The notes beneath the pieces are model-generated. The model was not told the origin of the DNA, did no database searches, and worked only from the letters and a program-made list of their open reading frames with translations. From a virus: a stretch of DNA of 64,000 nucleotides. Within the stretch, counting starts at the first letter, position 1; each line of letters begins with the position of its first letter. The stretch lies in IMG/VR virus record IMGVR_UViG_3300049216_000067. The stretch is one strand, 5' to 3'. The position numbers and the translations under genes are program-made. Below, one piece after another: positions 1 through 64,000 of the stretch.

Positions 1-629
1 TTTTCTTCACCATCTGTAAGAATAACAAAAATTACTTTTTCAGGACGTTCGTTTTCAGGCATTGCTGCCAAACGTCTACCGGTTTCATCAATTGCATGAC
101 CAATTGCATCAAGCAACGGTGTGTTCGTATCACAAAAATAATTGCTTGTAGAAAGGTTTGGTATTTCCTTCAAATCCAAAAATTCATAAGTTGGCATCAC
201 TGTAACTGGTCTAATCACTGTTGGTGACAAATTCAAAATGCTCGATACATTAACTGAAGATGATGCAATAGAAGCTGGACCAGATATCATTCCTTCTGTA
301 GTAGTAGCAACACCAATACTTACAGATTGAGGTTGTGCAGAACCGGCTGCTGTACTAGTTGCAGTAAAAATAGAAAAAGAATTAGCTTGACCAGTTGGCA
401 TAGGACTAGAAGGAGTCGTAACAGGAACAGCATTCAGTATTCCACATCTCCATACGTTATTTCTGTTAGTTTCACCGCTGAATTGGTAAAGAGAAAACGT
501 CATCTTACCTGGATCTTCCTTCTGTTTTTCAAGAAAGGTATTAAATCCACCAATGGTGTCATTTCGTAAATGCGCCATGGAACCAGAATTGTCCAAAACA
601 AAAGAAACGTGTGTGTAATTCTTATTCAT
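1..629 (-). CDS. vWA domain protein (3' end runs off the window; not in the ORF track)
   Basis: Manual translation from ATG at 629 (TAATG overlap with upstream stop): MNKNYTHVSFVLDNSGSM...TPLLDAIG...KVIFVILTDGEE, i.e. MIDAS DxSxS..T..D. Confidence 0.85.
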   Translation of the reverse strand, partial: MNKNYTHVSFVLDNSGSMAHLRNDTIGGFNTFLEKQKEDPGKMTFSLYQFSGETNRNNVWRCGILNAVPVTTPSSPMPTGQANSFSIFTATSTAAGSAQPQSVSIGVATTTEGMISGPASIASSSVNVSSILNLSPTVIRPVTVMPTYEFLDLKEIPNLSTSNYFCDTNTPLLDAIGHAIDETGRRLAAMPENERPEKVIFVILTDGEE

Positions 630-1465
630 TATTCTACCTCAAAGCTAAAGTTGATATCGAACGCCCTATTTTCAGGGTAGACGTTCGGATCGTTTGTATA
701 CCCACGGGGATTGCAGTAAACCTGACATCCTCCGACTATATAGTTAAATGTGTCATGGGTGTGACCGTGAACCCAATGTTTGATTTGGGTGTTATCAATA
801 ATCAATTCACTGAGATCACTGCTGTATGCATAGTTCAATGGACTATCACCATATTTAGGGTGAATAGACAAATATGATGGTGTGTGATGAGTCATCATCA
901 AAAAGTTTTTTTCTTGGTTTGCGTCCAACGCCATTTTCAATGCCTGAAGAGTATCCTCATGCTCTATAACAGAATCTTCTGGTGTAAATCTCAAAGAATT
1001 GCTATACGGGCCGACTGTTTTACCGTTTACAATACAACCACAAAAGTCACTCATTCCTTGTTTAGAAATAATCATAGAAACAGGATTCCTGTTCTTAAAA
1101 TTTGTCCATAATGTCGCACCAAAAAGTAGTGTCTTATCCGTCAAAGCAACAGTTTCTTTGTTTAGTAGTCGAACGTTTTTCCAGCGATTCAAAAAATCTT
1201 GAAGAATTATAAAAGTAGTTTGAAAATCACCATGGTAATGCTCATGATTCCCCATGATGTAATAAGTGTTCTTAAACTTTACTGAGCATTCACCAAAAAA
1301 ATCTTCAAATTCTTTACGAATCCTTTTGGATTTCTTATCCGTTCGATTGGGATTGCACAATGCTGCTAAACTGATATCTCCAGACAAAAGAAGAGTCTCA
1401 CCGCTCGGTAAAGGCGGCATTCGGCAAAACTCAAGATGTAGATCGCTCATTAGATGTATTTTCAT
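629..1465 (-). CDS. Calcineurin-like metallophosphoesterase
   Basis: SDLHLE, GDI, GNHEHY, THH, HGHTH motifs. Confidence 0.9.
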   Translation of the reverse strand: MKIHLMSDLHLEFCRMPPLPSGETLLLSGDISLAALCNPNRTDKKSKRIRKEFEDFFGECSVKFKNTYYIMGNHEHYHGDFQTTFIILQDFLNRWKNVRLLNKETVALTDKTLLFGATLWTNFKNRNPVSMIISKQGMSDFCGCIVNGKTVGPYSNSLRFTPEDSVIEHEDTLQALKMALDANQEKNFLMMTHHTPSYLSIHPKYGDSPLNYAYSSDLSELIIDNTQIKHWVHGHTHDTFNYIVGGCQVYCNPRGYTNDPNVYPENRAFDINFSFEVE

Positions 1466-1764
1466 TTCTTTTTGCGCTCTTCAACAAGACGAAGAACTTC
1501 AAGTTGTTCATCTTTTTCCATTTGATCCCATTTAGCAATTTCATCCAGTTTACGAAAACAACCACCACAATAACCTGTCACACTGCTAACACCGCATCGG
1601 TTAGTGCAAGGACTTACTGGCTCTGGTACTGGATCATCCCAAACACTTTTCAATTTAACAACTTCTATCGAATGGTCTAACTTTAACATTAGATTCGTCA
1701 AACATTTGTTTTGAAATTGCAAATTCTCTTTCAAATCTAGGATTGATTTTTGTGTCATACACAA
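1462..1764 (-). CDS. DUF1289-like small Cys-rich protein (true start probably further downstream)
   Basis: SPCTNRC...GYCGGCFRKLDEIAKW. Confidence 0.7.
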   Translation of the reverse strand: MCMTQKSILDLKENLQFQNKCLTNLMLKLDHSIEVVKLKSVWDDPVPEPVSPCTNRCGVSSVTGYCGGCFRKLDEIAKWDQMEKDEQLEVLRLVEERKKK

Positions 1765-2497
1765 TCTCTTTAACCCCAGTTTGTATCAATAAACAAGCAC
1801 AACTGGTACAAGGAAACAGTGTCGTGTAAACTACATCCAAATCCCTAACACCGTTCGCAAAAGCTATCGCGTTAGCCTCAGCATGAATTACAAAATTATA
1901 CTTATCGGGTCTTTCCCATCTTTCAGGAATGGTGTCGTCCACCATAAAAGGCATACCATTGTATCCTGTAGACACTATTCTCTTATTTTTAACCAAAATA
2001 GCACCAACTTTTGTTGAAGGATCTTTTGAGCGAGTGGAAGCCAAAAGAGCTAAATCCATAAAATATTGATCCCAAGAAGGAATTTTATCACTATGTTTTT
2101 GTAAATAAACTTTAGCATTAATTAGTGTTGACACGTTTTCTTTCAACATACCTATAGCAGTATTACAATGACCACATAATAATGCTCGAACCTTTCCAGT
2201 CTCGTGATCGTGATCTACGCACAGTTTTCTAACTGCATCAGATCCACGCATCTTTCTAAATTCAGGTTTTTTACAAATAGCACACACCCCACCCTGATTC
2301 AGAAACATTTCATTGTATTCTGCATCAGTTAATTTAGTATGAAACTCATTACTTCTTTTGTTACAATTCTTACATCTCCATATACCATCTTTAGATTTTA
2401 CAGGATGTTTAGTTTCAAACTCATCACCGCAAGATCCACATGTAAGAATTTGTATTTTTCTTTTTGAATGGTTATTTCCACTCCAACCATTAACCAT
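1655..2497 (-). CDS. cd: dCMP deaminase fused to an N-terminal endonuclease VII-type domain
   Basis: C-term WDQYFM..RSKDPSTKVGA..HAEANAI..PCTSC; N-term QGGVCAIC..LCVDHDHETGKVRALLCGHCNTAIG. Confidence 0.85.
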   Translation of the reverse strand: MVNGWSGNNHSKRKIQILTCGSCGDEFETKHPVKSKDGIWRCKNCNKRSNEFHTKLTDAEYNEMFLNQGGVCAICKKPEFRKMRGSDAVRKLCVDHDHETGKVRALLCGHCNTAIGMLKENVSTLINAKVYLQKHSDKIPSWDQYFMDLALLASTRSKDPSTKVGAILVKNKRIVSTGYNGMPFMVDDTIPERWERPDKYNFVIHAEANAIAFANGVRDLDVVYTTLFPCTSCACLLIQTGVKEIVYDTKINPRFEREFAISKQMFDESNVKVRPFDRSC

Positions 2498-3026
2498 TTT
2501 TAATCCTTTGTTTTTCTAAGTAGATATCGTGCCTAACGATGTCTGCTGTTGTTCTATCTGGCCAGAAACCCCAAAAGCCTTTGTTGATTGTCTTTCCGCG
2601 TGTAAAAAGTGTCCAAGTTTTACCAGGCTTTGGTATCTCAACCCAATGTAAATTTGCTGGAAGTAGGAAACTCTTTCCAAGATCTTTGTTGTACCACTGA
2701 CGCATAGTTCGACAATTTTGATACTTAACCGTACCTGGACCCATCCATTTTGTTCCCCATGGGGAATGCGCCCAGTAACCACCTTTCAAAATGACGGTGA
2801 AATACCAATCCCAAGGATGTGTATGAAACACATCATCATCTGATCGTATGAACTGATGGAGGAATGTATTGTAAGGGATGTCTTCCCTTACCCCAGTCGC
2901 TTTCCTAGCGTCGCCATCAGGATAGGCAAGGTAATAGCGCGTAAGATACGGATCTACTCCGTCTCTGTCGTAGATCACCAGTTTTCGGCCATTAGCTTCT
3001 AGCTTGTTCAGCAACCATTGGAACAT
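2490..3026 (-). CDS. Conserved phage protein, cupin-like
   Basis: PYLTRYYL..LHQFIRSDDD.FHTHPW..ILKGGYW..LHWVE..WTLF pattern. Confidence 0.55.
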   Translation of the reverse strand: MFQWLLNKLEANGRKLVIYDRDGVDPYLTRYYLAYPDGDARKATGVREDIPYNTFLHQFIRSDDDVFHTHPWDWYFTVILKGGYWAHSPWGTKWMGPGTVKYQNCRTMRQWYNKDLGKSFLLPANLHWVEIPKPGKTWTLFTRGKTINKGFWGFWPDRTTADIVRHDIYLEKQRIKNG

Positions 3027-3070
3027 CGAACACCTATTAATGAAGTGTTAACAGTATAGCACAAGGTGCC

Positions 3071-4462
3071 TTAATAACGTAATTGTGTCATCAATTCTGT
3101 CAGATATTCTTTATGTTTTTCATAGAAAACTTTGAATGTCGTATCCCTCAAAGAGTCTTGAAAGACACATATTGACCTAGGCAAGACATCGAAGAAATAC
3201 CACAAAGTCTTTTCATCGATCTGTGCCATTTCAGACTTCAACATGTGGTAGTGCTTCTTTAATTCTAAGGCAGTCTTGAATGGTTGATGAATAGCTTTGA
3301 TGTGTTCTGGATCTATTTCATAGCTTGAATCGAATTTAGCTATAGGTAAACCGTTGACCAATCGAATCTCATCCATCATTCCGTGGTCAGCACAATTAAA
3401 GATTTCCAACAATAAATTGGTACCCCTGGCGTTCCCACTATAATCTTTGTTAAACCAAGTAAAATTCTTTGGAATAGGAATGTCATTGCGATGATCGAAA
3501 TGTAGAATCTCGATATCAAACACATGGTGTTGTCCGATCATGTTCCAAGTCCTACCCGTACTAGAGATATCGACCAGAATGTAATTTTCCGGAACATGCG
3601 ACTTGATGTACTGAACAGCCGCTTTAGGATCTTTGTATGCTGCCCGACGACTAAACGGTAAGTAATAAGATGCTTCACTAAAGTAAGTATTAAAGATCTT
3701 GTAGAACAGTTGGCAGTCTCGACCCAGGAATACGGGTTTCCTGTTTGGATGTTTCCTACGCAATAACTCACAGCAGACGAAAATCCAAGGAAGGTTTAGC
3801 TGATTAGAGACTGTGAAGATTTCGGCAAAATGCTCATGATTTCTAAGCCTGGTTTCGCGCACCAGCATGGACAATTCCCTGAGACCTTTAGCCTCAAGTT
3901 CTTTTTCCATTTTGGTCTGTTCTGATTTAACATAATGGACGACTTTAAAGCCTTCCTGGGCGGCTAGCTTGATGTCGGCATGCCCATTATCCCCTGTGTG
4001 ACTTTCTAGGCTCAGATGCCCTCTCATTGCCTTCCAGAATACTCCATGCTGCTTGTCAGCGAGGGAAGCATGAATAGTGACTTGTTTGTCCAATCCACAC
4101 GAGCGAACAAGACGAAGGATATCAGCAGGAGGTAGGTACATATCACTAACGAGAAGATCACCATGACTGACTTGTTCCATGGTTTCTTTAATCGGAAAAC
4201 AGACATCTTCTTCATATTGAACCTCGTACTCCATCATCTGATCAATTAAATGGTGCGGAATGACGCCACGGTTGGCTAATTGAGTATAGATATTACGCAA
4301 TGGACCATAGTTGCATTGCTTTCGATGGAATTCAAAATTAGGTATATCGATCTCTTCACCCATCTTTTTCCAAATGGTATCAGATCGAACATAGCGACGA
4401 GCTATTAAAGTATCAAATACGTCCCAACTTTTAATTTGATTTCTCCATCCCACCTGTAACAT
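3071..4462 (-). CDS. HAD-superfamily hydrolase of the polysaccharide-locus type
   Basis: SWDVFDTLIAR, LVSDMYLP, HTGDNGHADI, FLGRDC, SRR motifs. Confidence 0.7.
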   Translation of the reverse strand: MLQVGWRNQIKSWDVFDTLIARRYVRSDTIWKKMGEEIDIPNFEFHRKQCNYGPLRNIYTQLANRGVIPHHLIDQMMEYEVQYEEDVCFPIKETMEQVSHGDLLVSDMYLPPADILRLVRSCGLDKQVTIHASLADKQHGVFWKAMRGHLSLESHTGDNGHADIKLAAQEGFKVVHYVKSEQTKMEKELEAKGLRELSMLVRETRLRNHEHFAEIFTVSNQLNLPWIFVCCELLRRKHPNRKPVFLGRDCQLFYKIFNTYFSEASYYLPFSRRAAYKDPKAAVQYIKSHVPENYILVDISSTGRTWNMIGQHHVFDIEILHFDHRNDIPIPKNFTWFNKDYSGNARGTNLLLEIFNCADHGMMDEIRLVNGLPIAKFDSSYEIDPEHIKAIHQPFKTALELKKHYHMLKSEMAQIDEKTLWYFFDVLPRSICVFQDSLRDTTFKVFYEKHKEYLTELMTQLRY

Positions 4463-4491
4463 GTGATGGGATCACATGATGTTTATGCATA

Positions 4492-4905
4492 TTAAAGTTT
4501 CTTCTTAGTTCCTATGCTGTACTTGGCAACAAGCTGCCAATCAGCTTTGTCTTTGAAAGAGATAATCTTGATCTGAGACAATGGAGCTAAATCGGTTTCT
4601 GGAATCTCAGGAATGATTGTTAATAGTTCCCATTGGGCTAAAAGCTTGGCAATCGTATTACGACGTTGATAGTCATTCTCGGTAATTGTAGATGGCTTAC
4701 CATCCAAAGCGAATAGCTCTTTGAAATGAACTATGGAATAGCGACCTTGCTTATGGAGAATATGTGCAGACTGGTAAAGGATGTTTTCGTTCTTGGCAGC
4801 AACACCAATACGGGTCAACGATTCACGGATAATGTTGAAACTATCCGGCTTTGTCAAAGTCACTTCTAGGCCCACGCCCTTAAATAAATCATCCATGTTC
4901 TTCAC
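4492..4905 (-). CDS. regA: Translational repressor RegA
   Basis: ESLTRIGVA..LYQSAHILHKQGRYSIVHFKELFALDGK. Confidence 0.97.
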   Translation of the reverse strand: MKNMDDLFKGVGLEVTLTKPDSFNIIRESLTRIGVAAKNENILYQSAHILHKQGRYSIVHFKELFALDGKPSTITENDYQRRNTIAKLLAQWELLTIIPEIPETDLAPLSQIKIISFKDKADWQLVAKYSIGTKKKL

Positions 4906-5269
4906 TCGCTTCTAAAATTTTTCTAATCATGTCCAACTGGTTAGTATTTAGGATCTTCAAAGCGTCTCTGGCCTTGGTTTCATTATAATTAAAATACTTT
5001 TTAACCAATTCAACATCTGCCTCCTTAGCATTCTTATTCCATTTCACATAGGGTCTTCGCTTAGAAACCAATCCGTTGAAATAGAAATCATACTGCGCCT
5101 TCTTCGGAAGGTCAGGATACTTGTTCATCTCAACGGCAAGAAAGATGCCGTCCTGATGGTTACTAACAACCTTGTTCACAACGTATGCGTTGTAATCCTT
5201 CTCGTCCTCTAAGCAATACTTTTTCGTCAAAAGTAGCGAAGGAATAATATCTTTGAATAGGTCAGCCAT
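4889..5269 (-). CDS. 62: Clamp loader small subunit gp62
   Basis: AVEMNKY..QYDFY..KRRP..VKKYFNYNETKARDALKIL; located between gp44 and regA. Confidence 0.92.
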   Translation of the reverse strand: MADLFKDIIPSLLLTKKYCLEDEKDYNAYVVNKVVSNHQDGIFLAVEMNKYPDLPKKAQYDFYFNGLVSKRRPYVKWNKNAKEADVELVKKYFNYNETKARDALKILNTNQLDMIRKILEASEEHG

Positions 5270-5645
5270 TTTGAGTTCTCTTTAAATATTCTCTAGCCAG
5301 TTCAACACCTGGTAGATTGTCACCCAACCTTGAGATGCCGACATTGCAGGGAGTGCAAATCCAACCTCTGACTTTATTTGTGTCGTGATCGTGATCGACA
5401 ACCAAAGCATCGGTAATTTTGTAACAGCATTCACAAGCTTCAGGTTTAGGACGAATATCTTTTTTCAAATCAAATAAAACGTTAGTAAGTTTCTTTTCAC
5501 ATTCTCTACAGTATGTGTAGACCCTAGCCTGTTTCCTACCTTCTTGTCTTTTTCTGAATAAGTCTACGGACAAACTCCTTTTACATTCTGGACAAAATTT
5601 TGTTTCTTGATTTTCTTTTATTCCTAATAATTTTGCCAAAGACAT
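5262..5645 (-). CDS. Free-standing endonuclease VII-like (HNH) homing endonuclease
   Basis: CPEC..CREC..CECC..VVDHDHDTNKVRGWICTPCNVGI; inserted between gp44 and gp62. Confidence 0.8.
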   Translation of the reverse strand: MSLAKLLGIKENQETKFCPECKRSLSVDLFRKRQEGRKQARVYTYCRECEKKLTNVLFDLKKDIRPKPEACECCYKITDALVVDHDHDTNKVRGWICTPCNVGISRLGDNLPGVELAREYLKRTQNG

Positions 5646-6589
5646 TATTTTACCTCACATTCAACCATCACCTCTGTCAAGTAAGCAGCAAGATTGATTT
5701 CTTGATCTAAACAAGATGTGGCCTGAAAAAGATACCTACCGGTAAGGACAACCAGAACAGGAAGTGATTTTGGTTTAAATATCTCTTCCATTTTGTCGTA
5801 GAGTGCCCTGATCACGACAAGTGAATCATTATCAGAATTCGTAGCTACCCACTTACGAAGACCGGCAAAATTCTGAGTCTTTAAATACCCAATCATTTCA
5901 TCGATCTTGGCATCTGAAACTTGCGACAAAATCTCTTCTGTGATTGCACCGTTCTTAGATGCAAACTTCTGAAGTTCGTTGAGAATTTTGCGATAGTCTG
6001 GAAAATACTTTTTAATGAGTTGTCCGACAACGGGTTTCTCAAACTCAATTTTCTCTTTGGATAAAATTTCTCCAACACGAGCATTAAATGCTTGTGCCAT
6101 CAAAACCTTTTCTTTAGCTTGTAATTTAAACTCGATAGTAGCACATCGACTATGGATGGCTTCAATGATTCGATTCTTGTAGTTGCATGTAAAAATGAAA
6201 GAACAGTTGACACTTAGTTCTTCAATAACACCACGAAAAGCTAACTGAGCGGCGCTCGTCAAATTGTCTGCCTCATCCACGATAATGACTTTGCGGCCAC
6301 CTGTGAATGATACAGATGAACCAAAGCCTTGAATTCTTGTGCGAAGAATATCAACACCGTTCTCAAGCGAGCCGTTGATGAAGATATAATCTGCACCTAT
6401 TTCATCGCACAATGCTTTGGCAACAGAAGTCTTACCTGTTCCAGTAGAACCAGTTAGCAAAAGATTAGGAATCTCTTTCTTATCAACATATGATTGAAAT
6501 GTTGCTTTTAACGCATCGGGGATGATGCATTCGGAGACTTTGTGCGGTCGATAGATCTCAGACCAAAGTATTTCACCTTGACCAATCAT
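5645..6589 (-). CDS. 44: Clamp loader large subunit gp44
   Basis: LWSEIYRP, Walker A GSTGTGKT, Walker B IIVDEAD, SRC motif. Confidence 0.97.
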   Translation of the reverse strand: MIGQGEILWSEIYRPHKVSECIIPDALKATFQSYVDKKEIPNLLLTGSTGTGKTSVAKALCDEIGADYIFINGSLENGVDILRTRIQGFGSSVSFTGGRKVIIVDEADNLTSAAQLAFRGVIEELSVNCSFIFTCNYKNRIIEAIHSRCATIEFKLQAKEKVLMAQAFNARVGEILSKEKIEFEKPVVGQLIKKYFPDYRKILNELQKFASKNGAITEEILSQVSDAKIDEMIGYLKTQNFAGLRKWVATNSDNDSLVVIRALYDKMEEIFKPKSLPVLVVLTGRYLFQATSCLDQEINLAAYLTEVMVECEVK

Positions 6590-6604
6590 AATATATTCTC
6601 CGAA

Positions 6605-6976
6605 TTATTTAGTAATGGTATTCGCTCGGACTACTTCCCGTATAGCGTTTTCAATTGTGTGCTCAGGAACGACAGGGGTTTCTACTGTGTATCCTCTGTT
6701 CTTCAATTCCCAAATCATGTTTTGAACTTTACGTTCTTCTTTTTCTCTTTCTAATTTCCGTTGTACCCAATGTGAAGCAGTAATTGGGTTATGATCTTCG
6801 TCACCAAGATCTTCAGGATACTTACTACGAAGAAATTCATTTACATCAAGTACACTATTGTTTACGCTTTCGATCAAACCTATTACACGCTTTAGGGCTT
6901 TCTCTAATTCAACAAGCTTATCGGCTGTCAAATCGACATCGACCGGAGGAGCGCAAGTACAATTATTACAACTCAT
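6605..6976 (-). CDS. Hypothetical protein
   Basis: 123-aa ORF packed between gp45 and gp44 on the coding strand. Confidence 0.7.
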   Translation of the reverse strand: MSCNNCTCAPPVDVDLTADKLVELEKALKRVIGLIESVNNSVLDVNEFLRSKYPEDLGDEDHNPITASHWVQRKLEREKEERKVQNMIWELKNRGYTVETPVVPEHTIENAIREVVRANTITK

Positions 6977-6985
6977 GACTATTCC

Positions 6986-7666
6986 TTAACCAAACGTAGT
7001 GTACTTAGGATCTGGCGCAATCCAATACTGAAGATTTCTCTCCATGTTTGAAAACAACGCAAACCCACCAGTAGAAATTTTGACCTTATATTTACCTGGA
7101 ATAACTTTGATATTTTCGTTTCTCAATACAAAGTTAAATTTGCTGTTTGCAACTGCATCAATGGTAACGTAGGCGCTATCTACAATCTGTCCTTTGATAT
7201 CAACGGCATTGATTGTGACATTTTCACCAGGCTCACCTTTGATGACGATGTGTGGACACTTTAAAATTGATGACACGTTGAAAATCCATTTGAAAACATC
7301 CTGTTCAAGAATGAACTCCATTTCAATGTTTTTAATTGGAATGCTTTTATCTGGTGGAGAAATGATAAAAGAAGGTGATGTAAAACGCTGACGTATACGA
7401 CCCTTACCATTCAGTCCAACAAAAACCAGGGACTCATCTTCGACTTCAACTTCCGGATTAACCTTGTTCAAAGAAATCAAAGCCAACATTCTATTCAAAT
7501 CATAGATGCAAAACTCTTTTTCAAAATCTTCTGTGATTTCAGCTACGGCTAAGATGTCCTTATCTTTAGACATGGTACGTAGGACCTTACCTGGCTTAAA
7601 AGCCATACCAGTATTGATGGTGGAAAAATTGCCTAGCAACTCAATGAAGTTCGCGCTTAATTTCAT
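6986..7666 (-). CDS. 45: Sliding clamp gp45
   Basis: MKLS..LLGNFSTINTG..FCIYDLNRML..LQYWIA. Confidence 0.95.
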   Translation of the reverse strand: MKLSANFIELLGNFSTINTGMAFKPGKVLRTMSKDKDILAVAEITEDFEKEFCIYDLNRMLALISLNKVNPEVEVEDESLVFVGLNGKGRIRQRFTSPSFIISPPDKSIPIKNIEMEFILEQDVFKWIFNVSSILKCPHIVIKGEPGENVTINAVDIKGQIVDSAYVTIDAVANSKFNFVLRNENIKVIPGKYKVKISTGGFALFSNMERNLQYWIAPDPKYTTFG

Positions 7667-8316
7667 AATATACTTTCTCTTAATTGTTTTGCTCTAGTTA
7701 AATTTACTATTTCTATTATTTTACGCTTTAGTTCTATAAGAGTCCCATTATTTCCAATGTCCCATTTGATTAATGGATGACCAATCCAATCACGTTCACT
7801 AGGGTGAACATTCTTAAGAAGTTCTGGCAACTCTGAACTTGAATCGTGATTTAAATTCCAATCATATGCTGTCATGAAATAATTAGGTTCAGGACCGCGA
7901 TTAATCCTCATAATGATTGCACCGGCTGCATGCAATGCTTCTATTTCATTCTTGAATCGAACATCAGTGACGACATAGTCATTTGGCGCATCATCTGCAA
8001 TTCTTTTCAAACATGATGCTGTCCAAAGCGGTTCACCAAAAACATTTCGACCGGCTTCTGTGCCCATCAACTGAAGAGCCAAACGTGGTGAAAAAGGTTT
8101 ACCTAGAACTTTAGACCAGTATTCATCCGGCACTTCTCTCCAGGCGCGATCTTCTTTAGTTGTACCTTCTAACTTTTTTCGATCCCAACCAAACATGATT
8201 GAAACAGCATCTTTTAATGGCTTGGCAAAGCTGTCTTTTTTGAATCCCATTTCAACTAACATGTCACCAACAGTGTCTTTACCAGATCCAGCAAAACCAA
8301 CTAAACCTATAATCAT
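7663..8316 (-). CDS. 1: Deoxynucleoside monophosphate kinase gp1
   Basis: IIGLVGFAGSGKDT, FAKPLKD, PRLALQLMGTE, DVRFKNE, HPSE. Confidence 0.93.
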   Translation of the reverse strand: MIIGLVGFAGSGKDTVGDMLVEMGFKKDSFAKPLKDAVSIMFGWDRKKLEGTTKEDRAWREVPDEYWSKVLGKPFSPRLALQLMGTEAGRNVFGEPLWTASCLKRIADDAPNDYVVTDVRFKNEIEALHAAGAIIMRINRGPEPNYFMTAYDWNLNHDSSSELPELLKNVHPSERDWIGHPLIKWDIGNNGTLIELKRKIIEIVNLTRAKQLRESIL

Positions 8317-8456
8317 AAAGGATCTCTCTTTGAAGCTATTGCAACTGGAAAGTTTTTAGCCTTATCCCAACTATCCTGAACTTCCTTTTGTGTTTGAGCA
8401 CGAGGCGGGTCGCCAGGAATTGGTCCTTTAGCGGGTGTCTTCGCCTTTTCAACCAT
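8313..8456 (-). CDS. Small hypothetical protein (MVEKAK..., 47 aa)
   Basis: ATG overlaps the upstream TAA (TAATG) and the stop overlaps the gp1 start. Confidence 0.55.
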   Translation of the reverse strand: MVEKAKTPAKGPIPGDPPRAQTQKEVQDSWDKAKNFPVAIASKRDPL

Positions 8457-9433
8457 TAAAGATTTCCAACCAACTGTGCGACAGCTGCCATGTTTCCTTG
8501 GAAAGCATAGGTTCCAACATGGAAGGTACGCATCCATGGGCACAGCCAAATTTCTCCACCCATATTGCGCCACTGTTGGCAGAAAAAGTAATCTTCTGAT
8601 AGGTAACGATCAGAGCCACCAACATCGATCACATCATCTTTCTTACAATCACCGAGATCATCAACTATCGTAATTGATCTCTTACGGTCAATGATACAGT
8701 CGAAATAAGCGTGAATATAACGTGAACCGTCAAAATGTGCTTGACCGACATGATCAGGCTTGTATGAATACTCAGGGTATTGCTTAGCCCAACGAACAAA
8801 CACTTCTCTCTTGATCAACATGTAACCGGTACCAATTTCCATTACTTTCAAAGGTTCACCGACATTGAATTGAGCAGTTCCTGCTACTGGATTGAATACG
8901 TAGTCACCGATTGTTTGTTCAATTTCCTGAACAGTTAGTTCTGGTGGAACTTCCAAAGCTGTTTGTAACTTAGATTGATCGGCATTAGGATCTGCCATCA
9001 AAGCTAGATTCTCAGCACCAATAATGGCATTCTTCTTTTCGACCTCTGAGATGATCATATTGCGGCGCTTGATTGCCTGGATAGCTGAACCCCACTTGAT
9101 AGACTTCTTCGGATATGGGGCACCTACAATGTCCTTATCGAGTGCCATTAAAGCAATGACATCTTTAGGATCAAAATGAATGTCAGCATCAAGGAACAAT
9201 AAATGCGTGTAACCTGAACGAAGAAATTCGTCTACAAGATAGTTACGTGCCCTGGTAATCAAGCTTTCATTGAAAATGAAGCTGAACCTATTCTCCATGC
9301 CGTATTGGGTACACATTCCTTGTAGGTCAAGGCATGCCTTCATGTACATTCCCAAACAGTGCCCACCGTACATTGGTGTTGCGATGAAAAGTTTATTTTT
9401 TCTTAGTTGTTCGACACTGATCTGTAGTTGCAT
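8456..9433 (-). CDS. GT-A-fold glycosyltransferase-like phage protein
   Basis: ATPMYGG, ESLITRARN, THLLFLDAD (DxD), GTGYMLIKR, YLSEDYFFC. Confidence 0.75.
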   Translation of the reverse strand: MQLQISVEQLRKNKLFIATPMYGGHCLGMYMKACLDLQGMCTQYGMENRFSFIFNESLITRARNYLVDEFLRSGYTHLLFLDADIHFDPKDVIALMALDKDIVGAPYPKKSIKWGSAIQAIKRRNMIISEVEKKNAIIGAENLALMADPNADQSKLQTALEVPPELTVQEIEQTIGDYVFNPVAGTAQFNVGEPLKVMEIGTGYMLIKREVFVRWAKQYPEYSYKPDHVGQAHFDGSRYIHAYFDCIIDRKRSITIVDDLGDCKKDDVIDVGGSDRYLSEDYFFCQQWRNMGGEIWLCPWMRTFHVGTYAFQGNMAAVAQLVGNL

Positions 9434-9504
9434 TATAGGACCTTTTTATTGTTGTCAGAATTCTAGGTACTATTATTGTCTAATTCGCTTTAATTGTCAA
9501 ATAG

Positions 9505-9537
9505 AAAACCCAGGACGCACGGACGCGCCTGGGTTTT
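9505..9537. terminator. Intrinsic terminator, probably bidirectional
   Basis: AAAACCCAGG...CCTGGGTTTT inverted repeat. Confidence 0.7.
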
Positions 9538-9728
9538 GATCTACTAGGTTTAGAGCAGTGCTATAAGGAACTGACGCCTTTATGCATCTGGCAATACCTT
9601 TTCTTGGGCCGGTGCAATATCACCCAGTGTAAGTCCTGGTTCTTATGCTCCGTTTTCACTTTTCTTACCCTATGCAATTTTAATTTACATTAATATTAAA
9701 TGACTTGAGTTACTTCATAATTGCTCCT

Positions 9729-11051
9729 TTAGTCGTCATCTCCAGTATCAACATCATTATCCATATCATTCACGCTGTCAACTATTCTCTTAACAATATC
9801 GTCTAACAAATCATGCTTAGCATTAATAATATCACCGGCTCTCACAACAACATTTTGTCCCATGACAGTTACGGTGCGGTCACCTGTCTTAGGGTCTGGC
9901 TTACTAACAGCTACAGCAACTTTATGCTTAGAAACGACTGAAGCGATGTTTCTTGCATCAGCAAACACAACCAGGCCCGTAGGGTTCTGTAAATTGGACT
10001 GTGCGGTCGCAGAGGCTGCTTTTGCTCCTGCTGCCTGTGCTGCTGCCTGTGCTGCCTTACGCTTGGCTACGAGGTCATTAGACGCATTGGATACGTCGTC
10101 AGGCAGTGGTTTAACATCAGCTTCACCAGGCTCAACAATCTTCTTGTCCAAATCTGGATCGATCTTGCTATAGAAATCCATAAAAGCTGTCTTGATTTCT
10201 TCGTCAAAACGATTCAGACACAATTCGATTGCCTTGCGACGATTCCTAAAGATTGAATATGCCTTGACAATGTGAACCAAACGACGAGTTGTGATCACTT
10301 CGTCGGTAGCACCTTGCTTGTATGATTGTCTTAATAGTTCTGCCCATTTCACGAGATTAGCAGAAAACTTGGCCGTATTCATACCAGGAGTAGTTTCCAA
10401 TGAATTGAACATGTTATTAAGAATCACACGTTCAGTCTTTTCAGACGGATAGTCTTGTTCGACAGTAATAGCAAAACGTTCAAGGAACGCCTCATTCAAA
10501 ACGTTGGCACCAATGAATTTGCCATCGTTTGAACCCTTACCTTTGGTGTTGGCAGTCGCCATGACATTGAAACCAGGTGCTGGTGGAATGAACTCACCAC
10601 GCTTCTTGTTAAAATAGCCGACACCCTCAAGGATCGGCTGTAGGCAAAGCAATCGCTCGCTGCCCAAATCGACTTCGTCTAGCAATAGGAGAGCGCCCCT
10701 GCGAAGGGCAACCAACACAGGACCGTCGCGCCATACCGTATTACCCTCGATCAGTTCATAGGCACCAATCAAGTCGAATTCGTCTGTCTCTTTTGTGATG
10801 TTGACACGGATGTACTCGCGCTTAGCCTGAGCACATGCTTGTTCGACCATCTTTGTCTTGCCATTACCAGACAAGCCGGTGATGTAGACACTGTAGAAAA
10901 TCTTCTTCTCAATGATGCTTTTAAGGTCATTGAAGAAGCCAAATGGAACATAGAGAGGATCGATTTCCGGAATGAAATCATCTTCCAAAGTCTTGGTCGC
11001 ATGACCTTTTGCTTCAGACTCAATTTCTAATGCTTCCACTTTTTTCTCCAT
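9729..11051 (-). CDS. cobS: CobS-like MoxR AAA+ ATPase with C-terminal extension
   Basis: GLSGNGKT, LLLDEVD, TANTKGKGSNDGKFIGANVLNEAFLERF, ITTRRLVHI. Confidence 0.9.
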   Translation of the reverse strand: MEKKVEALEIESEAKGHATKTLEDDFIPEIDPLYVPFGFFNDLKSIIEKKIFYSVYITGLSGNGKTKMVEQACAQAKREYIRVNITKETDEFDLIGAYELIEGNTVWRDGPVLVALRRGALLLLDEVDLGSERLLCLQPILEGVGYFNKKRGEFIPPAPGFNVMATANTKGKGSNDGKFIGANVLNEAFLERFAITVEQDYPSEKTERVILNNMFNSLETTPGMNTAKFSANLVKWAELLRQSYKQGATDEVITTRRLVHIVKAYSIFRNRRKAIELCLNRFDEEIKTAFMDFYSKIDPDLDKKIVEPGEADVKPLPDDVSNASNDLVAKRKAAQAAAQAAGAKAASATAQSNLQNPTGLVVFADARNIASVVSKHKVAVAVSKPDPKTGDRTVTVMGQNVVVRAGDIINAKHDLLDDIVKRIVDSVNDMDNDVDTGDDD

Positions 11052-11098
11052 AATATAATTGACCTTATGAGTGTATCACAATTCTTAAGAATGTAAAC

Positions 11099-13477
11099 CT
11101 ATTCTGCAATATCTGCTGCAAATTCTTTAATAATCATCTTTGAATTCATTTTCCTTTTCTGATGATCAATGAAATTCTTACCCATATCAGCGGCAGAATA
11201 ACCAGGATAGTAGCCCATATCACCGCGATAAGTCATCGTCTCAGTGTTAACATAATAATAGTTATCATAACCAAGGTTAGGTACTGAAATGTAGCCATTG
11301 GCATCCAAAAACTTACTATGCTCAGTAATATTTTTCTTCAGATCAACATTGCCTATTAGCCTCTGTCGAATATGACTATATGTGGCGAAATAATAACCAA
11401 TGTGACGGCAATTGGTGGTCTCTGCAACAAGTCTGGTAAGTGCTGTCTGGTAAGACAGTATGTTCTTGTTGTCGGTTAGCACGCCAATCTTAGAATTGAA
11501 ATCTCTGACACCAATACGAGTCTTGGTGAGTTCATCGTAAGGAACAGAAGAATAATTCTCACCATTGCGAATGTCACCATAGCCATCACCATCGGACAAA
11601 TAAATCACATTGGTGATATCAACGTGATGTTTATTCTTAAACTCATCAATGATGTACTTAGATGCCACCAAGGTCTCGTTAAACGGTGTACCACCTAGTT
11701 CAAAACCACAAGCTGTTATGTTTCCCTGATAGGTAGGTTCATTAAAGCATGCGCTAGATTGTGGATCACGATCACGATGATTACTAATCTGTGCAATGAC
11801 ATTGAGCATTGTAAATGCTTTCTTGTACGCATTACCGCTAAGGCTAGAAGAAATCAAATGTCTCAAATTGAAATGACTATCACCAAAAGTGAATCCACCA
11901 TTGACAGGTGTAAACATCATTTTAGAGTTCACACCAAAATTGTAGCTATGTATATCACCAAAGCCGTATACGTCGAACGGGATACCAATACGACGACAGA
12001 AAGTGCAAAGAATCAACACTTGTTCAAGAATTTCACGGACAAGCATTGACATAGATCCACTAAAATCTAAAAACATGATCATGCCGTGAGACTTACCCTT
12101 AGTAATAGTGGTCACCTTGCGAAACACATCCATCGTCAACTTGTAGCGAGACAATTTCTTATCGTCCAATTCACCAGTCTTAGCAGTCAATTGGCGAGCG
12201 TATTGATTGGCATTCTTACGCATCTCGAATTCTTTCACGAGCATCCCAATGAAACCTTTGTTGCGCTTATGGAAAGCCGCATTGAGGCCACTGGATACTT
12301 CAGAGTAGTTCATCGGTGCTTTAACATTAGTCAGTCCGCGCGGATTACTGTTTTGGAACTGAGCAACAATAGAGGTTTCATACTTACCGACAACCATCTT
12401 ATGAGGGACAATAATCGTCTTGAGATTCGCCTTAGGAATATCAAGGTATAGGATGCCCTCGCCATGTTCATTAACTAGATCTTTTTCCTGTTCACGAAAA
12501 AAATCGTCAGTCTCAGACGTAGGTTCTTCGTTTATCTCATCTTCATTTTTACCGGCATTCTTACCACCAGGTTTTTGATTATCATTCTCTTCAGATTCAT
12601 CATCAGATTCTGATTCACCTTCTCCATCCTCAGAGTCACCGTCAGAATCGTCTGATTCATCGGTGCCATCACCTGAGCCACTATCGTTTTCATCAGAATC
12701 GTCAGAGTCTCCAGACTCATTGTCCTCAGAGTCACCATCCTCAGAATCATCGTCACCTTCATCTTTAAATTTATCTTTGGACTTCTCTTTAGACTTTTCG
12801 GACTTATCTTTTTTTGACTTGTCCTTTTCGCCTTTGTTATCGTTCTTGTTCTTCGTCTTCTCAGGTTCTTTGAATTTGGCATAGTCATAGATATCACGAG
12901 CAAGCTGAGCAGCTTCTTCAAAGGTTTCAATGTTCTCAGCACGGTCAACAAATACCTTTTCTTCTTTGTCGAAAGAAATATGTAGATGGGCACCAACTTT
13001 GAAAAATAGATTGATACGGTCGATCAAGCGCAAGCTTGAGTAGTCACCTTTAAGCCTAGAAACTCCGAAAAAGTCGCGTTCATGGAGTGACTTGTAGGCT
13101 TCCGCAAACGGACGACGCAAGCCTGGATACTTACGTTTGATGATTTTCTCGATTCGAGCATCTTCAACGACGTTCAAAAAGCTTTTAATTTTAGGACGAG
13201 ACTTGTCCTTAGCGTCATTGGTGATCGTGTCATGCCAACCCAAAAGCGGCGTGTTGAGTGCATGACTAATTTCATGACCCATAAGCAAATCGTAAATGTT
13301 GCCGTCCATCTCTTGCCAAACGGGACAATGAAGGACACGATTTTTTAAATCAAACTTAGCCGTCTTGATTGGACGGTGACGGACACTGATATTTTCAGTA
13401 GCCATCAACCTGGCTAGGTTGGACTTGTTTTGACTGAGAGTCGGCTTGTCGCGACTTCCAGAATCAAGCTTTTTCAT
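11099..13477 (-). CDS. CobT-like protein: HExxH domain, acidic linker, vWA domain
   Basis: LARLMATENI, GHEISHAL, NVVEDARIEK, D/E-rich linker, FLDFSGSM, GGTP, LSDGDG; adjacent to cobS. Confidence 0.85.
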   Translation of the reverse strand: MKKLDSGSRDKPTLSQNKSNLARLMATENISVRHRPIKTAKFDLKNRVLHCPVWQEMDGNIYDLLMGHEISHALNTPLLGWHDTITNDAKDKSRPKIKSFLNVVEDARIEKIIKRKYPGLRRPFAEAYKSLHERDFFGVSRLKGDYSSLRLIDRINLFFKVGAHLHISFDKEEKVFVDRAENIETFEEAAQLARDIYDYAKFKEPEKTKNKNDNKGEKDKSKKDKSEKSKEKSKDKFKDEGDDDSEDGDSEDNESGDSDDSDENDSGSGDGTDESDDSDGDSEDGEGESESDDESEENDNQKPGGKNAGKNEDEINEEPTSETDDFFREQEKDLVNEHGEGILYLDIPKANLKTIIVPHKMVVGKYETSIVAQFQNSNPRGLTNVKAPMNYSEVSSGLNAAFHKRNKGFIGMLVKEFEMRKNANQYARQLTAKTGELDDKKLSRYKLTMDVFRKVTTITKGKSHGMIMFLDFSGSMSMLVREILEQVLILCTFCRRIGIPFDVYGFGDIHSYNFGVNSKMMFTPVNGGFTFGDSHFNLRHLISSSLSGNAYKKAFTMLNVIAQISNHRDRDPQSSACFNEPTYQGNITACGFELGGTPFNETLVASKYIIDEFKNKHHVDITNVIYLSDGDGYGDIRNGENYSSVPYDELTKTRIGVRDFNSKIGVLTDNKNILSYQTALTRLVAETTNCRHIGYYFATYSHIRQRLIGNVDLKKNITEHSKFLDANGYISVPNLGYDNYYYVNTETMTYRGDMGYYPGYSAADMGKNFIDHQKRKMNSKMIIKEFAADIAE

Positions 13478-14202
13478 TAGCCACCCAATGGCGCTGTGCC
13501 AAGAAGATCAATGTTCATTGACTCATAGCTAGGAATTTCGATCTTGAGATCAGGAATGCTGAGATTGATTTGCTTCTCCAATTCCGCAACACGACGCTCT
13601 TCAATGACTTTTTGCATTGCCTGATTAATGATCTGCTGCTTTGCATGCGCCTGTCGCTGACGTTCCAATTTCTTCAAATTGGTCTTGACCTTGGACTTAG
13701 CTTTGTCAAGCGTGTAACGATCCACTAGACTAGTGTAGACAATGCCGTTCAAATGATCCAACTCATGAAGAAAGGTGCGAGCGGTCAAACCACCAAAGGT
13801 TTCACGATGAATCTTCCCTAACATGTCCTGATATTCAACTTCAATGGTGTCGGGACGATTGATCTTGAGATACATTCCTTTAAAGCTAAGGCAACCTTCT
13901 TCAAAGGAGACCATACCGGTTGTCGAAATAACTTTGGGATTGAAGCAAGCGTACCCTTGACCGTTAGGGGCACCCATAACGAACACACGATGAAGTAGAC
14001 CACACTGAGGTGCGGCCAAACCAACACCACCATGTTGCATCATCGTTCGAATGAGACCAACAGCCAAGCTGGCTGGATTGACAGAAAGAGATTCGAAATT
14101 GAACTCTGGTGTGACCGTATGCAATACATCGTCATATTTGTCTACCAGCGGATAGATCTGGTATTCGACTTCCGTTCCATCTGACATTTTTTCTAAAGGC
14201 AT
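13477..14202 (-). CDS. def: Peptide deformylase
   Basis: GVGLAAPQ, EGCLS, HELDHLNG. Confidence 0.95.
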   Translation of the reverse strand: MPLEKMSDGTEVEYQIYPLVDKYDDVLHTVTPEFNFESLSVNPASLAVGLIRTMMQHGGVGLAAPQCGLLHRVFVMGAPNGQGYACFNPKVISTTGMVSFEEGCLSFKGMYLKINRPDTIEVEYQDMLGKIHRETFGGLTARTFLHELDHLNGIVYTSLVDRYTLDKAKSKVKTNLKKLERQRQAHAKQQIINQAMQKVIEERRVAELEKQINLSIPDLKIEIPSYESMNIDLLGTAPLGG

Positions 14203-15876
14203 TTAGGTCTCCAATTCGACTATTTCTGAAAAATTGTTTCGCTTCTCAAAACGTATAGTGGCATTAAAACGGTCATGAAGCAACTCTCTATGACTTATAA
14301 CAAAGACATTAGTGCCTTCTGGTAAAGTGGCCAAGATTGAAAGTACCAGATCAGCACCCAAACCGTCAAGAGAGCTATCAAAGATTTCGTCCATAATCAA
14401 TAAGTTAGTATTCATGCTATTTTTAAGCTTGGCAACAGCCCTCCAAGCGAACAGTAAAGCAATGTCGATTTTTTGTTTTTCCCCTTCGGAAAAAGAATCA
14501 TATGTAAAATCGTCTCGATGGCGGGATTTGATCGTTTCATTGAATTCTTCATCGAGTTCAAATGAGATGTGAAAATCCATGGCAGAAAGATACTTATTGA
14601 CCAAACTGTTGATTACCGGAAGGTACTGCTTGATGATCTGGGCCTTGATACCACCATCCTTGAGTAGACCGACCGCTGCTTGATAGTAAGCCTGATCTTC
14701 CAGCAATTGATTTCTTTCATTGTTGAAAGCATCCAATTCATCGTGAAGTTTCTTTGCTTGATTCATCATGTCATCGCTTAGCACGTTCTTAGCTTGGAGT
14801 GCAAGAATCTTCTTACCGTTTTTCATGATCAAATCATTGTTTGTCTTTACCTGATATTGTAAGTCATTCTTTTGCTTAAGTAGCTCACCGACATACTGCT
14901 GCTTCTCTTTCATAGCAGTAAATTGTGCCTGGAGTTCTTTCAATCCGGTTTCACGCTTCTCAATATCTTGAAGAAGATTTCTCATGGTGGTTTCACGAAA
15001 ACTTTCACTGATAGACTGCTTACATGATGGACAATTATCATTGACCTGATAGAACTTCAATTCTTTTTTCTTGTCATTGATTTTCGTATCAATCTTCATA
15101 CCCAATGATTGCAATGCTTGTACGTCACCGACACTGGTATTAGCAATGAGTTCATCAACGTTAATAATTTTAGTTGCCAAGTCGGCATTAGCTATTTCTA
15201 GCTTTTTGATTTCATCATTGAAATGATTAATCTCTTCCTGATTGTTCTTTTCGGCCTCTTTCACGTAAGACTCATGCAATGAGATCTTAGACTTAGCATT
15301 GTCGATGTTGTACTTGTTGCTGATTACATCTTCTTTGACTTTAGTAAACTGATCTTTAGCAATCTTGTTCATTGATGAAAATATTTCGATATCCAAAAGA
15401 TTCTCAATAATATTGCGACGATCTGCGCTCTTCAACTTCATGAAAGGAACAAAACTCTTTGATCCAAGGATCACAATTTGAGTGAAAGCCTTGTGATTAA
15501 ATTTCAATATGTTGTTCTCTAAGTGACTCTGGTAGTCGCCACTGATTGCATCCTGTTTCTGTAGTTCGCCGTCAATATAGACTTCAAATATATTCGGTCC
15601 AATACCACGAATAATCTTGAATGACTTGGGACCAATAGAAAATTCAAGTTCTACTTTAAGACCCTTACCATTAATTGAGTTGACAAGATTTGGTTTGTTG
15701 ATATTTCGAAACGGCTTACCAAACAGAGCAAACGTCAACGCATCGAGCAGGGTTGATTTGCCGTGACCATTCTTACCAACGATCAACGTAGTAGCGTTCT
15801 TATTGAGAACCACTTCATTCCAGGCATTGCCTGTTGAAAACAGATTCATCCACCTAATTACTTTAAAGACTACCAT
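14203..15876 (-). CDS. 46: Recombination endonuclease subunit gp46 (Rad50/SbcC-like)
   Basis: GKNGHGKST, CPSC zinc hook, FSEGEK, LIMDE, VISH. Confidence 0.97.
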   Translation of the reverse strand: MVVFKVIRWMNLFSTGNAWNEVVLNKNATTLIVGKNGHGKSTLLDALTFALFGKPFRNINKPNLVNSINGKGLKVELEFSIGPKSFKIIRGIGPNIFEVYIDGELQKQDAISGDYQSHLENNILKFNHKAFTQIVILGSKSFVPFMKLKSADRRNIIENLLDIEIFSSMNKIAKDQFTKVKEDVISNKYNIDNAKSKISLHESYVKEAEKNNQEEINHFNDEIKKLEIANADLATKIINVDELIANTSVGDVQALQSLGMKIDTKINDKKKELKFYQVNDNCPSCKQSISESFRETTMRNLLQDIEKRETGLKELQAQFTAMKEKQQYVGELLKQKNDLQYQVKTNNDLIMKNGKKILALQAKNVLSDDMMNQAKKLHDELDAFNNERNQLLEDQAYYQAAVGLLKDGGIKAQIIKQYLPVINSLVNKYLSAMDFHISFELDEEFNETIKSRHRDDFTYDSFSEGEKQKIDIALLFAWRAVAKLKNSMNTNLLIMDEIFDSSLDGLGADLVLSILATLPEGTNVFVISHRELLHDRFNATIRFEKRNNFSEIVELET

Positions 15877-16921
15877 TCTGTGCCTTGTCGTATATCTGTC
15901 TCATGACAGATTTCATTTTAGTTTTATCCAATGCCATATCGACAGCATCAACATATTTTTCCAATAGGACATGAGTTTGCTCGGCCTGATCGACATTATC
16001 AGTCAACGTCTCCGCGACCTTGTAATCAGTAAAGTCTTCAACAATGTTCAAATCAGCCGGTTCATGTTCATAAAAGTTGTTGATGAATCGATCAAACAAC
16101 ATGTGACTGTTTTTCTTTTTAACGACTACTTTGACATACTTGTCTTTAAATTCAGCATAGTCCTTGGCATCAATCGTATTGATATTTTCATTAGTATCAT
16201 CATAAGCTACTTTGTAGAACATCTTGTGTGGATTCTCTATAAATTCTAATGTCCTCGTTTCCGTATCGAAGATGTGGAAGCCACGCGGATCATCGAAGTC
16301 TGCCCATGTCATTTCGTATGGTGAACCGACATAAAAGATATGTCCATCACTTGAACGGTGATGAAAGTGACCGCTGATGACCATATCATACTTTTTCAGT
16401 TCATCTCTGTTCATACCGTGAATACAAGGAACACCTGCATCCATTTCGAAACCAGTCAATTCAAAATGACCGAAAGCTATCTGAGATCTAGACTCAGCAA
16501 TAAGCTTATTCGTCTCAGCTTGATTATCTGCACAAATCCATGGGAAAAAATCCATACCATCAATAGTTGTCGGTTTATCAATGATGGTAATGTAATTCTT
16601 GTAGTCGGACAACAGCAGCCGTGGGGAATTAATTTGCAGAGTATTCTTGTAGTAACAATCATGATTCCCAATATAGGTAATCATGTGCATATTTTGATCA
16701 TATAAACTATGAAAGAAATACTCGCGGGCGCGATTCAAACTTTGAAAATTAATAAATTTACGACGGTCAAATAAATCACCAGTCTGGATAATATCCCTAA
16801 TACCAAGTTTTACTATAGTTGCAAAGAAAGTTTCTTGATAGAACTTAGCAAAGTTGTCGTGGAAATGCTGGCTATCATTACGACATCCAAAGTGAGTATC
16901 ACCTAAGATTGCATACTTCAT
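15863..16921 (-). CDS. 47: Recombination endonuclease subunit gp47 (Mre11/SbcD-like)
   Basis: GDTHFG, GDLFDRRK, GNHD, GHFE, SGHFH. Confidence 0.97.
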   Translation of the reverse strand: MKYAILGDTHFGCRNDSQHFHDNFAKFYQETFFATIVKLGIRDIIQTGDLFDRRKFINFQSLNRAREYFFHSLYDQNMHMITYIGNHDCYYKNTLQINSPRLLLSDYKNYITIIDKPTTIDGMDFFPWICADNQAETNKLIAESRSQIAFGHFELTGFEMDAGVPCIHGMNRDELKKYDMVISGHFHHRSSDGHIFYVGSPYEMTWADFDDPRGFHIFDTETRTLEFIENPHKMFYKVAYDDTNENINTIDAKDYAEFKDKYVKVVVKKKNSHMLFDRFINNFYEHEPADLNIVEDFTDYKVAETLTDNVDQAEQTHVLLEKYVDAVDMALDKTKMKSVMRQIYDKAQNGSL

Positions 16922-17280
16922 TCTTTAATCTCCAAAATCTTGATGCCTAAATCAGCGCATTGCTTTTTCATGTTGGCAGTACCTGTGCCGCCAGGAAAGG
17001 CAATCAAGAGTTTCAATCCGGACGTTGCCATCTCTTTGTTTCTGAGATGACCAGCTGCCTTACCGTAGGTGTCCCAATCGGCTTTGTAAATCTCATATTG
17101 GTCTGGAGGAAGAGTATCAGCGGCCCAGGTGCGAGCATGTTTGTCAGCACCGCGAGCACAACCCACCACAAGAAACATCTTGTCTTCTAAACGACTATAG
17201 GCCAAGTCTAAAACATGTCTAACCTTGGCTTCGTTGGCGTAGTCTCGACCACCTGTTATTCCAATGCGGATTTTCTTCAT
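16918..17280 (-). CDS. SLOG-family (DUF2493/YspA-like) protein
   Basis: TGGRDY, GCARGAD, ADWDTYGKAAGHLRNKEM, AFPGGTGTANM. Confidence 0.85.
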   Translation of the reverse strand: MKKIRIGITGGRDYANEAKVRHVLDLAYSRLEDKMFLVVGCARGADKHARTWAADTLPPDQYEIYKADWDTYGKAAGHLRNKEMATSGLKLLIAFPGGTGTANMKKQCADLGIKILEIKE

Positions 17281-17287
17281 CCAAACA

Positions 17288-17869
17288 TTATATGCTTAAT
17301 TGAGTAAAAACTCCATAGTAAGCAGTACCATAGCAGCCTTGCTCGGCTAATTTGACGGTAGAACCTTTGGCACCAATCCATTTATTAAGATTAGCTTCTG
17401 TGAGTTCATGAGGATGACCATCATGGGCAGGAATATCGATCCATTCAAATAGTCTTAAAATTGGTGCAGCAGCAAAGGCATTCTTGATGATCTTTTCTGG
17501 ATCGATAGCATGTTGCATGCAGTTGTAGATCCAGACTTCATCATAATGTCTTAAAGCTAAACCGTTTTTAGCGATATCTTCACCTGGCATGATAACCACA
17601 GTGATATTCATAAGCTTGTATCGATCAACCGTCCATTGTGGATAGGCAATCGGATCAACAACCGTTCCACGCTTTAATCCTTTAGTCTTTAACAGCATTG
17701 ACGATGGTCCACCACCGATATCCATGATGATCTTATTATGGACAGGAAAGGAATAGTGTTCACGTTGAAGACCCATGTACTTGGCATACACGTAGTGCTT
17801 CTGGTCTTCATCGAAGGTGTTGCAACAGTTGCCCCAGTAATCTTCTTCGAACTTATAATCTTCACTCAT
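17288..17869 (-). CDS. Class I SAM-dependent methyltransferase-like protein
   Basis: IMDIGGGP motif I, YNCMQH; start taken at MSEDY (17869). Confidence 0.7.
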   Translation of the reverse strand: MSEDYKFEEDYWGNCCNTFDEDQKHYVYAKYMGLQREHYSFPVHNKIIMDIGGGPSSMLLKTKGLKRGTVVDPIAYPQWTVDRYKLMNITVVIMPGEDIAKNGLALRHYDEVWIYNCMQHAIDPEKIIKNAFAAAPILRLFEWIDIPAHDGHPHELTEANLNKWIGAKGSTVKLAEQGCYGTAYYGVFTQLSI

Positions 17870-18476
17870 TGGTTTCTTCAATAGATTCCAGAGATACTTC
17901 ATCTTCCATGGCTATCTCCAATCCCTTTTTCTTTTTAGGAAGCGCCTTCTTGGCTTTAGCACGTTCCTGAGATTCTTCATACTTACCAATGAAGTCAGTG
18001 ATGTTCTCGTATAGCTCAAACTGTTCACCTGGATTGTCTTCATCACTGTATTCGGCATCGTGAAGGACACCGGCTTGCTGTGTAGCTTTGTATTTGATGT
18101 AGAGATGCTTCTTTTCACGTTGGATTCTACGAACAAACGCATAAAAAGTAATTTTAGAAAAGTAAGCAAATGGATACTTGGACTTCTTAGGATCAAAGTT
18201 ATCAAAGTACATAATACAATTTTCAATAGCATCACCAATCATGTCTGCTTTGAAAGTGTATTGACTAAAATTAGGCTTATGTGAAAGATTAATAGCAATC
18301 AATTGAATTTGTTTGCCAATAGAATCAGGAATCTTTGGTTTAGGTAACTTGGCTCTCTTAGCTGCTCGACACTCTTTACGATATTGAGTGATAGCTGCCA
18401 ACATTTCTTTGTTGTTGACATATGGAGTTGTATCTTTGGATGTGGTGCTTAGTTCTGGGATGAACTTGGATGTCAT
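17862..18476 (-). CDS. 55: Late-transcription sigma factor gp55
   Basis: YVNNKEML, LSHKPNFSQYTFKADMIGDAIENC, FDPKKSKYPFAYF, RRIQREKK. Confidence 0.97.
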   Translation of the reverse strand: MTSKFIPELSTTSKDTTPYVNNKEMLAAITQYRKECRAAKRAKLPKPKIPDSIGKQIQLIAINLSHKPNFSQYTFKADMIGDAIENCIMYFDNFDPKKSKYPFAYFSKITFYAFVRRIQREKKHLYIKYKATQQAGVLHDAEYSDEDNPGEQFELYENITDFIGKYEESQERAKAKKALPKKKKGLEIAMEDEVSLESIEETNE

Positions 18477-18584
18477 TATGAAAGACCTTTATTATTTTTA
18501 TTGTGGTCACGAAATTCATAATGAATAGAAACCGTCTAAGTAACTATAATACCTAATAGGATATTAACACTTATATTTCACTGA

Positions 18585-18900
18585 TGGTCATAGGATTAAC
18601 CTAGCAAACTTAATTGCAGTTAATCTCAGGACCAGGAGTGACATTTCACTAGGGTTCTTAGGTACAACCCCCAACCTGCCGACAGGACTACTTAATGGCC
18701 TTCAGAACTCTGACCAACATACTTCGGGTTTCCTGTCTACTTGAGTCCCTAGCGTGTGTGTATGTAACCCTTCTCACGCATGTAAGATCCAGACGAACGG
18801 CTTTCACGGATAATCTGGAAATCTCTCGATCTGCAATCGAGCGTCGTATGGCAAGGTATGTTTGGTTCGATGAACCGGTGCTCAAAGGCTAGTTGTATGC
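18585..18900 (-). ncRNA. Candidate structured RNA / 5' leader of gene 55
   Basis: At least eight nested or adjacent inverted repeats downstream of a sigma70 promoter; no convincing ORF. Confidence 0.5.
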
Positions 18901-18913
18901 TTAATATAAACTT

Positions 18914-18942
18914 ATCTTAACAAACACTTTCTTTAATGTCAA
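18914..18942 (-). promoter_or_regulatory. sigma70-type promoter
   Basis: TTGACA-17 nt-TAAGAT on the minus strand. Confidence 0.7.
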
Positions 18943-19119
18943 TTACTTCTTGACTTGCTGTCTCGTAATGAACGGTGTAATAGCAGTTCCATCCTTGGCC
19001 TTCACTTCGACGTACTGGCCAGGTGTAAGAGTTGCCATGATATGGATTCCGTCCAAAGCCAAAAGTTCAAGAACTTCACCTTGGGTCGATTTGTTTTGTA
19101 TGTAGATTGAGGCTGTCAT
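18943..19119 (-). CDS. Small hypothetical protein (58 aa; not in the ORF track)
   Basis: MTASIYIQNKSTQGEVLELL...; ATGA overlap with the uvsW stop. Confidence 0.6.
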   Translation of the reverse strand: MTASIYIQNKSTQGEVLELLALDGIHIMATLTPGQYVEVKAKDGTAITPFITRQQVKK

Positions 19120-20645
19120 TTTGGGTCCTTTAATTCTATTGCGTAGTGTGAAGTATTAAACTTCTCATTGGTGTAAAGCTTCATTCGCTTGACGTAGTGG
19201 TCAAGTGTGTAGTTGAAATCGTCTCTTGCATTTTCTCTAAAGTCGTCTGCGATATCGTACAACGTAGCGGTTGTTTTCCCATCTCCAAGACCGAGAGAGC
19301 GTCCAATACTTTGTAATGTTCTGATCTTCGCTTTTGTAGGTGTGGCGAGAATGATGTTGTGTAGGTTGCGGATAGTAATTCCGGTACTGAACACAAATGA
19401 TCCCACGATAATAGCATCTCGTTCACCGTCAACGATTCTACGGATTTCTTCTCGGACATCGGTTTCCGTAGTACCATTAACAAAGTATACTTTTCTTGCA
19501 CTTCCATTCAATTTATCCTTAATAAGATCGTATATTATACGACCATGTTTTTCATAATGAAACATCAACAATGTATTACCTTCGAGAGAAATGGCTAGAT
19601 TTCGAATAAATCGATTCCTAGGAAGGTAATTGATTATATAGTCCATCTCTGCTTTATAACCGGCAGCGGCACTGATTCCGGAAACCAATAGTCTGACTTT
19701 ATCTTTGGTACCGATAGGGTATTTAAGAACAAGACTTTTAATAGATAAAGTAGCAATGTGTCCATCATCCATTAATTTCTTGGTTGTGGTTAGTTTTGAA
19801 ATAGGACCAAAATAACCTTCAACCTTAAGATTATTCACATCCTCTTCATGGGTCGTACCTGTAGTTGCCAATCGATAAGATGCATTGACGCATCTTCCGG
19901 CAACCTTACCTATCTCGGAAGCTGAAAATGTATGGGCTTCGTCGCCTATAATGTAGTCGAACTGTTCAAAGAACGTATTAGGCAGCTTATAGAGGCTTTG
20001 CCACGTAGATATCAAAAGTTGAGTGCCTGGGAGCACCTGATTGCTATAACCTTCGTAAAGCCTCTGTACGCGGTCCTGTACCGGCCATTGGTTGGCGCTA
20101 GAGTAATCCTCGAAGTCCGTGTACATCTGCTCTACGAGGCTTGTGGTAGGAACCACGAGCAATCCCCTAGAACATTTACTGCCCAGTAAATATCGAACGT
20201 AACCATAAATCATGTAGCTTTTACCGGATCGAGTCGGACTGATCATGGTTAAACGTTTGTAACGAATAGCTTTGGCTAAACCGATTTCTTGATATTCCCT
20301 GGCTTCAAGTGATTCACCACGACTGTGGATATTCAAACTCTTAAGAAACTCTTTGGCTTCTAATCTTGAAAAATCGTTGTATAAGAATATTTCCCGGTTG
20401 AATCCAATTGTATACTTACGTTCCCTGGCAAAATCAAACAGGTATTTGAGCAATCCGCTATAGAGGTATCGAGTTCGAAGATTGTATAGACGGACGTATC
20501 CATCCCAGCCTTTTCTTCCACCTGGTGTGAATTGAAAGTTTGGTTTTTGAAATTTGAAGAATTCACTGAGTTCTTTTTCGATGCCTGGATCTGCTGTAAC
20601 TTTCGTGTAAACTTCATTAATCTTTTGAAGTTGAATGTCCGTCAT
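19116..20645 (-). CDS. uvsW: SF2 DNA helicase UvsW
   Basis: SPTRSGKS, VPTTSLVEQM, STWQS, GDEAH, LQSIGR. Confidence 0.96.
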   Translation of the reverse strand: MTDIQLQKINEVYTKVTADPGIEKELSEFFKFQKPNFQFTPGGRKGWDGYVRLYNLRTRYLYSGLLKYLFDFARERKYTIGFNREIFLYNDFSRLEAKEFLKSLNIHSRGESLEAREYQEIGLAKAIRYKRLTMISPTRSGKSYMIYGYVRYLLGSKCSRGLLVVPTTSLVEQMYTDFEDYSSANQWPVQDRVQRLYEGYSNQVLPGTQLLISTWQSLYKLPNTFFEQFDYIIGDEAHTFSASEIGKVAGRCVNASYRLATTGTTHEEDVNNLKVEGYFGPISKLTTTKKLMDDGHIATLSIKSLVLKYPIGTKDKVRLLVSGISAAAGYKAEMDYIINYLPRNRFIRNLAISLEGNTLLMFHYEKHGRIIYDLIKDKLNGSARKVYFVNGTTETDVREEIRRIVDGERDAIIVGSFVFSTGITIRNLHNIILATPTKAKIRTLQSIGRSLGLGDGKTTATLYDIADDFRENARDDFNYTLDHYVKRMKLYTNEKFNTSHYAIELKDPK

Positions 20646-20778
20646 TTACTTCCAATTCGTCATCAAGAGGATCACTAAGACCGGCAGCACCGCCCAAACT
20701 ATTGGTAAGAAATCTTGCAATTATGAATGACACAAGAAGTGTAAATATGACTCCGCATCCGAATCCTAGTAAGAACAT
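20617..20778 (-). CDS. Small membrane protein
   Basis: MFLLGFGCGVIFTLLVSFIIA hydrophobic helix; TAATG coupling to uvsY. Confidence 0.55.
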   Translation of the reverse strand: MFLLGFGCGVIFTLLVSFIIARFLTNSLGGAAGLSDPLDDELEVNDGHSTSKD

Positions 20779-21227
20779 TATTGTCCCCTTATAAATTTTT
20801 CCCAAGCCATGTATTCACGTAGCTGGAACGTCCTTGAATTAAGCTCTTTACAAACAGCCGTACAAAATGAAATGGCTTCTTCGTTAGCAATCATATTTTT
20901 CTTCAGATCGATCAAATCTTGATCAGCGTCAAGATAGGCACTTAGATCTGGTTTGTTTACCAGTGCTGGAAAAGCTTTCCAACCTTTTTCTTTAAGAACA
21001 TCAGTGCCGTTCAAACGCCCTGAATAGTATTCGACTTTCAATTTCTTCAATTGATCAAAGTCAAATTTCTTCATTTTAAGAGAAACGGAGTGAGCCGTTA
21101 TTTGAGTCACGTATTTAGAATGCAGAACAGGAATTCTTACGATTTCTAGTTGTGGATCTGTAGTATTAATGACTGAATCGGCTTGCCATTCTTCTAATAG
21201 TTTTTCTAATGATATGCATTTCATCAA
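20778..21227 (-). CDS. uvsY: Recombination mediator UvsY
   Basis: WQADSVI..IPVLHSKY..YYSG..YLDAD..RTFQLREYMAWEKF. Confidence 0.92.
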   Translation of the reverse strand: MMKCISLEKLLEEWQADSVINTTDPQLEIVRIPVLHSKYVTQITAHSVSLKMKKFDFDQLKKLKVEYYSGRLNGTDVLKEKGWKAFPALVNKPDLSAYLDADQDLIDLKKNMIANEEAISFCTAVCKELNSRTFQLREYMAWEKFIRGQ

Positions 21228-21254
21228 GACAGTATATCACAAATAACTTTAATA

Positions 21255-21806
21255 TTATACCTGTCTGTTGATTTGCATCATTGTAAATCTGAAAGATGCT
21301 GTTGCTGTGATAATCGTAGATGCATCTACTTTAGTGCTTAGTTGGATACCGCTCAAACTCTCTGGAAACATCTGTGTAAAGCTAATAGAAAGAATTGGGT
21401 TGTTTTTGTTGGTCAAGATCGTCAATGTGCCGTCAGAATATTGTGGCTGCTTGGAAGCGATCTGAAGACGTTGTTGCATTGAAAGATTCTTGTATTCTTG
21501 GAAACTTTCCGGAATACCTATACCTTTCAACCAGTCTTGGACACTGGTGTATGACCATAGGGCCTCATCGACAGCAAAGGTCATTGTCAAAGCTTCGTAG
21601 ACGGTCTTGTTGCCTGGAAGAGGCGCATTTACGAACGGAGTATCTTGATTCGCTGCGGCTACCCTAATGCCTGGAATGTTGACATCTTGAAGGAAAAATT
21701 GAACGTAAGGGAGCCTAGAAAAAGTCATCTGAAACGTGCTTGATTGAAGCAAGTTTTGATCAGTTGGATTGGCATTAATGCCAGCAATTAAGGGTGTTAT
21801 ACTCAT
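21255..21806 (-). CDS. 3: Tail tube terminator / sheath stabilizer gp3
   Basis: NLLQSSTFQM..FFLQDVNIPG..VDE..YSDGTLTIL..FPESLSG. Confidence 0.85.
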   Translation of the reverse strand: MSITPLIAGINANPTDQNLLQSSTFQMTFSRLPYVQFFLQDVNIPGIRVAAANQDTPFVNAPLPGNKTVYEALTMTFAVDEALWSYTSVQDWLKGIGIPESFQEYKNLSMQQRLQIASKQPQYSDGTLTILTNKNNPILSISFTQMFPESLSGIQLSTKVDASTIITATASFRFTMMQINRQV

Positions 21807-21810
21807 CCCC

Positions 21811-21818
21811 TATTTATA
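21811..21818 (-). promoter_or_regulatory. T4-type late promoter TATAAATA
   Basis: Exact TATAAATA immediately upstream of gene 3. Confidence 0.75.
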
Positions 21819-22827
21819 GGGCTACTCCGAACTCCTGTAATTTACGGTGCATTTTCATAATAACACCGTGCATGATGTCCATCTGCTTGTCAAAGCGTGC
21901 CCCAAGGTAGATCTTTGATAGGTCGAGATATTGAATCTCATCATCCTCAAAACCGAATCCAACCCCAGGAATCGCTGAATCGATCTGTGGATCTCTACCG
22001 GTAGGAGGAATCTCTGTGTTATACCAAACCGCCCAACGACGCAAATCTTCCAAAGTCGCAGCAAAATTCTTTTTCCTTAATTCTGTGTGAATGCTTGCCA
22101 ACTGAAAGAATGTTCTGACACGCCCAAGATCGGCTTTGTTGTTTGCTTTTGCTGCGTTCCTAGTCAACTGTCTGTAATGGTTCAGAACAGCTTTTGATGT
22201 TATTTGCTCAACACTACGAATAGGAAAATGATTGATCCTAATACCTGAATAGTAGTCAGGTACAATCAAACCGTTATCTAGTCTTTTCCACTCATGATTA
22301 CCATGCGTGATCTTCACATGTGGCGCACGATTCCGATCAATGATCGCTTTGTAAGTAATATGATTCTCGTTTTCCAATGGATTGAACACGGTGTATAAAG
22401 GGTTTTTGTGTTCAAAATAATCCAAACTTGTCGGCACCCAAGATCGCCACATGGCCTTTGGAACAAGGTGTTTTGGTGTTCTCTCTAATTTCTCTAGGAT
22501 ATCGTCTTTGGTCTCTTCGAGAAATTCATCAGCATCCAAAAACATAAACCAATCATATTGACCATTGGCATTGATGGATCGAAGGGCATTCGTGACTAGA
22601 CCGTCCTGATTGTAGGTGTTATCACCATCAAATGTGGTGCTAATTGGTAAACCTTCTTGTTTGAGTTTATTGAGAATGTAAGCGGTCGCATCAACACTGT
22701 TGTTGTCAATGATATAAATGTGATCGAAAATACGACTGTTGATTCGAACAAACAACTCAATAATATCGCATTCATCACGGACCTGTGTGATGCAAGCTAT
22801 TTTCATTAGAAACGATAGTTTTCCCAA
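21814..22827 (-). CDS. Glycosyltransferase family 2-like protein
   Basis: VRDECDIIE, IDNNSVDAT, FLDADEF, HGNH, HFPIRS. Confidence 0.8.
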   Translation of the reverse strand: MGKLSFLMKIACITQVRDECDIIELFVRINSRIFDHIYIIDNNSVDATAYILNKLKQEGLPISTTFDGDNTYNQDGLVTNALRSINANGQYDWFMFLDADEFLEETKDDILEKLERTPKHLVPKAMWRSWVPTSLDYFEHKNPLYTVFNPLENENHITYKAIIDRNRAPHVKITHGNHEWKRLDNGLIVPDYYSGIRINHFPIRSVEQITSKAVLNHYRQLTRNAAKANNKADLGRVRTFFQLASIHTELRKKNFAATLEDLRRWAVWYNTEIPPTGRDPQIDSAIPGVGFGFEDDEIQYLDLSKIYLGARFDKQMDIMHGVIMKMHRKLQEFGVAL

Positions 22828-23565
22828 ACCTGAACGATTAAATCGGTTTCGCTCTGTTTGAATGTGGTAATAGTGTAATAGTCTTTGTATGGGTAGGAAG
22901 ACTCTATCTTCGCCAACCCAGATGTGATTTCATCCTTAATAGTTGATCGGATCAGAAAAGTTTCACGGAGACGATTCAGATTGTACATTATAATCTAGAC
23001 CACTTCTTGTGTAGATACCACTGTATGGCTATGATGGTAATTAAAACACCAGTCCACATTATTGGAAAATGGAACCAGCACAGAACACAGAACCAGAACA
23101 AATCTATGATTGTCCACGCAATGACAAGGTCTTTTAACTCATCAGCGCGTTTTAGTATCTGTCTGATGCCAGCAGCTATATTTTCTTCTTGATCATTCAT
23201 TGTGTTTCCAACCAATGTTTAATATGAGCAACGACGCCGTTGGGACTGGCGTGTGCATAAATCATTCCGGGTTTATTGAGCCAAGCTGGAGATACTTGCA
23301 ATGAATCTAATTCAATATTGCCATTGTTTTCGATGTGGAATGTAAATCTACGCATGATGCGTATTGGCTTACCGTCATCGTATGTTTTGATGGTCTGAGT
23401 CATGTGATCGACATCATTGCACGAGACTATCAGCACACCAGGAGGCATCACAGTTGTGTCTAATTCCAATAGATTTGGAGCACCGAATTCTTTGTGAATG
23501 GAATCAGCCAGTTTCGTCAACTGATGAAATAGATACTCGTTCTCTAAGCCCATATTAATTCTCAA
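22806..23565 (-). CDS. Three small hypothetical ORFs (22806-22988, 22988-23215 membrane protein, 23197-23565)
   Basis: Tightly packed, same strand as neighbours; the middle ORF has two hydrophobic segments. Confidence 0.55.
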
Positions 23566-23607
23566 ATATTAAGATACTCATATTATGGGCTTTATATTCT
23601 TAATAGT

Positions 23608-24135
23608 CTATTTGGCGTATCCATTAGGGAATTTTGGTCTGTTGGTACCGTTCAGGCGCGGACCAACCTTATTGATTCTACCGCGCCTCCAACCTTCCGG
23701 AATGAAGCCGTCTCTACATTGCATAGATGTGATTCCATCGGTTATCCAGAAGAAACCATTGTTGTGAGTGTGACCTATCATCCAAGGAAGAGGTTTGCCT
23801 TTCTTAGCTTTGGAAATAGCCTCAGCTATCTCTGGTGTGCATGGATGTCCGTCGCCTCCAGGAGTCATATTATAGCCACCACCGTAGCTTCTATATTCAG
23901 CTATAAAATATTTCTCCATTTCCTTTGCTGATAACTCATCAAATGCAGTGAAGATATGATCAACAATGAAAGTTGACCAACCATGTTTTCTTATAGATTG
24001 ATGAAGTATATAAAACGAGCCACCTTTAGCAGAACTTTGATGTGCTGCAAGTCTCTGGGTTAGGCTAGTGGACGTTATACCGACATAAATCTTGCCGGTG
24101 TTCCTGTTTGTCAGACGGTAAATGATATAGTGCAT
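23608..24135 (-). CDS. GIY-YIG (Seg-like) homing endonuclease
   Basis: IIYRLTNRNTGKIYVGIT..RLAAH..GYNMTPGGDG, NUMOD-like ISKAKKGK tail. Confidence 0.85.
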   Translation of the reverse strand: MHYIIYRLTNRNTGKIYVGITSTSLTQRLAAHQSSAKGGSFYILHQSIRKHGWSTFIVDHIFTAFDELSAKEMEKYFIAEYRSYGGGYNMTPGGDGHPCTPEIAEAISKAKKGKPLPWMIGHTHNNGFFWITDGITSMQCRDGFIPEGWRRGRINKVGPRLNGTNRPKFPNGYAK

Positions 24136-24154
24136 TTTCTATGTATGCACAAAC

Positions 24155-24180
24155 AAAAACGGCCCCTTTCGGAGCCGTCT
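24155..24180 (-). terminator. Intrinsic terminator after gene 23
   Basis: ACGGCTCC-GAAA-GGGGCCGT followed by a T run on the minus strand. Confidence 0.8.
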
Positions 24181-24202
24181 AAGTTGGTTATCAAAGTATT
24201 AA

Positions 24203-25555
24203 TTATTTCAAATTAATAACAATGAACTTCCTGTAGTAGCAGTTGGTGTTAGCTGTGATAGCACCAAGTTGCTGGTTAGTTCCACCTGCGTATGGGTTTG
24301 CAACCAAACCGTAACGAGTCTTGAAGCCGATCTTTGGCTGGAAGGTGTTAGGGTCGATAGCACGAACCATCTGAAGAGGAACGTAAGGGCAATAGAACAA
24401 TCCTGCGTCGTATGCAGTTTGACCCTTGTAACCAACGGTTACGTAGTCAGCACCAGATACAGAGTAAGGATCGGCATAAACTTTCATACGACCGAACAAG
24501 GTACCGCAGAAAGTGTTGCCACTGTCGTCTACGTTCAAGTTGGTGTTGTTGGTCAATGCAGACTGGTAATCAAGCAAACCACTCATTGCCAACGCAGATG
24601 CGATGTCAGTAGAGCAGATAAGCATGTTACCCTTACCACGCCTAGTGTCCTTACCAATCTTGTTTGCTTCACGCTCAATTTGCATGATCAAAGACTTGTA
24701 AGTTTCAACCTGCCAACGGCCTGCGGTGTCACCACCAGTCAATGCAAGGTTGTAGATACCAGCGACGTTAGAACCGAACTGCGCACCAACGTTAGCTGTT
24801 GCGTAGATTGTACGGATAACTTCACGGTTGATTTCGGCCAAAATTTCGGTTGAAAGAATGTTGCTCAACTCGGTTTCTGCGTCAAGACCGTGAATTGCCT
24901 TCAAGTCTTGTGCAAGTTCCAAGGTGTAATCAGACTTCAAACCACGAGTGTTTGCAGTAACTGTAACCTTTTCGATGCTGAAACCCATGGTTCCCCATGC
25001 GTATGCACCGCCAAGATCTTCACCAACACCTGTTGGGAAACCGTAACCAGTGTTAGCCAAGCCAAAGCTTGAGTTTGCTGGGTTGGTGTTCTGTGTACCG
25101 TCAAATGGACTGAAGGTACCGTTACCAGACACCTGGTTGTTTGCTTCGTTGTACAAAGCTTCAACACCGAAGGTGGTGTCGTTAGCAAGGGTGTACTTAG
25201 AACGCATTGCAAAGATCAAACCTGTTGGACCAGTCATTGGCTGAACACCGCATACGTCGTATGCGATCAAGTTAGGCAAAGACCTACGAACAAGAGAGAT
25301 CAAGATTGGGTCGAAACCGGCTACTGGACCAGCTGCTGCGGCAGAACCGCTGTAACCACCAGTACCTGCTGCCATTGCTGGAGCAGTTTCTGTCAAGAAT
25401 CCGTTGTTAATACGTGCTTCTTCACGAGCAGCCTTTTCTTGGTTTTCAAGAATAACGGCAGTGACGGCACGACGGTACTTGTCACCAATTGGTGCAAGAC
25501 CTGGGTGGTCCATAACTGGAGACCACTTCTTTTGTAGATTTTCTGAAAGATACAT
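24203..25555 (-). CDS. 23: Major capsid protein gp23
   Basis: KWSPVMDH, AVILENQE, GFDPILISLVRR, GVQPMTGPTGLIFAMRS, FQPKIGFKTRYG. Confidence 0.99.
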   Translation of the reverse strand: MYLSENLQKKWSPVMDHPGLAPIGDKYRRAVTAVILENQEKAAREEARINNGFLTETAPAMAAGTGGYSGSAAAAGPVAGFDPILISLVRRSLPNLIAYDVCGVQPMTGPTGLIFAMRSKYTLANDTTFGVEALYNEANNQVSGNGTFSPFDGTQNTNPANSSFGLANTGYGFPTGVGEDLGGAYAWGTMGFSIEKVTVTANTRGLKSDYTLELAQDLKAIHGLDAETELSNILSTEILAEINREVIRTIYATANVGAQFGSNVAGIYNLALTGGDTAGRWQVETYKSLIMQIEREANKIGKDTRRGKGNMLICSTDIASALAMSGLLDYQSALTNNTNLNVDDSGNTFCGTLFGRMKVYADPYSVSGADYVTVGYKGQTAYDAGLFYCPYVPLQMVRAIDPNTFQPKIGFKTRYGLVANPYAGGTNQQLGAITANTNCYYRKFIVINLK

Positions 25556-25576
25556 TTTTGTTTTCCTCTATCGCAA

Positions 25577-26791
25577 TTAAAGTTGAGTCCTAGAAATAGC
25601 ATTTACATAAGCGTCCATAAGAGGGGAATTTTCCGTCTCGTTCTGGGCAGGAACTTCACTTTCTGCTAGAGCAATAGAATTAACTGTTGCTGGTTGCTGA
25701 TTGTCCTGCTTCACCTTGTTGAAATAGCTCTCACGAACTACGGTCAACTTTTTCTTGTAATCGTCTTCTGTGACGAACTCAACTCCCTCTGCGAGAGTCT
25801 TTACCTTGACTGCTTGTGTGGCGGTGAGACCTTCACAAACCTTAACAAGGATTTCTTCCTTCTTTGCTTCGTTGATCTTCTTTCCAAGATCAATTTGTGC
25901 ATTGATGCTGTTATTTAGCTTTTCTGTAAGTTCTGCAATTTCTTGTGTCAAGCTTTCAACAACATCTACCTTCTCAGAAGGCAATTCGATGTAGTGATCT
26001 TCAAACAAATTCTTCAAACCGCTAAGAAAATCTTCAACGATTTCGGCTTTCAAACCAGACTCAATAGCAACTTGATTTTCTTCCTTCCATTCGTTGACCA
26101 TAGCGTCTAAATATTCTTCGACCTGTTCTTCCATTTCAGCAGTGATTTCTTCAACAGATTCTTCTGCTGCTGCAATGATTTCGGCTTCAAGTTCTTCTGC
26201 AACCATAACGGCACGGGCAAGAACTGCGGCTTCAAAAATAGTGGTAAGCTTGGTCTTGAAAGATTCAGAGAATGTTTCGCCAGAAAGAATCGCATCGATA
26301 TCTTCCTTAACGTCCTTTTCCTTCATCTTTTCTTTCATTCTGGCAACTTTTTCTGCCTTTGCTTCTGCAAGCTCTTCGTCAGTAAGTTCAAATTCTTCCT
26401 TAGTAGGATGCATGTATTCATGACCGGCAGTAGATACGCCTTCGCCATTGTTTTCATCTGGAGATGTATGTGCGCCAGCACCTTGAAGAGAAGCTTTTGC
26501 AGCTGCTTCACGACCACCACCGGCAATCTTCAAATCGTGCATTGGCTCATTGCTATCTTGTGTAGCAGATTCGCCAGGAGGTGTTGCAACACCACGGTGT
26601 GCAGCGGTTACCTTACCAATCTCATTGCCCTGTGGGTCCTTATGAGTTGCACCACCAAGATCTACACGACCTTGTGCTTGTGGTTGCGGTCCACGTACCG
26701 TTTCAAGGTCTTGCATAGGCATTCTTGGAGAATCGGTACGAGACTTGTTTAGTACTTCTGCTGCTGCTTCGGTTAGTGACTTGTGAGACAT
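25577..26791 (-). CDS. 22: Prohead scaffold protein gp22
   Basis: FKTKLTTIFEAAV, WKEENQVAIESGLK, LKNLFEDHYI, MDAYVNAISR. Confidence 0.95.
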   Translation of the reverse strand: MSHKSLTEAAAEVLNKSRTDSPRMPMQDLETVRGPQPQAQGRVDLGGATHKDPQGNEIGKVTAAHRGVATPPGESATQDSNEPMHDLKIAGGGREAAAKASLQGAGAHTSPDENNGEGVSTAGHEYMHPTKEEFELTDEELAEAKAEKVARMKEKMKEKDVKEDIDAILSGETFSESFKTKLTTIFEAAVLARAVMVAEELEAEIIAAAEESVEEITAEMEEQVEEYLDAMVNEWKEENQVAIESGLKAEIVEDFLSGLKNLFEDHYIELPSEKVDVVESLTQEIAELTEKLNNSINAQIDLGKKINEAKKEEILVKVCEGLTATQAVKVKTLAEGVEFVTEDDYKKKLTVVRESYFNKVKQDNQQPATVNSIALAESEVPAQNETENSPLMDAYVNAISRTQL

Positions 26792-26818
26792 ATTTTAGAA
26801 CTCCTTGGAATACGGGTT

Positions 26819-26826
26819 TATTTATA
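26819..26826 (-). promoter_or_regulatory. T4-type late promoter TATAAATA
   Basis: Exact motif 28 nt upstream of gene 22. Confidence 0.8.
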
Positions 26827-26848
26827 CTTTTGAATTTCAGGGGATTAT

Positions 26849-27301
26849 CTATTTCTTCATCCCAGCGGAAATCAATTCGCCGTGATTTGATGGTAGGCCA
26901 CCATTAGCTATCGTCTTACCCTTTATCCAAGGGATTTGCTTGTTTCGCTTGTGCCAATTCTTAATCTTTTCTATAGCCTTTACGGACATTCTGGTTCCTG
27001 TTCTATCAGGAATCATGTTATCTTTGTTTGTTAATTCATAGTTTGGATACATCAATCTGAATCGTTCTATACAGAATTTCTCTAGTTTCAAAGCTTCTTC
27101 TGAAGACAACTCGGTGGCTACAAATTCGACTCGATGTTCAAGTTCCAAAGATCTAATAGTATTAATAATTCTACATTTATCCTTATTGTGCTTATCTCTT
27201 GTTCTGCCATGTACAAATGCTCTATCGCCAGTTCCTTTACCAAAGTAGAATGGGACATCATTGAATGGCTCGACTAGAGCGTATACATAACAATCATTCA
27301 T
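26849..27301 (-). CDS. GIY-YIG (LEM3-like) homing endonuclease
   Basis: YVYALVEP..PFYFGKGTGDR..H, EALKLE, LTN, PWIKGKT tail; between genes 21 and 22. Confidence 0.75.
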   Translation of the reverse strand: MNDCYVYALVEPFNDVPFYFGKGTGDRAFVHGRTRDKHNKDKCRIINTIRSLELEHRVEFVATELSSEEALKLEKFCIERFRLMYPNYELTNKDNMIPDRTGTRMSVKAIEKIKNWHKRNKQIPWIKGKTIANGGLPSNHGELISAGMKK

Positions 27302-27948
27302 TAAAGCTTGCTCAAATAATTTTGCATGATAGACAAAGCAACTTCTTCTAATTGATGTTGTTTAGCTTCTTTGATTGTCTTATTCATTTCAGCAATATCC
27401 GCCTCGACAATCACCCCATTAGCCCATATCCATTCGCGACCTTCCATCATGGCATTTACAAAAGCATCTGGAGCAGAAGGATCTGAAACAATATCACCGG
27501 CAGTAGCAAGGTGATAATCACTTTGGACGATGTTCAAACCATTAGATTCTTTAAGAGATCCCATACCACGGGTTGAAGTACCAAATTGAACGTTGTCATC
27601 AATTAAATGTTTGACGCATTCACCCATTGGGGTGCTAAGGATCTTAGAGCGACCGATCCAATTGTATTTGTCTTCTTTCAAAGAAAGGATTTTGTGGCTA
27701 GCACGATCATAATTAATAGTTGGGCTAGTTGGGTGACCTAATTCACCAACGGCACGGTTAGTGTCGATCATTTCTTTAATATAACGGTCAACTTCTGGCT
27801 TAAGGCTTTCGTACTTGTACATACGATTGTTTCTATTGCGTACTTCAGATTGAATATAGATACCCTCAATAAAATACTGCTTAGGTTTACCGTCCTTACC
27901 TTCTTCGATAAGAACTCTTGAATCGAATGCTTCTGTTAATAGTTTCAT
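27301..27948 (-). CDS. 21: Prohead protease gp21
   Basis: MKLLTE, RNRNNRMY, RAVGELGHP, STRGMGSL, DIVSDPSAPDAFV. Confidence 0.97.
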   Translation of the reverse strand: MKLLTEAFDSRVLIEEGKDGKPKQYFIEGIYIQSEVRNRNNRMYKYESLKPEVDRYIKEMIDTNRAVGELGHPTSPTINYDRASHKILSLKEDKYNWIGRSKILSTPMGECVKHLIDDNVQFGTSTRGMGSLKESNGLNIVQSDYHLATAGDIVSDPSAPDAFVNAMMEGREWIWANGVIVEADIAEMNKTIKEAKQHQLEEVALSIMQNYLSKL

Positions 27949-27950
27949 TT

Positions 27951-28214
27951 TTACAATCCCAAGCTATCCCTGCGTTTTAAACTTCTTAATCTTTTGATCA
28001 ATGATCTAGCGGCTTTTGCCCTTCTCTTCAACTTACCTTTTCTTGCACCCATTCTTCTATGTAGTTTTTCTGCGGCAGACATACGTACCAACTTACCACC
28101 ACGCAAAGCGTATCCTTTGACACCACTTCTCTTGATGTTTCGTTGTATCTTTCCACCACGAATACGCGATCTGATTCGCTTTATCCTGGCTCCTGCATGT
28201 GCCTTAAAACTCAT
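27951..28214 (-). CDS. Basic prohead core protein, gp68-like
   Basis: Extremely R/K-rich; RSLKRRDSLGL terminus; directly upstream of gene 21. Confidence 0.65.
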   Translation of the reverse strand: MSFKAHAGARIKRIRSRIRGGKIQRNIKRSGVKGYALRGGKLVRMSAAEKLHRRMGARKGKLKRRAKAARSLIKRLRSLKRRDSLGL

Positions 28215-28603
28215 TTCAAAACCTTTCGAACTATTCCAATAGTGCCTTTCTTGATACCTGAAGAAATGCCCCTGCTAATAAGGTTATAAACACCTTGTCC
28301 AGCTAGACTATTTTTCTTAGCAACCTTCTTTGGTTTAGCTATTTTGACTGGTTTTGGTTTCGGTAATTTAACTACACTAGCTTGTTTTTTAAGCTTAGTA
28401 GTTGCTTTCCTAACACCTGCCAATCTCTTCTTCAACTTACCTTTATGATAAGCATTAGCTTCAATATCTTTCTTCGGAACCTTTTCCTTAGCTGATGCAT
28501 GATGAGCAATCTCTTTGCTAGACTTTTTGATGTAAGAAGCAAGTGTTGTTTTGCTTATTTCATCTAGCCTATCTTCTCTGAGATATGCCCTAAAAAGTTT
28601 CAT
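28211..28603 (-). CDS. Putative internal head protein (basic)
   Basis: MKLFRAYLRE leader, LDEISKTTLASYIKK module, Lys-rich. Confidence 0.6.
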   Translation of the reverse strand: MKLFRAYLREDRLDEISKTTLASYIKKSSKEIAHHASAKEKVPKKDIEANAYHKGKLKKRLAGVRKATTKLKKQASVVKLPKPKPVKIAKPKKVAKKNSLAGQGVYNLISRGISSGIKKGTIGIVRKVLK

Positions 28604-28605
28604 TG

Positions 28606-29103
28606 TTAAGCTGGCTGCTTAGCCAATCCAAAGAAGTTATCGTTGTATTGTGCGTAAACATTTGCGTAACCACCACCAGCACCACCTTCTTTAATCAATG
28701 TAAGGATCAAAGAGAATGAGTCGAACGGTTCAGCGCCTTCGATAAACAAGTTGATATCACCACTGCCACCGGCAAGGTTTGCAGTGTTTGATGCAAGAGG
28801 GTTTGGCATGTAGGCAACAAATTGGCTAGATGTTTTACCACCCAAAATCAACATATCGTTGTTTGTTGCTGCTCCACCAGCTGCCCATTGAATAGAGCAA
28901 TATCCGTTAGCAAAACCTGCTGCGTACTGCACGGTTGTTGCTGAAAGAATGCAAGGCAAACTAGAGTTTGCATAGCTGAGTGTATTAGCTTGAACGATCT
29001 TGGTGTTACTGTTAGTTGCAGCGGTAAAATAACCGACAACCTTGACCACAGTCTTATCACCTGTATCAAACAAAATTTGAACTTCTGGTACGTTTGGTGC
29101 CAT
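28606..29103 (-). CDS. Virion structural protein (head cluster)
   Basis: QILFDTGDKTVVKVVG..GDI..SLILTLIK; A/G/N/T-rich like the structural genes. Confidence 0.55.
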   Translation of the reverse strand: MAPNVPEVQILFDTGDKTVVKVVGYFTAATNSNTKIVQANTLSYANSSLPCILSATTVQYAAGFANGYCSIQWAAGGAATNNDMLILGGKTSSQFVAYMPNPLASNTANLAGGSGDINLFIEGAEPFDSFSLILTLIKEGGAGGGYANVYAQYNDNFFGLAKQPA

Positions 29104-29104
29104 G

Positions 29105-30316
29105 TTATTTTCCTACCTTCATATGTTTAGCGATGAATGCGCTAATCTTTTTGATTCCGCTAGCACCACTATTTATTAAGCTTTCTATCTTCTTCTTGTT
29201 CTGACGATTGACCTTACCGTGAAGGTGCATTACTTGATGCGCTGTTGGATGATCGATCATTGCTGTTGAACCATCTCTGAAACGAACAGTTGCAGGATGT
29301 TGTGTTTTCATAATAGTATGCAAAGAATGAATTGTTGCTTCCATAATAGTATCGTTTTCAACTTCTTCTTTTTTTATTTTGTTGATAGCACGATAAAATC
29401 CAAAAGCTCTTTGTGTTTCTCTTCCTTTCCTATCTTTACCGTGTGCATCAAGGTTTTTGTGGATGTATGATTTGAGAGTTTTCTGTGAAAGTTCATTAAC
29501 AATCTCTTCACCCAATGGGTTTAACGTCTTTCCGTGCTTTTTTATGTGACCAGCAAGAGCCTTTTTGGCCCAGTCTAGACGCTGTTTTGCTGTGTCAAAA
29601 TTGTCTTCTTGACGAGAAAGATCACGCTTGAACATTGCACGTTCTTTGCGAATCTTTTTAAGTTCAGGTGACATGGCTTCATCAATACCGATTTGAGTTT
29701 CTTCAAATTTAGTATTAAGTTTGTGTACCAATGTGGCTATTGCTTTACCTTTTTTATCACCATCATTTTTACCGTGAACGGTCCAAGCCGCATAGCTAGA
29801 ATTAGCCTTATGCGCTTTTGGGTTTTCTTTTACGCGAAGATGTGAATACCTATGACCCAAACCTGCATTAATATCTCGTGAATCTTTCCCTAAATCCCTA
29901 ATTTCATCTATAGTCATCATTGATTCTGCTGTCAATTCGTGACCCTTATAAACTCTCTTATTGCCTTTAACATCAGAGAATTCGACAAAATGCTTGTTTG
30001 GATCTTTAGAGAAATGTCCAGTGACGGCACCAACTTCACCATGATATTCATCATCTGGTTTGTTGATTCTTACTTTAGTAAATTTTGGATGAGTTTCTTC
30101 TGAAGTTGTTGCTATGTTTGTGTGCTTTTTACCCAACTGACCAGGTGTGTAAGGAATAGCTACATCGATCTTCAAATTGTCATTTGTATATTGAGCTATA
30201 CTTTGACCACCAGGAAATGTACGAATAGCTTTACGACGCAACACTAGCATTACCGGTGGGTCGTTAAATGCTGTTGATTCGGTTATTTCCTTGAGTAGAT
30301 CGCTGAATTTCTTCAT
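29105..30316 (-). CDS. Putative head core/internal protein, modular
   Basis: DPPVMLVLRRKAIRTFPGGQSIAQY N-domain, VRFRDGS..IDHPTA C-domain, internal basic modules incl. VNELSQKTLKSY. Confidence 0.6.
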   Translation of the reverse strand: MKKFSDLLKEITESTAFNDPPVMLVLRRKAIRTFPGGQSIAQYTNDNLKIDVAIPYTPGQLGKKHTNIATTSEETHPKFTKVRINKPDDEYHGEVGAVTGHFSKDPNKHFVEFSDVKGNKRVYKGHELTAESMMTIDEIRDLGKDSRDINAGLGHRYSHLRVKENPKAHKANSSYAAWTVHGKNDGDKKGKAIATLVHKLNTKFEETQIGIDEAMSPELKKIRKERAMFKRDLSRQEDNFDTAKQRLDWAKKALAGHIKKHGKTLNPLGEEIVNELSQKTLKSYIHKNLDAHGKDRKGRETQRAFGFYRAINKIKKEEVENDTIMEATIHSLHTIMKTQHPATVRFRDGSTAMIDHPTAHQVMHLHGKVNRQNKKKIESLINSGASGIKKISAFIAKHMKVGK

Positions 30317-30318
30317 GG

Positions 30319-32607
30319 TTACTCGTGAACTTCATCCCTGTGGTGTGCTTCCCAATGGGCAGCTGCCTGATGACGATCATGTGTGGTAAACATGTGATGC
30401 CATGCAGTGTGCTTATCGCCATGTTGTTTGTGATAAGATTGTGCAGCACGGTCAGCGTGATACTTCCAAAGTTTTTTTGCCTTTTCTGGATCGTAAGAAC
30501 CTTTCTTGGCTTTCTTTTTCAAATTAGAAATAATTGGCTGATGAGAACTGTGGTGCAAATGAGCATCATAGTCGGCATGAAGCACAAGTTCATGTGCAGC
30601 ATCTGACATTTCTTCGGTGATGGTTTCTTCTTTTGCTAATCTTTTATGATTTGTAGCTCTAAGAATTCCCCTATACCTTTTGCTAAATTTGTGCAAATGC
30701 TTGTTTGCTTCTTCACTTCCATGTTTAGATCTCATATGATCGACCTGACGATCTCCCATATCAGAAGCTGCATTACGAACGTAAGAAGCTAAAGTAGTTC
30801 TTGAAAGTTCATCGATAGTTTCAACACCTTCACCAACGTGAATAGGCATTGTTGAATAAACACCATGTTCTTTCTTTACATCAAATAGACCATGTGTTTT
30901 GCCTGAGCTAGGATCTTTAGCATGAAGATGTGCGTTGGCACCACGAAGAATTGTTTTAATTTTGTGACCACGAGATTGTGCGTGGTTAAGAAACTCATCT
31001 TGTGTGTGGAAAGCTTGATCGGCTTCGTAAATCAATTCAAAAAGACCTTCATCAATTTCTTCTTTTACAGACTTAGCGACACCATTGAAACGCTTTTCTT
31101 CTTTGCCGTTTAAAGGACCTGAACCAGACTTCAATTGATTGAGTGCTTTTTCACGATAAGACTTAAGAACTTTCTTTGAAAGTTCGCTTAATGGTTGTAC
31201 TTCTTCCTTGACATCATGTTCACCTTTTGAATGTATTCTTGTTTTCCAAGCATTGTTTGGATGATCGTCACGGCTAGGGTCTAATTTGTATTTCATAAGA
31301 CCAGATGGTCCAATGTTGTTGCGAACCTGACGAAGAGCGGCAGTGTCATCACCATGAGTGTGACCCTTTTCCCAATCAGTGTTTAACTTGTTTTTCCAAG
31401 TGCGACCGTGCTTTGTTGCATAACGGTGTAATGCTGCATGATGTTCTGGACCAAGTTCTTCAGTAAAGTACTCAGTACCTTCGTTCTGCTTGTCGTATTT
31501 TTTCTTAAACTTAAAACGTGCGGCACGCTTGCCCTTACCGTGTTCCTTGTGGTTTGGCTCATGCTTCTCGGTTTCTTCAGCCTTCAAACCGACTTCATCG
31601 GCACGAATGTTCTTACGACCTTTGATACGACGCAATGCTTTCTTCAAAGCTTCAACATAAGAAGATGTTTGGCTAGATGGGGCAGCTTGTGCTTTACGTT
31701 CAGCAGCAGCAATAGCCCTTTCAAGCTGTTCCTTACTGTCAGTGATCTTTTCGTTAACCGTTGTTTCTTCCTTAGTCAATTTCTTAGTAGCTGTTTCGAT
31801 ACCATTTTTACGCTTATCGGCCCACTTTGTTGATCTGTCATGAGCATAAATTGATTTAGCTTTTCCTTGTGCCCATCCAGCGCTATGAACTTCATTAGCG
31901 GACTTGTTGATGTAAGAACCGAGAGTCTTTTTGCTCAATTCGTTGATTGTGTCTTCTTTGATAGAATGCACTACGCCCTTTTGAAGTGTCGTGTTAAAAC
32001 TTCCACGACTATGCTTTCCGTATGGTTTTTCACCTTTTACATGTGCAACATAATGATCTTTAAATATAGTGTCATTGTGAACAACATACCCATGACGCGC
32101 AGCGTCAGTTTTCCAAGCATCGAGATCAGTGTGACGCTTCGTATGGGTTAGAATCTCGTCAGATGATTCTTGTACGTTTTCTTTCACAGCATGTCTTTTT
32201 ACTTCATGTTCTGCGGTGTTCTTAGCATCTTCTTTATCGTTACCGTGATAAGAAACTGGGCCTTCACCCATGTGCTTACCGTGTGCGTAGTGGTGAACAG
32301 AGTATTCTTCGTAATCTTTGTTGTAACGAACTTCCGCATGGTGCGCAGAACCAACAACTCCGTGCCTAGACACCATTCTGGTTCCAGTTACTGGAGATGC
32401 TTCATCAAGAACTTCTTCACCAACATGTCCAAAGTTTTGAGCAAAAATGGCCATTTTTTCAGCATGACCACCAGCAGCCTTACCCTTGGCAATATCTGCC
32501 GCAGTGATTGGTTCGTCAGGAGACTTACCTAACCAAGCATGAAACCCGCCTTTCTTTACATGAATGGCTAGATTCTTTTCTTCTAAAAATTGTTTGAATG
32601 AACTCAT
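30319..32607 (-). CDS. His/Lys-rich modular internal head (poly)protein
   Basis: MSSFKQFLEE leader; about 11 basic modules separated by acidic [ILV]xE linkers; located in the head gene cluster. Confidence 0.65.
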   Translation of the reverse strand: MSSFKQFLEEKNLAIHVKKGGFHAWLGKSPDEPITAADIAKGKAAGGHAEKMAIFAQNFGHVGEEVLDEASPVTGTRMVSRHGVVGSAHHAEVRYNKDYEEYSVHHYAHGKHMGEGPVSYHGNDKEDAKNTAEHEVKRHAVKENVQESSDEILTHTKRHTDLDAWKTDAARHGYVVHNDTIFKDHYVAHVKGEKPYGKHSRGSFNTTLQKGVVHSIKEDTINELSKKTLGSYINKSANEVHSAGWAQGKAKSIYAHDRSTKWADKRKNGIETATKKLTKEETTVNEKITDSKEQLERAIAAAERKAQAAPSSQTSSYVEALKKALRRIKGRKNIRADEVGLKAEETEKHEPNHKEHGKGKRAARFKFKKKYDKQNEGTEYFTEELGPEHHAALHRYATKHGRTWKNKLNTDWEKGHTHGDDTAALRQVRNNIGPSGLMKYKLDPSRDDHPNNAWKTRIHSKGEHDVKEEVQPLSELSKKVLKSYREKALNQLKSGSGPLNGKEEKRFNGVAKSVKEEIDEGLFELIYEADQAFHTQDEFLNHAQSRGHKIKTILRGANAHLHAKDPSSGKTHGLFDVKKEHGVYSTMPIHVGEGVETIDELSRTTLASYVRNAASDMGDRQVDHMRSKHGSEEANKHLHKFSKRYRGILRATNHKRLAKEETITEEMSDAAHELVLHADYDAHLHHSSHQPIISNLKKKAKKGSYDPEKAKKLWKYHADRAAQSYHKQHGDKHTAWHHMFTTHDRHQAAAHWEAHHRDEVHE

Positions 32608-32621
32608 TAAGGTTCTCCTAA

Positions 32622-33401
32622 TTAAGAAACCTGCTTAACGTGCTTAACGTCAACACCTTTGCTGCTGTGGTGAACAGAAAATTGATGCATTCCACCAGCA
32701 CCGGCTACGTAATAATGATGCTCAGCCTTGTCAGGATGAATTCCACCATGGTCCTTATGAATGCTATAATGTGGGTGTTCATAGTGAGTAAACGTTCCAC
32801 GGTGTGACACAGCAGGACAATGACCGGTTGCACAAGCGTGAACAGCATGGGACATGTGTTCAACTGTACCTGGAGAAATAATTTTTTCGTTTACTTCACC
32901 GTGGGGAATCACCTGTACAGATTCATCATGTTGCTTCTTGTCGTACTTCTTCTTCATCATCATACGAAGAGCACGCTTTCCCTTGCCAGCAGACTTTTGT
33001 TCATGTGGTTCAGGCTTTGGTGCAGTTTCTTCGTTGGTCTTACCAGGCATCTTTGCGTCAAAGGTACTGTTGTCACCAGGAACACTCCTTCCACCTTTTT
33101 CATGTGGAGAAGGCTTTTTGGTTACACCAGAAATGTGTGTACCACCTGGAGGCGCAATTCCTTCAGATGACTTGATATCGGTTGTATCAGGAAGACGGTC
33201 TTTACCAACCATGCCACCCTCGGCCTTAGTCTTAACACCACCAGCAGAGCTAGTAATGCCGTTTGGATTTTCAAGAAGAGTGCTTGCGATTTCAATCTTG
33301 GTCTCGGCCAATACTTGACCAACCTTGGCTTCTAGCCTTTCGGTTAAAGCTTTTTGAAAATTAACAGCATCTTTGTTGTGAGCAAGTTGTACTAGAGACA
33401 T
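32622..33401 (-). CDS. gp67-like prohead core protein with His-rich extension
   Basis: N-term DAVNFQKALTERLEAKV..KIEIASTLLE in the gene-67 position after the portal gene; CTAAATA late promoter at 33439-33445. Confidence 0.55.
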   Translation of the reverse strand: MSLVQLAHNKDAVNFQKALTERLEAKVGQVLAETKIEIASTLLENPNGITSSAGGVKTKAEGGMVGKDRLPDTTDIKSSEGIAPPGGTHISGVTKKPSPHEKGGRSVPGDNSTFDAKMPGKTNEETAPKPEPHEQKSAGKGKRALRMMMKKKYDKKQHDESVQVIPHGEVNEKIISPGTVEHMSHAVHACATGHCPAVSHRGTFTHYEHPHYSIHKDHGGIHPDKAEHHYYVAGAGGMHQFSVHHSSKGVDVKHVKQVS

Positions 33402-33457
33402 GGTTGATTCCTCGATAAACGGGTTATGTTCGACAATTTATTTAGCTAATTAAGGAC

Positions 33458-35086
33458 TTAGACAAGTTGATCAGCAACTCGCTTGTTTAATGACTTGGGA
33501 TCACCAACTGGCTTTTGTTCTTTAACTTTGCCATCAGCACCCATTTGTGGAGGTGGCTCGCCTGGTGGTGGGCCACCCATTAATGCGCCAGATTCCTTCT
33601 CCATGTCCTTGGCTTCTTTGTTGATTTGCTTCTTTTCGACAGCAATTTCTTCTTCATCCATACAAAGGATGTTTTTCTGAACCCAAAGGTGACTGTAATA
33701 CTTGCCAACAAACGGATCGACCAACATCAACGTGTTGATTCGATTTGTGATCATCTCGGCTTCTTTTAATTCTGTAAAATTGTTGTCAGTCTCAAATCGA
33801 TACTGAACATCCTGCTTCATTTCTGCCCATTCATCTAGGGTACAAACACCCTTAAGAACAAGCTGACGCTTTAATAGTTCATCAAACAAAATAGAGAAAC
33901 GGTTACGAAGTTTTTGAACAAACTTGTCAAACTTAATTTCATCACGGCTGATTTCAGAACTACGACCAAGGTTAAACCCTGTACCGGCTTCAAGACGGCT
34001 AATAGGAACGTTCAAAGCACGGTATAGCTTCTTTTCAAAGTACAACACAGCATCCATGTTGTCGAAACCTTGACCGGCAGGAAGGGTTGTAATTTCAGTT
34101 GACTTGCTGTCACCACCACGACGCGGCATCCAGAAGTCTTCAAGCATAGAAAAGTGTTTACGGTCATCACGGATTTCACCAGTACCGGCGTCATAAACCA
34201 ATTTGTTACGGAACTTGGTCATGACATCTTTCAAATATTGTTCTGCTTTAGCACGCGGCATGTTGCCAACGTCTACGTAAAACACACGCCTTTCAGGCGC
34301 TCTCGTGACCTTATAAATGACCGTTGCATCTTCGATGAATCTAAGCTGATTCATAGGGCGAATCGCTTTATGAAGGTAACTTAAGACCGTTGATTTGGCC
34401 GGATCAAATAAGCCAGAAGTTAAATGGATAACAGAGTCTTCAGATAGCTTTACGCCACCCGCAAAGTTACCGATAATTTGTGGAGTTTGAATGTTGTTGT
34501 TAACAATCTTTTCGTTGTAAAGATAGAACACTTCGATCTTGGTAATAACATCAACACCGTCTGCGTTCTTTTGTTTTGTGATATTACGAATCTTACGGAT
34601 ACGACGTGGGTCAATGAAGATCAATTGTTGGATACCGTCACGAGGTTTGTCTGGATCAATAACCACATTCCAATACGCACGACCATCGACATACCATCTA
34701 CGAAAAATTTCGGAACCAAACTTATTGAAGTCTAAAAGTTTGAGAACGTTGCCGAACTCATCGCGAATAAGCTTTTTGATGTTGTCTGGTTGATCTAGAT
34801 CATCAAGAACAATGTCTACAACCTTACCGTGCTCGTCATGGACGATAGCTTCGTTAATAATATCGTCAATGGCATTTTCCATTTCTGGCTGCATAGCCAT
34901 CGTGCGGTACTTAGAAAGAAGGTCAACTTCACTTCTGTAGCTGCCATCAAGGTCAACATATATTCCGTAATGCGCGCCAGAATTTATATTGACTGCACCG
35001 TCATCTAATGCAGGAGAAACTACACTTTCAGGGATTTCTTTTTCGTCATCCCTTGCAATAGTGAAGCCGAATAGCTTTAAAGCCAT
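33458..35086 (-). CDS. 20: Portal protein gp20
   Basis: LFGF, FRRWYVDGR, SYLHKAI, RAPERRVFYVDVGNMP, MLEDFWMPRR, ALNVPISRL. Confidence 0.99.
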   Translation of the reverse strand: MALKLFGFTIARDDEKEIPESVVSPALDDGAVNINSGAHYGIYVDLDGSYRSEVDLLSKYRTMAMQPEMENAIDDIINEAIVHDEHGKVVDIVLDDLDQPDNIKKLIRDEFGNVLKLLDFNKFGSEIFRRWYVDGRAYWNVVIDPDKPRDGIQQLIFIDPRRIRKIRNITKQKNADGVDVITKIEVFYLYNEKIVNNNIQTPQIIGNFAGGVKLSEDSVIHLTSGLFDPAKSTVLSYLHKAIRPMNQLRFIEDATVIYKVTRAPERRVFYVDVGNMPRAKAEQYLKDVMTKFRNKLVYDAGTGEIRDDRKHFSMLEDFWMPRRGGDSKSTEITTLPAGQGFDNMDAVLYFEKKLYRALNVPISRLEAGTGFNLGRSSEISRDEIKFDKFVQKLRNRFSILFDELLKRQLVLKGVCTLDEWAEMKQDVQYRFETDNNFTELKEAEMITNRINTLMLVDPFVGKYYSHLWVQKNILCMDEEEIAVEKKQINKEAKDMEKESGALMGGPPPGEPPPQMGADGKVKEQKPVGDPKSLNKRVADQLV

Positions 35087-35105
35087 AATATAATCCTTTC
35101 AAAAA

Positions 35106-35672
35106 TTAGACTGCTGCTGGTTGATAATCTCCAGCGCCAGCAGAAAGAAAGTACTGAACTGCAAGAGTTACAGTAAATTCTTCGACTTGATCATTGCTGC
35201 CCCAATCAAGTTCAATTGGAGAAACATCCGTTGGCCAAATGCCAATGAACTGATACTGATTGATTTGAGTGCCGTCTTTACCGTACTGAGTAACGGTAGC
35301 ATCAACACCGTAACCACCGTCGATGATTTCAGCAGCAGTATTACGAACGTTAAGAACTGGATCGTTAATACCATTTGCCCATTGTTCAAATGCTGAACGA
35401 ATGGTGAAGTTTTCATCGTTGATAACCTGAATTGTCCAGTCTTGATATTGACGGTTTCCAGCAAGCTTCACTTCCCTACCGAAATAGTAAAGTGGAGCGG
35501 TGCCGATTGTCGTACCTGGAAGCTGAGCAGCTTTAGCCTGGAAAGTTACCAATTGACCTGCTTGACCCGCCAAATTGACGTAAGAAGGGAATGGAAGTTG
35601 AATATCGAACAAGTTGGCACGAGCACCATCACCTGTAAGATTAGTCCTAAATTGAGTTACATCGAATGACAT
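35106..35672 (-). CDS. 19: Tail tube protein gp19
   Basis: GARANLF, AAQLPG, YFGREVKLAG, W..QVINDENF, EEFTVTL. Confidence 0.96.
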   Translation of the reverse strand: MSFDVTQFRTNLTGDGARANLFDIQLPFPSYVNLAGQAGQLVTFQAKAAQLPGTTIGTAPLYYFGREVKLAGNRQYQDWTIQVINDENFTIRSAFEQWANGINDPVLNVRNTAAEIIDGGYGVDATVTQYGKDGTQINQYQFIGIWPTDVSPIELDWGSNDQVEEFTVTLAVQYFLSAGAGDYQPAAV

Positions 35673-35696
35673 GTTATCTCCTGATTCCCTTATTTA

Positions 35697-37436
35697 TTAC
35701 GCGATTCCAGACTGGCCAATAACTTCGTTGAAGCTGACTCCAGTTGCCACAGCAACGAAGTTCAACAAAATGAAGTTGATAGAACGGGCTGGCTGAACAT
35801 AGATGTCACCAACGAATTGGTTAGCATCGATAACTTCAGGTGTGTTGTTTGTGGTGTCGCAAACAACCTGGAACGCAGTGATACCACGCTGACCCTGGAT
35901 CGTTCTCAAATATGGGTTGATCAAACTGACAAACTGAGCACGAGTGAACGTGTCGTTGAATTCGAACAAGCTAGAACGTGCTGCAAGGCTAATCTGTTGT
36001 TCCATGACAATAAACAAACGACGCACGTTAATGTGGCTGAATGCAGAGTCATAGTTCAAGTGGGTCTTGTCACCGTAAAGAAGTGTTCCCTGGCCTGGAA
36101 GAGAAACAACCGGGTTGATTCCTGCCTGGTAAAGAGCATCACGGTCAGTTTGACCTGGGTTGTAAGCCAACTTCACAACGTTGTTGATCACACCACGCTG
36201 AAGACCAGCTGGAGACCACCATGGAGCGTTGGTTTGGTCGGTACGAGCGCAAAGACCAGCGATATCGCCGTTCAATGGAGTGTAACGGTACTTGTCGTTG
36301 TACTTGTCGTAACGGTACTTGTAACCGGTATCAAGAACAGCGTAAGAGTTGTAAGCAACATTTGCACCCCAAGCAAGTACTGGAGCAAGAGCACCAGAAG
36401 ATGTTTGATCAGCACTCAATGGAGCAGAACAGAATGCAACACAGTCCTTACGAACCGCAGCAACGTCTTGAATAGCGTAGTTCTGGACAACAGTGTTAGA
36501 AGTACCTGTCATCAACAAGTTAACTTGAACGAAGGTAGGATCTGCAAACAATCCAAGACCAGTTACCACGTTAGCAGAAGTTACTACACCGTTGTTTCCA
36601 TTAGCAAATTGTGCAACGTTTGCGCTTGCATCGTTACCGAATGAACCGGTTCCAATTTGTTGTGCTGTAGTGTTACCCCAACCAACAGTGTTAGAGCAAG
36701 GAACACCAACGTTGTAAATATAGTTAGATTGAGACCAAATGACTTCTTTGTAATAGTTTGCGTTACCGTATGCGTCAAGACCGTCCTTAAGACGAGAAAG
36801 ACCTTGGTAAACTTCAAGAACACTGTTTGCCTTGCCGGTGATCAAACCACCAGCATCCACAACAAGGATGTGAAGTTCGTCTCCTGTAACCTGACCATTG
36901 GTGACCTGAGCTACGTAAGGAGTTGTGTTTGGTGCCCATGAGAAATAGTTCGCATAGGTGTAGTAAGGGCTGGATGGGTTAGTAGCTGCCGCAGTCCATG
37001 CTGCACCGTTAGCGAATGTGATAACTGCAATGCTGTTTCCAAGACCGCCAGGGAAACGAGCAATGTAGTTGTTAGAAGCAAGTGTTGTATTATAGATACC
37101 GTTAAAATAAATTGTTGGGTTATCGATTTCGATAGCCACACCAGTGTTAGAACCGGTAGCATTCAACATGCCCGTACCTTGAGCACGAACAACATTCAAA
37201 TTGTTAGAGTAAGACAAAAAGTCAGCAGCTGTGAAAAAGCTTTCTGCTGTTGTGTCGTCAGGATCAGAGAAGATAGAATCTAATTGAACTTCGTTACTTA
37301 CCGGAGTCACATAGTTAACTGGACCCCAATTGAATGTACCAACAAAGCCACCAATAGAGGTTGCAACCGCTGGAATGGAAGTGGTTAGATCTGTTTCTGT
37401 AGTGCTGATGCCGGGACTGACAGGGAAATTTGCCAT
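35697..37436 (-). CDS. 18: Tail sheath protein gp18
   Basis: SPGISTTETD, WGPV, PLNGDIAGLCART, WWSPAG, INVRRLF, PARSINFILLNF. Confidence 0.98.
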   Translation of the reverse strand: MANFPVSPGISTTETDLTTSIPAVATSIGGFVGTFNWGPVNYVTPVSNEVQLDSIFSDPDDTTAESFFTAADFLSYSNNLNVVRAQGTGMLNATGSNTGVAIEIDNPTIYFNGIYNTTLASNNYIARFPGGLGNSIAVITFANGAAWTAAATNPSSPYYTYANYFSWAPNTTPYVAQVTNGQVTGDELHILVVDAGGLITGKANSVLEVYQGLSRLKDGLDAYGNANYYKEVIWSQSNYIYNVGVPCSNTVGWGNTTAQQIGTGSFGNDASANVAQFANGNNGVVTSANVVTGLGLFADPTFVQVNLLMTGTSNTVVQNYAIQDVAAVRKDCVAFCSAPLSADQTSSGALAPVLAWGANVAYNSYAVLDTGYKYRYDKYNDKYRYTPLNGDIAGLCARTDQTNAPWWSPAGLQRGVINNVVKLAYNPGQTDRDALYQAGINPVVSLPGQGTLLYGDKTHLNYDSAFSHINVRRLFIVMEQQISLAARSSLFEFNDTFTRAQFVSLINPYLRTIQGQRGITAFQVVCDTTNNTPEVIDANQFVGDIYVQPARSINFILLNFVAVATGVSFNEVIGQSGIA

Positions 37437-37465
37437 TGGTAGAAACTCCTAATGAAATACGTTTT

Positions 37466-37473
37466 TATTTAGG
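37466..37473 (-). promoter_or_regulatory. Late promoter variant (CCTAAATA) for gene 18
   Basis: TAAATA core upstream of the RBS; similar cores at 33439, 35691, 37544, 46330, 46689 and 47318. Confidence 0.6.
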
Positions 37474-37500
37474 AATATGAAACCCTTGGCCCAATAAAGG

Positions 37501-37526
37501 AAAAAGCCAGGTGGAAGTCCCTGGCT
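37501..37526 (-). terminator. Intrinsic terminator closing the accessory region
   Basis: AGCCAGG-GACTTCCA-CCTGGCT-TTTT. Confidence 0.7.
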
Positions 37527-37553
37527 CGGCCTGCGAAGCATTTTATTTAGAAG

Positions 37554-40500
37554 TTATCTCTGTTTCTTAAGAAGACCGGTCTTTTCAGGTAACTCGGTAC
37601 GGTTATTAAAATCAATATCCCAGCGAGCAGAGACTTCATCAAAAGATTTCTTGCAAGCAGGACACATCTTAATAAACCTGACAGCATCTACCTCACAACC
37701 ACAAGGTTCTTTCCAGCTGACACCTTTCTTCTTTCTCATATATTAAAGTCTTTCCTTTTAAGATCAGGTTTCCAGTGGCATTGAGACCATTCGACAATCT
37801 TATTAGATTCTAGGTTTCGAAAGTATTGTAATCGTTCTTCTTCGTCAACCTTTTCGACATGGCCAACTTCTATGGCCCATAGGCCATCACCAATCTTAAT
37901 TTTAATAACACGGCAGTCTAATCTTGAATGGATATACTCTTCTGAGATACAAAGAGCTAATGTCCCGTTCCATTCGTCTTCAGGTTTACGGAGATCTACA
38001 ATTCGAACCACATCATGAATGGCAAGCATAGAAGACTCCTAATTGAGGTTATCTTCATATACTTATCAAAACGGGTTGTCATCTGGTGGATCTTTTTCTA
38101 TACGGGCCTCGACCATGGCACCGTAAGCAGATAACCAAAAGAAAAATGCAAATGCTATTAAAAACCAGAAATAGGTTGGTTCTTTTTGTTGAAGTGCTGA
38201 TACGAACTTTTCTGCTGCTGCCAAACTAGCCAACACGACCGAAATAACCCAATAAGAATAAAATTTCACTTATTAGCCTCCGTTAAAAAAATGGGAACAT
38301 GCGTGTTAGCTAACTCGGTAGCGTCTGTATGGTCATTAGAAGCCTTCTGAGCGGCTTCCAGCCTTCTACCCCTAGTAAAGGCCCACCAGGTCCCTAGATA
38401 GGCTCCTAAGGCTCCATCGATAACCACCCAATGATTGGAAAGCCAGATCTGAGTTGAGAAAGTTCCGGCAAGAATAATCATAGCTGACCAAAACGCCGCA
38501 GGGTGCGGTTTCTTTTCAGCAGATCGCATATTGTAATTTGCCCAGAAAACATCAACAACTAAAGTGATGCTAAAAACGGCAACGTGGGAAAGAACAGTAG
38601 TCCAATTCATAATCAATCCTCAATGAGCTTAAAACTATCCTCTAAACGACCAACACAGGAAGACAATATAGCATGATTATGAATATTCTGAAAACCATAA
38701 TAGTAATCGTCTCCACCATGAACTAAACCAAACAATCTATAGGTTTTGCCGGTGAAGTTGTCTTTAAACTTCTTTCCTATTAAGTGATCATATTTTTGAC
38801 AATTTCTCGCCAATTTCCTTCACAAATACATTTATTTTTCATACATGTCCGGAAGTTTGTTCTTTTGGTTTTCTTTCAATAATTTTAATGGGTCGAAAGT
38901 TAGGATACTTCATAGATTCGCCACCGTTACATTCTTTACAAATCCATTCATCCCAAAATTTGGTTTGTCTTTTATATTCGTTTTCACTGATATCCATACA
39001 TAAGGCAATTCCACATTCATTACAAATTGGTGTTAATCCACCAGGCATTGTACTGTCATGTATATGTACACCCATTACTACTCCAATGTTGACCCAGAAC
39101 GATCCACCCAATCAATGCAGTCGTCTGCCTTAGGATGAGCATTCATGTGATGTTGATTAGATCGAACGCACCATCCAAGAGGTTTCGTTTCCGACGATCC
39201 GCGCCCACAAACGGCGCAAGGAATGTTGCTTCCGGATGGCGAACCCTCGCACCCGTAGCAGCTTGTTTCGCCGGTTTGAAATGATCGCGGTCGTTTATCT
39301 TTCGTTTCCAAAGGCAGTGCCTCCGTCAACCAATCAATTAATCGGCCCGCAGTCTCGGTATCAATTGACGAGCAATCAAACTCAAAAACAATTCTAGTAG
39401 GGTCAGTACGGTCTACGTAGGCCACGCTCTCGCCGTCTTCAATATGAAATGTCGGCACGTTGCGAAATACTTTATCCATACTTATCACCATTGTCAACCT
39501 GTCTGGCTCTGTCGCTTGTATTCCATCTGTCCTGTGTTGTTTGCAAGTGCAACGTTCAACAGTCATTTTCGATTGCTCAGCATCCCACTGAAGCTTGTGT
39601 CGAATTTTGCAACCAAAACATGTACTCGTTCCTCCAGCAGGCGTGACTGCCGGTGTTGTTATTTCCATGTTGGATCGTCTTAATAATGGTGTCGGTATTG
39701 ACCGCTTACCGCATGCATTAACGCTTAGCCACCCACAACTGAAGTAAAAATCCTATTACCTCTACAACCAAAAAAACATAAAGATACCCATAAAATTCTC
39801 CTTCAAATTAATCCGATTACTATTATGTAGGGATCTTGATTTAATCGCAAGTATCAAGTAATATGTTACTCATTAATCACCTTTTGTTAGTGAGACACAA
39901 TGTCATGCTTACTCTTTATGTAACCACACATATGCACAAAATATTTTTCTGGCGCGTTACAACAGGCGATCATGCAACAAAAAACAAGAGAACAACACGC
40001 CATGATAGCCAGCGGCAATGTCCCGACTGGTTCTCTGCGGGACGATTGTAGATGTATCCCCATCCCATGAACTCGTGACCGTATTCGAGTAGCGGCTTTC
40101 AAACGATTTCAGCGCAAACCGCTCCTGCACCACATCAAATTCAGTGTGCCCATGCGGTTTGTCGTGGCCGCAAACATCGCATTTTGAGGTGCCTTCCGTC
40201 ATTTCACTTCTCCGCTGGAAGTAGTCGCAGCCATTTCAAGATCAATAATTTCATCAAGCTGCGAGCCGTTCAACCAATCTACACAAGCGACGCTGCCTTG
40301 ATGGAAGTTGGTGCATTTGACTCCACGAATCAATGTTCCGTTAAAATCTGGCAGCATTGGTTTGTTCCAATGATCGGTATCACGCAACCATCGGTATCGA
40401 GCAGCGTCTGTAGCGTCATCACTCATAGGTTATCCACAATTTGCTCTTTTTTCGGGTGCAGCAATCAACGGCTTGATATCTTTGATTCCTTGACGTTCCA

Positions 40501-42859
40501 AAAAATACCTAGCCTTAGCAATTTTGTCGTCCAAAATGGCGACTTCAGTCACAGTCTGAACAATTTGCTTAGAGTCGTCGTTAAGTTTCTGCTTAGCAAC
40601 CGTCTTATGGAATTGAATTATCATTACGCAGCCTCGCTTTGGTTATGGACATGCTGAACGTAAGCTTTCATCAGGCTTGGGCGATCCACGGTGCCAACTT
40701 CGTAGCTGACTCGATTCGGATCAGTGGTCAAACGACCATGAGCGGTAAAACGCTCGACGGTAGCGAATCGATGAGCATTCTCAGCTGCGTAGGCCAGAAA
40801 ACGATCCAATTCGCGCCGTTGACCAAGAATCTTCACTTCCATAATTTCTTCGTTCATATGTTTCTCCTGTAAGTGACTAGGTAGGTCTACTATACACGGT
40901 TCTTTAATAGGAACAAGAACTAGGTCTCATTCCTAATATGAAATTCTACGACAAACCCTATTATGGTAAGTAATGCAAGAACACAGGTGATGATTAGGGA
41001 TATTTTCTTACCCCAAAGCCTTTCTGCGATTTCTAGAACCTTGGCAAATCCAAGGCATGTTAACACTAGGAGGATAAATCTAGACACTATTACAACAATG
41101 TATTCGACAAGCATAAGTTTCCCCTAACTTTTAAAAATCTTACTGTAAATATAATACAGGATCGTAAACATAAAATCAGCTACTGTTATAATTAAGGACA
41201 GACCAAATATAGCAATAGCAAATACAAATGCTACAAGAATTTCACCGAGTGCTTGCAATAGCGTCATTTACTTTCTCAGTGAACCCATCACACTTTTCAA
41301 GCCAGACTGGATCATAATTAAAGGGATGAGCAAACCAACCGTGAGCGATACCGTGTGAATTACCTACAACCTTAATCGCGTTAGGAAAATAGTCATTCGC
41401 TTTTATGTAAGGTGCTTGCTTACCTAAAAGTCCCATCAATACGGCAATTGGATCTTCATTGAGTGCCTTCAATGAAGGGTGATGGCACGATGAATGTGAA
41501 TTGCCGGGAATGCCCTGGCGATGTACACATTTGTAACAATTTGGTTTACTCATGCTCAGATCCTCTGTCAGACTGTGATGCGACGCGCTGTACTGTTTAC
41601 TCATCATTTGTGGCATCTTCAAGGAGAGCAGCATCGATGCGCCTAACCACACGAATCATGATGAAACATGAAACGTAACCGGCAACAAAGCCAGTGAAAA
41701 ATGTCCAGTTCATACACGTACTCCTTTCTTTTGAAGATTGTCGATATCGGTCTTCGCAATGTTAATCTTCCGCGCTATTTCGTCCCTTTCTTCCTGGGTC
41801 TTACCAGTAAGAACGCCCAATTGACCCAACATCTTCAGGTTGGCTTCACGACGCACCAAGGCACCTTGACGACGCTTGGAAATACGTTTCGCGCTATTGA
41901 CTCTCATTACAGTCCTCCGTCGATTGTTACTTTGATCGTTCTCTGACCCTTAAGACGTTTGCGCACAGTCTCTATCATTTGATTGTTAAAGTCAATATGC
42001 GATTCAACATCTCCATAATGGCGATCCACTTCATTTGAGTAAGAAAGCCACTTATTGATTTCGATCAAATGTGAAAACAACTTCCCAGACAGGATTCTAC
42101 CGGCATTTGCACGATTAGTCTGTTCGAGAAGCTGTGCTTCCAATTCCTCGATGCGAAGATCTTTACGGGTTTTCTTACCCATAAGAATTCAGCTGAGAAA
42201 GGAGCTTATCTCTCTTAGCTCGCAATTCGTGAATCTCAGTATCCGTAGAACCCCTAGGACCTTGTTTCGCGTGCAAGCGAAGAAGCTTATTCAAACGATT
42301 GGAAATCTCTGCCAACTCCCAACGAAGTTGAATTTTTGTGTCCATGGTAAAATCACGTTGAGAAAGCATTAGACGGCTCCTTCCAAATCAAGTTGATATT
42401 CGATGAAACCTTGCGACTCAGCATTGCCGCTAGGACAATTACCATCCGGCCTAATGGCACGAGCAAATTCAGCAAAAGCCGCTTCAATCTCTTTGGGTGT
42501 CCCACCAGGACCACCATTGCGCCAAGGACGAATCGTAGTGATTCCATCCTCTACGACTATTCTTTCAGATTTCTTGAAAAGATTCTTTGTTCGCTTTCCA
42601 GAAAAAACATGAATAGTCAATTGAACTGTCATTTTTCCTCCACTTTCTTTGTTGGTGAGATTAACCAAACAGTAAGACGATTACCATAGATAAACAGGTA
42701 GTTGCTCAAAATAACAACTAAATTACCCGGAATTCTTAGGACCATTGCAATAAACGCAGTCACCAAAGCCAATATCAATAAAACAACTGCTGCAAGGAAT
42801 AATACTATCCTCATAAAATAATTCAATAGAGAAGCAATCAATGTCAAAGCAAACTTCAT
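37554..42859 (-). CDS. Array of about 20 small hypothetical ORFs (several membrane or Cys-rich proteins)
   Basis: Densely packed, often stop/start-coupled minus-strand ORFs; sigma70-like promoters near 39822-39850 and 40888-40916. Confidence 0.6.
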
Positions 42860-43299
42860 AGTAGGTCCTTTAATTCTAGATACATGGAATGATACTTGGC
42901 AATCCTTTTGATATCCTTTTCGGTGATACCCTTCAATCTACGAATATCACTATTGTGTCGTAAATCGGCTAATTTGACACGAATAGCATCCTTACCGTTT
43001 TTCTTGATGCCCTCAAGATACTCTTCTGAAGTTTGCCCTGGCATCTTAGTCATGGCAGATATTCCACTTACGATTCGTTTAGTGAAACCCATGTCATATA
43101 ATGACTGGAATGTCACATCGGTATCCTCAATCAAATCGTGACCGAGAGCAATGCATTGAAGTTCTTCGTCATCTGTTTTGGTGTAATACATGACCTTTAG
43201 GCAATGTAAAACATATGGCTGACCTGCCTTGTCGTAAACACCTTCAAATTTGTTGGTGACCAGCACCAACATTTTGTTTAACATTTCACCTTTGTTCAT
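42856..43299 (-). CDS. HD-domain hydrolase of the SpoT/Mesh1 small alarmone hydrolase type
   Basis: DKAGQPYVLH, ALGHDLIEDT, VKLADLRHNSD. Confidence 0.85.
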   Translation of the reverse strand: MNKGEMLNKMLVLVTNKFEGVYDKAGQPYVLHCLKVMYYTKTDDEELQCIALGHDLIEDTDVTFQSLYDMGFTKRIVSGISAMTKMPGQTSEEYLEGIKKNGKDAIRVKLADLRHNSDIRRLKGITEKDIKRIAKYHSMYLELKDLL

Positions 43300-43334
43300 A
43301 GACCTATCCTAATATTATTAAATTGAAAAGTCAA

Positions 43335-44225
43335 CTACATTGGGTGATAAAAATTAACATCGTTTTTAAGCAGTCTAACATTACAATCTGGACATAATCC
43401 ATTATCCGGAACATCCCACATATTCCAAATGTTGTAAGTTCTCGAACACTTTAATTGATTAGGAATAAAACCCGATTTATCGTGTGTCCAAGCATCTACA
43501 TATGGATGATAATACATTATTTCACTACAATCTGGGCAATGTTTTTCACCTGACAGAGGGTTAATAAGACCGACTCCCGCTTCTTGACCGTAGATGACTC
43601 TATGACAAGTTTTGGGTATGATTTTGTTTAGTGGGTGATACCATTGATTTGTTTCCAGATCAAAATCTAGTCTTTGATTACACTCTGGACACATTTTTCT
43701 GTCTGGAACATCTGATTCTGTCCATGTCTTATGGAGTTCAGGACAGGCTTTAAATTGACCTCTTTTATGAACCCAAATTTCAACATCCGGGTAAGCCGGA
43801 TCGATGTGGAGATAACGTTTTTCATTACAAGCTGGGCATCTGTCGCCAGCTGGGTATTGATCATCAATACAATTACCACTAACATCGATTTTCTGTTCTT
43901 CTGGAAAAAAAAGGTCTAATGGCTTGCCTTCATATTTGGCTTTAACGACCCAACCGCTTCGTTTGATTATTTCGAAACCTAGCTCTTTAAGGTTTTCTAA
44001 TAAACCAGCTTCATCAATTACACTTATTTGACGAATGCGGTAAAACAGGATGTCAGCGTCTTTACGACGACCATCCTTGTAAAGGCATCCACCGGTTAAA
44101 GCAACGTGACAGCCGTACTTGGGTGCTATAGGTTCGATCAAACGACACATTTCGACCGCACTATCTAGATCCCAGACATAAAGTCTGTCTTTTTCCAATA
44201 AAGCGGTCAAATGTTCAATAATCAT
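43335..44225 (-). CDS. Nucleotidyltransferase-like domain plus four CPxC zinc-finger repeats
   Basis: VALTGGCLYKDGRRKDADILF (hGG..DhD); CPAC, CPEC, CPDC, CPDC each followed by W/F-x-H. Confidence 0.6.
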   Translation of the reverse strand: MIIEHLTALLEKDRLYVWDLDSAVEMCRLIEPIAPKYGCHVALTGGCLYKDGRRKDADILFYRIRQISVIDEAGLLENLKELGFEIIKRSGWVVKAKYEGKPLDLFFPEEQKIDVSGNCIDDQYPAGDRCPACNEKRYLHIDPAYPDVEIWVHKRGQFKACPELHKTWTESDVPDRKMCPECNQRLDFDLETNQWYHPLNKIIPKTCHRVIYGQEAGVGLINPLSGEKHCPDCSEIMYYHPYVDAWTHDKSGFIPNQLKCSRTYNIWNMWDVPDNGLCPDCNVRLLKNDVNFYHPM

Positions 44226-44241
44226 AATATAAAGTTCTCAC

Positions 44242-44260
44242 AAAGGCCCTTTCAGGGCCA
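44242..44260 (-). terminator. Terminator after the GH5 gene
   Basis: GGCCCT-GAAA-GGGCC-TTT. Confidence 0.6.
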
Positions 44261-44262
44261 AA

Positions 44263-46044
44263 TTAATTATGGGTAGGGTTCGCAGTATTTCCCGTTGTCA
44301 AGAACTGCTTTACAAACACACCGTATCCATCACAAGGTGTCGCATTGGTATCCTTAAGCAAATTGTTGTCTGGTTCACCAGTTACACAGAATGCCCAAGC
44401 TATTGTACCAATTTTATTTGCTTTTGCAAAAGTTGTGATTGCTGAAGCGAAAGGTGCTCCGACAGTATTGGCAGCATTATGATCACCATATTCAGTAATC
44501 ATTACTGGATAACCAGCTGCTTTAATGTCAAGTACCCACTCGTAACAAGTTCCCTTAATACCAGTAGTTGGACTTACAGAATTGTTGGCACCGTAATTAG
44601 CAAGTGTGTAAGCCGGTGTTCCCCATGTAGTACCAAACGTTGGATATGCATGCCAATCAGCAAAAATGTTCTTAAGAGGATCTGTTGGAACATTAGTCAA
44701 CCATGCTGAGTGATCTTGAGCATATGAACGATCAGAAACAGAAATTGGACCGGTAAATCCTGCATTACGAGCAGCAGTAATCATGGTTTGAAACCCACAG
44801 ACTTCCCAAGTTTCAGTGATAGTGAAATCGGCACCGGCATCTGAATTGTTAGAGAACCTACCACAGGTTCCACCAAGCTTTTGAACAACACCGACATCAG
44901 ATGGAACAACAGGACCAAAACTATCCAAGAAAGGCTCATTGAAACAGCCCAAAATCACATTAGTGAACTTACTGTAACGAGTTGCAATTTCGGCAAACGC
45001 TACAGGGCTGGTTGATGCATCAGAAAATGAACCTTGACCTTGTGGTGCCAAATACGCACCATTAGGGTAATTAGGAATAGTCTTAAGGAAAGGAGCAGAC
45101 CAATGTTGCTCGATGATAATGTAGAAACCTGCCGCAGTGTAGGCCAAAACTGCTTGGTCTAGAACTGTTGGATAGATTCCAGCAGGATCAGCTGGCATAA
45201 GCTTTACGCCTTCACCATCGACACAAACCAAACCTAACCAGCTTGCAGTGTTGTATGGAATACGAACGATGTTGACGCCCCATTCTTGTAACAATGCAAC
45301 CGGTGGTAATCCTGGGAATCCAGAATCACCCCAATAATTAGAACCATCCCAATCTTGAATTGCAGTATTTTCGAGACCTGATACGTTAACACCATTAGGG
45401 ACAATTTCTGTTCCGTTTTGATCAACGAATGTATTACCACTCACCTTAATAAATTTCATACCGGTTGTTGGTGGAGTCAAAGGTGTAATAGTACGTACAG
45501 GAATTGAAGTACTTGCTACAAGTGTTGAATTAGAAGTATTTGCTACCGGAGTTGGTGCAGTGTTAGGAGTTGGAACTGGAGTAGGTGCTGGTGTGCCGGT
45601 AACTGTAAATTGACTGTTGTCGAATGCCCAGGTAATAGGAGATCCTACAGCAATGCCGCCTGTAACCGCACCAGATGGCACTGTAGCCACAATCTGAGAA
45701 TCAGATACGATCTTAGTAGGTGCAAATTGTAACCCGCCAATCTTAACCGCATTGGCTTGAGTGAAACCCGTTCCATTAATCGTAAATTGGGTTCCAATAC
45801 CACCAGTTGTTGGAGCAAAACTGGTGATAGATAGGGCATTAGCCACTGGAGTTGTGTTAGGTGTAGGTGTCGTATTTGCAACTGGGGTAGTGTTAGCTAC
45901 AGGAGTTGTATTTCCTACAGGTGTCGTATTTGCAACTGGCGTGTTTGACGCCGGTTGTGGACCTTGCAATATAATTACATTACCAGAATTTAAAGCAGCA
46001 AGATCTGCCGCACTGAGAGTGAGCGTTAATACTGAACCTGTCAT
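44263..46044 (-). CDS. GH5-family glycoside hydrolase with IPT/TIG domain and P/T-rich linkers
   Basis: GVNVSGLE, NIVRIP, FNEP (acid/base), HAYP, ITEYG (nucleophile), AWAF; ITSFAPTTG..TINGTGF IPT domain. Confidence 0.85.
   Translation of the reverse strand: MTGSVLTLTLSAADLAALNSGNVIILQGPQPASNTPVANTTPVGNTTPVANTTPVANTTPTPNTTPVANALSITSFAPTTGGIGTQFTINGTGFTQANAVKIGGLQFAPTKIVSDSQIVATVPSGAVTGGIAVGSPITWAFDNSQFTVTGTPAPTPVPTPNTAPTPVANTSNSTLVASTSIPVRTITPLTPPTTGMKFIKVSGNTFVDQNGTEIVPNGVNVSGLENTAIQDWDGSNYWGDSGFPGLPPVALLQEWGVNIVRIPYNTASWLGLVCVDGEGVKLMPADPAGIYPTVLDQAVLAYTAAGFYIIIEQHWSAPFLKTIPNYPNGAYLAPQGQGSFSDASTSPVAFAEIATRYSKFTNVILGCFNEPFLDSFGPVVPSDVGVVQKLGGTCGRFSNNSDAGADFTITETWEVCGFQTMITAARNAGFTGPISVSDRSYAQDHSAWLTNVPTDPLKNIFADWHAYPTFGTTWGTPAYTLANYGANNSVSPTTGIKGTCYEWVLDIKAAGYPVMITEYGDHNAANTVGAPFASAITTFAKANKIGTIAWAFCVTGEPDNNLLKDTNATPCDGYGVFVKQFLTTGNTANPTHN
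45841..45950 (-). repeat. Coding tandem repeat (NTTPVA-like, about 6 units)
   Basis: NTPVANTTPVGNTTPVANTTPVANTTPTPNTTPVAN in the GH5 N-terminus. Confidence 0.85.
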
Positions 46045-46062
46045 TTATTATTCTCCTAAAGA

Positions 46063-46663
46063 TTACCATTCGTTCATGTCGCACCTCAAGCAATATTCTT
46101 TGTTGCCGCGACCATGAATGCATACCGGATTATGTATCGTTGCATCAGATTCAGCGTTTTTCTTCGGTTTAATGAACCGAAAAATTGCAGCGATAATAAG
46201 TCCAGTGACGGTTATTACCCACGCTGCGGTGTCTAAAACTGAAGGTTCTGGTCCCATTAACATAATTGTTTCTCCCGTTTGGTAGATGACAATCAAATTA
46301 TGCAACAATTTCTAACCAGAATCAAATGGTATTTAGGCTCAAAGGGTAACCCTGTTTCCAAGGTCACCGATTGCCTGACTTTTTTTCGACCATAACGAAT
46401 GCTCCTAATAGGATTGGTGTCAATTATGAACGTTTTTCAATGAGCTTACTAATAGCACTGGAAAGGAAACGTACCTGAGCATTGAATCGCACAGGTTCTA
46501 CTAACAAGTTTCCAAGGTTGAATTGATCCAGGTCTTCTTCTAGCACGTTAGTAAGAACAAACGTTCCTCTACGGGTGCCTGGTTCGATTTCAATGTTTTT
46601 AAGCTGAGCATCAAAAATCAACATTGTTGCGGCACAGACGATATCGCGAGTCTTGTAGTCCAT
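46063..46663 (-). CDS. Two small ORFs (46063-46308 membrane protein; 46424-46663 hypothetical)
   Basis: Each preceded by a CTAAATA late-promoter-like core. Confidence 0.55.
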
Positions 46664-46698
46664 TCATCACCATATGGGTTGTATGGTGTATTTAGACG

Positions 46699-47280
46699 TT
46701 ATAAATCCCTCTTCGCTTTTTCTGCTTGTTCAGCATTAGCCTTCAAATTGTCAACACTATTGATAGTAATTGCTGATGTGGTTAAGTCAACGTACCTGGT
46801 TAAGGTCAAAACCTCTGTAGCCGTCTGATACGTGCATTGCGTTTGTGTGAAATGAGCGTTCATAGCGTTACTAACATCACTGTCTACACACTTCGTAGCA
46901 GAATACTTTGTTAACAAAGCGTCCTTTATTACATCAAACTTAGAAGGACTAAGAGTAATCAATACTCTATCTGCGATATTTTCCGTGTAATGAACAAATG
47001 GTTGTGTTGAATCAAACATGATTCCCGCACCACCAATAGTAAAGATCGGTGTTTCACCAGGCTTACAGTCATCAAAACAAGGCACCAAAGGTGGTAGCTG
47101 TTTGAATGTCTTTCTATCGAATGTTGGTGCATCAGTACGGTAATAACCGTTTTTGAATGTGTCAACTTCCTGCTGAGTCATTCCAAGGTGGAATCCCTTG
47201 ATATCGATATGTTCATCAGCAAACGCCACTGAAGACAATCCGATTAGGACCAGAGCCGTTGCAATAAGTGATTTGAACAT
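46699..47280 (-). CDS. Secreted/periplasmic protein
   Basis: Signal peptide MFKSLIATALVLIGLSSVAFA; AGGAG RBS; TATAAATA at 47318-47325. Confidence 0.7.
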   Translation of the reverse strand: MFKSLIATALVLIGLSSVAFADEHIDIKGFHLGMTQQEVDTFKNGYYRTDAPTFDRKTFKQLPPLVPCFDDCKPGETPIFTIGGAGIMFDSTQPFVHYTENIADRVLITLSPSKFDVIKDALLTKYSATKCVDSDVSNAMNAHFTQTQCTYQTATEVLTLTRYVDLTTSAITINSVDNLKANAEQAEKAKRDL

Positions 47281-47385
47281 GTGAATTCTCCTGTATGAAA
47301 TATGGGTTATGAACACGTATTTATACTTCGTAACCTATCAGTCAATATCAATAATACGCGGTTTTTATTAATAGTTATAATTATA

Positions 47386-47598
47386 TTAATAAGACCGTCT
47401 GCCACCATTCGTCACGACGCCGCGAGTACCTGTGTCCACTGACGTAATTGGATTCAAAAATAGAACCAGCACAACCAATCCAAGCACAATTGCAACATCA
47501 CGAACCAAACGAAAAACATTCAAGGTCTGATTCGAAGATTCATTACCACGATAGTCCTTAGTTTTCACTTCATTGATATATCGACTAGCAAAACTCAT
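47386..47598 (-). pseudogene. Truncated SPFH/prohibitin-like gene (N-terminal part only)
   Basis: TM helix then ITSVDTGTRGVVT, the typical start of an SPFH domain, then a stop. Confidence 0.5.
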
Positions 47599-47780
47599 AA
47601 AATTTCCTTTTAAAATTGACGAGAACTCAACCATTTACCGAAATCAAGCAATAGATTTTCCTGAGGAAAGAATATCACTTGAACAATCAAGACAATGCCA
47701 AAAATCACTGCTACACCGAAAAGAATATCGAGTAGCCATATCAAAAAACCCGTAACATGTTTCATTAATTCGCTCCAAAT

Positions 47781-48056
47781 TTAGCTAGAACATTGATCCA
47801 CAAAATCCTGTTCAATAATCGCTTCAATATCTGCCAAGGATTTGCGTAAAGATTTAAGTTTCTTTTCACGCAATTTCATGGATTGTGCGACAGCACTTTC
47901 CACAGTCGTGTGCCAATCTTTACCTTGCTTGTGCGCGTATTGCGGATAATCCGAACCATACTTGTAGATCAACATGTCAGAGCTAGTTGTAGACACTTCA
48001 CCATCAACTACTAGGATGCCAGTGGTTAATGCATATTTTGTGACATAGGCTTTCAT
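47781..48056 (-). CDS. Conserved phage hypothetical protein
   Basis: YVTKYALTTGI..DWH..KKLKSLRK pattern. Confidence 0.65.
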   Translation of the reverse strand: MKAYVTKYALTTGILVVDGEVSTTSSDMLIYKYGSDYPQYAHKQGKDWHTTVESAVAQSMKLREKKLKSLRKSLADIEAIIEQDFVDQCSS

Positions 48057-48808
48057 AGTTTCTGAACCTCACCTTCTACGATGTAAGTGGCACCCTGATA
48101 GATCAATGATGCGCCACCAAACAACAAATTATTGTCGTAATCGTAGGCATAATAACCATTCGCGGTCTTACCGTTAAGAATGGCGCTGCTACCAGTGCAA
48201 TTATTGAATGTAAACGTGACTGCATAGACGTTGACGGCAGAGTTAGGAACCACGACAGTTCCACTGATGACGCAGCCCGTAGTGCTGTCTTGAGCATCAA
48301 TAGTCCCATCAACGTTGATGTTCAATACCGTACCATCTTCGGTCTGGTACTGGCCAGCAATCTTCGTAAGGCTGGCAGTCTCCTGTGATGTCGAAGGATC
48401 GTAAACCCATTCGATATCACCACCGTCAGACGTATTGAAATCCAATTCTTGTCCGACGATAACATCACCACCAATAGTCAGATTCGTGTTTCCCGTACAA
48501 GCAAAGTTGTCGGCAAGCTGATCTTCGACACTGACTTCGGCACCACTGATCGTAAAGTTATCACTGGCTACCGTAATAGAGCCGGTTTGTAACATAATAC
48601 ATTGTGGGACAGAAGTCTCAGAATAGAAAAATCCGTTCGGTGCCAAAAGCAGCTTACCGCTTTCCCCCGTAGAAGGATTTTCGTAGGTGTAGTAACCAGC
48701 GGGGCCGGTATAAGTCTGAACAACGGGAGGTGGGTTCTTAACAACCTGAACGGACCCACCACAGGCCGCGAGAACCAAACAACCGATCATAACGAATAAA
48801 TTTTTCAT
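48053..48808 (-). CDS. Lipoprotein
   Basis: Lipobox LAAC after a K/hydrophobic signal; beta-rich with paired Cys. Confidence 0.75.
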   Translation of the reverse strand: MKNLFVMIGCLVLAACGGSVQVVKNPPPVVQTYTGPAGYYTYENPSTGESGKLLLAPNGFFYSETSVPQCIMLQTGSITVASDNFTISGAEVSVEDQLADNFACTGNTNLTIGGDVIVGQELDFNTSDGGDIEWVYDPSTSQETASLTKIAGQYQTEDGTVLNINVDGTIDAQDSTTGCVISGTVVVPNSAVNVYAVTFTFNNCTGSSAILNGKTANGYYAYDYDNNLLFGGASLIYQGATYIVEGEVQKL

Positions 48809-48844
48809 GTTACCTCCAGTAGTATTAAAGGAATCCTATTAATA

Positions 48845-49054
48845 CTACAGCTTCATGATCTTGTCAACAACTCTTTCATTTTCGATCACTAAAATCGCTC
48901 TTATCAAGTCTGGAATTGCATTATGTTTATAAGCAAAGTGATTCAAATATTCTTGCACCGTACCAGGATAGAGTTTTTTGAAATCGGCCTGACGACCCAG
49001 ATCAGAATTGATCCAGGTTATCAAACGTTTCGATGCTTCCTCGTAATGAGCCAT
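48845..49054 (-). CDS. Hypothetical protein
   Basis: TAATG-coupled to the AAA ATPase gene. Confidence 0.6.
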   Translation of the reverse strand: MAHYEEASKRLITWINSDLGRQADFKKLYPGTVQEYLNHFAYKHNAIPDLIRAILVIENERVVDKIMKL

Positions 49055-50112
49055 TACATGCGATCCAAATAATTGTATGTTACAGGCTTTGCTTTAGTGA
49101 GCGTTATTACCGCTCCGCTTTTCTCGAAGATATATCGTTGGCCACCTTGTTCGATTGATTTCAAATCGTTTGGTGTGACCTCGATAAACTGCTCAATAAC
49201 ATCTCCATCTTCATCTTTTCCTATTGGAAAGTCTACAACAAAATGTTTAGAAAGAGGGTTAGTTAAAACAGAATTGTTATATGAGTCTAAATTAATACGT
49301 ATACCGTTTACACTAAGAGTAATTTCATAATTGACTTGTGAAGCAAACTCCGCTTTGACGTTTAGCAATCTAATTACATCAACAACAGATTCACCGTATC
49401 GATTCATTTCCTCGACAACTGCCTTCAACATGTCGAAATTGAATTTATCAAACGTGTGAGCCACTTGAACGACTCTATCAATTTCAGACTGGTTTTTCAA
49501 ATTATCTTGGCAGAACTCACGAATAAACTGCTCGTCTATACCATCATAATCGATGATGTAGTAAATGCGTCCCGGCCTGTTCTTCATGTGCTGATCAATA
49601 GACCACTTGTTGTTAACCGTAAGCACAAACAACTTTTTAGAAGGAAACACACCGTCGAGAAGAGTCAACAACTGTTGTTGTTCCTCAGCATTGTAGACCT
49701 TGTCGTATTCATCAAGCAAAATTATGCAAGGTTGATCGATCAATTGCATAAAACTGTTGAATGCATCTCCACAAAAAGCGGAGTTAATGGTAAGAGTTGG
49801 GATGCCTATTTTTGCACCCTCAATGGCAATATTTTTTGCCAAAAGACTTTTTCCTGAACCTTTCTCACCACATAGCAAAATACCAGTGCTACCTTTACGG
49901 TCTTTAAAAGTGCTTATGATACGATTGGTGTTCTTCGACACATCACCGTAAATTTTTGGTGGCATCACAAAATCTTCTATTTGATCTAGATAGAAACCAA
50001 CACCAGGGGCTACCTTGATTGTGTAATTTCCAGCAGGAAGATTTTCATAAAGATCCATCTGCTCTTTAGAAGAGACCTTAAAAGTTGTTCCTGATTTAAG
50101 AAAGTAAGCCAT
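49054..50112 (-). CDS. AAA+ ATPase
   Basis: GEKGSGKS, ILLDEYDK, LLTLLDG, NRPGRI. Confidence 0.9.
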   Translation of the reverse strand: MAYFLKSGTTFKVSSKEQMDLYENLPAGNYTIKVAPGVGFYLDQIEDFVMPPKIYGDVSKNTNRIISTFKDRKGSTGILLCGEKGSGKSLLAKNIAIEGAKIGIPTLTINSAFCGDAFNSFMQLIDQPCIILLDEYDKVYNAEEQQQLLTLLDGVFPSKKLFVLTVNNKWSIDQHMKNRPGRIYYIIDYDGIDEQFIREFCQDNLKNQSEIDRVVQVAHTFDKFNFDMLKAVVEEMNRYGESVVDVIRLLNVKAEFASQVNYEITLSVNGIRINLDSYNNSVLTNPLSKHFVVDFPIGKDEDGDVIEQFIEVTPNDLKSIEQGGQRYIFEKSGAVITLTKAKPVTYNYLDRM

Positions 50113-50122
50113 TATTTTTCCT

Positions 50123-50809
50123 TTATGCGATTGGATCGGTTATTACAAGTTCAAATTCGTCATCAACAGGACGCAACATGATATTAGAACTGCCTAAATC
50201 ATTGCAGAAACCCCTGTTCTTTTGCAAAAGACGCGAAATACTTTTACAAGCCTCACGTAATTCCAAGTTGTTAATCACAGTGTCTATTTTGTCAGTACGA
50301 ATTGCTTCTCGAAGATAGGTAACTATTTGATGGATAATTTCCCAAGATGTCAACGACTGTGTATCCGTGACCTGTACACCCCAAGGTTCAGGCATCTTGA
50401 AATTAATAAATGAATCATGTGCTATGGCTGTTAACTGTTGGATGGACGCATCTCTCATTTCGACAAGCCTTTCCATAACGACACCGTAAACAATGACAGG
50501 TTGGTTTGTTTTATACCTGATAAAATTTTCAACTTTAGGAAAAAATCGGTTATTTTTCATCGTCACCACCATTTCTAGAAACGTATGATAACCGTCTCGG
50601 TCTAAACTTGGAGACTGACAAATCTTTAACACTTTATCACTGTCACCGATTTGGTAAACAGAACCATAAGAACCAGAGGCAATTTTTTGAGAACAACCGT
50701 TTGCATTCACTAAAGTTTTAATAAAATCGTGGCAATCCTGATTGACCGGCAACGGATGATGATAGTAATCAAACTGATCACTGTTTCTTAGGTCAAGTGC
50801 AGCATTCAT
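50123..50809 (-). CDS. Protein kinase-like protein
   Basis: ASGSYGSVY Gly loop, VLK, VMERL, NDLGSSNIM catalytic loop, ITDP. Confidence 0.75.
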   Translation of the reverse strand: MNAALDLRNSDQFDYYHHPLPVNQDCHDFIKTLVNANGCSQKIASGSYGSVYQIGDSDKVLKICQSPSLDRDGYHTFLEMVVTMKNNRFFPKVENFIRYKTNQPVIVYGVVMERLVEMRDASIQQLTAIAHDSFINFKMPEPWGVQVTDTQSLTSWEIIHQIVTYLREAIRTDKIDTVINNLELREACKSISRLLQKNRGFCNDLGSSNIMLRPVDDEFELVITDPIA

Positions 50810-50863
50810 TCGTGGTCTCCTATTAGAATGATTCTATTATACGTTGCTTTTAATAATTAGCAA

Positions 50864-53591
50864 CTACTTTTGTGGCCAAAGAACATCGCGAATCTTGTTG
50901 CGAAGTTCCCAGGTGGCACGCTCTTGTGCCACATACTCTGTGTGATCCGAAATATTGCGACCAACCGACAGAACGCCTTGAATCATCTTCAAAGCCGTCT
51001 CAATGTCCTCCAATTCGTCCACACGAACGTCATGTTTTAGGACAATGGTCAACGAATGTACTCTATCAGTCACGATGTTCTCCTTTCGGGATGTCGATTG
51101 GTTTGACGTTGGCAGGAAGCCATAGGTTGATTTCAGCAGCGCATCTCACACAGTAATAGGCATTTTCGACATCTGAATAGCAAACGGCAGGGCGATTATT
51201 ACACGCCCTTCTGTTGCATTTTCCGTGTGGTTTACCCTGATCTTCCATCACAGATCACCCCCTGTTTTCGTGATCCTGAACGAGACTCAACAGGCTGTCA
51301 AGCATCTGAAACTTCTCTGTTTCGAAGTATGACCAGAAATCGGCATCGTCTTCTTCGTTGAGCCTAGCTGCCCAGTACCTGGCACCATCGAGTGTGAAAT
51401 CGTCGCCTACTGCCTCGTGGGTGTATCGATGGAACACTGTGTAATGCGTCACAGTTTCAGGCTTTAGCTTGGCGTTGCTCGCAGAACCCATATATGTTAA
51501 CTCCTTGGTAAATCGGTGTAGGTAATTTCCTACACCGAGGATCATACCACAAGTTTCATGTCTGTACGGTAACCCACACAAAAAGATTTTACCAAAAATA
51601 TGTGCTGTCCTGTATAATGCTCAAAGGTGTCTGAACGTCGGAACTTTCGCCATTATCGTCATTACCAATAATGATTGCTCTGCCAGCAAAGGGTTGTAGC
51701 CCACCGGCAAACTCAAACATCGGGATGTCTGACTTAAACAGGCCCTCTTCATCGACGTACATCACATCATCACCAACGAGTACTGGTGCGTAAACGCTCT
51801 CGATCAGATCGCAGCCAATGGCAGAGTATAGGGAGCCAAGGTCGCCCGTTATGTCAATTTCGCGGACTTCCTTGACATTCGTATCAATAAGTATAGCTTT
51901 CATGGTTTAAGTTTCAACCGATTCTGTAATTTTCACGGATCGCATTGATTTCCTCTTCAAGATCCTTATCGAGATCTTTAAGAAAATCCCTTTTCCTTTC
52001 TTTATAAAGAGTTCGAAGTTGTTCGATTTCTTGCTTCATAAGCTTTTCGGAAAGTTCGATTTCTTGCTTCATATTCTTAATGTGGCGACGAATTTCTTTG
52101 ATGACCTGATTCACAGAACGACTGTCTGGATTGCCAAAAATCTCATCAGCACCGTCGCCAAAAAAATCATAAGTTTGAACATCGTTCATGAAGCCACCAC
52201 GACCGGCTTCCACTGGGCCAATTACCTCATCCAATTCTTTGAGTGTTTTGGGTACATTATCCTCTTCCAAAAGACTGGGTGCGTATGTCTCGATCAAGTT
52301 TTCGAGTTTGACTGGCTTCAAAATGAAACCTCGTTTGTTGAACCAGGGATCAAGACCACAATGACCGGCAGCACAGCACACAGTACCGCATTCGGTCTCA
52401 ACACCCCAATGACGCATATTCCAGTGTTTGGCGCGTTCGTGTTTCGGAAGACTGGTCAACACACGTTCGGCATTGACCCAACGTTCAATTTTTTCTTTGG
52501 GTGTGCATTCATCCCATTCTTTCATTTTAGACATAATATAATCTCCTTAAATTTGAAAAGCTAGTTTGAAAAAACCGTAGCCAGCTGCACCAAAACAAAA
52601 TAAAGCTGCTAAAACCATGGGAAGATCCCAAATGTTTTCGTAACCTTTGCCTGAAGTGCAAATAGAACGGTTCCGAGTATAACTAAGCCGAATAGTGCTT
52701 CAATGTACATACAATCTCCTATGTTTCCCGATTAGGGTAATCTTAATAGTTCAGAATTTAGATGTCAACTATTTCTTCTTAACCACAAAGACCCGAAGAA
52801 GATTGCTAATTATGTTATCCAGACATATTGCAACAATGACGATAATCCAGAAAGTCAAAAGGGACTATTGATACACCATTCTTTCATGTTCTGTACACCT
52901 TACCTGTTCCGTGACAGTGACCACACGTTACGGTGTCGTCACCAATTTCTTGAATGTCTCTTCGAAAGCGAATATCGGATTTCAAGTCTTTCTGTGCTTG
53001 GCGAAACCACGCAACTTTATCTTGTTCGGTTTTGAACGTCTTTGAGACCGGCTTTCCGTCAAGACGACCATCAAACAAAAATTGAAAATAGGCAGTAATC
53101 ATCGTTCTTCCACGACTGTCGTAATTGGTTCTGGAACCGGCAATAAAAGGGAATCTAACATCTTCCTAGCTTCTTCCAATGTGTCGAAAGAATTTGGAAT
53201 GAATCCAGGAAATGCAACAGTCAACCAAATGTTTTCTTCGCAAGCATAGTGGCTTGTCCATTCCTCGATCCAATACTTGACCTTGCCGCTAGGCCATTCT
53301 TCTTTCACAATCCGGTATTTTGGACGATCAGGCTCATCTTTCTTAGATGGCCTTCCCCAATGTGTAAAGAAGCCCATTTTACTTTTTCTTAGCCAGTGTG
53401 TAATAAGCGTAACGAACACCAGCGTCATCGAACTTGGTTTCAGAATTGATCTGAATGCCACGGTTCTTCAAATCATTGATGCGAGCCGCACAACGACGAA
53501 TACCGTAGTTACTGGCAATGACTTGGGTCATGTAGCCATGGTTGCGAAGGTGATTATAAACTTGTTCTGTCTGAGTCATCTCAATCTCCAT
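50864..53591 (-). CDS. Cluster of small early-type ORFs, including DUF3846-like (51589-51903) and winged-HTH (53379-53591)
   Basis: MYVDEEGL..FAG motif; QVYNHL..YGIRRCAARINDLKNRG; TTGACA-17-TAAGAT promoter near 52740-52768. Confidence 0.6.
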
Positions 53592-53640
53592 TAAGTGTAG
53601 TGAAGGTATTATTAAAACATTCTAATTCTTAAAAATCAAG

Positions 53641-54051
53641 TTAATCTTTCCATTGTGGGACAAACGGTGGCGGTTCTACGTATTCTCGGGTCGCGTAGTA
53701 TCCAAGAATCAAATCTTTGGCAGTCATATTACGAGGCTTATGACTGAGCATCATAATCAAATCTTTAGGAGCATGTTTTGTGTTCCATGCGGATCGCCCG
53801 TGATTACATTGGGCACATGCAGCGACGTATCTCTTTTCACTGTTATGGTTTTCATCCCATCGAGAAGGATTTAGACGATCAATCAGATGTTCTAACGTAC
53901 ATAACAAATTTGGCTGTTTCTTACCTGTAACATCTAATGGACCGCGAATCATGGGTCGTTTACAGTAATAACAAAGTCCACCTTGTTCATCAAATCTTCT
54001 ATTTCGTACAGGCTTCAAATCTTTATAGCCCCCGTATACAGTAGAAGACAT
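53641..54051 (-). CDS. HNH endonuclease
   Basis: QGGLCYYC..TLEHL..VAACAQCNHGR. Confidence 0.8.
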   Translation of the reverse strand: MSSTVYGGYKDLKPVRNRRFDEQGGLCYYCKRPMIRGPLDVTGKKQPNLLCTLEHLIDRLNPSRWDENHNSEKRYVAACAQCNHGRSAWNTKHAPKDLIMMLSHKPRNMTAKDLILGYYATREYVEPPPFVPQWKD

Positions 54052-54053
54052 AG

Positions 54054-55510
54054 TTATCCTTCTGACATTTTTAATAAAGCGTTTAAGACTTCAGCCAATT
54101 CAGAACTCGGTTCATTTCCTTTGATAGAATCGACTTTGGCCTGGAGAACTTTATTTTCGTCAATAACTCTATAATATTCCTTCTCCAATTTTATGAAATC
54201 TAGCTCCACAGTTTCTAATTTCCCTTTGAGGGATCTATTTTCTAGTTTCAGACAATCGAGTTCAATCTTATCCTTTCCGAATATCATTGTCTGCCTCCTG
54301 GCGCTTCTCTAGAAGTTCTGCAAGCGCCTTGGCCACATCCTTATCCCATAGGGATGCGCTGCCCTCACTGGCCTTTAGCTTGGCAGTAGCTGCCATCCAA
54401 TCAAGTCTCTCACTCGAAATCATTTAGGTCCTCAAACAACGGCTCGCCGTCAATTTCTTTAATTACACCAGATTTTAACACAGTAACTGTGTGGCACTGA
54501 CAATGATGCTCCAGTGCAATATCCCAATGGGCATAAACGTAAGCAGACCATTCGTGGTGAAATCCACACTTTGGACAAATGTGGCCAGTTCTAACTTCAT
54601 TGACATGTACGCCACCGCTAGGTAGCCATTTCCCTGAGATACAAGTGATGTATTTCATTACGACCCAAAAGTCTGTCTCGCTCCGTGAACCATTGTTCGG
54701 CAGTGATAGTGGCTTCAACTTCATCGGCCCTGCGTAAATGTTCTTCGAGCATGGCAACACGAATTTCAAGGAGTGCCTTATCTTCAGCAAGTCTTAAGAA
54801 TGCCGCTGCTCTTCGTTGATCAATAGTGCTCATAATTTTCCTCATCAGGTGAATAAAGCATATCGAACCACCAGTCAAAAAACTTTATGAAAAGCCAGAG
54901 CGTGCATGCGCTATCTACGGCAAGACATGTGAGTGTGATGATCATTGTGGGCCGCTCGTATCTTTGAGTAATAAGAGAATCAAAAGGACCAACGCAAAGA
55001 AAAACAGAAACCAGTTCATAGGCGAAAGAAGTCTAGGAACAATACTGTAATCAATCCTATTAAGAATACTGGAAGAAGGATAAACATTTGTAAGAATGTC
55101 TTCGGTGTAAAACCGAAAGTGTACAAATATAAAACGCTTATTGCTGTCCAACCGAGAAGTAAAAACCAGATCATTTAATTTCTCCTTACCAGTAAATAGC
55201 AACAACGTGGATCAGCACAACAAACATTAATACAAGAAACCCGACTAGACAGGTTTTAAGTATATTAACCAAAAAATTATCGTAGCTAAATTTCATTTTA
55301 TTCCTTTCCTGTCACGAAAAATTTACCCAACATATAAAATGGGCCGAAGATAATCATTAAAGCAAAACCAATAATAAACGCTGGTACGGCACCTATTCCG
55401 ACTAGTGTGTAGAAAAAGAACTTAATAACTTTCTTAAGAGGAATGATCAAATCATCTTCATCAAAGATGATGTAAGAAATGCATCCCACAATTGTTATAA
55501 AAGCAAGCAT
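54054..55510 (-). CDS. Small hypothetical and membrane ORFs
   Basis: Packed minus-strand ORFs, several hydrophobic. Confidence 0.5.
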
Positions 55511-55732
55511 AGCAATTATGAAAAGTGATGTGTCAGTTATTGCGTTTATAATCTATTTCTCGTGTTCATGGTTACTAGCATCATAATGTCCAGCGTCATA
55601 ACCAGACTCATAGCCATCGGCACGACCGGATTCATAACCCGCATCCCATACCTGTTTCCAATTGGCATCGACGCGAGCACCCGGACCAAAACCAATCGAT
55701 GCAAGAAATTCTTCAAAGGTCATAATAATTAC

Positions 55733-56431
55733 TCATGTTTCTGTTAGGTAGAGCCACTGAGTACCAGCTGCCTTCATATCAATCAGAATCTGAACTACAC
55801 GCTCAGCAAAGTCTGAAAGCACTTTGTCACAGTTTGCATCGTCAAGGTCACTAGAAATCCAAGCAACAACACGAGTAATATATTCAACAGCATAGGTGTA
55901 AATAAGAAGAGGATCACTACTAGCAATACAATTAGCAGCAAAAACAACATCACCAACAGCAGCAGACCAACTAGCAAGACTAGTACTCCAAGCACCAAAA
56001 CCAAAAGCATCCGTAGCAGCATCTCTAGCAGATTCTATATCAGTCACATTGCGACAGGTTTTTGCATGATTTGAAAGTCCTGCTCTGTCGAGTGCTTCGG
56101 CCAATGTGGTGTTAACTACCATTACAATAACACGCTTGACAAATTCAATCTCATCTAGCTGATCCTTAGTGCCAAGTTGGGCAATTCCGAGGCGACGAAG
56201 GCCAGCTGCTCTTGACTGAGAAGATGACCATTCACAATCATTCAACATGATCTTTAAAAGACGGAGTGTATCGCTGACACATCCGGGTTTATCAGAATGA
56301 GGCAGATCTAGGGCAAAACATACCGCTGCTTCAACGCACATTTGACCAGGAACTGGATCACCTAGACCCCTGACAAGTCCTTGGTCAATGGTCTGAAGAA
56401 CCTTGAGTGCAACCTGTTCATTGATTTCCAT
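55733..56431 (-). CDS. Phage protein with conserved N-domain and variable Ala-rich segment
   Basis: GLVRGLGDPVPGQMCVEAAVCFALDLPHSDKPGCV..LND..W..RAAGLRRL; RBS supports a start at MEINEQ. Confidence 0.65.
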   Translation of the reverse strand: MEINEQVALKVLQTIDQGLVRGLGDPVPGQMCVEAAVCFALDLPHSDKPGCVSDTLRLLKIMLNDCEWSSSQSRAAGLRRLGIAQLGTKDQLDEIEFVKRVIVMVVNTTLAEALDRAGLSNHAKTCRNVTDIESARDAATDAFGFGAWSTSLASWSAAVGDVVFAANCIASSDPLLIYTYAVEYITRVVAWISSDLDDANCDKVLSDFAERVVQILIDMKAAGTQWLYLTET

Positions 56432-56450
56432 GTAAACTCCTAACAGTTCT

Positions 56451-57871
56451 TTAATTAAAGGCCATGACGCGGTCAACTGCTGGCTTGGCAGGAGGAACGT
56501 CCCAACCAAACATGGAACCTGCCATGGCAGCTTGCTTCTCAGTGAAGCTAAAAGAGCCATACATGGAATCCCACAATTTAATTCTGTCCTCAGTATCGGC
56601 CTTAAGGAAACCTAACAAACCGTATTCCAAAAAGATCTTCTCACCAGTTGTCGGATGAAAGACCGGGAAAAGTTTATAGGTTTCGGTGCCGTGCTCTTTC
56701 ATGGTTCCTCCTAATAGGATCAGATTGAAGTGACTCTAAGAGAATCGAGTCGAGATGTCAAGGCTTTCTTTCTGCGGTGCAATTTCTTCAGGGCATTCTC
56801 GGCTCGCTTGGCCTTTCGTTCCCATCGTTCAATGGACGCATCAATGGCCAACATTTTCGAGTCCACGGTCTTAGGTTTCTTGACACCTTTCTTGAGGGTC
56901 TTTTCAATCAGACCTTTCTTCATCACCCATTCGACCATCTCACGTTCCAGAGTGGCATGGCCACCATCATGGGGCCTTGCACGAGGATGACGTTTCTTAA
57001 AGACATAATGAGAAGCATCATGGATCAGACGACCCCAACCCTTGTAATGACTCTTGGTCGGTTTGGTCGATGCCCAGCAACGTCTGGCTTTTTGCCTGTT
57101 GGTGCCAATAGGACGCCCACCACGCTGTTCCAGGACACCCACCGGGATATCCTTCGTCTTGCCGAAAGTCTTCACCAGGCGCTTATAAACACCCAGAGCG
57201 TCTTTCATGCTGATAGGAGGTAGAACCTCAGGAAGAGACTGTTCGACTGGTTCATAACGGGGATCATGGATCATCATTTAATCCTTAAATTAAAAAATGA
57301 CAATGATGACACTCTTGAAGTAATGAACTATTCAGTTTGCCACAGTTTTGACATTTCCATGGCAACTCACAGGTATTGGACATTGTCGTGGTGGTCGGCA
57401 CTTGCACAGGACAAGTGACCACATTCGGCGCATGTGCGCTTCCACAATTCGGGCAACGCCAGCCCATGGGCACAAATTCATTCATCGACATTACTGTTCC
57501 TCCTATACAACTAGGATCACTTTAATCTTAAAGAATTAAGATGTCAAGCAAGATGCGCAGCGCAAATCCAGCAACGATCAAAATTGCAACACCAAACAGA
57601 AATGCGTCTAGATCATTCATATGGCTAACGTTCCATTGACATCTAGAATTTTCTTGTCAATCTCGGCAATCTTCTGCTCGATTTCATCTAGAACACTTTC
57701 AACCCTAATAAGACCGATTTCTGAATCGTGGATCAATGTGTACCTACCATTGTCGATAACATTGTTAATTTTATTAATGGTATTGGTCATAGATATGGCT
57801 CCAACTTCCATATATCTGGAATGTGTATAATCATGAAGTTCGAGTATTTTGTGTTCAATTAAATAATACAT
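56451..57871 (-). CDS. Small early ORFs, including a basic protein with an HDASH..H metal motif (56720-57277)
   Basis: GRLIHDASHY..PHDGGHA; TTGACA-17-TAAAGT promoter near 57519-57547. Confidence 0.55.
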
Positions 57872-58348
57872 TGTTCTGTATCCTCAGTTTGTTTAGATAC
57901 TTCTATCATAGCAGAAAGATCTTTAATATTCATATTTGATGTTCCACGATTGACAATTTGTGATGTTCAAGATGACAAGATCTGCATAACCACTTGACTG
58001 TATGAGGATCGTTATAATCTTCGTGATGTGCTTGACTCTTTGGGTCATCACACATCTCACAGGCTTTCTTAATAATATGGCCACGTTTTAATAAGCCATC
58101 TAAATCACCGTGTTCTTATTACGGTCCTATTATCCCAGCGAACCTTTTAAGACTCAAAATTTTATTTTTAATTTTTTGAAACGGACTTATTAAGAAACGT
58201 GCAGCAGCGAACCTTTAAGAACAATCCTATTAAAATTTTTAAAATTAAAGAGAGCAACTAACGAAGGTACCCCGAACAGAGAGTAGAAGCCACTCCCCGG
58301 ATGGGACCCAGAAACACTGTATTTTTGACATAATAGGATTGGACATAT

Positions 58349-58491
58349 GCTCAGCACATGTGACATATGCTGTCGCATGGCTCAGCACATGTGACATATG
58401 CTGTCGCATGGCTCAGCACATGTGACATATGCTGTCGCATGGCTCAGCACATGTGACATATGCTGTCGCATGGCTCAGCACATGTGACATA
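58349..58491. repeat. Perfect tandem repeat, 31-bp unit, 4.6 copies
   Basis: GCTCAGCACATGTGACATATGCTGTCGCATG at 58349, 58380, 58411, 58442 and a partial copy at 58473. Confidence 0.95.
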
Positions 58492-58557
58492 AGAGTCAAG
58501 TATTAAAACTGTGACACAGTAAGCACTAATAGCACTCCATTACAATGCATTATGGTT

Positions 58558-59121
58558 AATAGGAACTTGTCCGGACGGACATAGGGCTTGACAATACGAT
58601 ATTGTGACGCACAGCACAGAATAGTTCCTATTAGGTGGGCTAATAAGACTGTCTAATGTAACATATTGTGTTTCTCACACTTGACACGCGACTGTCAATC
58701 ATTAATAGGACATAACATAGCTGTGTGCTGATAACGTGATGCACATCACAGATTATACAAATAGGAACTTGTCCGGACGGACATGGGGCTTGACATTATA
58801 AAAGTGTGAACCAGCGCACAGTAACGGCCTACGGCACGTAGGGATTAGTCCTATTAGTGCGCTCGGTGGACACTGCCTCAGTATGAAATTAATTAATAAT
58901 AAGGCATAATAGCATGAATAGAATTCATGTCGTTATTCGTTTGGGCTAGACTAGCTTCTATATCAAAGGGTTAATAGCAATAGGACAGCATAAGACGCTA
59001 TTAGAGCCGATCTAATAGGAAAGGTAATAAAGGGGCAGGGATAGACTGAAAGCCGCTATAAAGCGATCCTATTAGAATCAAATTGAACATAATCTTAATA
59101 GGAACTTGTCCGGACGGACAT
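58558..59121 (+). repeat. Dispersed 25-bp direct repeat, 3 copies
   Basis: AATAGGAACTTGTCCGGACGGACAT at 58558, 58760 and 59097. Confidence 0.95.
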
Positions 59122-59142
59122 AGGATTGTGGGGGGGGGACAC

Positions 59143-59168
59143 AAAAAAGCCCTGACTGGCAGGGCTTT
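59143..59168 (-). terminator. Intrinsic terminator for the leftward island genes
   Basis: AAAGCCCTG-CCAGT-CAGGGCTTTTTT. Confidence 0.8.
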
Positions 59169-59223
59169 GGTTAAGACTCACGGACGTTTCGTCTGTGATA
59201 AGACTCACGGCAGAGAGGGTTTC

Positions 59224-59544
59224 TTAGCGGTCAAACTCCATGAAACCGACACTAGCCACGACATAGGACCGATAGCCGGTCTCGGTCTCGATGATGAGGA
59301 TATCGCCGACACTGGTAGAGCGTGCCCATTCCATACCGTGGTCACGCGAACCAAAGAAGTTAACACCCATGTTTTCCCACCATAGTGATTCAATCGTGTT
59401 AGTCAGTTCGTATGCCTTGCTGAGCGAATCAGTCTCAACGGTAGCCACAAGCTTGTAGTCGCGCATAATCGTGGTGACTGAGGCGCGAAAGTCTTTCGGG
59501 ACTACGAAAGTCTGGTTATTGGCATGCCAGACTTGAATTGACAT
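59224..59544 (-). CDS. Hypothetical protein with RSTSVGD (YodL-like) motif
   Basis: AYELTNTI..ARSTSVGDIL..YVVASVGF; GGAG RBS before MSIQVW. Confidence 0.65.
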   Translation of the reverse strand: MSIQVWHANNQTFVVPKDFRASVTTIMRDYKLVATVETDSLSKAYELTNTIESLWWENMGVNFFGSRDHGMEWARSTSVGDILIIETETGYRSYVVASVGFMEFDR

Positions 59545-59603
59545 AATAGGATTCTCCTTTGGGTTATTGCTGCAAACGGTTCGTTTCGGTTCTAGAGTGA
59601 CTA

Positions 59604-59789
59604 TCATGAATGCGACTCCAGGCTATCAATCGCATAGTCCGCGTTCATGCTCTCAGCCAATTCGATTGCCTCAAAATCATAGAATTCCTGAGAGCCTATC
59701 ACCGCGTTAGTGAGTTCACTCCAAACGACAAATTTGCCGTCGCCTACGGAGCGAACCTGATACGGACCATTTAGTCTTTTGTTGCCCAT
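59604..59789 (-). CDS. Hypothetical protein
   Basis: AAAGGAG RBS; directly downstream of a sigma54 motif. Confidence 0.7.
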   Translation of the reverse strand: MGNKRLNGPYQVRSVGDGKFVVWSELTNAVIGSQEFYDFEAIELAESMNADYAIDSLESHS

Positions 59790-59827
59790 GCTCTGTATCT
59801 CCTTTGATGAATCGACCTAATAGGATC

Positions 59828-59844
59828 ATGCAAGGGGCATGCCA
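59828..59844 (-). promoter_or_regulatory. sigma54 -24/-12 promoter
   Basis: TGGCATGCCCCTTGCAT (GG-N10-GC). Confidence 0.8.
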
Positions 59845-59897
59845 ATAGCAAACAAAACAATCAGGGCGCTAATAGGATCATTCTACTAGCGTGACCC

Positions 59898-59912
59898 TGA
59901 CAAATTTTGTCA
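59898..59912. promoter_or_regulatory. Candidate enhancer (UAS) palindrome
   Basis: TGAC-AAATTTT-GTCA. Confidence 0.6.
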
Positions 59913-59933
59913 GTCTGTGACGGTTTCAGCCCT

Positions 59934-60011
59934 TTAGCGTCGATAGCTGCCAGTGTCGGTGACAGCAACGTAACAGGCGACGATTGCGGCAAACATTAAG
60001 AACATTGACAT
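59934..60011 (-). CDS. 25-aa hydrophobic peptide (not in the ORF track)
   Basis: MSMFLMFAAIVACYVAVTDTGSYRR behind AAAGGAGTACACCAT, identical to the leader of 60027-60239. Confidence 0.55.
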   Translation of the reverse strand: MSMFLMFAAIVACYVAVTDTGSYRR

Positions 60012-60026
60012 ATGGTGTACTCCTTT

Positions 60027-60239
60027 TTAGACAGTTTTGGACAATGAAACAATGTCAGTATCGTTTGACACTACATCGACGCGGCTTAAACCCGTGTAAA
60101 GAAATTTTTCCTTAATAATACGGTTCATTGCGCGGATTGCAGCGTTGCGCGTCGATGCCTCAATGCAAACAATGATGTTCCCGCTTGCATCGTAGCCAAT
60201 GGCATCATAAGTCTCGGTAGAGTCATAATCGCCTGACAT
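60027..60239 (-). CDS. Hypothetical protein
   Basis: Strong RBS AAAGGAGTACACCATATG. Confidence 0.7.
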   Translation of the reverse strand: MSGDYDSTETYDAIGYDASGNIIVCIEASTRNAAIRAMNRIIKEKFLYTGLSRVDVVSNDTDIVSLSKTV

Positions 60240-60279
60240 ATGGTGTACTCCTTTAAGTGAGAGTGATTTAACTTAATAG

Positions 60280-60525
60280 CTATTCGCGCCCATAGTCCCA
60301 GTCACCATGTTGCATCGCGTCTGCGGCATCTGCCTCGCCCTCGCGATAGGCGTCGATAATATCCCGGACGGCAATCTCCGGACTGCAATTGTACGAATTG
60401 ACATACTCGCACGCTTCCATAAACAGGGTTTCCATGTCCAAGTGATCCGGAAGCAACGCATCTTTAATGATGAGCATGATTGCCGCGTTTCGCGCTTGTA
60501 TCGACTGGTATACCGTGTCCGACAT
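60280..60525 (-). CDS. Acidic hypothetical protein
   Basis: AAAGGAG RBS; first gene behind a sigma54 motif. Confidence 0.7.
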   Translation of the reverse strand: MSDTVYQSIQARNAAIMLIIKDALLPDHLDMETLFMEACEYVNSYNCSPEIAVRDIIDAYREGEADAADAMQHGDWDYGRE

Positions 60526-60563
60526 GCTTTGTACTCCTTTGGAATTGATCCGTAGCTAGGATC

Positions 60564-60580
60564 ATGCAAGGGGCATGCCA
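60564..60580 (-). promoter_or_regulatory. sigma54 -24/-12 promoter
   Basis: TGGCATGCCCCTTGCAT, identical to 59828-59844. Confidence 0.8.
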
Positions 60581-60631
60581 ATTCAATCAGGGCACTAATA
60601 GGACGATTCTACCCCGCAATGTGACGCAAAG

Positions 60632-60646
60632 TGACGTAAATTGTCA
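60632..60646. promoter_or_regulatory. Candidate shared enhancer between divergent sigma54 promoters
   Basis: TGAC-GTAAATT-GTCA. Confidence 0.6.
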
Positions 60647-60728
60647 GTCGATTGACAATCAGGGGCACATTTTAACAAGTCGGCTCGTTAAATCTTTCAA
60701 TCAGCGGTCTAGTAGCCCTTGTTTTAGT

Positions 60729-60745
60729 TGGCACGATGTGTGCAT
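60729..60745 (+). promoter_or_regulatory. sigma54 -24/-12 promoter
   Basis: TGGCACGATGTGTGCAT (GG-N10-GC), 40 nt upstream of the DUF932 ATG. Confidence 0.75.
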
Positions 60746-60785
60746 AATCCTAATCGTCAGTCATTTCAAACAAGGAGATTCAAAC

Positions 60786-61841
60786 ATGTCACATCAGATT
60801 GCTAATCAAGCCAATGGTCAAGCTGCTGCGGTATTCAGTGCCTTAGAGGGCGCTGGCTGGACAGGTCTCGGTCAAGAGATTCCGGCAGACATGGCCAATG
60901 ATCCCCGCGCCATTGCCAAATTGTGCGGCGCTAACTTCACTGTTGAAAAACGAGAATGCTACTTTAAGAGTGCTGAAGGCACCTATAAGGCCGCGCGCGG
61001 AAAGGATGTGTTAGTCCGCACCGATACGGATCGCATGCTGAGTGTCGTGTCCGACAATCGCTATCATGTCACTAATCGTCAGCCTGTCGATATCTTCGAA
61101 GCTTTCCGCGACGAACTGGCACAGAATAATCTGACAATCTCGCATGGTGCCGTGCTCCGAGGTGGCGCTGATATCGTCGTTTGCGCCTTGCTTCCCTCAG
61201 AGTTTGATATCGTGGTAGGCAACGGTGACCGAATCAAGCAATACGTCACCGCTAGCACGGGCTACAATGGCCACGGCACGCGCGTCACTAAGTCAGGCTA
61301 TCGCGTCGTGTGCGCTAACACGCATGCCGCGAACATTGCGGATGCTGAGGCAAAGGATAAAATCCGCACCATTCGCGCTAGCACGCAATTGGAGCGCGAT
61401 TCTATCGCTAACCTGATTGTCGATGTGAAAAAGCTTGTGGACGCAGAGCGCGCGACCTTCGATGCCATGGCCAATACTCGCATGTCTAACGAAGATGTAG
61501 CGCGCTACTTCGCGGATGTGCTGGAATTCAACATCGCGGATCTGAACCGTACCAATGCGAACGGCAAGAAACTCGTTAGCACTAAAACTCAAAACATCGT
61601 GAATCAATTGCTTGCGAGCTATGCGAATGCTCCGGGCGCGGACATGGCCATGGGGACCGCATGGGGCGCATTCAACGCGGTGACCTACTACGCGACGCAT
61701 CTTAAGACTGTGCGCGATACCAGCGGTTCAGGTGAGTCTGCGGCTCGCGTCGCGTCTAACCTGAATGGGGACGCGGCTCAAATGAAATTGCGTGCCTTGC
61801 AGCTAGCGGCAAGCTACTCGGATATCGCAGTAGCCGCGTAA
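60786..61841 (+). CDS. DUF932 (TIGR03299-like phage/plasmid) protein
   Basis: WTGLG, LVRTDT, GAVLRGG, RVVCANT, GTAWGAFNAVTYYATH; AAGGAG RBS before MSHQI. Confidence 0.85.
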   Translation: MSHQIANQANGQAAAVFSALEGAGWTGLGQEIPADMANDPRAIAKLCGANFTVEKRECYFKSAEGTYKAARGKDVLVRTDTDRMLSVVSDNRYHVTNRQPVDIFEAFRDELAQNNLTISHGAVLRGGADIVVCALLPSEFDIVVGNGDRIKQYVTASTGYNGHGTRVTKSGYRVVCANTHAANIADAEAKDKIRTIRASTQLERDSIANLIVDVKKLVDAERATFDAMANTRMSNEDVARYFADVLEFNIADLNRTNANGKKLVSTKTQNIVNQLLASYANAPGADMAMGTAWGAFNAVTYYATHLKTVRDTSGSGESAARVASNLNGDAAQMKLRALQLAASYSDIAVAA

Positions 61842-61849
61842 TGACTCAC

Positions 61850-61880
61850 GGCGCGGGGACCGTGAAACCCGCGCCCTTTT
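61850..61880 (+). terminator. Intrinsic terminator
   Basis: GGCGCGGG..CCCGCGCC-CTTTT. Confidence 0.7.
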
Positions 61881-61887
61881 CTTAAAG

Positions 61888-61930
61888 TGTGAAGTCTGAC
61901 ACGCATTTTAAGGAAAGGGTTTAATAGAAT
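61888..61930 (+). promoter_or_regulatory. CRP-family class II promoter candidate
   Basis: TGTGA-AGTCTG-ACACG centred at -41.5 relative to a TAGAAT -10 (61925-61930); no -35 consensus. Confidence 0.55.
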
Positions 61931-61966
61931 TCTCTTAACACGCAACGGACACAAGGAGATATTAAT

Positions 61967-62554
61967 ATGTTAAACATCAAGGGCGCTTTCGTGGTCATCA
62001 AACAGTCTGGCGTCGAGCCGGTCATCCTTGGCGAGCGCCAGTATGTCGGCTATATGGAGCGCGTGACGATTGTAGGCTTTGACAAGGCTAACCATTTCGT
62101 ATTCGGGGCCGGTACGATTGCCGCGTTGCCTTGCACGCAAGCGTGCATGGAATCCGTAGCCCTGAACTATGCCGATACCGAGAAGCACGGCAAAATGGTC
62201 AAGGCAATCTGTGCGCGCATTGCGCTCGGTATGCCGCTAGGCAACGGCAAGGATATCGGGGAGGGTGGCTTGGGCATCAAGTCGCCTGTAGACGCGCCTA
62301 AGTCGCCTAATGGCGGTTCGCGCGTCTCGGTCCCCGATTCAATCAACGCCTAACCCAAGGAGAATATTATGGAAAATAAACTAGTCAAGGAATTGCGAGA
62401 CATCTCATATGAGATAGACGGTATTGCCGCTGACTTAGCGGCAGGGGATATCGACCCAGCAAAAGCCGCTGAAACCCTGGCGAACGTTGCCATGGGCTTG
62501 CGCATTGGATTGAATGCACTCACACGCTCGGTTCCTGACTTAAACAACGCCTAA
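61967..62554 (+). CDS. Two hypothetical proteins (61967-62353, 62369-62554)
   Basis: AAGGAG RBS in front of each. Confidence 0.7.
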
Positions 62555-62571
62555 CGAAAGGAGCATATATT

Positions 62572-62931
62572 ATGTCAACTAACGCTACCCTCGAATTTGT
62601 CGATTCAAACAAGTGTAAGTGTTATGTCTATAAACACTGGGACGGCTCTCCTAGCGGAATCAAAGAGGCAATCTTCAAGGCTCTTCGCTTTTCGTGGCTA
62701 TTGCCCCGCTTTGAGGCGGATGAATTCGCGGCATCATTCATTGCGGCTAACAAGGTCGGACCCGGAGATGTCCGCGTGATAGGCAAACTGAAAGACTATT
62801 CTGGCGACTATCATTATGCCATATCGCATTCTGTGGATATTTGGATTAAGGCATATTCACTCGATTTTAAAGACGGCAAACGCACCTTGATTTATGACGG
62901 CAGTTTCCGCGAATGGAATCCGATAGACTGA
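62572..62931 (+). CDS. Conserved phage hypothetical protein
   Basis: MST.A..YVYKHWDGSP..LPRFEADEFAASFIAANK motif. Confidence 0.7.
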   Translation: MSTNATLEFVDSNKCKCYVYKHWDGSPSGIKEAIFKALRFSWLLPRFEADEFAASFIAANKVGPGDVRVIGKLKDYSGDYHYAISHSVDIWIKAYSLDFKDGKRTLIYDGSFREWNPID

Positions 62932-62965
62932 CAATTAGTGTCACATTGTGACGGCACATTGTGAC
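62929..62965. promoter_or_regulatory. Candidate enhancer
   Basis: TGAC-AATTAGT-GTCA followed by CACATTGTGAC twice. Confidence 0.6.
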
Positions 62966-63026
62966 ACTTTTAAACATCGAGCAATTGAAACTGGCCTACT
63001 AGACCGACGATTGAATGATTTAGACT

Positions 63027-63043
63027 TGGCACGCCGATTGCAT
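63027..63043 (+). promoter_or_regulatory. sigma54 -24/-12 promoter (consensus)
   Basis: TGGCACGCCGATTGCAT matches TGGCACG-N4-TTGCW. Confidence 0.88.
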
Positions 63044-63080
63044 ACTCTTAGTCAGTAGTAACGAATTGGGGGATTAACGA

Positions 63081-63836
63081 ATGAATATGAATGGCGCGAT
63101 TATCTATAAAGGACCGAGTTTGCTAGACGGCTCTCCGATTGTCGTTATCGCTAGTGGCCTAGCCGCTAAGTCATCTAATCGTAAGACTGGGGACATGGTT
63201 CAGACTTACATTCTACGCGCCGACATGGAGCCGACTACGGCAGTTAAATCAGGCGCTGATAGTTCAATCTGCGGCGCATGTCCGCATCGCGGCATCGCGC
63301 ACGGCGACCATAACGAAGGTCGGACATGCTATGTCAATGTCGGTCAAGGCCCTTTGCAGATTTATCGCGGCTTTGTTCGCGGCATTTATCCGACTGTAGA
63401 CGCCGACAAGCTTGCTTATATCGGCGCTGGGCGCAATGTGCGGCTCGGTACGTATGGTGATCCTGCGGCAGTGCCTACGCATGTTTGGGAAACCCTTGTT
63501 TCGAAGTCTGAGGGGCATACCGGCTACACGCATCAATGGCGCAATGCTCCGACGTTACGCACACTGTGCATGGCCAGCGCCGACAGTGAGGCAGATGCCA
63601 TTGAGGCGCATGCTAGTGGCTGGCGTACCTTTCGCGTTGCCTTGCCTTGTGATGCACCTAAGCTTGCGTCTGAAGTAGTCTGTCCTGCCAGTGCTGAGGC
63701 AGGTAAGAAGCTTGCTTGTGCCGAATGTCTCGCGTGCTGCGGCGCTGACGGTAGGAAAGGCTCGATTGTGATTCAGGCACATGGCGGTTTTGCTGTCATG
63801 TCCAACATTAAGAAACGTTCAGAATTGAACATCTAA
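63081..63836 (+). CDS. Cys-rich conserved phage protein (possibly Fe-S binding)
   Basis: IIYKGPSLLDG, NRKTG, ICGACPHR, CYV, RLGTYGDP, GYTHQW, CPAS, CAECLAC. Confidence 0.75.
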   Translation: MNMNGAIIYKGPSLLDGSPIVVIASGLAAKSSNRKTGDMVQTYILRADMEPTTAVKSGADSSICGACPHRGIAHGDHNEGRTCYVNVGQGPLQIYRGFVRGIYPTVDADKLAYIGAGRNVRLGTYGDPAAVPTHVWETLVSKSEGHTGYTHQWRNAPTLRTLCMASADSEADAIEAHASGWRTFRVALPCDAPKLASEVVCPASAEAGKKLACAECLACCGADGRKGSIVIQAHGGFAVMSNIKKRSELNI

Positions 63837-63879
63837 AGTTTAATTAACCCTCAATTGTAACTCACAAGGAGATTATATT

Positions 63880-64000
63880 ATGTACAATCTTAACTCTAAT
63901 CGTCGTTGGAAGCGTGTCATTGCCGTCAATCAGATGCACACTTGTAATCGTGCTGCGCGTCGTGCTGCGGCTCGGATTCAAGCCGCATTGACTCCTAATG
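63880..64000 (+). CDS. Partial basic ORF running off the window
   Basis: AAGGAG RBS then MYNLNSNRRWKR... Confidence 0.6.
   Translation, partial: MYNLNSNRRWKRVIAVNQMHTCNRAARRAAARIQAALTPN

Follow-up and report, generated by a model that had tools for sequence, protein, structure and literature searches.

We propose, with moderate confidence, that the gene p762, found in a viral DNA window of 64,000 nucleotides, encodes a T4-type internal head protein precursor that is built as a polyprotein and would be cut by the prohead protease gp21. This reading draws on sequence comparison, predicted models and analogy, and each of its steps is modelled on T4 precedent. A capsid-packaged polyprotein freed by the protease had been put forward in an earlier note on this DNA, and the proposal gains partial support from the leader, the head operon, the shuffling of modules at the linkers and the lack of a single fold. 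The gene (30319..32607, minus strand; 762 aa, with the stop codon included in the coordinates) is a real ORF, preceded by an AGGAG ribosome site of its own, and its product comprises a leader, 11 modules and 10 acidic linkers. The protein contains 8.8% His and 11.9% Lys and has a net charge of +18, while the blocks between the linkers, of 31-90 aa, have net charges from -1 to +9 and 0-17 His each. The ten acidic linkers quoted in the earlier note, alternating with basic, His-rich blocks, are all present.

The phage is an uncultured, distant T4-like myovirus, and p762 is situated between the portal and prohead protease genes, in a tightly packed, nearly gap-free gene run on the minus strand that extends from gp20 to gp21. 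The run opens with the portal gene gp20 (33458..35086), assigned by size and gene order, whose homologues hold this position in related contigs. Between gp20 and p762 lies p259 (32622..33401), which has a weakly gp67-like N-terminus, a module-6-like basic tract in common with p762 (E 8e-6) and a His-rich C-terminal part, and which matches phrog_1064 'prohead' with E 0.0067. On the other side of p762 are p403 (29105..30316; leader MKKFSDLLKE↓ITE↓, one LSKK module and further blocks; ↓, putative cleavage position), p130 (28211..28603; leader MKLFRAYLRE↓DRLDE↓, a stand-alone LSKK module, then a Lys-rich tail), which matches p762 residues 216-284 with E 9e-10, and p87 (27951..28214), an Arg/Lys-rich and possibly gp68-like protein whose C-terminal end resembles that of T4 gp68 and whose orthologue in another locus (L002) bears the leader MKSFKQYLSE↓. 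For p130, a search gave marginal matches only, and ESM Atlas returned helical-hairpin look-alikes only. The assignments of p259, which is collinear with T4 gp67, and of p87 are tentative, because pairwise BLAST was not significant against either T4 gp67 (E 3.3) or T4 gp68 (E 83).

The prohead serine protease gp21, located as the earlier note had it at 27301..27948 (minus strand), matches PF03420 at 6.5e-31 and keeps the catalytic His and Ser of the T4 gp21 structure 5JBL; it is the presumed processing enzyme. It is followed by the scaffold gene gp22 (25577..26791, minus strand), which matches PF25623 over residues 161-399 (2.4e-65) and has a 160-aa N-terminal extension, and by the major capsid protein gene gp23 (24203..25555, minus strand), whose predicted maturation site, FLTE↓TAP, is conserved with T4 in its FLTE↓ part. 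With 3 copies in the window against 2.75 expected, the T4 late promoter TATAAATA shows no enrichment; one copy precedes gp22. Among 40 T4-like loci with a head gene, the gp20-gp21 position is kept, save for 3 gp22-linked cases. Pfam gave nothing credible for the whole of p762 or for ten modules (E up to 1), and no peptidase domain was found in p762 by Pfam or PHROG, the protease being a separate gene.

The leader, MSSFKQFLEE (residues 1-10; 32578..32607, minus strand), resembles a capsid-targeting sequence and has L-E-E at its end. Its pattern is similar to those of T4 ipII/ipIII (MKTYQEFIAE) and ipI (MKTFKEF...ITE), as read from NC_000866, a likeness that is a resemblance of pattern, drawn without a statistical test. 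A leader of this kind opens 38 of 215 relatives, and in the window the pattern occurs in three adjacent genes, p762, p403 and p130, and in one unrelated match only.

Behind the leader, all on the minus strand, comes module 1 (residues 11-61; 32425..32577), which is helical and contains the motif ITAADIAKGKAAGGH; its relatives stand mid-chain in one homologue (P0009) and after a gp67-like N-terminus in two others (P0098, P0099). The linker VGE↓EVLDE↓ (62-69; 32401..32424), an insertion hot spot in homologues, leads to module 2 (70-140; 32188..32400), predicted to be a beta sheet plus helix with pLDDT of about 57-81 per 10-residue block. Module 2 matches phrog_7884, a family of small phage proteins (E 2.9e-9, model positions 14-65 of 66), is 34% identical (E 3e-9) to the 65-aa gene VO98_015 at the left end of phage phiPsa17, and resembles MmoD in its predicted fold (Z 7.4, VIA-align on the full model). 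Its kinship with a small stand-alone left-end gene of T7-like Pseudomonas phages is the one hint at a takeover or anti-defence role. After the linker VKE↓NVQE↓ (141-147; 32167..32187), with Val at P3 in both sites, module 3 (148-215; 31963..32166) is a cassette that is absent, cut at the linkers, from the closest relative, P0002 (93% identical over matched stretches), and that is the first module behind the leader in P0006. The linker IKE↓DTINE↓ (216-223; 31939..31962) precedes module 4 (224-279; 31771..31938), the first copy of the LSKKTLGSYI helical-hairpin family. EETTVNE↓ (280-286; 31750..31770) is followed by modules 5 and 6 with their LKAEE spacer at 341-345 (287-376; 31480..31749), which consist of a helical part and a basic KRAARFKFKKKYDK tract also present in p259; the blocks 287-345 and 346-383 mostly move as one in homologues. 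At the linker GTEYFTE (377-383; 31459..31479) P0002 has a 75-aa insertion.

Module 7 (384-465; 31213..31458) is helical, with pLDDT of about 90, and is separated by VKE↓EVQPLSE↓ (466-475; 31183..31212) from module 8 (476-513; 31069..31182), a short LSKK-family copy. VKE↓EIDE↓GLFE↓LIYE↓ (514-528; 31024..31068), also an insertion hot spot in homologues, precedes module 9 (529-590; 30838..31023), formed by a helix and beta strands, and VGE↓GVETIDE↓ (591-600; 30808..30837) precedes module 10 (601-658; 30634..30807), the third LSKK-type helical hairpin. The last linker, KEETITE↓E (659-666; 30610..30633), leads to module 11 (667-762; 30322..30609), a His-rich domain of four helices that is predicted to fold autonomously; no other module is as widespread. 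The earlier description of the cargo as a set of distinct mini-proteins needs amending, because the blocks 224-286, 476-516 and 601-665 are paralogues of one family (LSKK).

The motif [LIV]-x-E occurs 18 times in p762, against 9.6 ± 2.8 in shuffled sequences (p=0.0035), and pairs of motifs no more than 8 aa apart occur 8 times, against 0.8 (p about 5e-5). All 18 lie in the 101 residues of leader, linkers and C-terminal end, and none in the 661 module-interior residues, where 4.2 are expected (P about 0.009, a modest depletion in a partly circular test, the module borders having been drawn at the linkers); the same interior test on 17 control ORFs of the window gave an observed/expected ratio of 1.15. 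The edges of the homology blocks agree with the linker-drawn borders. Two of the linkers, LKAEE and GTEYFTEE, lack the motif. Val occupies P3 in 8 of the 18 motifs and in the first site of most linker pairs (VGE, VKE), whereas at the gp23 maturation site P3 is L, I or M and never V (19 distinct relatives' sequences and the window). This makes it doubtful that paired sites trim both ends of each module, as had been suggested, and because Val at P3 was never seen at the gp23 site of this lineage, the figure of about 11 released proteins becomes an upper bound that applies if Val is accepted; strict L/I sites would give about 7 large fragments.

The junctions of homologues follow the same rule. 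[LIV]-x-E stands just before 222 of 224 distinct LSKK-module starts, with Glu at P1 in all 224, L, I or V at P3 (117, 81 and 24, respectively) and P2 free, and the junction is identical after an internal linker or directly after a 10-aa leader (MKTFKQHLTE↓LSKK). A site is found no more than 9 aa upstream of 99 of 106 module-11 starts and 28 of 31 module-2 starts (background, 2% per position); like those for LSKK, these junction counts are not independent events, because the homologues are related. The comparison supports the view that the junction motif is kept whichever modules appear to be joined.

It is fairly unlikely that p762, although inside the capsid, loses only its leader or nothing at all and persists as one long beads-on-a-string chain, with the linkers as flexible spacers and hydrophobic-x-Glu as the start of a first helix. 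The stretch [LI]-D-E-L-S-K-K-T-L does have amphipathic-helix spacing, and the first helix of module 10 in the AlphaFold model (595-629) crosses the IDE↓LS junction, so that the residues from P3 to P1 may belong to the LSKK module instead of forming a cut site. Among the SPN3US protease cuts identified, all but one produce N-terminal propeptides, and T4 Alt, a large internal protein, is cut near its N-terminus only (PMC9026906). However, the motif also stands, at distances that vary, before modules 2 and 11, which are unrelated, is missing from module interiors, and is that of the leader junction, a position cut in T4. Modules are also carried by gp22, in its interior, and by proteins with gp67-like N-termini; in T4, gp21 chops both gp22 and gp67. 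Finally, an uncut chain of 762 aa would need to exit the head unfolded; T4 IPI is described in a review as small enough to traverse the roughly 30 Å portal folded (PMC9026906).

Metagenomic homologues of p762 form 2070 representative clusters, with modules in other orders and numbers. The borders of long indels lie no more than 6 aa from a linker in 51 of 93 cases, against 29% expected, and the comparison shows that the linkers, besides being candidate cut sites, are the places at which modules have been gained, lost and exchanged in evolution, so that the gene works as a cassette rack. Modules of the p762 type also turn up in stand-alone genes that open with the same leader, in fusions to gp67-like N-termini (P0097-P0099, P0101, P0106) and within the gp22 scaffold (P0075; L007, L048), the contexts of P0075, P0078 and P0068 being taken from IMG/VR loci. 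In the P0075 fusion, sites crowd the flanks of the embedded module 11, which itself has none. Between widely differing phages, the identity of module 11 is 60-80%; in T4-like contigs the module lies between gp20 and gp21 or inside gp22. It is also found without any leader, and in an unrelated phage (contig L034, approximately 34 kb) it stands alone between portal and scaffold, with no prohead protease seen beside it in the head gene cluster of this one contig; cleavage is therefore not needed for its function. No cultured relative of p762 or of module 11 was found in 50,697 phage records by nucleotide and protein searches. One weak fragment match to module 7 in these records came from a faecal contig.

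The AlphaFold model of full-length p762 has a pTM of 0.24, i.e. no global fold. Confidence is high for stretches of modules 2, 7 and 11, whereas most linkers, with pLDDT under 50, score low, as do modules 3, 4 and 6. One integrated domain, which the earlier note had named as incompatible with its proposal, is thus not what is predicted. Folded alone, module 11 reaches a pLDDT of 96.4 and a pTM of 0.86, and in BFVD the modules of p762 match stand-alone phage proteins of 60-115 aa. Module 11 has no Pfam, PHROG or PDB relative: its profile matched no PDB sequence, Foldseek against PDB gave nothing at E up to 0.001 for the module or the full model, and ESM Atlas returned no usable match. With VIA-align, the best match of module 11 (Z 6.0) is generic for helical proteins, and module 10, in the full model, matches generic helical hairpins only.

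The same data make it quite improbable that p762 is an accessory protein of the scaffold or core, fully degraded by gp21 and expelled before packaging like gp22, gp67 and gp68, with no later role. It does sit amid the core genes, and T4 gp22, gp67 and gp68 are cut by gp21 at many L/I-x-E sites (PMC9026906). The gp22 of the window has 19 [LIV]-x-E sites, about one per 20 aa, and a net charge of -38, whereas p762 has sites only in its linkers, with site-free cores of 31-90 aa, and its modules are basic and His-rich, which would suit retention with DNA. The conservation of module 11 across phages and its predicted ability to fold alone also argue against complete degradation, as does the lack of a match in p762 to the T4_CASP profile (PF25623), which the window gp22 and P0075 do match. 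We consider it scarcely credible that p762 is absent from the virion and is a late cytoplasmic multidomain protein, e.g. a nucleic-acid or metal binder: His-rich proteins can bind metals, and the homologue gp064 of phage Cr30 is encoded outside the head cluster, but the leader looks like the T4 CTS, the T4-like loci keep the position between gp20 and gp21 with the few gp22-linked exceptions, modules are fused to scaffold and gp67-like proteins, and an unrelated phage has module 11 on its own between its portal and scaffold genes.

According to the polyprotein reading that we prefer, p762 would be made late, along with the portal, core, protease and scaffold genes, and its 10-residue leader would take it into the scaffolding core of the prohead. 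Activated gp21 would cut after Glu at L/I-x-E in the leader and the acidic linkers, and the motif-free, self-folding module interiors would survive as separate small basic proteins, about 7 with L/I sites only and up to 11 with Val accepted. The fragments would stay with the packaged DNA and probably exit with it at infection, and one gene would probably deliver an exchangeable mini-protein set packed with the DNA. Our best guess is that the Lys-rich LSKK helical hairpins and the basic tracts would serve as DNA counter-ions, and that modules with a single copy, such as 2 and 11, would do specific jobs, either in the head or in the cell that has just been infected; that modules may act in DNA condensation, anti-defence or takeover we infer only.

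A bolder proposal, possible but doubtful when its parts are taken jointly, is that p762 is a plug-in rack. Uncultured aquatic T4-like phages would rely on a single leader for capsid targeting and on a code of linkers cut by the protease, and any small protein could be inserted at a linker, including homologues of other phages' first-expressed genes. The inserted proteins would enter the head in a fixed ratio, be released there by gp21 and reach the host ready-made by injection, as a protein-level 'early gene set' acting before any transcription, and the extreme His content would make DNA binding pH-switchable, so that the cargo releases the DNA in the cytoplasm. If the polyprotein reading itself holds, the head would carry a cargo much larger and more combinatorial than that of T4 with its three IPs, and the three-residue motif of the protease would serve at the same time as a joint for recombination in evolution. 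Hundreds of metagenomic small-protein families (2070 clusters matched) would gain a capsid-interior address and a delivery route, and p762 would be a model from nature for packing several proteins into capsids of T4 type by means of a single gene.

For phage proteins that enter the cell with the DNA, the standard example is the T4 internal proteins, among them the anti-restriction factor IPI*. Like T4 IPI, IPII, IPIII and Alt, p762 has a short leader ending in L/I-x-E and belongs to a T4-type phage with gp21, and its predicted products, like the T4 internal proteins, are small and basic. The CTS and the L/I-X-E cleavage rule are established for T4 (PMC9026906, PMC3012670), and the T4 internal protein set is highly variable among related phages (PMC3012670), as is the p762 set. 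In T4, however, one gene gives one protein with one cut and the genes are scattered, whereas p762 has one leader, about 11 modules and motif-bearing linkers, in a gene within the gp20-gp21 block. The His content differs (8.8%, against about 1-2% in the three T4 IPs, with 2 His each), and the mature parts of the T4 proteins have no sequence similarity to p762. With T4 gp22, gp67 and gp68, p762 shares the operon position, and relatives of its modules are fused to gp22 and to gp67-like N-termini; the T4 core proteins are acidic or degraded to peptides, whereas the blocks of p762 are site-free, basic, predicted to fold autonomously and without T4_CASP.

Polyvalent proteins of phages and conjugative elements (Iyer et al. 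2017), proposed to enter the host with the DNA and to be released as separate units, likewise string many unrelated domains in one polypeptide (PMC5512222), and p762, with about 11 modules from 8-9 families, lies within their range of 2 to 15 domains. They have recognisable enzymatic and anti-restriction domains and an embedded zincin-like peptidase thought to release them, whereas p762 has neither; none of their repertoire (ArdC-N, methylases, MPTase, ParB-like etc.) was found in it by Pfam with E up to 1, and it has instead a CTS-type leader, motifs fitting a separate prohead protease, and modules of only 30-95 aa. In the inner-body and ejection proteins of phiKZ, 201phi2-1 and SPN3US, gp21-type proteases cut behind the Glu of a three-residue motif, often more than once per protein, but these multiple cuts clear long N-terminal propeptides to leave one mature fragment, whereas the p762 motifs separate a series of modules, and the giant-phage proteins have no sequence relationship to p762. 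Literature searches found no published description of head-cargo polyproteins of this kind. In a cultured T4-like phage, Caulobacter phage Cr30, the hypothetical protein gp064 (YP_009098822.1) begins with the leader MRSKILAE↓ and an LSKK-type module and continues, as p762 does, with further modules and linkers of SENLEE and EEMINE type; unlike p762, it is encoded away from the head cluster, and the LSKK modules are all that the two have in common. We rate the proposed p762 polyprotein as a variant form of the T4 internal-protein system.

The sequence of p762, the candidate head-cargo polyprotein encoded at 30319-32607 (-), comprises 762 residues with 8.8% His, 11.9% Lys and a net charge of +18. 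The earlier note had described basic blocks alternating with short acidic linkers, and this is confirmed: all the linkers it listed were found in p762, separating blocks of 31-90 residues that are basic for the most part. The candidate prohead-protease motif [LIV]-x-E occurs 18 times, against 9.6 in shuffled sequences (p = 0.0035), and eight pairs lie within 8 residues of each other, where shuffling gives 0.8 (p about 5e-5). All 18 fall in the 101 residues of the leader, linkers and C-terminal end, while the 661 residues of module interiors hold none versus 4.2 expected (P about 0.009); in control ORFs of the window the motif is not depleted (ratio 1.15). A single helical-hairpin family, starting LSKKTLGSYI (the LSKK family), accounts for blocks 224-286, 476-516 and 601-665; it is also present in p403 and makes up p130, both encoded nearby. 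The His content of p762 and of its neighbours p259 (8.9%) and p403 (5.7%), all encoded within 29105-33401, is extreme beside the 0.4-2.3% of gp20 to gp23; high His is found in half of the p762 family (median 5.1%, maximum 15%).

To define the junctions, the starts of LSKK modules were located by their own core pattern, with upstream residues left out of the criterion. The motif directly precedes 222 of 224 distinct starts, with Glu at P1 in all 224, Leu, Ile or Val at P3 in 117, 81 and 24, respectively, and P2 free. Fourteen LSKK starts directly follow a 10-residue N-terminal leader, as in MKTFKQHLTE/LSKK (the slash marks the predicted gp21 cut). For modules 11 and 2, which are unrelated to LSKK, a motif ends at most 9 residues upstream in 99/106 and 28/31 starts, against a background of 2% per position. 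Since the motif precedes all three alike, it is a property of the junction and not of one module family.

Word-indexed searches with p762 gave 58 proteins about as long as the query and 52 that are shorter; in an exhaustive search, 2070 representative clusters scored E 0.001 or better (438 at 1e-10). All of these are metagenomic. Against phage records there was no match at the DNA level, and at the protein level a single 55-residue fragment. The eleven modules, when mapped onto these relatives, are freely rearranged in order: module 11 may be first, central or last, module 1 lies in mid-chain in P0009, the leader of P0006 is followed directly by module 3, and LSKK modules reach eight copies per protein. 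The closest relative, P0002 (93% identity across matched stretches), does not have module 3, the whole cassette being absent from linker to linker, and carries 75 extra residues at linker 377-383. When 11 relatives were aligned globally, 51 of the 93 borders of long indels were at most 6 residues away from a linker (29% expected), an enrichment that is only indicative, given that the aligned sequences share ancestry and that MAFFT places replaced modules wrongly.

The AlphaFold model of p762 (12 sequences) has a pTM of 0.24. One integrated domain, the outcome named in the earlier note as counting against a polyprotein, was looked for in this model and not seen. Modules 2, 7 and 11 are confident (pLDDT mostly 70-93 in 10-residue blocks) and modules 9 and 10 moderate (about 50-74), while pLDDT is below 50 at 59-74, 145-291, 340-382, 446-477, 509-533, 577-606 and 651-665, which correspond to most linkers and modules 3, 4 and 6. 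The IDE/LS junction sits within a predicted helix. Modelled alone (30 sequences), module 11 is a four-helix domain with pLDDT 96.4 and pTM 0.86. The matches in BFVD, at target TM-scores of 0.7-0.8, are to phage proteins 60-115 residues long that stand alone, and PDB comparisons by sequence and structure gave nothing bearing on function.

An uncultured T4-like myovirus encodes p762, and the window covers part of its genome. Along the minus strand, the sheath (35697-37436) and tube (35106-35672) of the tail, both assigned by size and position, and the portal gp20 (33458-35086), assigned by size and gene order, are followed by p259, p762, p403, p165, p130 and p87, then by the prohead protease gp21 (27301-27948; PF03420, 6.5e-31), the scaffold gp22 (25577-26791; PF25623, 2.4e-65) and the major capsid protein gp23, 60% identical to cyanomyovirus capsid proteins. 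The gp20-to-gp21 genes are almost without gaps, p762 has its own AGGAG site, and gp21 retains the catalytic His and Ser in an alignment to the T4 gp21 structure 5JBL. Two small minus-strand ORFs, one between gp21 and gp22 (26849-27301; GIY-YIG-like by eye, no Pfam match) and one past gp23 (23608-24135; PF01541 (GIY-YIG) match), interrupt the head genes similarly to T4 segD. The non-basic, His-free and leaderless p165 (28606-29103, -), without a family match, stands amid the internal-protein cluster and is kept in the sister phage (L002 10616-11104). At 60001-64000 the G+C rises to 0.50 from about 0.40-0.44 and large ORFs change to the plus strand, including that of a DUF932 protein (60564-61841).

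In T4, gp21 cleaves after Glu at L/I-X-E, the 10 N-terminal residues of IPIII are enough to bring proteins into the head, and gp22, gp67 and gp68 are processed to numerous fragments (PMC9026906; PMC3012670). The T4 genome encodes the leaders MKTYQEFIAE/ (ipII and ipIII) and MKTFKEF...ITE/ (ipI) and the gp23 site FLTE/AEIGG; the window has MSSFKQFLEE/ (p762), MKKFSDLLKE/ (p403), MKLFRAYLRE/ (p130) and the gp23 site FLTE/TAP. Across the whole window, the leader pattern is found only in p762, p403 and p130, whose genes are adjacent, plus one unrelated match. The Arg/Lys-rich p87 (27951-28214, -), possibly gp68-like, begins straight with its basic part, MSFKAHAGARIK, and its sister-phage counterpart (L002:11106-11384) has the leader MKSFKQYLSE, of the capsid targeting sequence (CTS) type.

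Two further types of protein with a route into the prohead core also carry modules: those with gp67-like N-termini (P0097-P0099, P0101, P0106), with which the window's p259 may be grouped through its weak match to phrog_1064 'prohead' (E 0.0067), and the scaffold. In P0075, module 11 (residues 58-152) precedes a T4_CASP domain (179-411), and [LIV]-x-E is absent from the module and dense in its flanks and scaffold part. The window gp22 has a 160-residue N-terminal extension ahead of its T4_CASP domain, in the place where module 11 is inserted in P0075, L007 and L048. Forty T4-like IMG/VR loci encode a module-11 protein alongside a head gene, and its place is between gp20 and gp21 in all but three: the gp22 fusions L007 and L048, and L070, whose ORF lies between gp21 and gp22. 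Stand-alone module 11 (134-138 residues) occurs in many short contigs without T4-type head genes (L031, L032, L034, L035, L050-L052 and others). In the one examined, of 33.6 kb, it lies between portal and scaffold (L034:9902-10306), and no prohead protease was seen among the head genes; thus its head-gene address reaches beyond the T4 group. Module 11 may serve a conserved function, linked to the head or the portal, that needs no cleavage.

Module 2 matches phrog_7884 (2.9e-9) and resembles a gene within a run of small genes in Limnohabitans phage DC31, as well as a 65-residue gene, third from the left end of the T7-like phage phiPsa17 (34% identity). The left genome end of T7-like phages is transcribed first, and this likeness would fit delivery of a ready-made early function. 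The Lys-rich tail that ends p130 and the strongly basic LSKK modules would likewise fit a DNA counter-ion role.

In the window and in 19 distinct sequences from relatives, P3 of the gp23 maturation site is Leu, Ile or Met and never Val, so VGE, VKE, VQE and VNE are doubtful as cut sites. Most pairs begin with one of these motifs, and linker 141-147 has no other kind. The polyprotein interpretation of the earlier note is supported in part. Cutting at Leu/Ile motifs only is predicted to give large products 11-69, 70-218, 224-475, 476-520, 529-600, 601-665 and 666-762. That p762 is targeted to the capsid and cut into several retained fragments seems to us somewhat the likelier outcome. A cultured T4-like phage, Caulobacter phage Cr30, carries such a protein, the 682-residue 'hypothetical protein' gp064 (NC_025422.1 29635-31683 = L087:5762-7810), with leader MRSKILAE/, LSKK modules and linkers of the p762 kind (SENLEE- and EEMINE-type); its gene lies outside the head cluster and is usable at once as an experimental model.

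Our literature search found no published description of such a polyprotein. The 'polyvalent proteins' (Iyer et al. 2017) are alike in concept, but their known domain repertoire and embedded peptidase are both absent from p762. In giant phages multiple cuts take off propeptides, whereas the p762 motifs would free a series of modules. In its working p762 would resemble the T4 internal protein (IP)/CTS system, from which it differs in placing many modules behind one leader; it would be a variant on this theme, not previously described in the literature found.

Follow-up and report, generated by a model that had tools for sequence, protein, structure and literature searches.

Early genes of T4-like phages are normally transcribed with sigma-70 and late genes with gp55, a textbook cascade, and the sigma-54 holoenzyme needs an AAA+ enhancer-binding protein (bEBP). 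The question raised by an accessory gene island in a 64,000-nucleotide stretch of viral DNA (the window) is whether its genes are served by a further promoter class and, if so, which activator would open it. The window encodes the proteins of a T4-like myovirus, including a gp23-type major capsid protein (~60% identical to cyanomyovirus gp23), a gp20 portal, a gp18 sheath, gp46/47, SbcC-like and SbcD-like proteins, UvsY and a gp55-type late sigma, and covers 64 kb of a genome of perhaps ~170 kb. The reading favoured on balance is that four -24/-12 motifs, P1-P4, are genuine enhancer-dependent sigma-54 promoters, most likely activated by PilR, that drive the island genes.

The four GG-N10-GC motifs reported in an earlier note were recovered as exact TGGCAYG-N5-TGCAT matches, and the pattern TGGCAYGNNNNNTGCAT occurs exactly four times in the window, with a shuffle mean of 0.02 and four matches reached in 0 of 100 shuffles:

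P1, 59828..59844, minus strand: predicted sigma-54 -24/-12 promoter, TGGCATG-CCCC-TTGCAT, predicted start ~59818; motif end 38 nt from the ATG at 59789
P2, 60564..60580, minus strand: predicted sigma-54 -24/-12 promoter, predicted start ~60554; motif end 38 nt from the ATG at 60525
P3, 60729..60745, plus strand: predicted sigma-54 -24/-12 promoter divergent from P2, TGGCACG-ATGT-GTGCAT, predicted start ~60755; motif end 40 nt from the ATG at 60786
P4, 63027..63043, plus strand: predicted sigma-54 -24/-12 promoter, TGGCACG-CCGA-TTGCAT, 0 mismatches to consensus, predicted start ~63053; motif end 37 nt from the ATG at 63081

All four are intergenic, oriented towards genes and placed 37-40 nt 5' of a start codon, in agreement with that note; a Shine-Dalgarno sequence is present at each of these start codons and the predicted leaders are ~27-31 nt long. 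A scan of the kind that the note had proposed for the whole genome was carried out across the 64-kb window using the general sigma-54 consensus TGGCACG-N4-TTGCW and returned P1-P4 as the sole sites with 0-1 mismatch, while the eight sites with two mismatches (8.6 expected) have GG or GC broken. P1-P4 carry GG at -24 and GC at -12 with the exact 10-nt spacing, and match the extended consensus at 16/16 or 15/16 positions. A 26-nt core containing the promoter motif is identical between P1 and P2.

Upstream of these boxes, the arrangement TGAC-N7-GTCA-N5/6-TGAC was found exactly three times in the window, each time 5' of the P1-P4 promoters, and 0 times in 300 shuffles. These putative upstream activator sites (UAS) and a conserved element lying between them and the promoters are as follows:

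UAS of P1, 59897..59921: PilR-type triple half-site CTGAC-N7-GTCAG-N3-GTGAC, ending 64 nt from the -24 box
UAS common to the divergent P2 and P3, 60620..60658: a pair of GTGAC half-sites (10 bp apart) followed by GTGAC-N7-GTCAG-N4-TTGAC; the distances are 62 nt to P2 and 71 nt to P3
UAS of P4, 62928..62965: CTGAC-N7-GTCAC-ATT-GTGAC and an extra CACATTGTGAC; 75 nt from the -24 box
Conserved 20-nt element near P1, 59856..59875: AATCAG-N4-CTAnTAG between the UAS and P1, centred at ~-48, partial IHF consensus
Conserved 20-nt element adjoining P2, 60582..60601: centred at ~-37
Conserved 20-nt element 5' of P3, 60696..60715: centred at ~-50
Conserved element 5' of P4, inverted, 62995..63016: centred at ~-48

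The half-site arrays are centred at about -86 to -119, within the ~80-150 nt before the start at which sigma-54 activator sites lie. A perfect palindrome, GTCACATTGTGAC, is contained in the P4 UAS only, the P1 and P2/P3 sites being one-mismatch or N4-spaced versions of it. The 20-nt element at -37 to -50 mismatches the IHF consensus WATCAR-N4-TTR at one position at least. Perfect IHF sites were seen on several other phage contigs of the same architecture.

Selective conservation was assessed against a ~91% identical relative, in which the boxes and half-sites comprise 76 identical and 3 changed positions, compared with 268 and 73 for the other intergenic positions (Fisher p = 4e-5). At P2 the spacer has changed from CCCC to GTGT with both boxes intact, P3 is identical and P4 reads TGGCATG-ACGA-TTGCAT; the half-sites of the P2/P3 UAS are kept, as are those of the P4 UAS, where the N7 spacer has changed. 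The consensus boxes, the UAS at 62-75 nt, the intervening element and this pattern of conservation thus support, at the level of sequence, the sigma-54 reading advanced by the earlier note, and P1-P4 are very probably sigma-54 dependent. The note had further proposed a promoter class beyond the T4 ones, which is likewise supported: because the window also holds a gp55-type late sigma gene (17862-18476), the sigma-54 motifs would constitute an additional class.

The absence of a bEBP from the window, also claimed by the note, was confirmed by a six-frame search, which returned no GAFTGA-like or bEBP Walker-A motif, and the two AAA ORFs present are generic AAA / AAA_5 proteins. The Sigma54_activat domain was not found in the window, in the 32.9-kb contig of the ~91% relative (part of the same region), in a 98%-complete relative with 85% capsid identity, or in three complete or near-complete unrelated phages with sigma-54 motifs, two of which have PilR-type sites. 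A phage-encoded activator was also sought with PF00158 and rejected, as this gave only sub-threshold Walker-A matches to generic AAA ATPases.

For a host activator, bacterial genomes (596 Gb) were searched with a pattern derived from the phage DNA alone, GTCACANTGTGAC-N60-90-TGGCAYG-N5-TGC, yielding 40 loci, mostly in Gammaproteobacteria, against ~4 expected by chance by our own estimate. At 17 of the 40, the next gene, within 600 nt downstream, encodes a type IV pilin (GFTLIELM...). The third half-site, which was not part of the search pattern, is present at 21/40 bacterial and 22/32 viral loci. In one Xanthomonas MAG the gene order is pilS, pilR, a 193-aa ORF, the UAS with promoter, and the pilin, so that the site lies on the strand of pilS-pilR, ~1.5 kb downstream of these genes; pilS there has 6TM_PilS and HisKA domains and pilR has REC, Sigma54_activat and HTH_8. 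Only 4 of 101 Xanthomonas-family genomes contain the strict pattern, indicating that the exact palindrome is not universal in that family. UAS-to-box gaps cluster at 64-67, 76 and 83-90 nt for the native pilin promoters and at 60-64, 71-78 and 82-89 nt for the viral promoters, and the gaps in the window (62, 64, 71 and 75 nt) lie within the native pilin and viral clusters.

Since 17 of the 40 loci precede a type IV pilin gene and one of them lies near pilS-pilR, host PilR is probably the activator of P1-P4, an assignment based on genomic association. The earlier note had invoked a host signalling state; because pilin promoters of Gammaproteobacteria have the same upstream sites, also before pilin genes near pilSR, these sites point to PilS-PilR as that state, as a hypothesis. 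Transcription of pilA is carried out by sigma-54 with PilR, PilS sensing the pilin pool (PMC6058289), a UAS-IHF-RpoN layout has been described for pilE (PMC6528607), and in Xylella the only activators are NtrC and PilR (PMC3224663). The phage sites resemble this proteobacterial pilin control in the -24/-12 promoter, the UAS ~60-90 nt before the -24 box, the GTGAC/GTCAC half-sites, the triple layout, the phased distances and the intervening, possibly DNA-bending element. They differ in that DUF932, phrog_2554 and small ORFs rather than pilins are driven, in their location on a lytic T4-like phage, in one divergent enhancer serving two promoters and in that PilR binding is predicted.

The genes that would be transcribed from P1-P4, together with those lying between, are:

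61-aa gene, 59604..59789, minus strand: first gene after P1
106-aa gene, 59224..59544, minus strand: second gene after P1, followed by a terminator-like hairpin at 59146-59168
81-aa gene, 60280..60525, minus strand: first gene after P2, no family match, absent from relative G004
70-aa gene, 60027..60239, minus strand: P2 operon, no family match, absent from relative G004
25-aa hydrophobic peptide gene, 59934..60011, minus strand: last in the P2 unit, 71% conserved in the ~91% relative
DUF932 protein gene (351 aa), 60786..61841, plus strand: after P3, PF06067, E = 2.8e-22; terminator-like hairpin 3' of it at ~61850-61884
Three small genes (128, 61 and 119 aa), 61967..62931, plus strand: between the P3 unit and P4, with no sigma-54 motif of their own
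251-aa Cys-rich protein gene (phrog_2554), 63081..63836, plus strand: after P4, followed by a 119-aa gene running off the window end

In the proposed mechanism, host RNA polymerase with sigma-54 would occupy the -24/-12 boxes as a closed complex, and an AAA+ activator from the host (the response regulator PilR being the likeliest candidate) would bind the GTGAC/GTCAC array 62-75 nt before the -24 box, contact the polymerase through a DNA loop, which a bend at the -37 to -50 element may favour, and open the promoter. P2 and P1 would then transcribe the small-gene operons leftward, P3 the DUF932 gene, and P4 the Cys-rich phrog_2554 gene and one more. Island expression would hinge on RpoN and the state of PilS-PilR, a readout of the pilin pool in the inner membrane, and would be independent of the phage's sigma-70 early and gp55 late classes. 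Any timing or benefit of control through P1-P4 is what we infer from this scheme.

A different activator acting on real sigma-54 promoters, either a second bEBP of the host that recognises a similar half-site or one encoded by the phage in the larger part of its genome, beyond the 64 kb, is rather unlikely. Not all of the bacterial matches fit PilR: 23 of the 40 loci are not before pilins, a few of them in Firmicutes before transporter genes, so that sites of this kind may also serve other regulators. As quoted second-hand, the PilR site of P. aeruginosa consists of TGT-N11-ACA and GTCT elements (PMC8035640, PMC6058289); the phage palindrome reads TGT-N9-ACA and is not obviously that site, differing from the published consensus in the form quoted (PMC8035640). 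On one further phage contig, G009, three sigma-54 motifs cluster together and the palindrome is a different one, such that phages may use several activators. Against this, 17 of 40 loci before pilins far exceeds chance for a phage-derived pattern, one site is near pilS-pilR, and the Sigma54_activat searches of the window, the relatives' contigs and the three unrelated phages were negative.

That the motifs are inactive passengers, imported with a GC-richer island from another phage or host and not working in the host of this phage, is improbable. The island does have a GC content of 50% compared with 41.7% for the window, its complement of genes is not the same in the ~91% relative, and no such promoters were found in relatives with 85% and 79% capsid identity, which makes the promoters a recent feature that the phage might do without. 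However, boxes and half-sites have been selectively retained while spacers and flanks diverged, the cassette with the identical 26-nt core has been duplicated before newly inserted genes, the P1/P2 copies bounding the inserted blocks, and no alternative sigma-70-like promoter stands out for the island genes, sigma-70-like sites in the region not being enriched (13 found, 11.7 expected).

It is very improbable that the sites serve mainly as decoys titrating PilR and/or sigma-54 during phage replication, with host pilin expression lowered, pilus-dependent superinfection excluded as an example of the benefit, and phage genes not the main target. Several PilR-type sites do fall within 4 kb, and TGAC-N7-GTCG dyads occur, with no promoter nearby, in a 31-bp tandem array at 58349-58503, but each UAS has a promoter in the right orientation and at the right distance, 37-40 nt before a gene, which a decoy would not need, and the decoy and promoter functions are not exclusive. 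That the motif only resembles the sigma-54 consensus and is read by a factor specific to the phage (its own sigma or a modified polymerase) is likewise very improbable, since, even though T4-type phages have promoter classes of their own, a gp55-type sigma is present and the conserved ATCCTA 3' of the motif resembles TCCTATTA, an octamer frequent in the phage, the near-complete consensus matches with exact spacing, the upstream sites held in common with bacterial pilin promoters, the same architecture in unrelated phages and the TATAAATA-like form of gp55 promoters all argue against it.

Among the T4 classes (sigma-70 early, MotA/AsiA middle, gp55/gp33/gp45 late), the late scheme applies to the phage backbone, given the gp55-type late sigma and a few TATAAATA sites. 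Conceptually, the sliding clamp that activates T4 late promoters also works like an enhancer, whereas sigma-54 with a host bEBP lies outside these classes and requires a host signalling protein to hydrolyse ATP. Mobile early-promoter cassettes (PeSLs), reportedly described by Arbiol et al. in 2010, shuffle genes in T4-type hyperplastic regions; the repeated promoter cassettes beside small accessory genes and the inserted blocks bounded by P1/P2 are similar, but the cassette here is a sigma-54 promoter with enhancer and not a sigma-70 early promoter with stem-loop. Sigma-54-dependent promoters have been attributed to Pseudomonas phage YuA (Ceyssens et al. 2008, as cited in PMC5053324 and PMC10914365). 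Dependence of part of a phage's transcription on host sigma-54, as in YuA and as proposed here, is described as rare but not unprecedented; YuA is a siphovirus with its annotated -24/-12 regions in the structural and lysis module. We are aware of no named activator for them. A strong consensus match or a GTCAC palindrome was not found in any of the three annotated regions of YuA, and these show no sequence likeness to P1-P4, which, unlike them, have near-perfect boxes, a T4-like phage context, accessory island genes and a candidate activator. Phage use of sigma-54 is already known from YuA; what this analysis adds is the PilR-type upstream sites at phage sigma-54 promoters, and the literature searched yielded no account of promoters of the PilR type in phages.

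Piliated cells have active PilR, and a fall in the membrane pilin pool hyperactivates it. If the PilR reading is true, this regulator could provide a strong sigma-70-independent signal that the cell is piliated or its pilus engaged, which pilus-adsorbing phages especially could use as an immediate trigger, and arrays of its sites might also drain PilR from the host pilin gene. With a sigma-54 class that needs a two-component regulator of the host, the T4 cascade would gain a layer that depends on host state, and a borrowed sigma-54 promoter would escape sigma-70-directed shut-off. PilR, as regulator of the type IV pilus, a receptor for many phages, is a testable host factor, and rpoN or pilR host mutants are predicted to affect these phages after adsorption and not only via pilus loss. 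Compact PilR-responsive promoter parts (predicted) would be a practical yield.

The strict pattern was also found on 33 unrelated viral contigs (IMG/VR; GC 0.37-0.64), never before a pilin. Its recurrence across dozens of unrelated contigs suggests that phages have repeatedly borrowed a strong host promoter in a way so far unrecognised; that pilin-promoter copying is a general phage strategy, by which many unrelated phages subject early or accessory genes to control by PilS-PilR and sigma-54, is doubtful though conceivable. Sigma-54 motif matches in G003 and G001 are intragenic and were dismissed as chance.

IMG/VR contained no match to an exact 26-mer taken from the window. A BLAST search of the island against GenBank phages gave only short matches, all inside the 251-aa gene, and the predicted fold of its product (pLDDT 89) had no Foldseek match at E <= 0.001; VIA-align gave weak radical-SAM-type matches (Z ~4). 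The promoters do not travel with these genes, as no sigma-54 motif was found before the gene at 80 loci that encode a homologue of this 251-aa product, or with DUF932 homologues at 44-72% identity. The exception is locus L234, where the homologue of the 251-aa protein is the second gene behind a PilR-type promoter.

Scanning of the window with the pattern TGGCAYG-N5-TGCAT returned exactly four matches in 64 kb, compared with 0.02 in dinucleotide-preserving shuffles. These predicted sigma-54 -24/-12 motifs were designated P1-P4:

59844-59828, minus strand: motif P1, match to TGGCAYG-N5-TGCAT
60580-60564, minus strand: motif P2, match to TGGCAYG-N5-TGCAT
60729-60745, plus strand: motif P3, match to TGGCAYG-N5-TGCAT
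63027-63043, plus strand: motif P4, match to TGGCAYG-N5-TGCAT

When mismatches to the general consensus TGGCACG-N4-TTGCW were counted across the 64-kb window, P1-P4 were the only sites with 0-1 mismatches; sites with two mismatches occurred at chance frequency and had the invariant GG or GC broken. All four motifs are intergenic and directed at a gene, with 37-40 nt from the motif end to an ATG that in every case has a Shine-Dalgarno sequence, and the pattern scan and gene map thereby confirmed the coordinates, position, orientation and spacing that the earlier note had described. Sigma-70-like sites were not enriched between 57 and 64 kb (13 found vs 11.7 expected). Judged from sequence, P1-P4 are very probably functional sigma-54 promoters.

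In gene orientation, each promoter consists of an array of GTGAC/GTCAC half-sites, a conserved 20-nt element and the -24/-12 boxes, directly after which follows ATCCTA. The array ends 62, 64, 71 or 75 nt from the -24 box, and the divergent P2 and P3 have one array in common. Three copies of the arrangement TGAC-N7-GTCA-N5/6-TGAC were found in the window, at 59898, 60632 and 62929, all of them at P1-P4; 300 shuffles contained none. The 20-nt element reads AATCAG-N4-CTAnTAG, has its centre between -37 and -50, varies in orientation and matches the IHF consensus only partially. The octamer TAATAGGA (TCCTATTA in gene orientation) has 25 copies in the window, 14 of them within 2.5 kb (58125-60603); copies lie right behind the -12 box of P1 and inside the 20-nt elements upstream of P1 and P2, and the remainder near gene starts.

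The window belongs to a T4-like myovirus, with a capsid protein ~60% identical to cyanomyovirus gp23 and genes for the portal, sheath, SbcC-like and SbcD-like proteins, UvsY and the prohead protease. A late sigma factor and three further genes were located as follows:

17862-18476: gp55-type late sigma factor
44263-46044, minus strand: 593-aa protein with a GH5 cellulase domain
13477-14202, minus strand: peptide deformylase-like gene
23608-24135, minus strand: GIY-YIG homing endonuclease, directly downstream of the major capsid gene

The minus strand carries nearly all genes as far as 60.5 kb, transcription becomes divergent at 60.6-60.7 kb, and the GC content is 50% from 60 kb on vs 41.7% for the whole window. 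The claim that no AAA+ sigma-54 activator (bEBP) is encoded in the window held in a six-frame search, which found no GAFTGA-like motif and no bEBP Walker-A motif; the two AAA ORFs were ruled out as bEBPs, their families being generic AAA and AAA_5.

A pattern taken from phage DNA only, namely the P4 palindrome GTCACANTGTGAC followed after 60-90 nt by TGGCAYG-N5-TGC, was searched for in 596 Gb of bacterial and archaeal genomes and was found at 40 loci, against ~4 expected by chance by our estimate. The majority were from Gammaproteobacteria, including Pseudomonas, Xanthomonas, Lysobacterales, Steroidobacteraceae, Salinisphaera and Methylophaga. A type IV pilin (GFTLIELM N-terminus) came next within 600 nt at 17 of the 40, these 17 forming a single BLAST cluster, and the other 23 were not in front of pilins; a distal extra half-site (STGAC-N7), which the pattern did not require, was present at 21/40. 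The order in a Xanthomonas MAG is pilS (6TM_PilS, HisKA, HATPase), pilR (REC, Sigma54_activat, HTH_8), a 193-aa ORF, the upstream activating sequence (UAS) with promoter, and the pilin. Sigma-54, together with PilR, drives transcription of pilin genes, the membrane pilin pool being sensed by PilS (PMC6058289), pilE of commensal Neisseria has a UAS-IHF-RpoN layout (PMC6528607), and the activators in Xylella are NtrC and PilR only (PMC3224663). Since UAS-to-box gaps fall into clusters of 64-67, 76 and 83-90 nt in native pilin promoters, the phage array distances fit these too. The occurrence of a phage-derived pattern before pilins, the pilS-pilR locus and the published control of pilins together argue that the phage UAS is of the native pilin-promoter type, with PilR as the likeliest activator. 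On this sequence evidence PilR probably activates P1-P4, although the P. aeruginosa PilR consensus, quoted as TGT-N11-ACA, differs from the palindrome in the phage UAS. The benefit to the phage could, speculatively, be a strong sigma-70-independent promoter, a read-out of piliation or PilR titration.

Downstream from the P1 operon, a ~1.1-kb stretch with few genes contains a 31-bp tandem repeat (4.8 copies, 58349-58503) that has no -24/-12 motif nearby. Every unit contains TGAC-N7-GTCG, which differs at a single position from the distal dyad in the P1-P4 enhancers; the repeat could represent additional PilR sites, iterons or another kind of element. In gammaproteobacterial MAGs, Steroidobacteraceae among them (loci L195, L204, L214, L216 and L226), the first gene after PilR-type promoters encodes a protein family of mostly ~80 aa (the L195 call has 270 aa; three members have MDDNEVIAVLVAGYDDEG...). 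The family may belong to the PilR regulon without being a pilin, or may be of prophage origin.

Transcription from P1, P2, P3 and P4 is predicted to start near 59818, 60554, 60755 and 63053, respectively. The predicted transcription units are:

P1 unit (predicted): 61-aa and 106-aa genes, with a hairpin at the end (59146-59168)
P2 unit (predicted): 81-aa, 70-aa and 25-aa hydrophobic genes
P3 unit (predicted): DUF932 gene, with a hairpin at the end (near 61850-61884)
P4 unit (predicted): Cys-rich 251-aa gene (phrog_2554) and 119-aa gene

The last gene of the P2 unit (59934-60011, minus strand; MSMFLMFAAIVACYVAVTDTGSYRR) has a strong ribosome-binding site, is kept in the ~91% identical relative and could encode a small membrane peptide. 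The 251-aa protein (63081-63836, plus strand) belongs to a large phage family found on >590 IMG/VR contigs, with seven invariant cysteines; its structure model is confident (pLDDT 89), and structural comparison gave only weak matches to partial barrels of the radical-SAM type (PFL-AE, QueE; Z ~4). In locus L234, a homologue of the protein is found downstream of a further PilR-type promoter. P1-P4-type promoters do not travel with DUF932 or phrog_2554 genes.

The region was compared with its ~91% identical relative (IMGVR_UViG_3300009697_000016 and Ga0116230_10009674; L082 in the gene-block comparison). P3 is unchanged there; in P2 the whole four-base spacer is replaced (CCCC to GTGT) with both boxes intact, and P4 differs by a tolerated C/T exchange in the -24 box and by a single spacer base, its enhancer retaining three identical half-sites around an N7 spacer that differs at 4/7 positions. 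Boxes and half-sites had 76 identical and 3 changed positions vs 268 and 73 elsewhere in the intergenic sequence (two regulatory regions; Fisher one-sided p = 4e-5), and because the elements had been chosen on the window sequence itself, this test of selective conservation is supportive, not independent. P1 and three genes are missing from the relative, which lacks window positions 59560-59931 (61-aa gene and P1) and 60014-60558 (81- and 70-aa genes). In the window, these inserted blocks are flanked by a duplicated promoter cassette (26-nt identical core, adjoining 34 nt at 85%), an arrangement at P1/P2 that resembles the shuffling of genes by promoter cassettes in T4-type phages. No sigma-54 motifs of this kind were found in relatives with 85% (166.7 kb, 98% complete) or 79% capsid identity and, from these comparisons, P1-P4 are therefore seen as a recent acquisition specific to the island.

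YuA is a documented case of sigma-54 use by a phage, which has been called rare (PMC5053324, PMC10914365). The YuA regions bear no likeness to P1-P4. No description of pilin-type or PilR-type promoters in phage genomes came up in the literature searches. The strict enhancer and promoter pattern was present on 33 IMG/VR contigs (GC 0.37-0.64, lengths up to 128 kb), several with perfect IHF sites and up to eight half-sites in a row; a pilin followed in 0/33, mostly small phage ORFs being found instead. The Sigma54_activat domain was absent from two complete or near-complete genomes with the PilR-type architecture and from G009, a third sigma-54-motif phage, whose palindrome is different. Cultured Methylovulum miyakonense HT12 has a provirus with the PilR-type architecture: at L203 6875-7320, equivalent to L257 1780-2230, a PilR-type enhancer is followed by a perfect IHF site, a sigma-54 promoter and then ~330 ORF-free nt, which may be a non-coding RNA or long leader. 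A 113.8-kb phage with terminal repeats (L182, IMGVR_UViG_3300009506_000005) carries three clustered sigma-54 motifs at ~72.7-73.3 kb, two of which flank a different palindrome, TGTTTCAC-AG-TGAAACA, in divergent orientation. This arrangement suggests phage use of a second, non-PilR activator.

What the first reader, a model, noticed from the sequence alone, without database searches (positions are those of the whole stretch)
59898..62965. TGAC-N7-GTCA enhancer candidates: possible mimicry of a host pilin-type promoter
Seen: three palindromes with identical spacing (TGACAAATTTTGTCA 59898, TGACGTAAATTGTCA 60632, TGACAATTAGTGTCA 62929), each flanked by extra GTGAC half-sites and lying about 50-85 bp upstream of a -24 box. 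The middle one sits between two divergent promoters. Established: bEBPs bind such upstream dyads, and Pseudomonas PilR activates the sigma54 pilA promoter via TGTC-containing sites. Inference (activator identity unproven): if the phage adsorbs to type IV pili, the activator for its receptor would be active in any cell it enters, so the phage could borrow it for early expression and perhaps titrate it to reduce superinfection.
Basis: partly seen in the sequence, partly recalled or inferred. Interest (0 to 1): 0.8.

Follow-up and report, generated by a model that had tools for sequence, protein, structure and literature searches.

The report
Phage promoters copying host pilin switch
An uncultured T4-like phage from moss drives a small island of accessory genes from four sigma-54 promoters whose upstream sites look just like those bacteria place before their pilus-fibre gene, so the host's pilus regulator probably switches them on.

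Summary
The three TGAC-N7-GTCA dyads sit 51-83 bp upstream of the only four sigma-54 -24/-12 boxes in the window (4 found, 0.33 expected). The middle dyad is shared by two divergent promoters.

The "pilin-type promoter" reading holds up against bacterial genomes.
- A blind scan for dyad plus sigma-54 box gave 120 loci; 44 have a type IV pilin gene directly downstream.
- In 301 Burkholderiales genomes there were 10 matches against 0 for the reversed control, and 9 of the 10 precede a pilin.
- The phage dyads score 23.2-24.8 bits on a matrix built from pilin dyads, whose own median is 22.2.
- They also share the helical phasing of the pilin dyads.

The design is common in viral contigs: at least 120 stretches against 11 for a complement control, in 91 sequence clusters. 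No activator gene was found in the phage DNA I could read.

That PilR itself binds is inferred, not shown. The pilus-receptor and titration ideas are untested, and the host is unknown. This scan has noted the same design on other phage genomes, and I found no paper describing it.

The parts
59891..59921 (.). Enhancer 1. Perfect dyad at 59898-59912, flanked by GTGAC half-sites at 59891-59895 and 59917-59921. The dyad centre lies about -87 from the inferred start of leftward promoter P1. It begins 13 nt past the stop codon of the 25-codon ORF.
   Evidence: matrix score 23.7 bits; gap of 53 bp to the -24 box, inside the 50-55 class of pilin promoters
59859..59877 (.). IHF-like element AATCAG-N4-CTAATAGGA between enhancer 1 and P1. 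It has one mismatch to WATCAR-N4-TTR.
   Evidence: inconclusive
59829..59844 (-). Sigma-54 promoter P1 (TGGCATGCCCCTTGCA). It drives the 61-aa gene (59789..59604) and the 127-aa gene (59607..59224).
   Evidence: a Shine-Dalgarno site and ATG about 29 nt after the inferred start; no sigma-70-like site in front of the gene
59146..59168 (-). Terminator-like hairpin plus T-run that ends the leftward operon.
60621..60667 (.). Shared bidirectional enhancer 2: GTGAC at 60621, a perfect dyad at 60632-60646 and a one-mismatch dyad at 60653-60667, 21 bp apart. Gaps are 51 and 72 bp to leftward P2, and 82 and 61 bp to rightward P3.
   Evidence: both dyads are perfect in relative L001; matrix score 24.8 bits
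60565..60580 (-). Sigma-54 promoter P2 (TGGCATGCCCCTTGCA). It drives the 81-aa gene (60525..60280), the 70-aa gene (60239..60027) and a 25-codon hydrophobic ORF (60011..59934).
   Evidence: In L001 the box keeps GG and GC but has a different spacer (TGGCATGGTGTTTGCA), and the 25-codon ORF is conserved.
60585..60603 (.). IHF-like element AATCAG-N4-CTAATAGGA between enhancer 2 and P2.
60699..60717 (.). IHF-like element AATCAGCGGTCTAGTAGCC between enhancer 2 and P3.
60729..60744 (+). Sigma-54 promoter P3 (TGGCACGATGTGTGCA). It drives the DUF932 gene at 60786-61841.
   Evidence: Pfam PF06067 at 2.8e-22; identical box in L001
62929..62965 (.). Enhancer 3: a perfect dyad at 62929-62943, whose first TGA is the stop codon of the 119-aa gene, plus GTGAC at 62948 and 62961. 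The dyad lies 83 bp before P4.
   Evidence: matrix score 23.2 bits; an 81-87 bp gap class is seen among secondary dyads of viral modules
63027..63042 (+). Sigma-54 promoter P4 (TGGCACGCCGATTGCA). It drives the 251-aa gene at 63081-63836 (phrog_2554) and probably the next ORF from 63880.

Best explanation
The dyads are upstream activator sites for a host NtrC-family response regulator of the kind that activates the major type IV pilin gene (PilR, called Npa in commensal Neisseria).

Each site, or pair of sites, sits on the correct face of the helix 51-83 bp from a sigma-54 -24/-12 promoter, with a probable bending element in between. Host sigma-54 RNA polymerase would bind the promoter as a closed complex. 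The phosphorylated activator, assembled on the dyads, would loop over and open it.

Four such modules drive short accessory-gene cassettes in a 50% GC island of a 40% GC T4-like phage:
- 61-aa and 127-aa genes;
- 81-aa and 70-aa genes plus a 25-codon ORF;
- a DUF932 gene;
- a 251-aa phrog_2554 gene.

Shown here: the sequence features, their non-random placement, their match to bacterial pilin promoters, their conservation in a relative, and the recurrence of the design in many viral contigs.

Inferred: that sigma-54 and a PilR-type protein actually act here, and that expression therefore follows the host's PilS-PilR state.
For: (1) The four sigma-54 boxes are the only ones in 64 kb (expected 0.33). 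Each has a dyad upstream and a Shine-Dalgarno site plus ATG 28-31 nt after the inferred start.

Of these, 44 have a GFTLIEL-type pilin within 700 nt downstream. Seven of the 120 had under 300 nt of downstream sequence.

(3) In 301 Burkholderiales genomes there were 10 matches against 0 for the reversed pattern, and 9 of 10 precede a pilin. In each of 5 further genomes the only genome-wide match is the one already found (four before pilin genes, one before the small-protein gene).

(4) Pilin-associated gaps cluster at 50-55, 60-64 and 72-76 bp. The phage gaps are 51, 53, 61, 72, 82 and 83.

(5) After masking the ascertained dyad, further TGAC-Nx-GTCA sites near pilin promoters occur 13 times at N7 and at most once at any other spacing from N2 to N12.

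(6) The matrix built from 54 pilin dyads scores the phage dyads at 23.7, 24.8 and 23.2 bits. The leave-one-out median for pilin dyads is 22.2.

(7) Seven of 44 pilin loci have a REC-AAA+-HTH activator gene just upstream on the same strand. This is the arrangement described for pilR-pilA in Geobacter (PMC2725144, passage read).

(8) The 92%-identical relative L001 keeps the divergent promoter pair and two perfect dyads 21 bp apart, while the leftward promoter's spacer differs.

(9) No activator signature was found in six frames of the window or in 121 viral loci totalling 1.08 Mb. None exceeded the Pfam cut-off in five viral records, two of them at least 90% complete.
Against: No experiment, no host and no RNA data were available.

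The published wording for the P. aeruginosa PilR site that I could read differs from TGAC-N7-GTCA (PMC8035640, PMC6058289).

In an unbiased sample of 30 sigma-54 pilin promoters from Burkholderiales, only 6 have a perfect dyad and 12 a dyad with at most one mismatch. The motif is therefore common but not universal.

About 23 of the 120 bacterial hits precede an unrelated family of small proteins in Steroidobacteraceae-like genomes. The site is not exclusive to pilin genes, or a paralogous activator shares it.

Only 64 kb of a phage of roughly 200 kb was readable, so a phage-encoded activator elsewhere is not excluded.

The IHF-like elements carry one or two mismatches.
Confidence: 0.7

Rival explanations
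1. The promoters are real sigma-54 promoters, but the activator is not the pilin regulator. It could be another host enhancer-binding protein with the same DNA specificity, or one encoded elsewhere in the phage genome.
For: About 23 of the 120 bacterial hits precede a non-pilin small-protein family, and 5 precede a third family. Only part of the phage genome could be read. NCBIfam has no PilR-specific model, so the upstream activators could be classed only as NtrC-family.
Against: 9 of 10 genome-wide matches in Burkholderiales are at pilin genes. No activator signature was found in the window, in 121 viral loci, or in five viral records. The notes on the other windows of this genome that my three look-ups returned mention none.
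Confidence: 0.15
2. The main role of the sites is as a sink. As the phage genome replicates, its many high-affinity dyads soak up the pilin activator, pilin synthesis stops, and further adsorption or loss of progeny on pili is reduced. Driving the cassettes is secondary.
For: The window holds three consensus-strength dyads plus a weaker one. A replicating genome would multiply them.
Against: Every strong dyad is in register with a sigma-54 promoter that faces a gene. None stands alone. The 31-bp repeat units at 58361-58468 score only 10.0 bits, the 2nd percentile of pilin dyads. Nothing is known about the receptor.
Confidence: 0.1
3. The dyads bind a non-sigma-54 regulator, such as a repressor or a phage protein, or they are chance palindromes. 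The -24/-12 matches would then be silent.
For: No expression data exist. Palindromes of this size are used by many regulator families.
Against: Counts are well above shuffles. The register to the -24 box matches that of pilin promoters. The modules are conserved in L001. Sigma-70-like sites are not enriched, at 9 against 7.0 +/- 2.8, and none precedes these genes.
Confidence: 0.05

Closest known systems
PilS-PilR / RpoN control of the major type IV pilin gene (pilA in Pseudomonas aeruginosa, Geobacter sulfurreducens and Myxococcus xanthus; pilE with Nps-Npa and IHF in commensal Neisseria)
   Same: Both have a -24/-12 sigma-54 promoter with activator sites about 85-120 bp upstream of the start, and a bending site between them. 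In my scans bacterial pilin genes carry the same TGAC-N7-GTCA dyads, often in tandem about 21 bp apart and in the same helical register. The UAS-IHF-RpoN layout is described for Neisseria pilE in PMC6528607 (passages read). pilR lying immediately upstream of pilA in Geobacter is described in PMC2725144 (passage read).
   Different: The genes driven here are phage accessory genes, not pilins. One enhancer serves two divergent promoters. The modules sit in a phage and move with gene cassettes: L001 lacks about 900 bp that carries one module. Published site descriptions that I read are worded differently: TGT-N11-ACA in PMC8035640, and TGT-N11-AGA plus GTCT in PMC6058289.
Takeover of host transcription by T4-type phages (sigma-70 early promoters, then AsiA/MotA middle and gp55 late promoters). 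This comparison is recalled, not taken from a call.
   Same: A T4-like phage uses host RNA polymerase with a particular sigma factor and an activator to time gene classes.
   Different: Here the sigma factor is sigma-54 and the activator is apparently a host signal-transduction protein. The input would be host physiology rather than a phage clock. I tested nothing about AsiA or MotA in this phage.
Other phage links to sigma-54 found in my paper searches: Gifsy-1 prophage genes affecting the activator RtcR (PMC9879122, search listing and abstract only), and Htm, an activator-like ATPase of a Mosigvirus (bioRxiv 10.64898/2026.10.06.757011, passages read)
   Same: Both are cases of phages touching the sigma-54 system.
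   Different: Both concern phage proteins acting on host genes. Neither describes phage promoters built like a host pilin promoter.

Membership tests
Sigma-54 (RpoN)-dependent, enhancer-activated promoter | -24 GG and -12 GC elements exactly 10 bp apart, matching the TGGCAC-N5-TTGCW consensus | tested here: met
   Four matches against 0.33 expected. They are the four best of the 7 hits in the relaxed scan.
Sigma-54 (RpoN)-dependent, enhancer-activated promoter | Activator sites roughly 80-150 bp upstream of the start | tested here: met
   Dyad centres lie at about -85, -87, -116 and -117 from the inferred starts.
Sigma-54 (RpoN)-dependent, enhancer-activated promoter | IHF or another bend between enhancer and promoter (common but not obligatory) | tested here: inconclusive
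   The best matches to WATCAR-N4-TTR have 1 mismatch for P1-P3 and 2 for P4. Among viral modules, 14 of 112 have an exact match against 0.7 in shuffles.
Sigma-54 (RpoN)-dependent, enhancer-activated promoter | Transcription needs sigma-54 and an ATP-hydrolysing activator | not testable with these tools
   No host is known and no RNA run holds the stretch.
PilR-type pilin-gene enhancer | Dyad GTGACA-N5-TGTCAC (TGAC-N7-GTCA) with an A/T-rich centre | tested here: met
   The phage dyads score 23.2-24.8 bits, against a leave-one-out median of 22.2 for pilin dyads.
PilR-type pilin-gene enhancer | Fixed helical register to the -24 box | tested here: met
   Pilin gap classes are 50-55, 60-64 and 72-76, with a further class near 82-85. 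The phage gaps are 51, 53, 61, 72, 82 and 83.
PilR-type pilin-gene enhancer | Dyads often in tandem, about 21 bp (two turns) apart | tested here: met
   L001 has two perfect dyads 21 bp apart. In the window the second has one mismatch. Dyad-to-dyad distances cluster near 21, 32 and 42 bp.
PilR-type pilin-gene enhancer | Drives a type IV pilin gene | tested here: not met
   The downstream genes are DUF932, phrog_2554 and small orphan proteins. I therefore file this as a copy of the pilin switch, not as a pilA promoter.
PilR-type pilin-gene enhancer | Bound and activated by PilR | not testable with these tools
   The inference rests on the association with pilin genes and on the activator genes next to 7 of 44 pilin loci.

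The most novel reading that the evidence does not exclude
Pilin-switch promoters may be a widespread and so far undescribed class of phage promoter. Dozens of unrelated phage lineages would wire accessory and possibly anti-defence genes to the host PilS-PilR/sigma-54 circuit. These genes would then be read only in cells that are making pili, which may be the cells the phage can adsorb to. Replicated genomes would in addition drain the regulator and shut down pilin synthesis. Because sigma-54 holoenzyme would not be subject to phage factors aimed at sigma-70, these genes could also stay on after host sigma-70 transcription is shut off.
Probability: 0.3. Interest if true: 0.85.

Novelty: new variant of a known kind. 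Interest (0 to 1): 0.75.

Why it matters
Lytic phages are thought to start with host sigma-70 promoters and then impose their own factors. A promoter class that needs sigma-54 and a host two-component regulator would make part of the phage programme depend on host physiology: pilus production and surface sensing.

It would also offer a host-range clue for uncultured phages, since the host must have RpoN, PilSR and type IV pili. And it would give a compact, portable, activator-gated promoter module.

Because the site consensus is shared across many bacterial lineages, the idea can be tested directly with reporter fusions in any tractable PilR-bearing laboratory strain.

Tried and rejected
Routes that led nowhere:
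- Own genome: none is held.
- Cultured relatives: blastn of the island and of two viral modules against 50,697 phage records found nothing.
- The 25-base promoter word has no exact match in IMG/VR.
- L002, a 47%-identical DUF932 locus, has no sigma-54 promoter in front of the gene.
- 0 of 68 metagenome loci encoding relatives (46-71% identity) of the 251-aa gene have a strict sigma-54 box within 260 nt upstream. The module is therefore not tied to that gene family.
- No tRNA in the window to hint at a host.
- Expression: no RNA holder is listed.
- Contigs from four moss metagenomes show no listed variant inside the dyads or boxes. An A is inserted behind 59826 in one run, and 63070 G>A occurs in another. 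There are too few variants overall for this to mean anything.

Literature:
- Searches for phage plus sigma-54 or PilR promoters found no paper on phage promoters of this kind.
- Searches for the PilR motif gave only the wordings quoted above. A search for the half-site letters returned noise.
- Motif logos of the HT-SELEX and DAP-seq papers (PMC7532196, PMC8599809, PMC8041468) are in figures or supplements that I could not see. They may already show this dyad for PilR.
- Two older papers were not held.

Ideas considered and set aside:
- NorR (GT-N7-AC) and GlrR (TGTC-N10-GACA) came to mind from memory as possible binders. I dropped them because the half-site orientation differs and the genome scan pointed to pilin genes.
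- Pfam gave nothing for the small-protein family that shares the site in Steroidobacteraceae-like genomes.
Full report
**What the window is.** The large ORFs match T4-type head, portal, sheath, helicase and SbcC-like families. The major capsid protein is at most 60% identical to those of cyanomyophages. Most of the window is about 40% GC and is read leftward. From about 59.2 kb the GC content rises to about 50% and genes switch strands. No whole genome is held. The DNA occurs in moss metagenomes. Island genes have strong AAGGAG-type ribosome-binding sites, so the host probably uses Shine-Dalgarno sites.

**The observation.** The window has five exact TGAC-N7-GTCA against 1.55 expected. The two outside the island score 9.2 and 3.6 bits on the matrix described below and look like chance.

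The pattern TGGCAY-N5-KTGCW occurs exactly four times against 0.33 expected, and all four lie in the island. Each faces a gene whose ATG follows 28-31 nt after the inferred start. From dyad end to TGGCA the gaps are 53 bp (P1, leftward), 51 bp (P2, leftward), 82 bp (P3, rightward) and 83 bp (P4, rightward).

The 60632 dyad is shared by P2 and P3. A one-mismatch dyad 21 bp further on, at 60653, adds gaps of 72 bp to P2 and 61 bp to P3. Sigma-70-like sites are not enriched (9 against 7.0 +/- 2.8), and none precedes these genes.

**A close relative.** IMG/VR contig L001 is 92% identical in the flanks. It keeps the divergent pair and has two perfect dyads 21 bp apart. Its leftward box keeps GG and GC but has a different spacer. 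It lacks about 900 bp that in the window holds P1, enhancer 1 and three small genes. Modules therefore come and go together with gene cassettes.

**What the dyads resemble.** I scanned one genome per species of 185,579 bacteria and archaea for TGAC-N7-GTCAS, 49-79 bases, then TGGCAY-N5-TTGCW. The pattern says nothing about genes.
- In 44 of the 120, a type IV pilin signature (G-F-T-L-I-E-L type) is encoded within 700 nt downstream. Seven loci had under 300 nt of downstream sequence.
- Clustering the downstream frames gave 43 pilin loci, 23 loci of an unrelated family of 60-100-aa proteins, and 5 loci of a third family.
- The share of pilin hits rises with the A/T content of the N7 spacer: 12 of 16 at 7/7 A/T and 0 of 5 at 0/7.
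- Pilin-associated gaps fall into three classes one helical turn apart: 50-55, 60-64 and 72-76.

In 301 Burkholderiales genomes the pattern matched 10 times and its reversed control 0 times. Nine of the ten matches precede a pilin. In each of five genomes taken from loci (four before pilin genes, one before the small-protein gene), that locus is the only match genome-wide.

After masking the ascertained dyad, further TGAC-Nx-GTCA sites in the pilin upstream regions occur 13 times at N7 and at most once at any other spacing from N2 to N12.

A symmetrised matrix from 54 distinct pilin-associated dyads gives the consensus GTGACA-N5-TGTCAC with an A/T-rich centre. The three phage dyads score 23.7, 24.8 and 23.2 bits, above the leave-one-out median of 22.2 for pilin dyads.

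For a sample not ascertained by dyad, I searched 121 Burkholderiales genomes for a sigma-54 box followed by pilin N-terminal codons.
- 46 genomes matched, against 0 for the control. One of the 46 is an unpublished genome, which I left out afterwards.
- Of 30 such promoters, 6 have a perfect dyad and 12 a dyad with at most one mismatch within 140 nt upstream.
- None of 30 control windows has either.
The dyad is therefore a frequent feature of pilin promoters, but not a universal one.

**Who binds.** Seven of the 44 pilin loci carry a REC-AAA+-HTH activator gene just upstream on the same strand, in two cases ending 17 and 58 nt before the dyad. NCBIfam places four of them in the NtrC family, below every equivalog cut-off, and has no PilR-specific model. 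For Geobacter, PMC2725144 states that PilR regulates pilA, which has an RpoN promoter and lies immediately downstream of pilR (passage read).

The P. aeruginosa PilR site is quoted as TGT-N11-ACA (PMC8035640) or as TGT-N11-AGA with GTCT elements (PMC6058289). Two tandem dyads 22 bp apart would contain TGTCA-N7-TGACA, which reads as TGT-N11-ACA. I could not check this reconciliation on the P. aeruginosa sequence, so it remains my inference. PilR-family identity of the binder is thus inferred from association, not shown.

**Is the activator host-encoded?** No GAFTGA or Walker-A activator signature exists in the six frames of the window or in 121 viral loci totalling 1.08 Mb. Pfam PF00158 found nothing above its cut-off in five viral records, two of them at least 90% complete. 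Most of this phage's own genome was not readable, so a phage-encoded activator is not excluded.

**How general it is.** The complement pattern, with the same composition, found 11 stretches in the whole collection. One caveat: the control contains CpG and the real pattern does not.
- Only 1 of the 120 viral loci has a pilin downstream.
- The 121 modules fall into 91 sequence clusters, in loci of 28-67% GC.
- 79 of the 121 modules lie outside stop-free frames of 150 aa or more, against 2 of 11 control hits.
- Of 64 intergenic cluster representatives, 59 have gaps in the pilin classes, where 61% would be expected from a uniform spread. For unique modules with A/T-rich spacers the figure is 65 of 72, p = 3e-8.
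- Masked secondary dyads occur 51 times at N7 and at most 5 times at any other spacing.
- Distances between dyads cluster near 21, 32-34 and 42 bp.
- An exact IHF consensus lies between dyad and promoter in 14 of 112 modules, against 0.7 in shuffles.
- Downstream genes are diverse. One recurrent first gene matches an anti-restriction PHROG.

This scan's notebook already lists the same design on several other phage genomes. I did not examine those.

**Mechanism, with what is shown and what is inferred.** Shown: four complete enhancer-plus-sigma-54 modules, their match to bacterial pilin control regions in sequence, spacing and phase, their conservation in a relative, and their mobility with cassettes. 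Inferred: host sigma-54 polymerase sits on each box, and a phosphorylated PilR-type regulator on the dyads opens it with the help of a bend. The cassettes would then be expressed according to the host's PilS-PilR state. I have no evidence for a pilus receptor, for early timing, or for titration.

**Verdict.** This is a new variant of a known kind: a PilR/sigma-54 pilin switch borrowed by phages.

Noticed in passing
window 58349-58498: A perfect 31-bp tandem repeat whose units contain TGACATATGCTGTCG, one mismatch from the dyad. On my pilin-dyad matrix a unit scores only 10.0 bits, the 2nd percentile of pilin dyads. I therefore doubt it is a good site for the same activator.
   Followed up: partly
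window 58125-60603: The octamer TAATAGGA and a roughly 25-bp repeat (AATAGGAACTTGTCCGGACGGACATAGG, seen near 58560, 58762 and 59096) crowd the gene-free stretch before the island. Copies sit next to both leftward sigma-54 promoters.
   Followed up: no
window 59934-60011 (minus strand): A 25-codon hydrophobic ORF with its own GGAG ribosome-binding site. It is conserved in relative L001 and is too short for the ORF lists.
   Followed up: partly
L004, L005, L006, L010, L012, L013, L027, L047 and 15 further bacterial loci: In Steroidobacteraceae-like Gammaproteobacteria, the same dyad plus sigma-54 box (gaps 51-69, about half at 53-57) precedes a conserved family of 60-100-aa proteins of unknown function with no Pfam match. 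This may be a second target of the pilin regulator or of a paralogue.
   Followed up: partly
L017, L045, L077, L087, L091: A third small-protein family of about 95 aa follows the same module at a fixed 54-bp gap. In L077 and L091 a pilin gene follows it.
   Followed up: no
L155, L163, L202, L208, L245 (IMG/VR): A group of viral contigs drives a 300-aa protein matching an anti-restriction PHROG (phrog_7245, 1.7e-75) from a pilin-type module with a 54-bp gap.
   Followed up: partly
L185 (IMG/VR), 11284-11644: Seven sigma-54 boxes are packed into about 360 bp at a contig end, beside a dyad identical to the window's 60632 dyad. The contig has no nucleotide similarity to the window.
   Followed up: no
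window 61846-61880: A G+C-rich hairpin followed by a T-run lies after the DUF932 gene. It looks like a terminator, but the scan missed it, probably because of its long loop. The next three genes (61967-62931) have no sigma-54 box of their own.
   Followed up: no
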